A stretch of 18,322 nucleotides of DNA from Candidatus Jordarchaeia archaeon. Lineage in GTDB: Archaea; Asgardarchaeota; Jordiarchaeia; Jordiarchaeales; Jordiarchaeaceae. Positions 1 through 18,322 of this stretch are shown here, piece by piece (position 1 is the stretch's first letter; every line of letters begins with the position of its first letter). The DNA lies in NCBI GenBank assembly GCA_029856435.1, contig JAHQXB010000037.1:1-18322 (forward strand), written 5' to 3'. The translations under genes and the position numbers were made by a program. The notes under the pieces were generated by a model that saw only the letters and a list, made by a program, of their open reading frames with translations, was not told the origin of the DNA and did not search any database.

Positions 1-53
1 GTCGGGAGGATGTTTTTGTCCCACAATCCTCTCTCGTGGGGAACTCCCTCCAT
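1..53 (-). CDS. Possible 5' end of a gene running off the left edge (MEGVPHERGLWDKNILP...)
   Basis: ATG at 53-51 is followed by 17 open codons to the window edge. A TATA-like TTATATAG lies on the minus strand at about 86-93, roughly 35 nt upstream. Too short for any homology call. Confidence 0.25.
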   Translation of the reverse strand, partial: MEGVPHERGLWDKNILP

Positions 54-116
54 CTTCAGGTACACATAAACAATAAACTAACGCCTATATAAGCCTATAT
101 ATTTTGGAACTGTTGA

Positions 117-1088
117 TTACGGCATTTCTACCAGTATTTTTATTGCTTGGGAGTCTCTGGCGTGTTCAAAAGCTTTTAGCACATCTTTAAACTGGTATTT
201 GGCGGTTACTAGTGGTTTTGTGTCAATGAGCCCCTGCTCAAGAAGCCTTATTGCTGGAGGGAAGGGACCGCATCTGGAGCCAATGATGGTGATTTCATCC
301 ACAACTATTTCTGACCAGTTCAAACTAAGTTCTTGGTGATAGGTGCTTTTGGCTACTATTATTCCTGAGGGGCGAACCAGGCTCTTGGCCAAGTGGTAGC
401 CTTTGGGATTACCGGAGCACTCAACCACTAGATCCGCTTTCATTTGAGCCAAATTCTGGGGAGTGGCTGTTTTAATTCCCATCCTTCTTACTATTTCCAT
501 CTTGTTCTCATGTTTACCCACCAGTAGCAAATCGCATCCAGTTAATCTAAGTACTTGTGCTACCAGCAAGCCCAGTTTGCCATCTCCCAAAACCAAAACT
601 TTCCAAGTGGGTTTAATGTGGGCCTGCATCAGAATTTCCAAGGAAGCCGCTAGGGGCTCTATGAACACCGCCTGCTCATCAGTTATACTTTCTGGAACAA
701 TGTGAATGTTCTTTTGGGGCAGAGCCACAAACTCGGCAAAAGCTCCATCAGCTCTCTGTATGCCTAGGACACTTCTGTTTGGACAGTGTCTCTGCAAACC
801 AGCTGCACAATAATCACAGGAGCCACAGGCAAAGTTTATTTCGCTCACAACACGCTTCCCCAAAAATTTCCCGTCCCCAGAATCCACAACAATGCCCACA
901 AATTCATGCCCCGGAACACCACTAAAACCCATATATCCCTCAACAAGCTCCAAATCCGTCTTACAAATTCCAACAACAATAGGCTTAACTAGAACCCAAC
1001 CGGGCTTCACTTCGGGTCTAGGATAATCCTCAACAACCCTCAGTTGCCCATTCTGAATCATCAAAGCCCTCAAAACAAACACACCCAA
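117..1088 (-). CDS. Zinc-dependent medium-chain dehydrogenase/reductase (alcohol dehydrogenase-like)
   Basis: Catalytic-Zn motifs GIC.TD and GHEFVG, structural-Zn CGSCDYC...C, EPLAA and Rossmann GDGKLG. The true start may be the TTG at 1073 (MRALMIQ), downstream of a GGGTG RBS-like motif. Substrate unknown. Confidence 0.9.
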   Translation of the reverse strand: MGVFVLRALMIQNGQLRVVEDYPRPEVKPGWVLVKPIVVGICKTDLELVEGYMGFSGVPGHEFVGIVVDSGDGKFLGKRVVSEINFACGSCDYCAAGLQRHCPNRSVLGIQRADGAFAEFVALPQKNIHIVPESITDEQAVFIEPLAASLEILMQAHIKPTWKVLVLGDGKLGLLVAQVLRLTGCDLLLVGKHENKMEIVRRMGIKTATPQNLAQMKADLVVECSGNPKGYHLAKSLVRPSGIIVAKSTYHQELSLNWSEIVVDEITIIGSRCGPFPPAIRLLEQGLIDTKPLVTAKYQFKDVLKAFEHARDSQAIKILVEMP

Positions 1089-1217
1089 CCTTCAGCCTTT
1101 AAGAATTCTAAAAAGGCAAATAACATTAAAACAGTATCGGAAAATCAAACCTCAAATCCTAGGAGAAATACTTAAACACTACCGTCGCCGAGAGAATAAA
1201 GTAATGGAGGATTTAAG

Positions 1218-2162
1218 ATGAGCAATTTGGGTGAAGAGATGCCTTTCATGGGCATTCCAACCTTTTGCAAGTTCCCCTACACTAGGAACCTTGAAGGTGT
1301 GGACGTAGCGGTAGTTGGAGCACCCATAGATCAGGGAACCACAAACAGGCCCGGAGCAAGATATGGGCCTAGAGCCATAAGGGAGGGTTCTCAGATTTAT
1401 GGCCCCTTCTTTCTGCCTGACAAGGGGATATATGATATTGAGCTTGGAAGATACAAGCTTGCACGCACCAAAATCATTGACTTCGGCGATGTACCGGCGG
1501 CGCCTACACTACATGAGTTAAACCTGAACTTAATAACATTGTACATTGAGGAAATCATAAGCCATAAGGTGTTTCCCATAACCTTGGGGGGAGACCATTC
1601 TATCACTTTCCCCATTTTAAGAGCATTTAGGGACACAAAGCTAGAAATAGTTCACTTTGACACCCACCTTGACTTTCTAGATGATATTGCGGGTGTGAGG
1701 CTCAGCCATGCGAATCCATTCAAAAGGGCTACAGAGCTAGAACATGTTTTGGGAATAACACAGATTGGCATAAGGGGACTACTCAATCCCACTATTATAG
1801 CAGACGAAGCTCAAAAATACGGCTCCAGGATAATCACAGCTGAGAGAGCCATAAAGGAGGGAACCAAATGGGTGATGGAACAAATCCCAGAAGCTGGAAA
1901 TATCTACGTTTCAATAGACATAGATGCCCTCGACCCTTCTACAGCCCCTGGAACTGGAACACCGGAACCCGGAGGATTCACATATTTACAGATGAGGGAG
2001 ATGCTCACTGCCCTACCAAAGAAGGGAAAAATTGTGGGATTCGACCTAGTGGAGGTGAATCCACTCTACGATCCGGCGGGAGTCACGGCTCAAATTGCTG
2101 CAAGACTCATAATTGACTTCCTAGCAGCGATAAGAGAAGAAAAGTGGAAAGGAATGGTGTGA
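1218..2162 (+). CDS. speB: Agmatinase/ureohydrolase (arginase family) amidinohydrolase
   Basis: GGDHS, D-x-H-x-D (HFDTHLD), SHANPF and SIDIDALDP..APGTGTP metal-binding signatures; GGAGG RBS at 1206-1210. Family is certain; agmatine as the substrate is assumed. Confidence 0.85.
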   Translation: MSNLGEEMPFMGIPTFCKFPYTRNLEGVDVAVVGAPIDQGTTNRPGARYGPRAIREGSQIYGPFFLPDKGIYDIELGRYKLARTKIIDFGDVPAAPTLHELNLNLITLYIEEIISHKVFPITLGGDHSITFPILRAFRDTKLEIVHFDTHLDFLDDIAGVRLSHANPFKRATELEHVLGITQIGIRGLLNPTIIADEAQKYGSRIITAERAIKEGTKWVMEQIPEAGNIYVSIDIDALDPSTAPGTGTPEPGGFTYLQMREMLTALPKKGKIVGFDLVEVNPLYDPAGVTAQIAARLIIDFLAAIREEKWKGMV

Positions 2163-2340
2163 AACTTTTGGCAGTTGTAAATTATAAAAAATTGGGAGTT
2201 CCCCCTCGTTTGTCTAGTTTTCTATTCGTTTTTCTAATGTATTTTCATTCTTTTTAAAATGTGAATATTAATTTAAGCTATGAACATTACTAATGAAACA
2301 TATCCAAAAAAAGGTAAGAGTATACAGGGAGTATCAAAAT

Positions 2341-2357
2341 CGCAAACTATTTAAATT
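2341..2357 (+). promoter_or_regulatory. Archaeal BRE+TATA promoter candidate for the radical SAM gene
   Basis: CGCAAAC-TATTTAAATT about 50 nt upstream of ATG 2405; GAGGTGAGGTG RBS just upstream of the start. Confidence 0.5.
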
Positions 2358-2404
2358 TTAGAGTCAAAATAATGAGCAAAACTGGAGAGAGGTGAGGTGT
2401 AAGA

Positions 2405-3427
2405 ATGGATCCTGGTAAATATGCCAATGATGGTACCCTGTGGTTAGAGAAAGGTATTCCCTTAGAGTTTAATCTTGAGAAGCTGGGATTGTGGCTTAAA
2501 GAAAAGGGGCCCGCCTCCTATTTGATGTTTGGTATAACCTATGAGTGCCAGTGTAAATGCAGACACTGTTGCGTTGGCAACTATGTCAAAGAGAAGCATA
2601 GGGAACTCACTACCGACCAAGTTAAGAACGTGTTGGACCAAGCCAACAAAGCCTTGGCGATTAACTTTTTCGGCGGAGAACCCACTATGAGGAGAGATCT
2701 CATGGAGCTAATAAGTTACGCTTCGGAAAAATCGGTATTCGTCTTTTTGGACACTAATGGAATCAAAGTGAATATGGATTATGCCCAAAAGTTAAAGGAC
2801 AGCGGACTAGATCTACTCTACGTCAGCATTGACAGCCCACACCCGGAAGAACACGACGAGTATCGGGGATATAGGGGATGCTTTGAGAAGGCTGTTCAAG
2901 CAGTAAAAAATGCTCTCAGTGTGGGGTTAAAGGTCGTGATATCTACCTACATTACAAAGGAGAATCTTGCTAACGGCGATTTTGAGAGAGTGATTCAAAT
3001 GGCAAGAGAACTGGGAGCCACGGGAGTAAGATACTTGTTGCCTACACCGGCTGGCAGATGGTTGTACAATGTGGACGTAAAATTGTCACCACAAGAGGAG
3101 GAGAGAGTTAGGAGAATTGCAGAATACCCATTTGTTTGCCGCGATTTCTACTTCCAAAATCAAGCCTCAAGCCGCTGTAGGGGTATTGCGGACAAAGAGT
3201 ATGTCTACATTTCTCCCTATGGGGATGTTCAGCCCTGTTGCTTTATGCCACTTACCTTTGGAAACGTCAAAGAAGAGCCATTGAAGGTGATTCTGGATAA
3301 AATGTGGAGCCACCCCATGTATAGTGAACCCTGCATATTCAAGGAGTGCCCCATGCTGAGCGACGAGTTCAGAAGCAAATACATAGACCCTATACCCCGC
3401 AACACAAAACTACCATTCAGAATGTAA
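2405..3427 (+). CDS. Radical SAM protein with C-terminal SPASM/twitch domain (PqqE/NirJ/AhbD-like superfamily), function unknown
   Basis: CxxxCxxC (CQCKCRHC), GGEP, DTNG, VSIDS, and the C-terminal C..(YISPYGDVQPC)..C...CP pattern. Confidence 0.9.
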   Translation: MDPGKYANDGTLWLEKGIPLEFNLEKLGLWLKEKGPASYLMFGITYECQCKCRHCCVGNYVKEKHRELTTDQVKNVLDQANKALAINFFGGEPTMRRDLMELISYASEKSVFVFLDTNGIKVNMDYAQKLKDSGLDLLYVSIDSPHPEEHDEYRGYRGCFEKAVQAVKNALSVGLKVVISTYITKENLANGDFERVIQMARELGATGVRYLLPTPAGRWLYNVDVKLSPQEEERVRRIAEYPFVCRDFYFQNQASSRCRGIADKEYVYISPYGDVQPCCFMPLTFGNVKEEPLKVILDKMWSHPMYSEPCIFKECPMLSDEFRSKYIDPIPRNTKLPFRM

Positions 3428-3514
3428 CTCTCCACCCAACATAATTGCACCTTAAATAAAATGGTTAGGATTTCGCTCAAAACTGGACATTCTAGTTAAA
3501 TCTAAAATTTGTTT

Positions 3515-4045
3515 TTATTGTAGGGGTAATTCTGCTCCGTACTCTCCTACTTCGTAGACCCATTTGACTGTGAAGCCGAGCTTTTTGACCACATGGATTA
3601 TTCTCCTGTTTGTGGGGGAGAGGTAAGCGTATAGTTTTTTTACTCCCGACTTTTTTGCTACTTCTATGGTGTAACTGAGTAGTTTTGTTCCTAGACCCTT
3701 TTCCTGGTAATCGTCGTGCACAACTATGGCTATCTCTGCTTCCCCAGTTTTTTTGTCTAGATAGTAACGGGAATCAGCAACTATTCTCTCTCTCCCATTT
3801 TCGTTTACTATGGCGACAAGCGCCATCTTATCATCATAGTTCACATCACACCAATGTTCCACGATCCACCTCGTGACTGGCTGATAGTTCAAAAAGCGGT
3901 AATAGTTTGTTTCCTTAGATAGGGTGCTGTACATCTCAAACAGTTTTTCCCTGTCAACATCGGGCTTCAAAGGTCTTACAAAAGCCTCCCTACCGTCCCT
4001 CATCTTTATAACAGTCTCAAAATGCGCCGGGTAAACTAGTGACAT
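3515..4045 (-). CDS. Stand-alone GNAT acetyltransferase resembling the GNAT domain of Pat-type protein lysine acetyltransferases
   Basis: N-terminal DG...VRPLKPD..., S.ET.YYRF, EAEIAIVVHDDYQEKGLGT (Q/RxxGxG acetyl-CoA motif) and N......KLGF. Confidence 0.85.
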   Translation of the reverse strand: MSLVYPAHFETVIKMRDGREAFVRPLKPDVDREKLFEMYSTLSKETNYYRFLNYQPVTRWIVEHWCDVNYDDKMALVAIVNENGRERIVADSRYYLDKKTGEAEIAIVVHDDYQEKGLGTKLLSYTIEVAKKSGVKKLYAYLSPTNRRIIHVVKKLGFTVKWVYEVGEYGAELPLQ

Positions 4046-4173
4046 ATTCTCAGCTTCTTTTCCTACAAATAAATACTTTATCCATCAATTGAGCCGAAAC
4101 CTTTTTCCAAGACCTTTGATGTGGTTGTGTTCTCTTGTAAAAAATTTTGAGGAAATCTATTACTTAATGGATG

Positions 4174-5232
4174 CTATTGTCGGAAGTAGGGCACCACTTT
4201 TTCCACGAAGAGTTCCAGTGTTTCCCTATTCAACCGGGAGGGGACATAGAGCGCCATGGCAAAGTGTCTCACACCTCCCTCCACATATTTTGCGATTTTA
4301 TCTATGCAGTCGTCGGGAGAACCGAAAATGAATCGATCCTCGATGGGTTTGACGGGCATCTTCATTACTTCCCCTGCTGCCTCCATCATGGTTTCTGGGT
4401 TAAATACAAAGTGTAAGACGTCCAGCTTCATTTTGGGCGGCTCCACACCATATTCCTTAAGTGTGTCATAGGAGCCAGCGAGAAGCATCTTTGCAGGGAA
4501 TTCAACCAGCTTGAAGGCGGTGTCATAGTCTTTCGCTACAACCATATAGTTGAACATGGCTGGTTCAATCTTCTCCGGGTCTCTGCCTGCCTCCTTAGCC
4601 ATCTTCTTAATTTTCTCAAATTTCTCCCTGTAGTCTTGAGGCTTCATGAAGGTACCTACTGGAATCCAACCATCTCCCAATTCGGCGCAAATTCTCATGG
4701 TTTTAGGCGAGTTTGCGCCAAAATATATTGGTGGGTGAGGATTCTGAACCGCTTTTGGTCGAATAAAGGCTTTTTCAAGCTGGAAGAATTTACCCTCATA
4801 ATTGGAAAAATCTTCTGTTAGAAGTTTAATTATAACTTCGGCTGCCTCCCTGAGGCGGGTTACCGGATGATCCCAAGCTATGTGGTAGGGCACCAAATTC
4901 ATGGCTTCTCCAGCTCCCAGTCCCAACATTGCTCTTCCCTTAGAAAGATGGTCTAGAGTCATAAGGGTCTGCGCCAAAACGGCGGGATGACGCCTATGTG
5001 GGTCACTAACACAAGTTCCCAAAAGTATATTCTTGGTCTGCACCGCCAGTGCACTCAGTACACTCCAAGCCTCGTAAAAATCCCAGTTCTTAATTCCTAT
5101 TCCCACGGTGTGGTCAGCCATCCATATGGAGTCCAACCCCTTTTTCTCCGAGTAAAGGCTTGTCTCCAATACTAGGTCAAGGGGATATTGTGGAGGAACA
5201 AAACCAAATTTAACATTCTCAAACGAAACCAA
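4174..5232 (-). CDS. Luciferase-like (LLM) flavin/F420-dependent oxidoreductase
   Basis: W.ADH, GTCVSDPHRRHPAVLAQ...TLD.LS.GR..LGLGAGE.MN..PY and GDGWIP motifs; TTG start. F420 dependence is inferred from family motifs. Confidence 0.88.
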   Translation of the reverse strand: MVSFENVKFGFVPPQYPLDLVLETSLYSEKKGLDSIWMADHTVGIGIKNWDFYEAWSVLSALAVQTKNILLGTCVSDPHRRHPAVLAQTLMTLDHLSKGRAMLGLGAGEAMNLVPYHIAWDHPVTRLREAAEVIIKLLTEDFSNYEGKFFQLEKAFIRPKAVQNPHPPIYFGANSPKTMRICAELGDGWIPVGTFMKPQDYREKFEKIKKMAKEAGRDPEKIEPAMFNYMVVAKDYDTAFKLVEFPAKMLLAGSYDTLKEYGVEPPKMKLDVLHFVFNPETMMEAAGEVMKMPVKPIEDRFIFGSPDDCIDKIAKYVEGGVRHFAMALYVPSRLNRETLELFVEKVVPYFRQ

Positions 5233-5324
5233 CTAAAACGCCCCAACATTATTTTCATGATTCGCTCTTAAGAACCTAAACCTGAAGTTATCTCTTTTTA
5301 AATCCACTAATTAACCTTTCTACC

Positions 5325-5451
5325 ATCAAACATAGGTGATGTAGATTAGTCCGATTCCACCCCTCATTTCGAGGCTCTGAATCAGAAAAGAAGCCCTATG
5401 AAAGCTTCTTTCGGAGGCGAAATCGAACGAATCTACACCGCGATCAAACAT
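5325..5451. mobile_element. MITE-like fold-back element (or structured ncRNA): 109-bp core 5334-5442 flanked by an exact 9-bp direct repeat ATCAAACAT
   Basis: Direct repeats at 5325-5333 and 5443-5451. Inverted arms 5340-5363 and 5414-5437 pair at 19 of 24 positions. Internal hairpins at about 5362-5374, 5377-5387 and 5388-5410. Confidence 0.55.
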
Positions 5452-5757
5452 GCATACTCGCAGTGTAACAGAATACTCTAGCAGCGGAGTGTTTTGCCAA
5501 AAAATTAATGGGATTTTGAGGGGGAAGAGAAAAATTAACACTTTCTTAACAATGAGCAATGAGTAGAATATATATTCTTCATTCAGTGAACGGATTATTA
5601 TTGCATAAATTCCCGCACTATTAGTTTAATAACCTGTTATGGACGATTTCGAGTGGAGTTTTAAAAAAATAATGATTTGGTGGAATTGCCTTTTCTAAAA
5701 GGCTAGGTAACGGAGTCCATATTAATTAAGTGGGAGTGCCTAGTTTGATTTGTTGGC

Positions 5758-6972
5758 TTATTTTTTAAGTATCTCGTGGAGTACGTTTCCCAGTCTCTTT
5801 ACACCTTCTTCGATTTTTTCGTCTGTGGGATGGGTGAAGTTCAGCCTCATGGTGTTAAGTCCTTTTCCGTTGGGGTAGAATGCAGAGCCTACCACGTATG
5901 CCACATTCTTTTCTACGACTTTGGGAAATATTTCTATGGTGTTTATGTGTTCGGGTAGCCTCACCCAGACGAACATTCCTCCATCTGGTTCAGCGTATTG
6001 TGCCTCTTCGGGGAAATATTCTGCCATAGATCTGAGCATTATGTGCATTTTTCTTCCATAGATTTCTTTGATTTTTTTGATGTGTTGGTCTACGTAGCCC
6101 CGGCTAAGATATTCCGCCCCTATGTATTGGGTGAATGTAGTTGTGCATAGGTCTACGGCCTGTTTGGCCATTATGAATTTTTTAATAAGGTCGGTGGGCG
6201 CCACCATCCAAGCGATGCGGAAGCCGGGCACCAATATTTTTGAGAAAGTACTAAGGTAGACTACACGGTCTTCAGTGTCCAGTGATTTTAGTAGGGGTTG
6301 ATCTTCTCCCCTGTATCTTAGCTCTCCGTAGGGGTCGTCCTCAATTATTAGAACATCGTATGTGTTGCAGAGCTCGATTATTCGTCTTCGGCGTTTTTCG
6401 GGGATGGTTACTCCTGCGGGGTTGTGAAAAGTAGGTGTTATATAGAAGAATTTTAACCGGTTAAGTTCTCCCCTCTTTTGGATATCTTCTAGACGCGCCT
6501 CCAAGTCCTCTACAATCACGGAGTTTTCGTCCATTTCCACCAATTCATATCGGGGGCTCTGGAAATCGAAGGCTTGGATGGCTCCCAAATAAGTGGGACA
6601 AGTTGTGAGGACGATGTCGTTGGGATTAAGCAAAATTCTCCCCAAGATGTCTAATGCTTGCTGAGACCCCGAAGTGATTTGAATGTTTTCAACTTCGCAT
6701 TTCACGTTTTTTGTAGCCATCCTTCTTCTAAGAGCTTCCCTTAGTTCCGGTACACCCTCTGTAGTTCCATACTGGAGCGCATTTGGATTATCAATCACAC
6801 CAGGACAAATTTCATGTATCTGGGGGACTGGAAAGGCATCCGGATTAGGTAATCCCCCAGCAAAGGATATGACCTCCGGTTTCTGAGTTAATTTGAGAAG
6901 CTCGCGAATCACAGACACCTGTAACTTATTCGCAGTGTTTGAGAACAGTTCTGCAAAGGATCTTTTCATCAT
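5758..6972 (-). CDS. PLP-dependent class I/II aminotransferase (LysN/ARO8/MocR-aminotransferase-domain type, no HTH)
   Basis: ISFAGGLP.P, LQYG.TEG...LR, TSGSQQALD, PTFHNPAG, IEDDPY, PLP-lysine motif STFSKIL.PG.RI.W and LRLNF; AGGTG RBS upstream. Confidence 0.92.
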   Translation of the reverse strand: MMKRSFAELFSNTANKLQVSVIRELLKLTQKPEVISFAGGLPNPDAFPVPQIHEICPGVIDNPNALQYGTTEGVPELREALRRRMATKNVKCEVENIQITSGSQQALDILGRILLNPNDIVLTTCPTYLGAIQAFDFQSPRYELVEMDENSVIVEDLEARLEDIQKRGELNRLKFFYITPTFHNPAGVTIPEKRRRRIIELCNTYDVLIIEDDPYGELRYRGEDQPLLKSLDTEDRVVYLSTFSKILVPGFRIAWMVAPTDLIKKFIMAKQAVDLCTTTFTQYIGAEYLSRGYVDQHIKKIKEIYGRKMHIMLRSMAEYFPEEAQYAEPDGGMFVWVRLPEHINTIEIFPKVVEKNVAYVVGSAFYPNGKGLNTMRLNFTHPTDEKIEEGVKRLGNVLHEILKK

Positions 6973-7046
6973 GGTACACCTAACTTTTAGTACTATATTG
7001 AAATGCTTTTGACCCGAATACCATTTATTCGAGCCCTTCTAAATTG

Positions 7047-7060
7047 TTGTAATATTACAA
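7047..7060. promoter_or_regulatory. Perfect 14-bp palindrome TTGTAATATTACAA, candidate operator of the aminotransferase gene
   Basis: Exact dyad symmetry, with an extra TATTACA half-site at 7063-7069. It lies about 25 nt downstream of a minus-strand TATA-like TTAAATTA (7081-7088), where a transcription start would be expected. Confidence 0.55.
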
Positions 7061-7218
7061 GTTATTACACGGGACACATTTTAATTTAACGGTTAACTTT
7101 TTTTAACTCTACAGCAAAGGGTTCCATACTTTTTGCAGTGTAAGTATTTTTTCTGTTCTTATTATACTAGTTGCTTCACAAAAAGGCAACATCTCACCAA
7201 GGACACTCCATTACTCAT

Positions 7219-7233
7219 TTTTACGTAGTAAAA
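7219..7233. promoter_or_regulatory. 6-3-6 inverted repeat TTTTAC-GTA-GTAAAA upstream of the lpl-like promoter
   Basis: Perfect arms, about 40 nt upstream of the BRE/TATA at 7271-7285. AT-rich context weakens significance. Confidence 0.3.
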
Positions 7234-7270
7234 GGGACGCGCCCAAAACAATTATAACTATGTAATTTAA

Positions 7271-7285
7271 AGAAAAGTTTAAATA
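7271..7285 (+). promoter_or_regulatory. Archaeal BRE+TATA promoter (AGAAAAG-TTTAAATA)
   Basis: Close match to the archaeal consensus, about 50 nt upstream of ATG 7337. Confidence 0.7.
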
Positions 7286-7336
7286 AAATTATGACAAATA
7301 TTTCAAAACTAAAATTAATTTTTGTAGAGGGAAAAA

Positions 7337-8431
7337 ATGGCTAAAGCAAGATTTGTTGTAGATAAAAAAATGACGGGAGTAGAAATACTCGTACTTTTCG
7401 GATCCCTCCCCCGACTGAGAGACGCAGAAAAAATCCCGGATACCCTATTCGTATTAACCTGGGACAGACCCTCAGTAAGCTTAGGAAAATATGAGGACTT
7501 AGACGGACTAAAATATGACAACATAAAGAGAGACAAAATACTAATCGGAAGAAGGCCCTCAGGGGCAGGAATATTGTGGGCACCCCCAGGAGGAATGGGA
7601 GCAGGAATAGTGGTTACCAAAGACACCTTTCCCAACATAGACACGGCAGAAAAAATTTGGGCCGGAGAAATTGTAACAGAACTTTATAGAAGAGCAGGAA
7701 TAAGAGACGTGTGGTATAAACATCCAGGCGATGTAAAAATTGGAGAGAGGAAGCTTTCGGGAACTACTTGCATTGAATTTGGGAAGGGAATAATCGTAGG
7801 CTCCTTTATCAACAGACTTAAGCCAGACACCAAGTTCTTTGAAGACTACCTAATATATCCGGAGGAGAAGCTTAAAGACAAAATGCTCAAGGACATCACC
7901 GAATACGCTGCAAGCATCGAAACCCACGCACCCAAACTAATAAGCGAGGAGCAAGTAGCGAGAATCCTCCAAGACCTCGTCAAAGAGAAACTGGGCTTAG
8001 AGTTCCAACCAGGAACTTGGACCCAGGACGAGAAGAACTTCCTACAGTTTGGCATGAGTATGTTAACCGACGAAAAAATGGTGACGAGTGTTTCGCATAG
8101 CAGGTGGTACTCCCAGCTTCAGGCCGGCTTAGCCGCAGCAACCTACCGCTACAAGACCATGAAGCTCATAAGCGCCAACGTAGCCGTCGACGAGACCAAA
8201 AAGATTAGGGACGTCCTGATAACTGGCGACTTCCTGATATCACCAGCTGAAGGCTGGGAAAAAATCATGGAGGCCCTCAAGGGCCTGAAGGCCAATGACG
8301 AGAAAGCCATAAAAAGGGCAATAAAGGAAACGTTTGAAAAGAACAAGATTGACTACTCGGGATTCACACTGGACGACATGGCAAAACCAGTCATAGAAGC
8401 AGGAAAACTAGCCATACAAAAGCTGAAATAA
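7337..8431 (+). CDS. Lipoate-protein ligase family protein (catalytic domain plus C-terminal accessory domain), divergent
   Basis: PSVSLG, RRPSGAG (canonical RRxSGGG), GDV.I..RKLSG with conserved Lys139, PEEKLKDK, and C-terminal I.DV.ITGDF..SP. Confidence 0.8.
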   Translation: MAKARFVVDKKMTGVEILVLFGSLPRLRDAEKIPDTLFVLTWDRPSVSLGKYEDLDGLKYDNIKRDKILIGRRPSGAGILWAPPGGMGAGIVVTKDTFPNIDTAEKIWAGEIVTELYRRAGIRDVWYKHPGDVKIGERKLSGTTCIEFGKGIIVGSFINRLKPDTKFFEDYLIYPEEKLKDKMLKDITEYAASIETHAPKLISEEQVARILQDLVKEKLGLEFQPGTWTQDEKNFLQFGMSMLTDEKMVTSVSHSRWYSQLQAGLAAATYRYKTMKLISANVAVDETKKIRDVLITGDFLISPAEGWEKIMEALKGLKANDEKAIKRAIKETFEKNKIDYSGFTLDDMAKPVIEAGKLAIQKLK

Positions 8432-8438
8432 GAAGGAT

Positions 8439-8462
8439 AAAAAAGCCCTTTTTAACTTTTTA
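8439..8462. terminator. A/T-tract region between the convergent lpl-like gene and acxC; possible intrinsic terminator
   Basis: A-tract and T-tracts (AAAAAAGCCCTTTTTAACTTTTT) immediately after the lpl-like stop. Confidence 0.35.
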
Positions 8463-8563
8463 TTGCTATGAAAAACTCTAGGTTTTCATTCTTTATCTAA
8501 AACGCGTAAGCGTATGTACGTTTGCTATAAAAAACATTTTTCATGTTTTATCTAGAAGAGCTT
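8463..8563. repeat. Two imperfect ~40-bp direct-repeat copies (8463-8502 and 8522-8563)
   Basis: TTGCTATGAAAAACTCTAGGTTTTCATTCTTTATCTAAAA versus TTGCTATAAAAAACATTTTTCATGTTTTATCTAGAAGAGCTT. Copy 1 contains the inverted repeat ATGAAAA-N8-TTTTCAT. Confidence 0.6.
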
Positions 8564-8632
8564 ATGTAGTTTTTTGTACTTCATTTGGGCCGGACTTCAA
8601 ATGTTTGTTTTTATGGCTTGATGATGCTTTTG

Positions 8633-9148
8633 CTATTTGGTTGTTTCTTTGTTTGTAGCGTCTGGTGGGTCTCTTTTTAGCCATTCTTTGTAGAATGTGT
8701 CTATGTCTGGTAGGAAGTCGAATATTGGTGGGTAGAATGGTGGAACAGCTTCGACGTCTAGTAGGGTTTTGCACTGGGGACAGAAGTATTCTCTCAACTC
8801 TTGGTAATTGGTGTTGGTGGACATGTATTTGGGATATATTTCCATTAGTTTTTCTTCGGTGTCTCTTACGTATATGAGTGCGTTTAATTTCCAGTTTTCT
8901 CGGTAATCGCCAAACTCGTAGCCGCAGTCGCACTTGATGATTCTCTTACCCTCCTTGGCCACTATGTAGAGATGCTCTGCGTATGGCAGTATGATTTTCT
9001 CGCTCCAAGGCACCTTTTCCTGTAGTATTTCCAGATACTTGTCGAAGCGGTCTGTGTCCTTGGGTGAACTTAGCATTTCCTTGATTTCAGGCCAGGAAAG
9101 TTTTCCTTCGATGAGTTTTCTAATTCTCTCCTTAGTGTAGCTCGTCAC
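8633..9148 (-). CDS. acxC: Acetone carboxylase gamma subunit
   Basis: KD..RF..Y...LQ..VPW...I.LP..EHLYIV, Zn ligands CDCG and CPQC, ENWKL.A.IYVRDT.E, PP.YP.I.DF.PDID.FY.EWL. GTG start preceded by AGGAGGTG overlapping the acxB stop. Confidence 0.93.
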   Translation of the reverse strand: MTSYTKERIRKLIEGKLSWPEIKEMLSSPKDTDRFDKYLEILQEKVPWSEKIILPYAEHLYIVAKEGKRIIKCDCGYEFGDYRENWKLNALIYVRDTEEKLMEIYPKYMSTNTNYQELREYFCPQCKTLLDVEAVPPFYPPIFDFLPDIDTFYKEWLKRDPPDATNKETTK

Positions 9149-9161
9149 TTAAAACCACCTC

Positions 9162-11417
9162 CTAGAAAAAGAAGTCCTCGGGTAAGCCCCAGAATTCCCT
9201 AAACTCCTTACCCCACCTTTCAGAAATCCTGAAGGAGTCATTGTACATTTCTTTTATTTCTTGGCATACTTCCCTCTTCAGAATCCTCGATCTAGTTTTT
9301 TCAATCCATTCCCTAACTGGAACAGCCTTTCTTCCCCTTTCCTCCCTGAGCTCCTTCCTTTTCTTTTCTGTCTTCTCCCTGTTTACCTTCCATTTCCCGG
9401 ATGCTTCGTCACGCTCCAAAATCACACCATAAGTGCTCTCCGCAAATCTGAAAAGAATGGACTCCTCATTAACATCTTTAGCAACTCTCTCTGGATCCCT
9501 TTCTAGCACGTCGCCGTACCCATCTCCACCCCTCACAGAGTTTATGTAGAGGTCTCCCTGGTTGAAGAGAATTTCAGGAGGAATAATCATCCTCTTCTCG
9601 TAGACATAGTCACCTTTAACATATTTTCTTATTTCAGAGTTTTCTGGGTCAAACTCTCTATAGGGGTAGGGCTGTTTATTTTTGATGAGCTCCATCATGT
9701 TGGTATTGTGTATTTCGCGTCTATAGCCACCAGCAGCAGGGTAGCCTCCAAATAGTCCTCCACTGGTAAATATGCTTATACCCATCCACATAAGTTCATA
9801 GTTATTGGTTTTCCAGAGCATACGCACTGATTCAAAGCCGTTGCCACCCCGGAATTTTCCAGGACCAGCAGAGTTAGGCTGAACCCTCCTACCCAAATAT
9901 AGTAGTGGTTCCACTATCTCCCATACCTCTACGTCACCCATGTCAGCTTCGGGGTTAAACATGGCAAAAGCGTGGTCTAAACCGTCCTCAAAGGCCCTAG
10001 CTCCGAGACCCGAACTTGCAAACTCAAAGTTAAACATTGCAGACTCCTGACCCAAATGATCCTTTCCGCCGCCGGACATCAGATTGTGACACACCGTCAT
10101 ACCCGCCAAAACCTCCTCAATAAATCCCCTGGAGAAGTATCCCCTACTATAAGATCTGAAAAGGCCATTGAGACCAGTAATGAAGCTCCCCCAACTAAAG
10201 ACGGTACAGGGGAGTGTTGATTCTGGATTGAGAATAGAACCATAGGGAAGTTTAAGCTCAAACACTAACGATAGACCGGCGTTTATTTTGTCGCTGGGCC
10301 AGATTATCTCCGAGCTGATGGAGTAGAGGCCGCCATAAACGGCGCTGGGTGAGGCGTTGAAGGAGTGGTAGCCCCATTTTGAAGCCCCATCAAAATCTAT
10401 TATGATTTTACCGTCGGGCTTTATGGTCATCTCCATGGGCATATGCATCACGGTGTCCTTAGCTGCTCTAGCAGGTACTCTTTTTGATCCCTTGAATGTT
10501 ACATCGCCGAAGGAGGCTGAGCGGTAGCGTCCCGGAATCATGGTTCTTTTTATAACCTCTAGTACTGACAATCGGCCATCTTCTATGGCTTCACGGATGA
10601 AGCGTTTGAAGTTTTCTATTCCGATCTCTTTTATCACTTTGTGAACTGAGTTCCGGATTATGTCGCAACCAGCTAGCCTGGCTTTCTCGTCCAGTTTCCA
10701 GTAAATGGGGTTTCTTATGAGGCGTTCACATCTCACTTCCCAATACTTGTAAATTGTGTCATTTTCGCCAATTTTTTCGCAGGGAGCCTTAAGTCCCTCC
10801 TCGTAACAGGTGGTGGGCCCCACGGGTGCTGTGCCTGGTACCACTGCTCCAATGTCTAGGCCGTGTATGCAGGCTCCAGCCCACGCCACCAATTCTCCCT
10901 TCCAGAAGATTGGCTTTATGGTGTGAACATCTGCGGTGTGACAGTTTCCTATGAAAACATCGTTATTACAGAAAACATCGCCTGGCGCAATTCCTGGATT
11001 ATCCTCGTAGTCGTTTCTAATCATCCACTTTATGGCATCACTCATGGTTCTCACGTGGGTGATTATTCCTGTGGAGATTGCAATTGTGTCACCCTCTGGA
11101 GTATAAAGGGTGAAGCATAATTCTCCTAACTCTTGGACGATAGGTGAGGCGGAAATGTTCATGGAGGTTTCTCGGGCGCTGACTAGGGAGCCTCTGATGA
11201 GTGCGAATATCCGCTCGTAGACCAGTGGATTCTGATCCTTGTATTCCAATTTTTCTAGTCCATAGTATCTTCCTGTTTTTTGGAAAAGTTCCTCGGATTC
11301 CTTTAACATTTCTTTAAGAGTTTTACCGTTCCAACCAATTTTTCGGGTTCTTGAGCCTTCTACTCCCTCAATCTCTACCAATTGGGGTTCTCTAACAAAA
11401 CTTGGCACTTTCCTCAT
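9162..11417 (-). CDS. acxB: Acetone carboxylase alpha subunit (hydantoinase B/oxoprolinase family)
   Basis: IGWNG.TL..ML, SPIVQE.GELCFTLY, NNDV.IGNCH.AD...W...IH..D.G, PGRYR and EFWGLPED motifs. Putative Mn ligands E99/H160/D163/H185. ATGA overlap with acxA. Confidence 0.93.
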   Translation of the reverse strand: MRKVPSFVREPQLVEIEGVEGSRTRKIGWNGKTLKEMLKESEELFQKTGRYYGLEKLEYKDQNPLVYERIFALIRGSLVSARETSMNISASPIVQELGELCFTLYTPEGDTIAISTGIITHVRTMSDAIKWMIRNDYEDNPGIAPGDVFCNNDVFIGNCHTADVHTIKPIFWKGELVAWAGACIHGLDIGAVVPGTAPVGPTTCYEEGLKAPCEKIGENDTIYKYWEVRCERLIRNPIYWKLDEKARLAGCDIIRNSVHKVIKEIGIENFKRFIREAIEDGRLSVLEVIKRTMIPGRYRSASFGDVTFKGSKRVPARAAKDTVMHMPMEMTIKPDGKIIIDFDGASKWGYHSFNASPSAVYGGLYSISSEIIWPSDKINAGLSLVFELKLPYGSILNPESTLPCTVFSWGSFITGLNGLFRSYSRGYFSRGFIEEVLAGMTVCHNLMSGGGKDHLGQESAMFNFEFASSGLGARAFEDGLDHAFAMFNPEADMGDVEVWEIVEPLLYLGRRVQPNSAGPGKFRGGNGFESVRMLWKTNNYELMWMGISIFTSGGLFGGYPAAGGYRREIHNTNMMELIKNKQPYPYREFDPENSEIRKYVKGDYVYEKRMIIPPEILFNQGDLYINSVRGGDGYGDVLERDPERVAKDVNEESILFRFAESTYGVILERDEASGKWKVNREKTEKKRKELREERGRKAVPVREWIEKTRSRILKREVCQEIKEMYNDSFRISERWGKEFREFWGLPEDFFF

Positions 11418-13549
11418 TTCCTCCTTATGTGAAATATTCTATACTCGTCTAGGTATGCATAACAGTCTCGGGGCAGGAAAAGAGTGGTGTTGGGAGATTC
11501 TATAATTGCGGTGCCATTGATTTCGTTTCCTGCGTCTAGTAGATGCATTTCGTACACTTCTCCGGATGACCATTGGCTTCTCCAGTAAACGTCTCTTTCT
11601 CCCTTGAAGGCCTCTTCGGGGGGCTTTCTGCCCTTCTTTTCCTCCTTGTATAGCACTGGTTTTTTTAGGGGGTATCTTCCAACTCCTATGGTGTATGTGA
11701 AGTAGTATCCTGCTTCGGGTAGTTTTGCGCTTCGGGCGTAAATTTTTTCGTAGTGTTTTTCAAAGGTTTCAATTACTTTGTCCATATCTTTTCCTGAGAG
11801 TATCTTTTCTACTGGAGAGGGGAATTCTAGGTCGGTGAGTTGGCCTGCGTATTGCATTCTGGCGTAGGGGTGGAAAGTTATTTTTTCCTTTTCGCAGCCG
11901 GCATCTATTAGTTCTTTGAAGCATTCCTCTCTCTGGGAGTTCCAGAATCCGGTAACCAGTGAACCAATAAAGCTCTTAAATTCGTCATTGGCATTAGGCC
12001 AAATGGGAAGGTCTGATGAGCGATCTCTTCTAGCCTCTAGATTCCCACAGGCACAGCCAAAGGCCGAAAAGGCAGCCGCCCAACTGGGAACCAAGACATC
12101 CAAAAAGGGGATTTCTCGAGTATAGTTAGCCGCTAGGACCGGGCCACCCCCACCATAGGAAAGCAGAACATAGTCAACCGGTGAATAGCCTCTACCCAAT
12201 ATGGCTCCGTAAACAATGTCCCTCATCTGGGTCTCAAGTAATTCTACAATTCCTGCAGCGGCATCGTAAGTGTCTAGGCCCAGTTCGGATGCTACTTGTT
12301 TTTCTATCTCTTTGTACGCTTTTTCCTTGTTTAGCTTTATTTCTCCGCCTAAAAAGTAGTCTGGGTTCAGAACTCCCAGTATTAGCTCGCAATCAGTAAT
12401 GGTGGGCCACTGTACCCCGCCTTCCTCATATGAGACTCCTATACGGTAACCAGCACTGTCTGGACCGATTTCTACCCTCTTTGATATGGGATCCACTCGT
12501 ACATAGCTTCCCATACCTGCTCCTCGACTCTCTGTAGCCACCATGGGGAGATTAATGAGAAACCTGCCTATTTCGGGGTTGGCTTCAATAGTGTATTCTC
12601 CGTCGGTTATTAGCCCCACATCAAAGCTTGTTCCACCAACATCGGTGCACACAATGTTTCTTATGCCTAAGACTTCTCCCAAATATTTGCCTCCAATTAT
12701 TCCGCCTATGGGACCGGAAGTCATGGAGCGAATCAACTGTTTTGTTTCTATACTAATTGCGCCTCCATGGCTTGACATAATCCGGAGGTCGAATCTTGAC
12801 TTTAGTTTTTTCAGTTCTTGGTCAATTTTTCTCAGTTGACTTCTTGATCCTTCAGCAGCGTAGGCTTCCAGAGTTACTACATTCATTCTTGGAAAATCGC
12901 CTCTGATAGGATGGAATTCGGAGGCGGTTATGATGGGAATGTTCACCTTTCTCTCTGCCAAGATTTTTTGTGCTATTTCTTTGGCTCTGCTCTCGTGAAT
13001 CCCATTCCTATAGGAATAAAGAAAATTGATGACAATAGCTTCGACTCCTAGGTCTAATAGTTCTTTAACCGCTGATTCCACTTCGTGCTCATATAGGGGT
13101 ATTACTATGTCCCCCATGACATCTATTCTCTCCCTTACTCCTCGAATAAGCTCCTCGGGTATGAGTGGCTCATTGTGAATGTGGGTGGCAGCGTGGAACC
13201 TGTCCTGGTAGGAGTATCCCATATAGGTTTGTTTGGCTCTCTCCAGGCGGAAATAGTGTTCCATTCCCTTTGTTACTATAGCTCCCACTTTGCGGCCCTT
13301 CCTCTCGAGAACCCTGTTGAGCATGGTGGTTCCAGAGTAAATGGCAGTTTCAAGGCTGGGAACAGCTTCTTCAGCCTTCATATCCCAATAATTTAAAGCA
13401 TTACTCAGAGAGGCCAGAAATCCTATGGACTCATCGTGAGGAGTGCTACGCGCCTTACCGATGGTGAAGCGGCCCTCGTCGTCTATAATTATGGTATCTG
13501 TCATCGTGCCGCCAGCATCAATTGCCAGAACATTTGGAACCTTCACCAA
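11414..13549 (-). CDS. acxA: Acetone carboxylase beta subunit (ATP-binding, hydantoinase A/oxoprolinase family)
   Basis: ASKHA motifs IDAGGTMTDT and DVGGTSFD, plus YSGT.MLNR...RKG, SGPIGG.IG.KYLGEVLG, GPDSAGYR.GV, VP.WAA.FSAFGC and MQY.GQL.DLE. Start is TTG 13549 or GTG 13546, after a GGTGA RBS at 13556-13560. Confidence 0.93.
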   Translation of the reverse strand: MVKVPNVLAIDAGGTMTDTIIIDDEGRFTIGKARSTPHDESIGFLASLSNALNYWDMKAEEAVPSLETAIYSGTTMLNRVLERKGRKVGAIVTKGMEHYFRLERAKQTYMGYSYQDRFHAATHIHNEPLIPEELIRGVRERIDVMGDIVIPLYEHEVESAVKELLDLGVEAIVINFLYSYRNGIHESRAKEIAQKILAERKVNIPIITASEFHPIRGDFPRMNVVTLEAYAAEGSRSQLRKIDQELKKLKSRFDLRIMSSHGGAISIETKQLIRSMTSGPIGGIIGGKYLGEVLGIRNIVCTDVGGTSFDVGLITDGEYTIEANPEIGRFLINLPMVATESRGAGMGSYVRVDPISKRVEIGPDSAGYRIGVSYEEGGVQWPTITDCELILGVLNPDYFLGGEIKLNKEKAYKEIEKQVASELGLDTYDAAAGIVELLETQMRDIVYGAILGRGYSPVDYVLLSYGGGGPVLAANYTREIPFLDVLVPSWAAAFSAFGCACGNLEARRDRSSDLPIWPNANDEFKSFIGSLVTGFWNSQREECFKELIDAGCEKEKITFHPYARMQYAGQLTDLEFPSPVEKILSGKDMDKVIETFEKHYEKIYARSAKLPEAGYYFTYTIGVGRYPLKKPVLYKEEKKGRKPPEEAFKGERDVYWRSQWSSGEVYEMHLLDAGNEINGTAIIESPNTTLFLPRDCYAYLDEYRIFHIRRK

Positions 13550-13575
13550 TTTTTATCACCGATTATTTTCAAACC

Positions 13576-13609
13576 AAAAACAATTCATAGCTTATCTAGA
13601 AAGAAGCTT
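13576..13609. repeat. Third copy of the repeat seen at 8463-8563, same orientation, immediately upstream of acxA
   Basis: AAAAACAATTCATAGCTTATCTAGAAAGAAGCTT shares AAAAACA, TTCAT-N3-TTATCTAGAA and GCTT with 8530-8563. Confidence 0.5.
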
Positions 13610-13867
13610 TATATTTTTAATTCAAGTTTCTAAATTTTTATTATTCGCACATATAAAATTATCCAACAGTTTGTCAAGTTGCAAAACATATAAATTTTTT
13701 AACATATACTATTAATTACTGTAAAATTTTCAAAAAAACAATATAAAAATTATAAAAAATTCAATTTAGGCAAATGTGTTAAGAACCAAAATCACGCCAC
13801 AAGGCAACTCTGGTATCATGCCAAAGAGGGAACAGCATAAAGTTTACTCAGGAGAAGAATAATATTT

Positions 13868-14512
13868 TTAGTAATCATTGGAGAGGGATTCTACAAATGA
13901 GTAGTCTAATTTTATGTTTTCGTTGGCGTTCCCAATGACGGGGACATCGTGACCCGGTAGGAGTATCTCAACATCTAGTTCTGTTAGCTTTTTTATGGAT
14001 TTTTTAAGTTCAATTATGTCGCCTCCGGGGATGTCTGTGCGTCCCACCCCATAGGCAAATATGGTGTCTCCGGAAAAAAGGATCTTTTTCTCCGCATTGT
14101 ATAGGCAGATGCTGCCTGGGGAATGACCCGGAGTGTGGATAACTTTAAAATTCATGTTCCCCAGCGGTATTATGTCTCCGTCCTTTAGCTTGACTTGAAC
14201 ATTGAAGCCCGCCTTTTTCTCAATGTAGGCAGCCTCAATTTCGTGAATCATTACTTCAGCTGCACAGAAATCCACTACTTCAAGCACTCCGCCAATGTGG
14301 TCTGGGTGGAAGTGGGTTATTACCAATTTTTTTATGTTCAGAGGATCCAAGCCCAGAGATTCGATATCTTTGATGAAGTGGCTCCTGAAATCTCCAGTTA
14401 AGCCAGAATCAACTAGTGCCAGTTCACCCTTGCCCACCACGTAAACGTTTGAACCCCAAGAACGCCCAGGAATCATTGCTATTTGATCAATTATCTCCAT
14501 TTCAAATTTCAC
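13868..14512 (-). CDS. MBL-fold metallo-hydrolase (glyoxalase II-like)
   Basis: THFHPDHIGG (HxHxDH), HTPGHSPGS, FSGDT.F..G.GRTD and LPGH. The start is probably ATG 14500, because GGGTGA at 14509-14514 sits at RBS distance from it. Confidence 0.9.
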   Translation of the reverse strand: MKFEMEIIDQIAMIPGRSWGSNVYVVGKGELALVDSGLTGDFRSHFIKDIESLGLDPLNIKKLVITHFHPDHIGGVLEVVDFCAAEVMIHEIEAAYIEKKAGFNVQVKLKDGDIIPLGNMNFKVIHTPGHSPGSICLYNAEKKILFSGDTIFAYGVGRTDIPGGDIIELKKSIKKLTELDVEILLPGHDVPVIGNANENIKLDYSFVESLSNDY

Positions 14513-14550
14513 CCTTTCTCGGAAGATTAACTATACAGAGACCTAAACAC

Positions 14551-14564
14551 ATTTATATTTTCGC
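14551..14564 (-). promoter_or_regulatory. BRE+TATA candidate for the MBL gene (GCGAAA-ATATAAAT)
   Basis: Consensus-like motif about 50 nt upstream of the probable start. Confidence 0.55.
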
Positions 14565-14688
14565 CTAGGTTTAGAATCTGAGTTCAATGGTTGAATTTTT
14601 AAGTGATAGGAAAATGTTATTTCTAAAAGTTTGTAAAGAATTTAATTATGCAATGTTATTTTGCAAGTTGTTGGAGGTTTAGTTAGTT

Positions 14689-15108
14689 ATGCCGAGTGTG
14701 GAAGAGCTTTTGGAGAAGGCTAAGGATTTCTATCCTAAACACCCAGACCTTATGAAGCATCTGGAGATAGGAGCGCTGTGGGAGTATCATGTTCGCCCCT
14801 TCACACTGGACAGCAATGATAAGCTCGTCTTCCACTTAACAAAGCTTTCTGAGAAGGAAATCAGGTTTGAACAGGGACCGGCGCCAGAAAAGCCTGACTT
14901 AATACTGTATTTTACGGAGAACGCCATGGTGAAACTGGTTGATGAATCAAAGGATGCTGACACCTACTATGAGAATTACCGTGAAATACTCAAAAACCCC
15001 GATGTGGGAGTGGAACTGGACTACAAAATAAATAAACCCCGCCTAAAACTCTTTAGAATGGGCTACAAAGAATGGGCAGACGCCTACAAGTTCCAAGCCT
15101 GGACTTAA
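14689..15108 (+). CDS. Hypothetical protein, possibly SCP2 (sterol carrier/lipid-binding) fold
   Basis: 139-aa ORF with GGAGGT RBS at 14673-14678. The segment F..GPAPEKPDLILYFTE..M.KL resembles the SCP2 G...xPD.tl......f..l pattern. The fold call is weak. Confidence 0.75.
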   Translation: MPSVEELLEKAKDFYPKHPDLMKHLEIGALWEYHVRPFTLDSNDKLVFHLTKLSEKEIRFEQGPAPEKPDLILYFTENAMVKLVDESKDADTYYENYREILKNPDVGVELDYKINKPRLKLFRMGYKEWADAYKFQAWT

Positions 15109-15162
15109 AACCAAAAAAGTCGAGGATTCACCCTTTGACCTTTTAATCGATATGGGAACCAT

Positions 15163-15435
15163 TTAATAAAATATTTTATCTGATCTTTTCATCTTTAGAT
15201 ATTCTTCCATGTAGGCTCTTAGCCCTTTTTCTCCAGCGGCTTGGATGGCTAATTCTTTATCACCAATTATCTTTACTTCTACTTCGTCTAGGGAGTAGTC
15301 GGAATCTAAAGAGTCGTCATTGGCAATATCTACTCTCAGCGAGTTGCCCACCCTCACCATACACTTCCTTTTCCCTTCCACAATTCTTGTTACGTATTCC
15401 CCTGTGATGTAATCCCAACCCTTGGTTACCTTCAT
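15163..15435 (-). CDS. Small hypothetical protein (90 aa)
   Basis: ATG start with GAGGAG RBS 9 nt upstream, natural charged-globular composition, fills an otherwise empty gap. No recognised family. Confidence 0.7.
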   Translation of the reverse strand: MKVTKGWDYITGEYVTRIVEGKRKCMVRVGNSLRVDIANDDSLDSDYSLDEVEVKIIGDKELAIQAAGEKGLRAYMEEYLKMKRSDKIFY

Positions 15436-15600
15436 CTCGAACAGCTCCTCTTACAATTTAATCAATCGGAAATAAAAGTATTTTTTCTTTGTCCCTTATC
15501 GAATGCTGTTTTCAAGAATTTTTCAAACAAAATATTCAAACCAAATATATTTCAACAATTTTACAAATATATTTTTAAACAAATTTATTAGAACGAAAAA

Positions 15601-15615
15601 TAACAGGTTTATATC
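15601..15615 (+). promoter_or_regulatory. BRE+TATA candidate for the corrinoid/methyltransferase operon (TAACAGG-TTTATATC)
   Basis: TTTATATC at 15608-15615; GAGGTG RBS at 15646-15651 before TTG 15657. Confidence 0.55.
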
Positions 15616-15656
15616 TTTGGGTGTAATGGTTTTGGAATATTAGTAGAGGTGGTTTC

Positions 15657-16304
15657 TTGAGTGAAGTTTTGAGTAAAATTGCCAAATCTATCGAAGAGTT
15701 GGATGGAAAAGAAGCCGAGAACTTGGTGAGGAAGGCTCTGGACGAAGGTGTTGACCCAGTTAAGATTTTGGAGGATGGAATCATTGCCGGGGTCAGAGCC
15801 GTTGGAGAAAAGTTTGAGAAAAAGGAGTATTTTTTAGCTGAACTCTACGAAGGCGGTGAAATAGCGGAGAAACTGGTGGAAATTGTGGGCCCTAGGATAC
15901 CCAAGGAGGCGGGTGGGGCACGCAAGAGAGTGGTTATTGGCACAGTGCACGGAGACCTACATGATATAGGTAAGAATCTTGTAGCTATGCAGCTTACCAT
16001 GGCGGGCTTTGAAGTTAGAGATCTAGGCATAGATGTTCCCGCAATGAGGTTCATTGAAGAGGCGGAGAGCTTCAAGGCAGATATTATAGCTATGTCATCT
16101 CTCTTGATGGCCACAATGATGAATATGGCAGAAGTTGTGAACCTTCTAAAAGAGCTTGGCTTAAGAGACAAATACAAAGTACTGGTAGGCGGTGGCCCCA
16201 TAAATCCCGCTTTAGCTCAAATGTTTGGAGCAGACGGATATGCTGAGAACGCTGTGGAAGCGGTAAAGGTCGCCAAAAAGTTAGTGGGGTTGGGAGGTGC
16301 TTAA
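15657..16304 (+). CDS. mtmC: Methyltransferase cognate corrinoid protein (MtmC/MtbC/MttC family)
   Basis: N-terminal cap domain (G...VGEKFE..EYFL.EL), B12-binding DxHxxG (GDLHDIGKNLV, His102), SSL..T and VGGG. Symbol assigned from its coupling to the MtmB homologue. Confidence 0.9.
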   Translation: MSEVLSKIAKSIEELDGKEAENLVRKALDEGVDPVKILEDGIIAGVRAVGEKFEKKEYFLAELYEGGEIAEKLVEIVGPRIPKEAGGARKRVVIGTVHGDLHDIGKNLVAMQLTMAGFEVRDLGIDVPAMRFIEEAESFKADIIAMSSLLMATMMNMAEVVNLLKELGLRDKYKVLVGGGPINPALAQMFGADGYAENAVEAVKVAKKLVGLGGA

Positions 16305-17679
16305 AAAAATGGTTAGAATAAAAGACATACAAGAAAGAGCTCTGACAGGACCAGTTATGAAGGAGAGAGAATATGATAAAATGCTTTCCAAAAGGGTGCG
16401 CGAATTAGTAAAAGACTACGACATAAAATTTGACATGAACCAGATTATTCCAGATGACAGTGTAGGTGACGATGTTTTCAAAGCAGGATTAGACCTCCTA
16501 ATAGACGTGGGCATCTACCATCTGGACACTAACAGGAATATCAAATTTACAGAGAGCGAAATAAAAGAGATGATTAAAAGCCGACCCAGCGAAGTGAAAT
16601 TCGGAACCGGCAAAGACCAAATAACAATCAAGAATAGAAAACCCGAAGAAAAGACGAAACCAGTAATAACCACTGGAGGAGGCATACTCAGCGAAGACAT
16701 GTTCCTCCCAATAGTAAAATCTTGTGCGCAAGAACCCACTTGCCAGGGAATCAACGGCTTCAGCTTAATCAGCGCCTGGGGCCTAGATAACAAAACCGGA
16801 ACCCCCGGAGAAATTATGTGTGCCATAGCTGAGGGATTATGGAACAGGGAAGCCGTAAAAAGTGTAGGAAAACCCGGTCTTTATATAGGCTTAGCAGGCG
16901 CAAGTGCGCTCTCGCCAGCAGGAGCCATAGCTGCCTTCCACCCTGACGGGTACACCAAAGAAAACGCACAGATACCCATACATCTTTTCAACGAACTCAA
17001 ACTGACCTGGAGCAGATTCATACTAGCCACATATGCCCGGCTAAACGGTATAGTGCCCTGGACCTCTTATGGTGCAGCCATAGGACTCCTTTTCCGAAAT
17101 TCTGAGGAGGCATCTGTAGGAGCCATCGCCGCTCTGCTAGCGGAACTAGCCTATGGGCAGGGATCCCTCTGTATGGGTGGCGGCATGGGATCAGACGGCA
17201 TGGTGATGAGAAGAGAGTCCCTAGCTTCGGGCGCTGCTTGCACGTTAGCTTTGACTAATAATCTTCACGTCCCTGTGGGAGGAGTTGGTGGCGGTGGCGG
17301 TTACGCAGGACCTTGCACCGAGATGCGTGTTTACGAAATCGCTATAATAAATCTGATGAGTGTAGCGTCAGGAGCCGGCTGGCTCTGGTACAGTGGAACA
17401 CTTAGAACATTGATTAACTACTGCACAGGCATGGAGGGTAGAATAATGGGTGAAACAGCCCGCGCCATAGCTGGAATGAAAAGAGCCGACGCCAACGAAT
17501 TAATAAATAAACTCTTACCCAAAATAGAAGACAAGGAAAACCCGGAAAAAGCACCTATGGGTAAGAGCTTCATGGAATGCTATGATATAAAAACCTTAAC
17601 TCCATCAAAAGAATACACAGACCTCTACGCAAAGGTAAAAAAGGAACTCATAGATTACGGCATAGAGTACGAGTACTAA
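16297..17679 (+). CDS. mtmB: MtmB-family (monomethylamine:corrinoid methyltransferase-like) protein without pyrrolysine
   Basis: FKAG..LL..VGIY..DT.R.IKFTE.EI, FGTGKD, G.PG, NELK, AGPCTEM, TGME.R.MGE.ARA.AG and GK.F.ECYD.KT.TP..EY. No in-frame TAG. The start is probably ATG 16309 (GGAGGTG at 16293-16299). Confidence 0.9.
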   Translation: MLKKMVRIKDIQERALTGPVMKEREYDKMLSKRVRELVKDYDIKFDMNQIIPDDSVGDDVFKAGLDLLIDVGIYHLDTNRNIKFTESEIKEMIKSRPSEVKFGTGKDQITIKNRKPEEKTKPVITTGGGILSEDMFLPIVKSCAQEPTCQGINGFSLISAWGLDNKTGTPGEIMCAIAEGLWNREAVKSVGKPGLYIGLAGASALSPAGAIAAFHPDGYTKENAQIPIHLFNELKLTWSRFILATYARLNGIVPWTSYGAAIGLLFRNSEEASVGAIAALLAELAYGQGSLCMGGGMGSDGMVMRRESLASGAACTLALTNNLHVPVGGVGGGGGYAGPCTEMRVYEIAIINLMSVASGAGWLWYSGTLRTLINYCTGMEGRIMGETARAIAGMKRADANELINKLLPKIEDKENPEKAPMGKSFMECYDIKTLTPSKEYTDLYAKVKKELIDYGIEYEY

Positions 17680-17692
17680 TCGCGACCTAACA

Positions 17693-17817
17693 ATCCAAAA
17701 CTTAATGGATTTACACACATCCACCTCTTTTTTACTGTATATTCCCCAAATTAGGTTTGTTAGAAAATATAAATCGTTACAAAAATAGACTCCTCTGAAT
17801 CCAAACTATTAATGGAT
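17693..17817. repeat. Two copies of an ATCCA-N8/9-TGGAT palindromic motif (17693-17710 and 17799-17817)
   Basis: AATCCAAAACTTAATGGAT versus AATCCAAACTATTAATGGAT, about 106 nt apart. Confidence 0.45.
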
Positions 17818-18018
17818 GTAAAAGTCTTTGGTGCAACTTGCTTAATGTTTGAGCTTGTGGAGGGTTTTTACACCTTTTTCTAAAAATCGTTTTTTTCCTC
17901 CTTTTGCTCAAAGGAACCCTTTTATGTCTTCTTTTAGAAGAAGACTTTAACTCGAAAAACCCAATCACCCTCCAGTCGAACACATTCCAAAAACCCAAAA
18001 AAAGACTTTTTGCACACC
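17813..18018. mobile_element. Degenerate long inverted repeat; possible decayed MITE/IS remnant
   Basis: AAAAGTCTTT (17820-29) with its complement at 18001-10; AATGT 14 nt further in on both arms; TGGAGGGT (17858-65) with its complement at 17967-74; an internal 8-bp hairpin at 17926-17945. Confidence 0.35.
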
Positions 18019-18322
18019 TATGCTAACAGTTCTAAAAAATAGCGGTGTTTCGGTAGAATTATTCTGAACTACACCCGGATGCCCATGGAGCATTACACAA
18101 CCCAAAAGAGACAAAACAACCACCAGACATCACGACACAAACCATCCAGAAATAGAACAAACAGAAAAAGCTACAAACACTCACAACTTGCCGGCATTCG
18201 AAAACCGACACCAAGCGAAATAAAGCAACTTCCCCACACCCACAAATAGAGAGAACATAGGGTACACCCACACGTCACCAGCACCCCAAGCGCAACAACC
18301 CCAAAAAAGGGGAACCACTCAA

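Follow-up and report, generated by a model that had tools for sequence, protein, structure and literature searches.

The window, by which we mean the whole 18,322-nt stretch of contig JAHQXB010000037.1 (Candidatus Jordarchaeia archaeon) that was analysed, carries on its minus strand, at 8633-13549, three genes resembling those of acetone carboxylase, in the order beta-alpha-gamma. The ORFs and their Pfam domains agree with the gene set and order given in a preliminary description of this DNA, and re-reading of the sequence recovered the ATGA overlap, the AGGAGG inside the beta gene end and the motif across the alpha stop codon that it had reported (Table 1). The beta and alpha genes overlap, and the alpha and gamma genes are separated by 13 nt. 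At the latter junction, TAGGAGGTG covers the alpha stop codon (9162-9164) together with AGGAGGTG. The most likely start of the beta gene is predicted to be TTG 13549, since this codon is kept in three orthologous contigs and the GTG that follows it is not.

Table 1. Features of the acxABC-like operon and its flanks (window coordinates).
Feature	Position	Strand	Details or basis
acxA-like beta subunit, HyuA/ASKHA ATPase, operon gene 1	11414..13549	-	711 aa; Pfam Hydant_A_N, Hydantoinase_A, Hydant_A_C
acxB-like alpha subunit, HyuB type	9162..11417	-	751 aa; Hydantoinase_B
acxC-like gamma subunit	8633..9148	-	171 aa; PF08882 (Acetone_carb_G), 1e-43
ATGA start/stop overlap, beta/alpha junction	11414-11417	-	sequence read
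AGGAGG within beta gene end, 2 nt ahead of alpha ATG	11420..11425	-	sequence read
AGGAGGTG overlapping alpha stop codon, 7 nt ahead of gamma GTG start at 9148	9156..9163	-	sequence read
GGTGAT, 5 nt ahead of TTG 13549	13555-13560	-	sequence read
AT-rich spacer upstream of operon, 318 nt	13550..13867	-	sequence read
Conserved block in upstream spacer	13612-13663	-	alignment of three orthologous contigs
TTTTATAT, candidate TATA box in conserved block, ~100 nt upstream	13651-13658	-	orthologous-contig alignment
Short interspersed repeat inserted just downstream of gamma gene	8463..8570		synteny gap; absent from orthologous contigs

The "archaeal expression signals" of the preliminary description may correspond to the conserved TTTTATAT in the AT-rich spacer, a candidate promoter element. 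A Pfam search of two small ORFs (14689-15108 and 15163-15435) for regulators gave no match. According to profile searches, the window contains no sigma-54 activator, CoA-transferase or thiolase, in line with the earlier remark that acxR is missing and that neither of the latter two genes is adjacent. Two runs labelled "metatranscriptomic WGS" were considered as expression evidence and rejected: contigs of a ~92% relative span genes and spacers alike, and look like DNA.

In the PDB, all three subunits had acetone carboxylase as their strongest match, with acetophenone carboxylase, caprolactamase and hydantoinase a long way behind. The beta subunit matched 5m45_B over residues 6-710 (E 9e-216), the alpha subunit 5m45_A/5svb_A, the Xanthobacter acetone carboxylase (E 3e-207), and the gamma subunit 5m45_C (E 8e-54). 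Identity to the Xanthobacter enzyme was 43% for alpha, 46% for beta and 49% for gamma.

The residues expected at the functional sites are retained. In a gapless phmmer alignment with 5svb_A/5m45_A, alpha residues E99, H160, D163 and H185 fall on Xanthobacter E89, H150, D153 and H175 at a constant offset of +10. These Xanthobacter residues are the Mn(II) ligands (PMC12250083), and the alpha subunit has the two His, the Asp and the switching Glu of such a site, all four invariant in alignment A1. The beta subunit carries DAGGT at 11-15 and DVGGT at 303-307, aligned with DAGGT26 and DIGGT318 of Xanthobacter. Gamma C73, C75, C123 and C126 align with C74, C76, C124 and C127, the Zn ligands of the Xanthobacter subunit (PMC5543143). 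The ligand spacing, the two ATP motifs and the two Cys pairs given in the preliminary description all held.

The operon is under strong purifying selection. With orthologues from two other MAGs, dN/dS was 0.03-0.04 for beta and 0.024 for alpha (overall 0.02-0.04). The idea of a complete and intact three-subunit set in an archaeal genome is borne out as far as subunits, ligands and motifs are concerned, and the enzyme is apparently functional.

The third subunit bears directly on whether the operon could instead encode an ATP-dependent hydrolase of the hydantoinase, oxoprolinase or caprolactamase kind with an extra small third subunit. The gamma family PF08882 is treated as specific to Acx/Apc, and the hydrolases described to date form tetramers of two subunits and lack gamma (PMC13677872). 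As matches, caprolactamase (6yra) and N-methylhydantoinase (7hk5) fell behind acetone carboxylase by over 140 orders of magnitude, and the NCBIfam caprolactamase models scored 354 bits (CapA) and 81 bits (CapB) against cut-offs of 1000 bits. We regard a hydrolase as improbable, although the two large subunits are members of the HyuA/HyuB superfamily, their relatives are publicly named "hydantoinase B/oxoprolinase family protein", and a gamma-glutamyl cyclotransferase-like gene adjoins a second operon of this type in the genome.

The host is an Asgard archaeon from sediment. The taxonomy of the contig, which the preliminary description had left to be confirmed, proved archaeal (Asgard) on the basis of synteny, tetranucleotide profile and a genome-specific repeat. 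The contig is syntenic with three other Freyarchaeia/Jordarchaeia MAGs of the same genus from different studies at 88-92% nucleotide identity, and near-identical contigs occur in MAGs titled Jordarchaeia/Freyarchaeota. Its tetranucleotide correlation is 0.972 (genome median 0.975) and its GC fraction 0.433 (genome 0.42). Other contigs of the genome contain at least 25 copies of the repeat at 8463-8570, which shows a depth spike and loose ends in read run X1. Against this evidence, the view that the contig is bacterial and entered the archaeal MAG through faulty binning is very hard to sustain, even with an estimated MAG contamination of 5.74% and with bacteria as the closest relatives outside the genus (50-52%). 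The genome has two TBP genes; McrA is absent from it, and the MAG contains no SSU rRNA. An 18-nt motif flanking the operon was considered as a cassette boundary. A matched boundary pair is unlikely, because both downstream copies lie within the multi-copy interspersed repeat that is missing from the orthologous contigs.

The genome holds three divergent acxABC-type operons. Their large subunits share 42-46% identity with one another and lie at about the same distance from the Xanthobacter enzyme. The operon in the window (paralog 1) is of a type confined to its own genus, and is missing from the one single-contig genome of that genus in the collection. More broadly, 78 of 400 Asgard genomes had the gamma marker. 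Most of these are Lokiarchaeia, and they include 71 of the 135 genomes of one Asgard family (Promethearchaeota/Promethearchaeia, including Loki_b31). With two further paralogs in the same genome, and with Acx-type genes frequent among Lokiarchaeia, the case is less singular than the preliminary description implied.

Phylogenetic analysis of 36 alpha subunits (IQ-TREE) joined Xanthobacter and Bacillota at 100/100. The window alpha subunit forms an orphan branch for which no sister group has support. Its place is outside the clade made up of Xanthobacter, its Paracoccus/Rhodobacterales relatives (82-86% identical to Xanthobacter) and the Bacillota group, and the protein, 43% identical to Xanthobacter, does not group with the biochemically characterised acetone carboxylases. 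The named relatives of Xanthobacter that were compared in place of the Aromatoleum, Helicobacter, Cupriavidus and Rhodobacter capsulatus enzymes are 70-86% identical to it and include Paracoccus and Rhodobacterales. Rooting with a distant Asgard HyuB (G107) was abandoned: the branch length of 10 makes a basal place of the window protein untrustworthy. Paralog 2 falls within a clade of Lokiarchaeia and other uncharacterised operons (support 99/98). Its neighbours are an amidohydrolase_2 gene, an MFS transporter gene and the gamma-glutamyl cyclotransferase-like gene. A single clade for the three paralogs was rejected (delta lnL 189), and with it, as judged from these sequences, their single origin.

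The divergence of the three paralogs suggests that they act on different substrates. The same architecture and chemistry might then serve another substrate here, such as a longer or functionalised methyl ketone, with each paralog handling a different ketone. Their mutual identity of 42-46%, at about the same distance from Xanthobacter, and their separate phylogenetic affinities would fit this, as would the amidohydrolase_2 and MFS transporter genes beside paralog 2. A Rhodococcus family member acts on a substrate other than the annotated one and has a wider ketone range; however, the canonical three-subunit enzymes studied to date take no substrates other than acetone and butanone (PMC13677872). 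The window gives no hint of a different substrate, and we consider this reading rather unlikely.

Gene context was of little use as a clue to function. The operon neighbours, conserved within the genus, comprise an MBL-fold hydrolase, a lipoate-ligase-like gene, an aminotransferase and a corrinoid protein/MtmB-like gene, and point to no ketone pathway. A Lokiarchaeial locus, tried for the same purpose, has genes for peptidases and an acyl-CoA dehydrogenase around it, along with others of unrelated function.

In bacteria, genes for activating and thiolytically cleaving acetoacetate are often, though not always, linked to those of the carboxylase. The preliminary description had postulated a different acetoacetate-activation step, and had proposed a search for activation and thiolase genes. 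That search found many of both elsewhere in the genome: 18 matches to the family-I CoA-transferase domain (PF01144), which make up about nine A/B pairs and in some cases adjoin thiolase genes, together with 27 thiolase-like matches; contig C21 has a CoA-transferase/thiolase cluster. No acetoacetyl-CoA synthetase scored above the cut-off in the genome, where sub-threshold matches were to generic acyl-CoA synthetases only. Because CoA-transferases and thiolases are this abundant, a different activation step is unneeded.

Taken together, we put the probability at roughly 60% that the operon encodes an AcxABC-type, ATP-dependent carboxylase, an (alpha-beta-gamma)2 heterohexamer, that operates in an anaerobic Freyarchaeia/Jordarchaeia archaeon by the mechanism outlined here, which is modelled on the homologous Xanthobacter enzyme. 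The assignment as a ketone carboxylase is well supported by sequence comparison; acetone is its presumed substrate. The three genes would form one transcription unit read from a promoter in the 318-nt spacer, with the start/stop overlap and the Shine-Dalgarno motifs serving the gene junctions. The beta subunit would bind ATP through both of its ASKHA phosphate motifs and phosphorylate both bicarbonate and a small aliphatic ketone, acetone and butanone being the best guesses. Both intermediates would then move to the alpha Mn(II) site formed by E99, H160, D163 and H185 and be joined there into a 3-oxoacid, probably acetoacetate, while gamma would hold a structural Zn. Activation of the 3-oxoacid would fall to one of the many family-I CoA-transferases, and its cleavage to a thiolase whose gene lies elsewhere in the genome.

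Several observations weigh against the AcxABC assignment. Identity to the characterised enzyme is low in all subunits (43/46/49%), the orphan branch is unsupported and bracketed by no characterised enzyme, and no acetoacetate genes are linked to the operon. Acetone carboxylation costs 2-4 ATP equivalents and has been judged unaffordable for sulfate reducers (PMC4103992, PMC7888143). The same cost would fall here on a group described as anaerobic acetogens, as Freyarchaeia are (PMC11291895), and such a reaction in these organisms would call for an energetic explanation.

The literature searched held no paper discussing acetone carboxylases in Asgard archaea, and they go unmentioned in the main texts and searched supplements of the two Freyarchaeia/Jordarchaeia metabolism papers. 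To our knowledge, biochemical work on acetone carboxylases has been confined to bacteria. We tentatively propose, while doubting it more than we believe it, that Asgard archaea, namely this Freyarchaeia/Jordarchaeia genus with its three paralogs and roughly half the genomes sampled from one Lokiarchaeia family, employ biotin-free, ATP-dependent ketone carboxylases where oxygen is absent and energy scarce. The enzymes would serve carbon assimilation or the removal of fermentation ketones and not energy gain, and the orphan paralog might have an undescribed substrate or nucleotide stoichiometry. If so, this would be the first ketone carboxylase from an archaeon, and would add to Asgard carbon metabolism a CO2-incorporating step not recognised before. 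Should the enzymes be active, a reaction that consumes ketones and fixes bicarbonate is missing from published Asgard metabolic reconstructions. With its three divergent paralogs, the genome would also provide a natural panel on the determinants of substrate range in the family.

Among known systems, caprolactamase CapAB (6YRA), N-methylhydantoinase and 5-oxoprolinase share the HyuA/HyuB superfamily fold and ATP dependence. They are hydrolases, two-subunit or fused and without gamma, whereas gamma is present here and the window proteins match them only at E 8e-69 and 6e-15. Apc of Aromatoleum aromaticum (5L9W) and Acr of Rhodococcus aetherivorans, an Apc-like acetone carboxylase, have homologous large and small subunits and the same proposed chemistry of phosphorylation followed by carboxylation. 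In contrast to these five-gene systems, with their duplicated HyuA-type subunit and essential epsilon, the window operon has one HyuA-type gene and no epsilon-like gene. Matches to Apc/Acr are far weaker (E 4e-40, 3e-107 and 4e-6), and scores against the Apc NCBIfam models (28-373 bits) lie under the cut-offs of 250-1500. The uncharacterised Acx-type operons of Lokiarchaeia (Promethearchaeia), Haloarculaceae/Natronomonas, Thermoproteota and Dehalococcoidia contain the same three genes, but paralog 1 shares no more than 42-46% identity with these operons and branches apart from them.

AcxABC of Xanthobacter autotrophicus (5SVB/5SVC/5M45; EC 6.4.1.6) has the same gene order and three subunits, which align collinearly over their full length, and the E/H/D/H Mn ligands, ASKHA motifs and Cys4 Zn site are common to both. 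The Xanthobacter alpha subunit (776 aa) has a C-terminal tail of ~30 residues that the window alpha lacks, the alignment stopping at residue 742; the window operon further differs in its anaerobic archaeal host, without AcxR/sigma-54 control. The finding is a further member of a known enzyme type and no new kind of enzyme.

The minus strand of the window carries three ORFs arranged head to tail, in the order beta, alpha and gamma. In a search of all PDB chains, their top matches were the subunits of Xanthobacter autotrophicus acetone carboxylase (E = 9e-216, 3e-207 and 8e-54, respectively), followed by acetophenone carboxylase (Apc; 3e-107, 4e-40 and 4e-6). Caprolactamase and N-methylhydantoinase matched far more weakly than acetone carboxylase, and the window proteins scored well under the cut-offs of the NCBIfam acetophenone carboxylase and caprolactamase models. 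The gamma subunit is regarded as the marker that sets ketone carboxylases apart from the superfamily's two-subunit hydrolases, and acetone carboxylases have three subunits, in contrast to five in Apc and Acr, the Apc-like acetone carboxylase of Rhodococcus (PMC13677872). By this marker and the three-subunit architecture, the operon is predicted with high confidence to encode an Acx-type ketone carboxylase.

Coordinates of the operon genes, related operons and other features
Feature	Location	Strand	Description
Beta ORF	window 11414-13549	-	711 aa; Pfam Hydant_A_N/Hydantoinase_A/Hydant_A_C
Alpha ORF	window 9162-11417	-	751 aa; Pfam Hydantoinase_B
Gamma ORF	window 8633-9148	-	171 aa; Pfam Acetone_carb_G at 1e-43
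Short interspersed repeat	window 8463-8570		inserted directly downstream of gamma gene; missing from three orthologous contigs
Zinc-type alcohol dehydrogenase	window 117-1088	-	323 aa
Paralog 2 operon	G000 contig C34, L017 3025-7916	-	complete beta-alpha-gamma
Paralog 3 operon	G000 contig C103, L018 2941-7923	+	complete beta-alpha-gamma

The preliminary description had reported a complete acxABC-type operon, which the ORFs, Pfam and PDB matches, ligands and overlaps confirm. Its ATGA overlap at 11414-11417 reads correctly, AGGAGG is present at 11420-11425, just 2 nt ahead of the alpha ATG, and TAGGAGGTG links the alpha stop with a Shine-Dalgarno motif that precedes the gamma GTG (9148) by 7 nt. 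The beta gene most likely starts at TTG 13549, located 5 nt after GGTGAT and kept in the orthologous contigs. The proposed Mn ligands also held: alpha aligns with the solved Xanthobacter enzyme at an offset of +10 throughout, so E99, H160, D163 and H185 land on the Mn(II) ligands E89, H150, D153 and H175, of which E89 is essential (PMC12250083). Both ATP-phosphate motifs of beta, DAGGT (11) and DVGGT (303), align with their Xanthobacter counterparts, and the gamma cysteines C73, C75, C123 and C126 fall at the Zn ligand positions (PMC5543143), so the two Zn Cys pairs are kept, as had been stated. Comparison of the window with two orthologous contigs (dS 0.36-0.67) gave dN/dS of 0.02-0.04 for all three genes, which are therefore maintained by selection.

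The window is an entire contig of a 3.54-Mb MAG (97.8% complete, 5.7% contamination) that carries two TBP genes and no McrA. Positions 3459-17993 are syntenic, at 88-92% nucleotide identity, with contigs of the Candidatus Jordarchaeia QZM_A3, Candidatus Freyarchaeota SQRJ_82 and uncultured-archaeon MAGs, whose alpha subunits are 97-98% identical in amino acid sequence. The tetranucleotide profile of the contig is typical for the genome (r 0.972, median 0.975), and the 55-118 bp core of the repeat recurs at least 25 times elsewhere in the genome, on other contigs. The synteny with archaeal MAGs, the profile and the shared repeat exclude, for practical purposes, a bacterial contaminant. Read depth in the source run peaks at 753 versus 68 over the repeat. 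The 18-nt motif TTCATnnnTTATCTAGAA occurs within it at 8485 and 8540, with a third copy at 13584 upstream of the operon. The region 15657-17679 holds a full-length MtmB-family ORF (460 aa, Pfam 4e-83) whose start is overlapped by the gene for an MtgC-like corrinoid protein. This ORF contains no in-frame TAG codon and is therefore a homologue free of pyrrolysine, in a lineage for which pyrrolysine use has been reported.

The genome (G000) contains three complete operons of this kind, the window operon being paralog 1. Among the paralogs, identity is 42-46% for the large subunits and 52-62% for gamma; with Xanthobacter, each shares 40-46% and 41-49%, respectively. The Mn ligands are kept in all three; in paralog 3 gamma, Ala replaces the first Zn cysteine. 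Paralog 2 is oriented divergently from an amidohydrolase_2 gene, after which comes an MFS transporter; a GGACT-like gene lies downstream of the paralog.

The gamma marker was found in 78 of 400 Asgard genomes. These include 71 of the 135 genomes of one Lokiarchaeia family (titles Promethearchaeota/Promethearchaeia, including Loki_b31), which carry the paralog 2 type (G144-G278; loci L052-L077, L162, L168-L219). The one Lokiarchaeial locus examined showed no conserved ketone-pathway context. In one Lokiarchaeial genome (G162:C34:11631-13829), the alpha match falls within an open frame of 1473 aa, suggestive of a beta-alpha fusion. Paralog 2-kind operons also occur in single MAGs titled Hermodarchaeota, Hodarchaeota and Bathyarchaeota, and relatives in Haloarculaceae, Natronomonas, one Thermoproteota MAG and Dehalococcoidia. 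Among the 400 Asgard genomes, the paralog 1 type is confined to the window genus (three other genomes), whose sole single-contig genome is without all three types.

Phylogenies were inferred for 124 alpha subunits (FastTree) and 36 representatives (IQ-TREE, LG+C20 PMSF, ultrafast bootstrap/SH-aLRT); the outgroup branch was too long for rooting. In the IQ-TREE analysis, Xanthobacter and a Bacillota clade were joined at 100/100. Paralogs 2 and 3 fell in a 99/98 clade with halophilic archaea, Thermoproteota, Dehalococcoidia and a Paracoccaceae/Solirubrobacteraceae group. Many Solirubrobacteraceae alpha ORFs span 950-1200 aa stop to stop, which may be a mere effect of high GC content. Paralog 1 alpha was an orphan on a long branch, for which no sister group had support; its closest identities (50-52%) were to Bacillota, Chloroflexota, Desulfobacteraceae and Actinomycetota. 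Lineage-specific duplication as the source of the three operons was rejected, because constraining the Asgard paralogs together, a group defined after the tree was seen, cost 189 log-likelihood units (AU p 2e-65). Given its genus-restricted, patchy occurrence, the simplest explanation for paralog 1 would be transfer out of a lineage that is unsampled and probably bacterial. Paracoccus, Rhodovulum, Roseovarius and Burkholderia are among the proteins 70-86% identical to Xanthobacter. The other characterised enzymes, from Rhodobacter, Paracoccus, Aromatoleum and Cupriavidus, presumably group with them; in that case, the paralog 1 lineage would not be bracketed by any characterised enzyme.

Canonical three-subunit enzymes accept acetone and butanone (PMC13677872), and we infer acetone as a substrate of the window enzyme. 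However, a different ketone is conceivable in view of the 43% identity, the orphan tree position and the existence of three paralogs. The window holds no genes for processing acetoacetate after carboxylation. Elsewhere in the genome there are 18 hits to family-I CoA-transferase domains (about nine pairs) and 27 thiolase-like hits, so the different acetoacetate-activation step suggested earlier is unneeded. The earlier interpretation is thus partly supported: the Acx-type ketone carboxylase in an archaeal genome stands. One cluster (G000:C21:4407-10250), with no link to any acx operon, has a thiolase flanked by two family-I CoA-transferase pairs and is a candidate module for acetoacetate activation and cleavage. 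Two PF06314 (acetoacetate-decarboxylase-family, ADC) genes are present (G000:C30:4298-4951 and G000:C145:66150-66794), the latter 1.3 kb from a thiolase gene; speculatively, they might provide an internal acetone source, or they may encode an unrelated hydratase/aldolase. The alcohol dehydrogenase, 7.5 kb from the operon and beyond the region of demonstrated synteny, is conceivably a secondary-alcohol (isopropanol) dehydrogenase.

Acetone is carboxylated to acetoacetate, CoA transfer gives acetoacetyl-CoA, and this yields two acetyl-CoA. By arithmetic from these textbook steps, the route nets only one acetyl-CoA for substrate-level phosphorylation, so in fermentation it cannot cover its own cost. 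Carboxylation takes two to four ATP equivalents. Sulfate reducers are considered unable to afford this and follow a different route (PMC4103992, PMC7888143), and Freyarchaeia are described as anaerobic acetogens that do not make methane and have the Wood-Ljungdahl pathway (PMC11291895). A role in assimilating carbon or removing ketones, with energy drawn from elsewhere, is more plausible than one in catabolism.

Our literature search found no paper meaningfully linking acetone carboxylase with Asgard archaea; two Freyarchaeia/Jordarchaeia metabolism papers do not mention it in the text or in the supplements searched, and the archaeal mentions found were generic COG names. The interest of the operon comes chiefly from how widely Acx-type genes occur among Asgard archaea, from the presence of three paralogs and from the puzzling energetics: it represents a known kind of enzyme in an unexpected host group.
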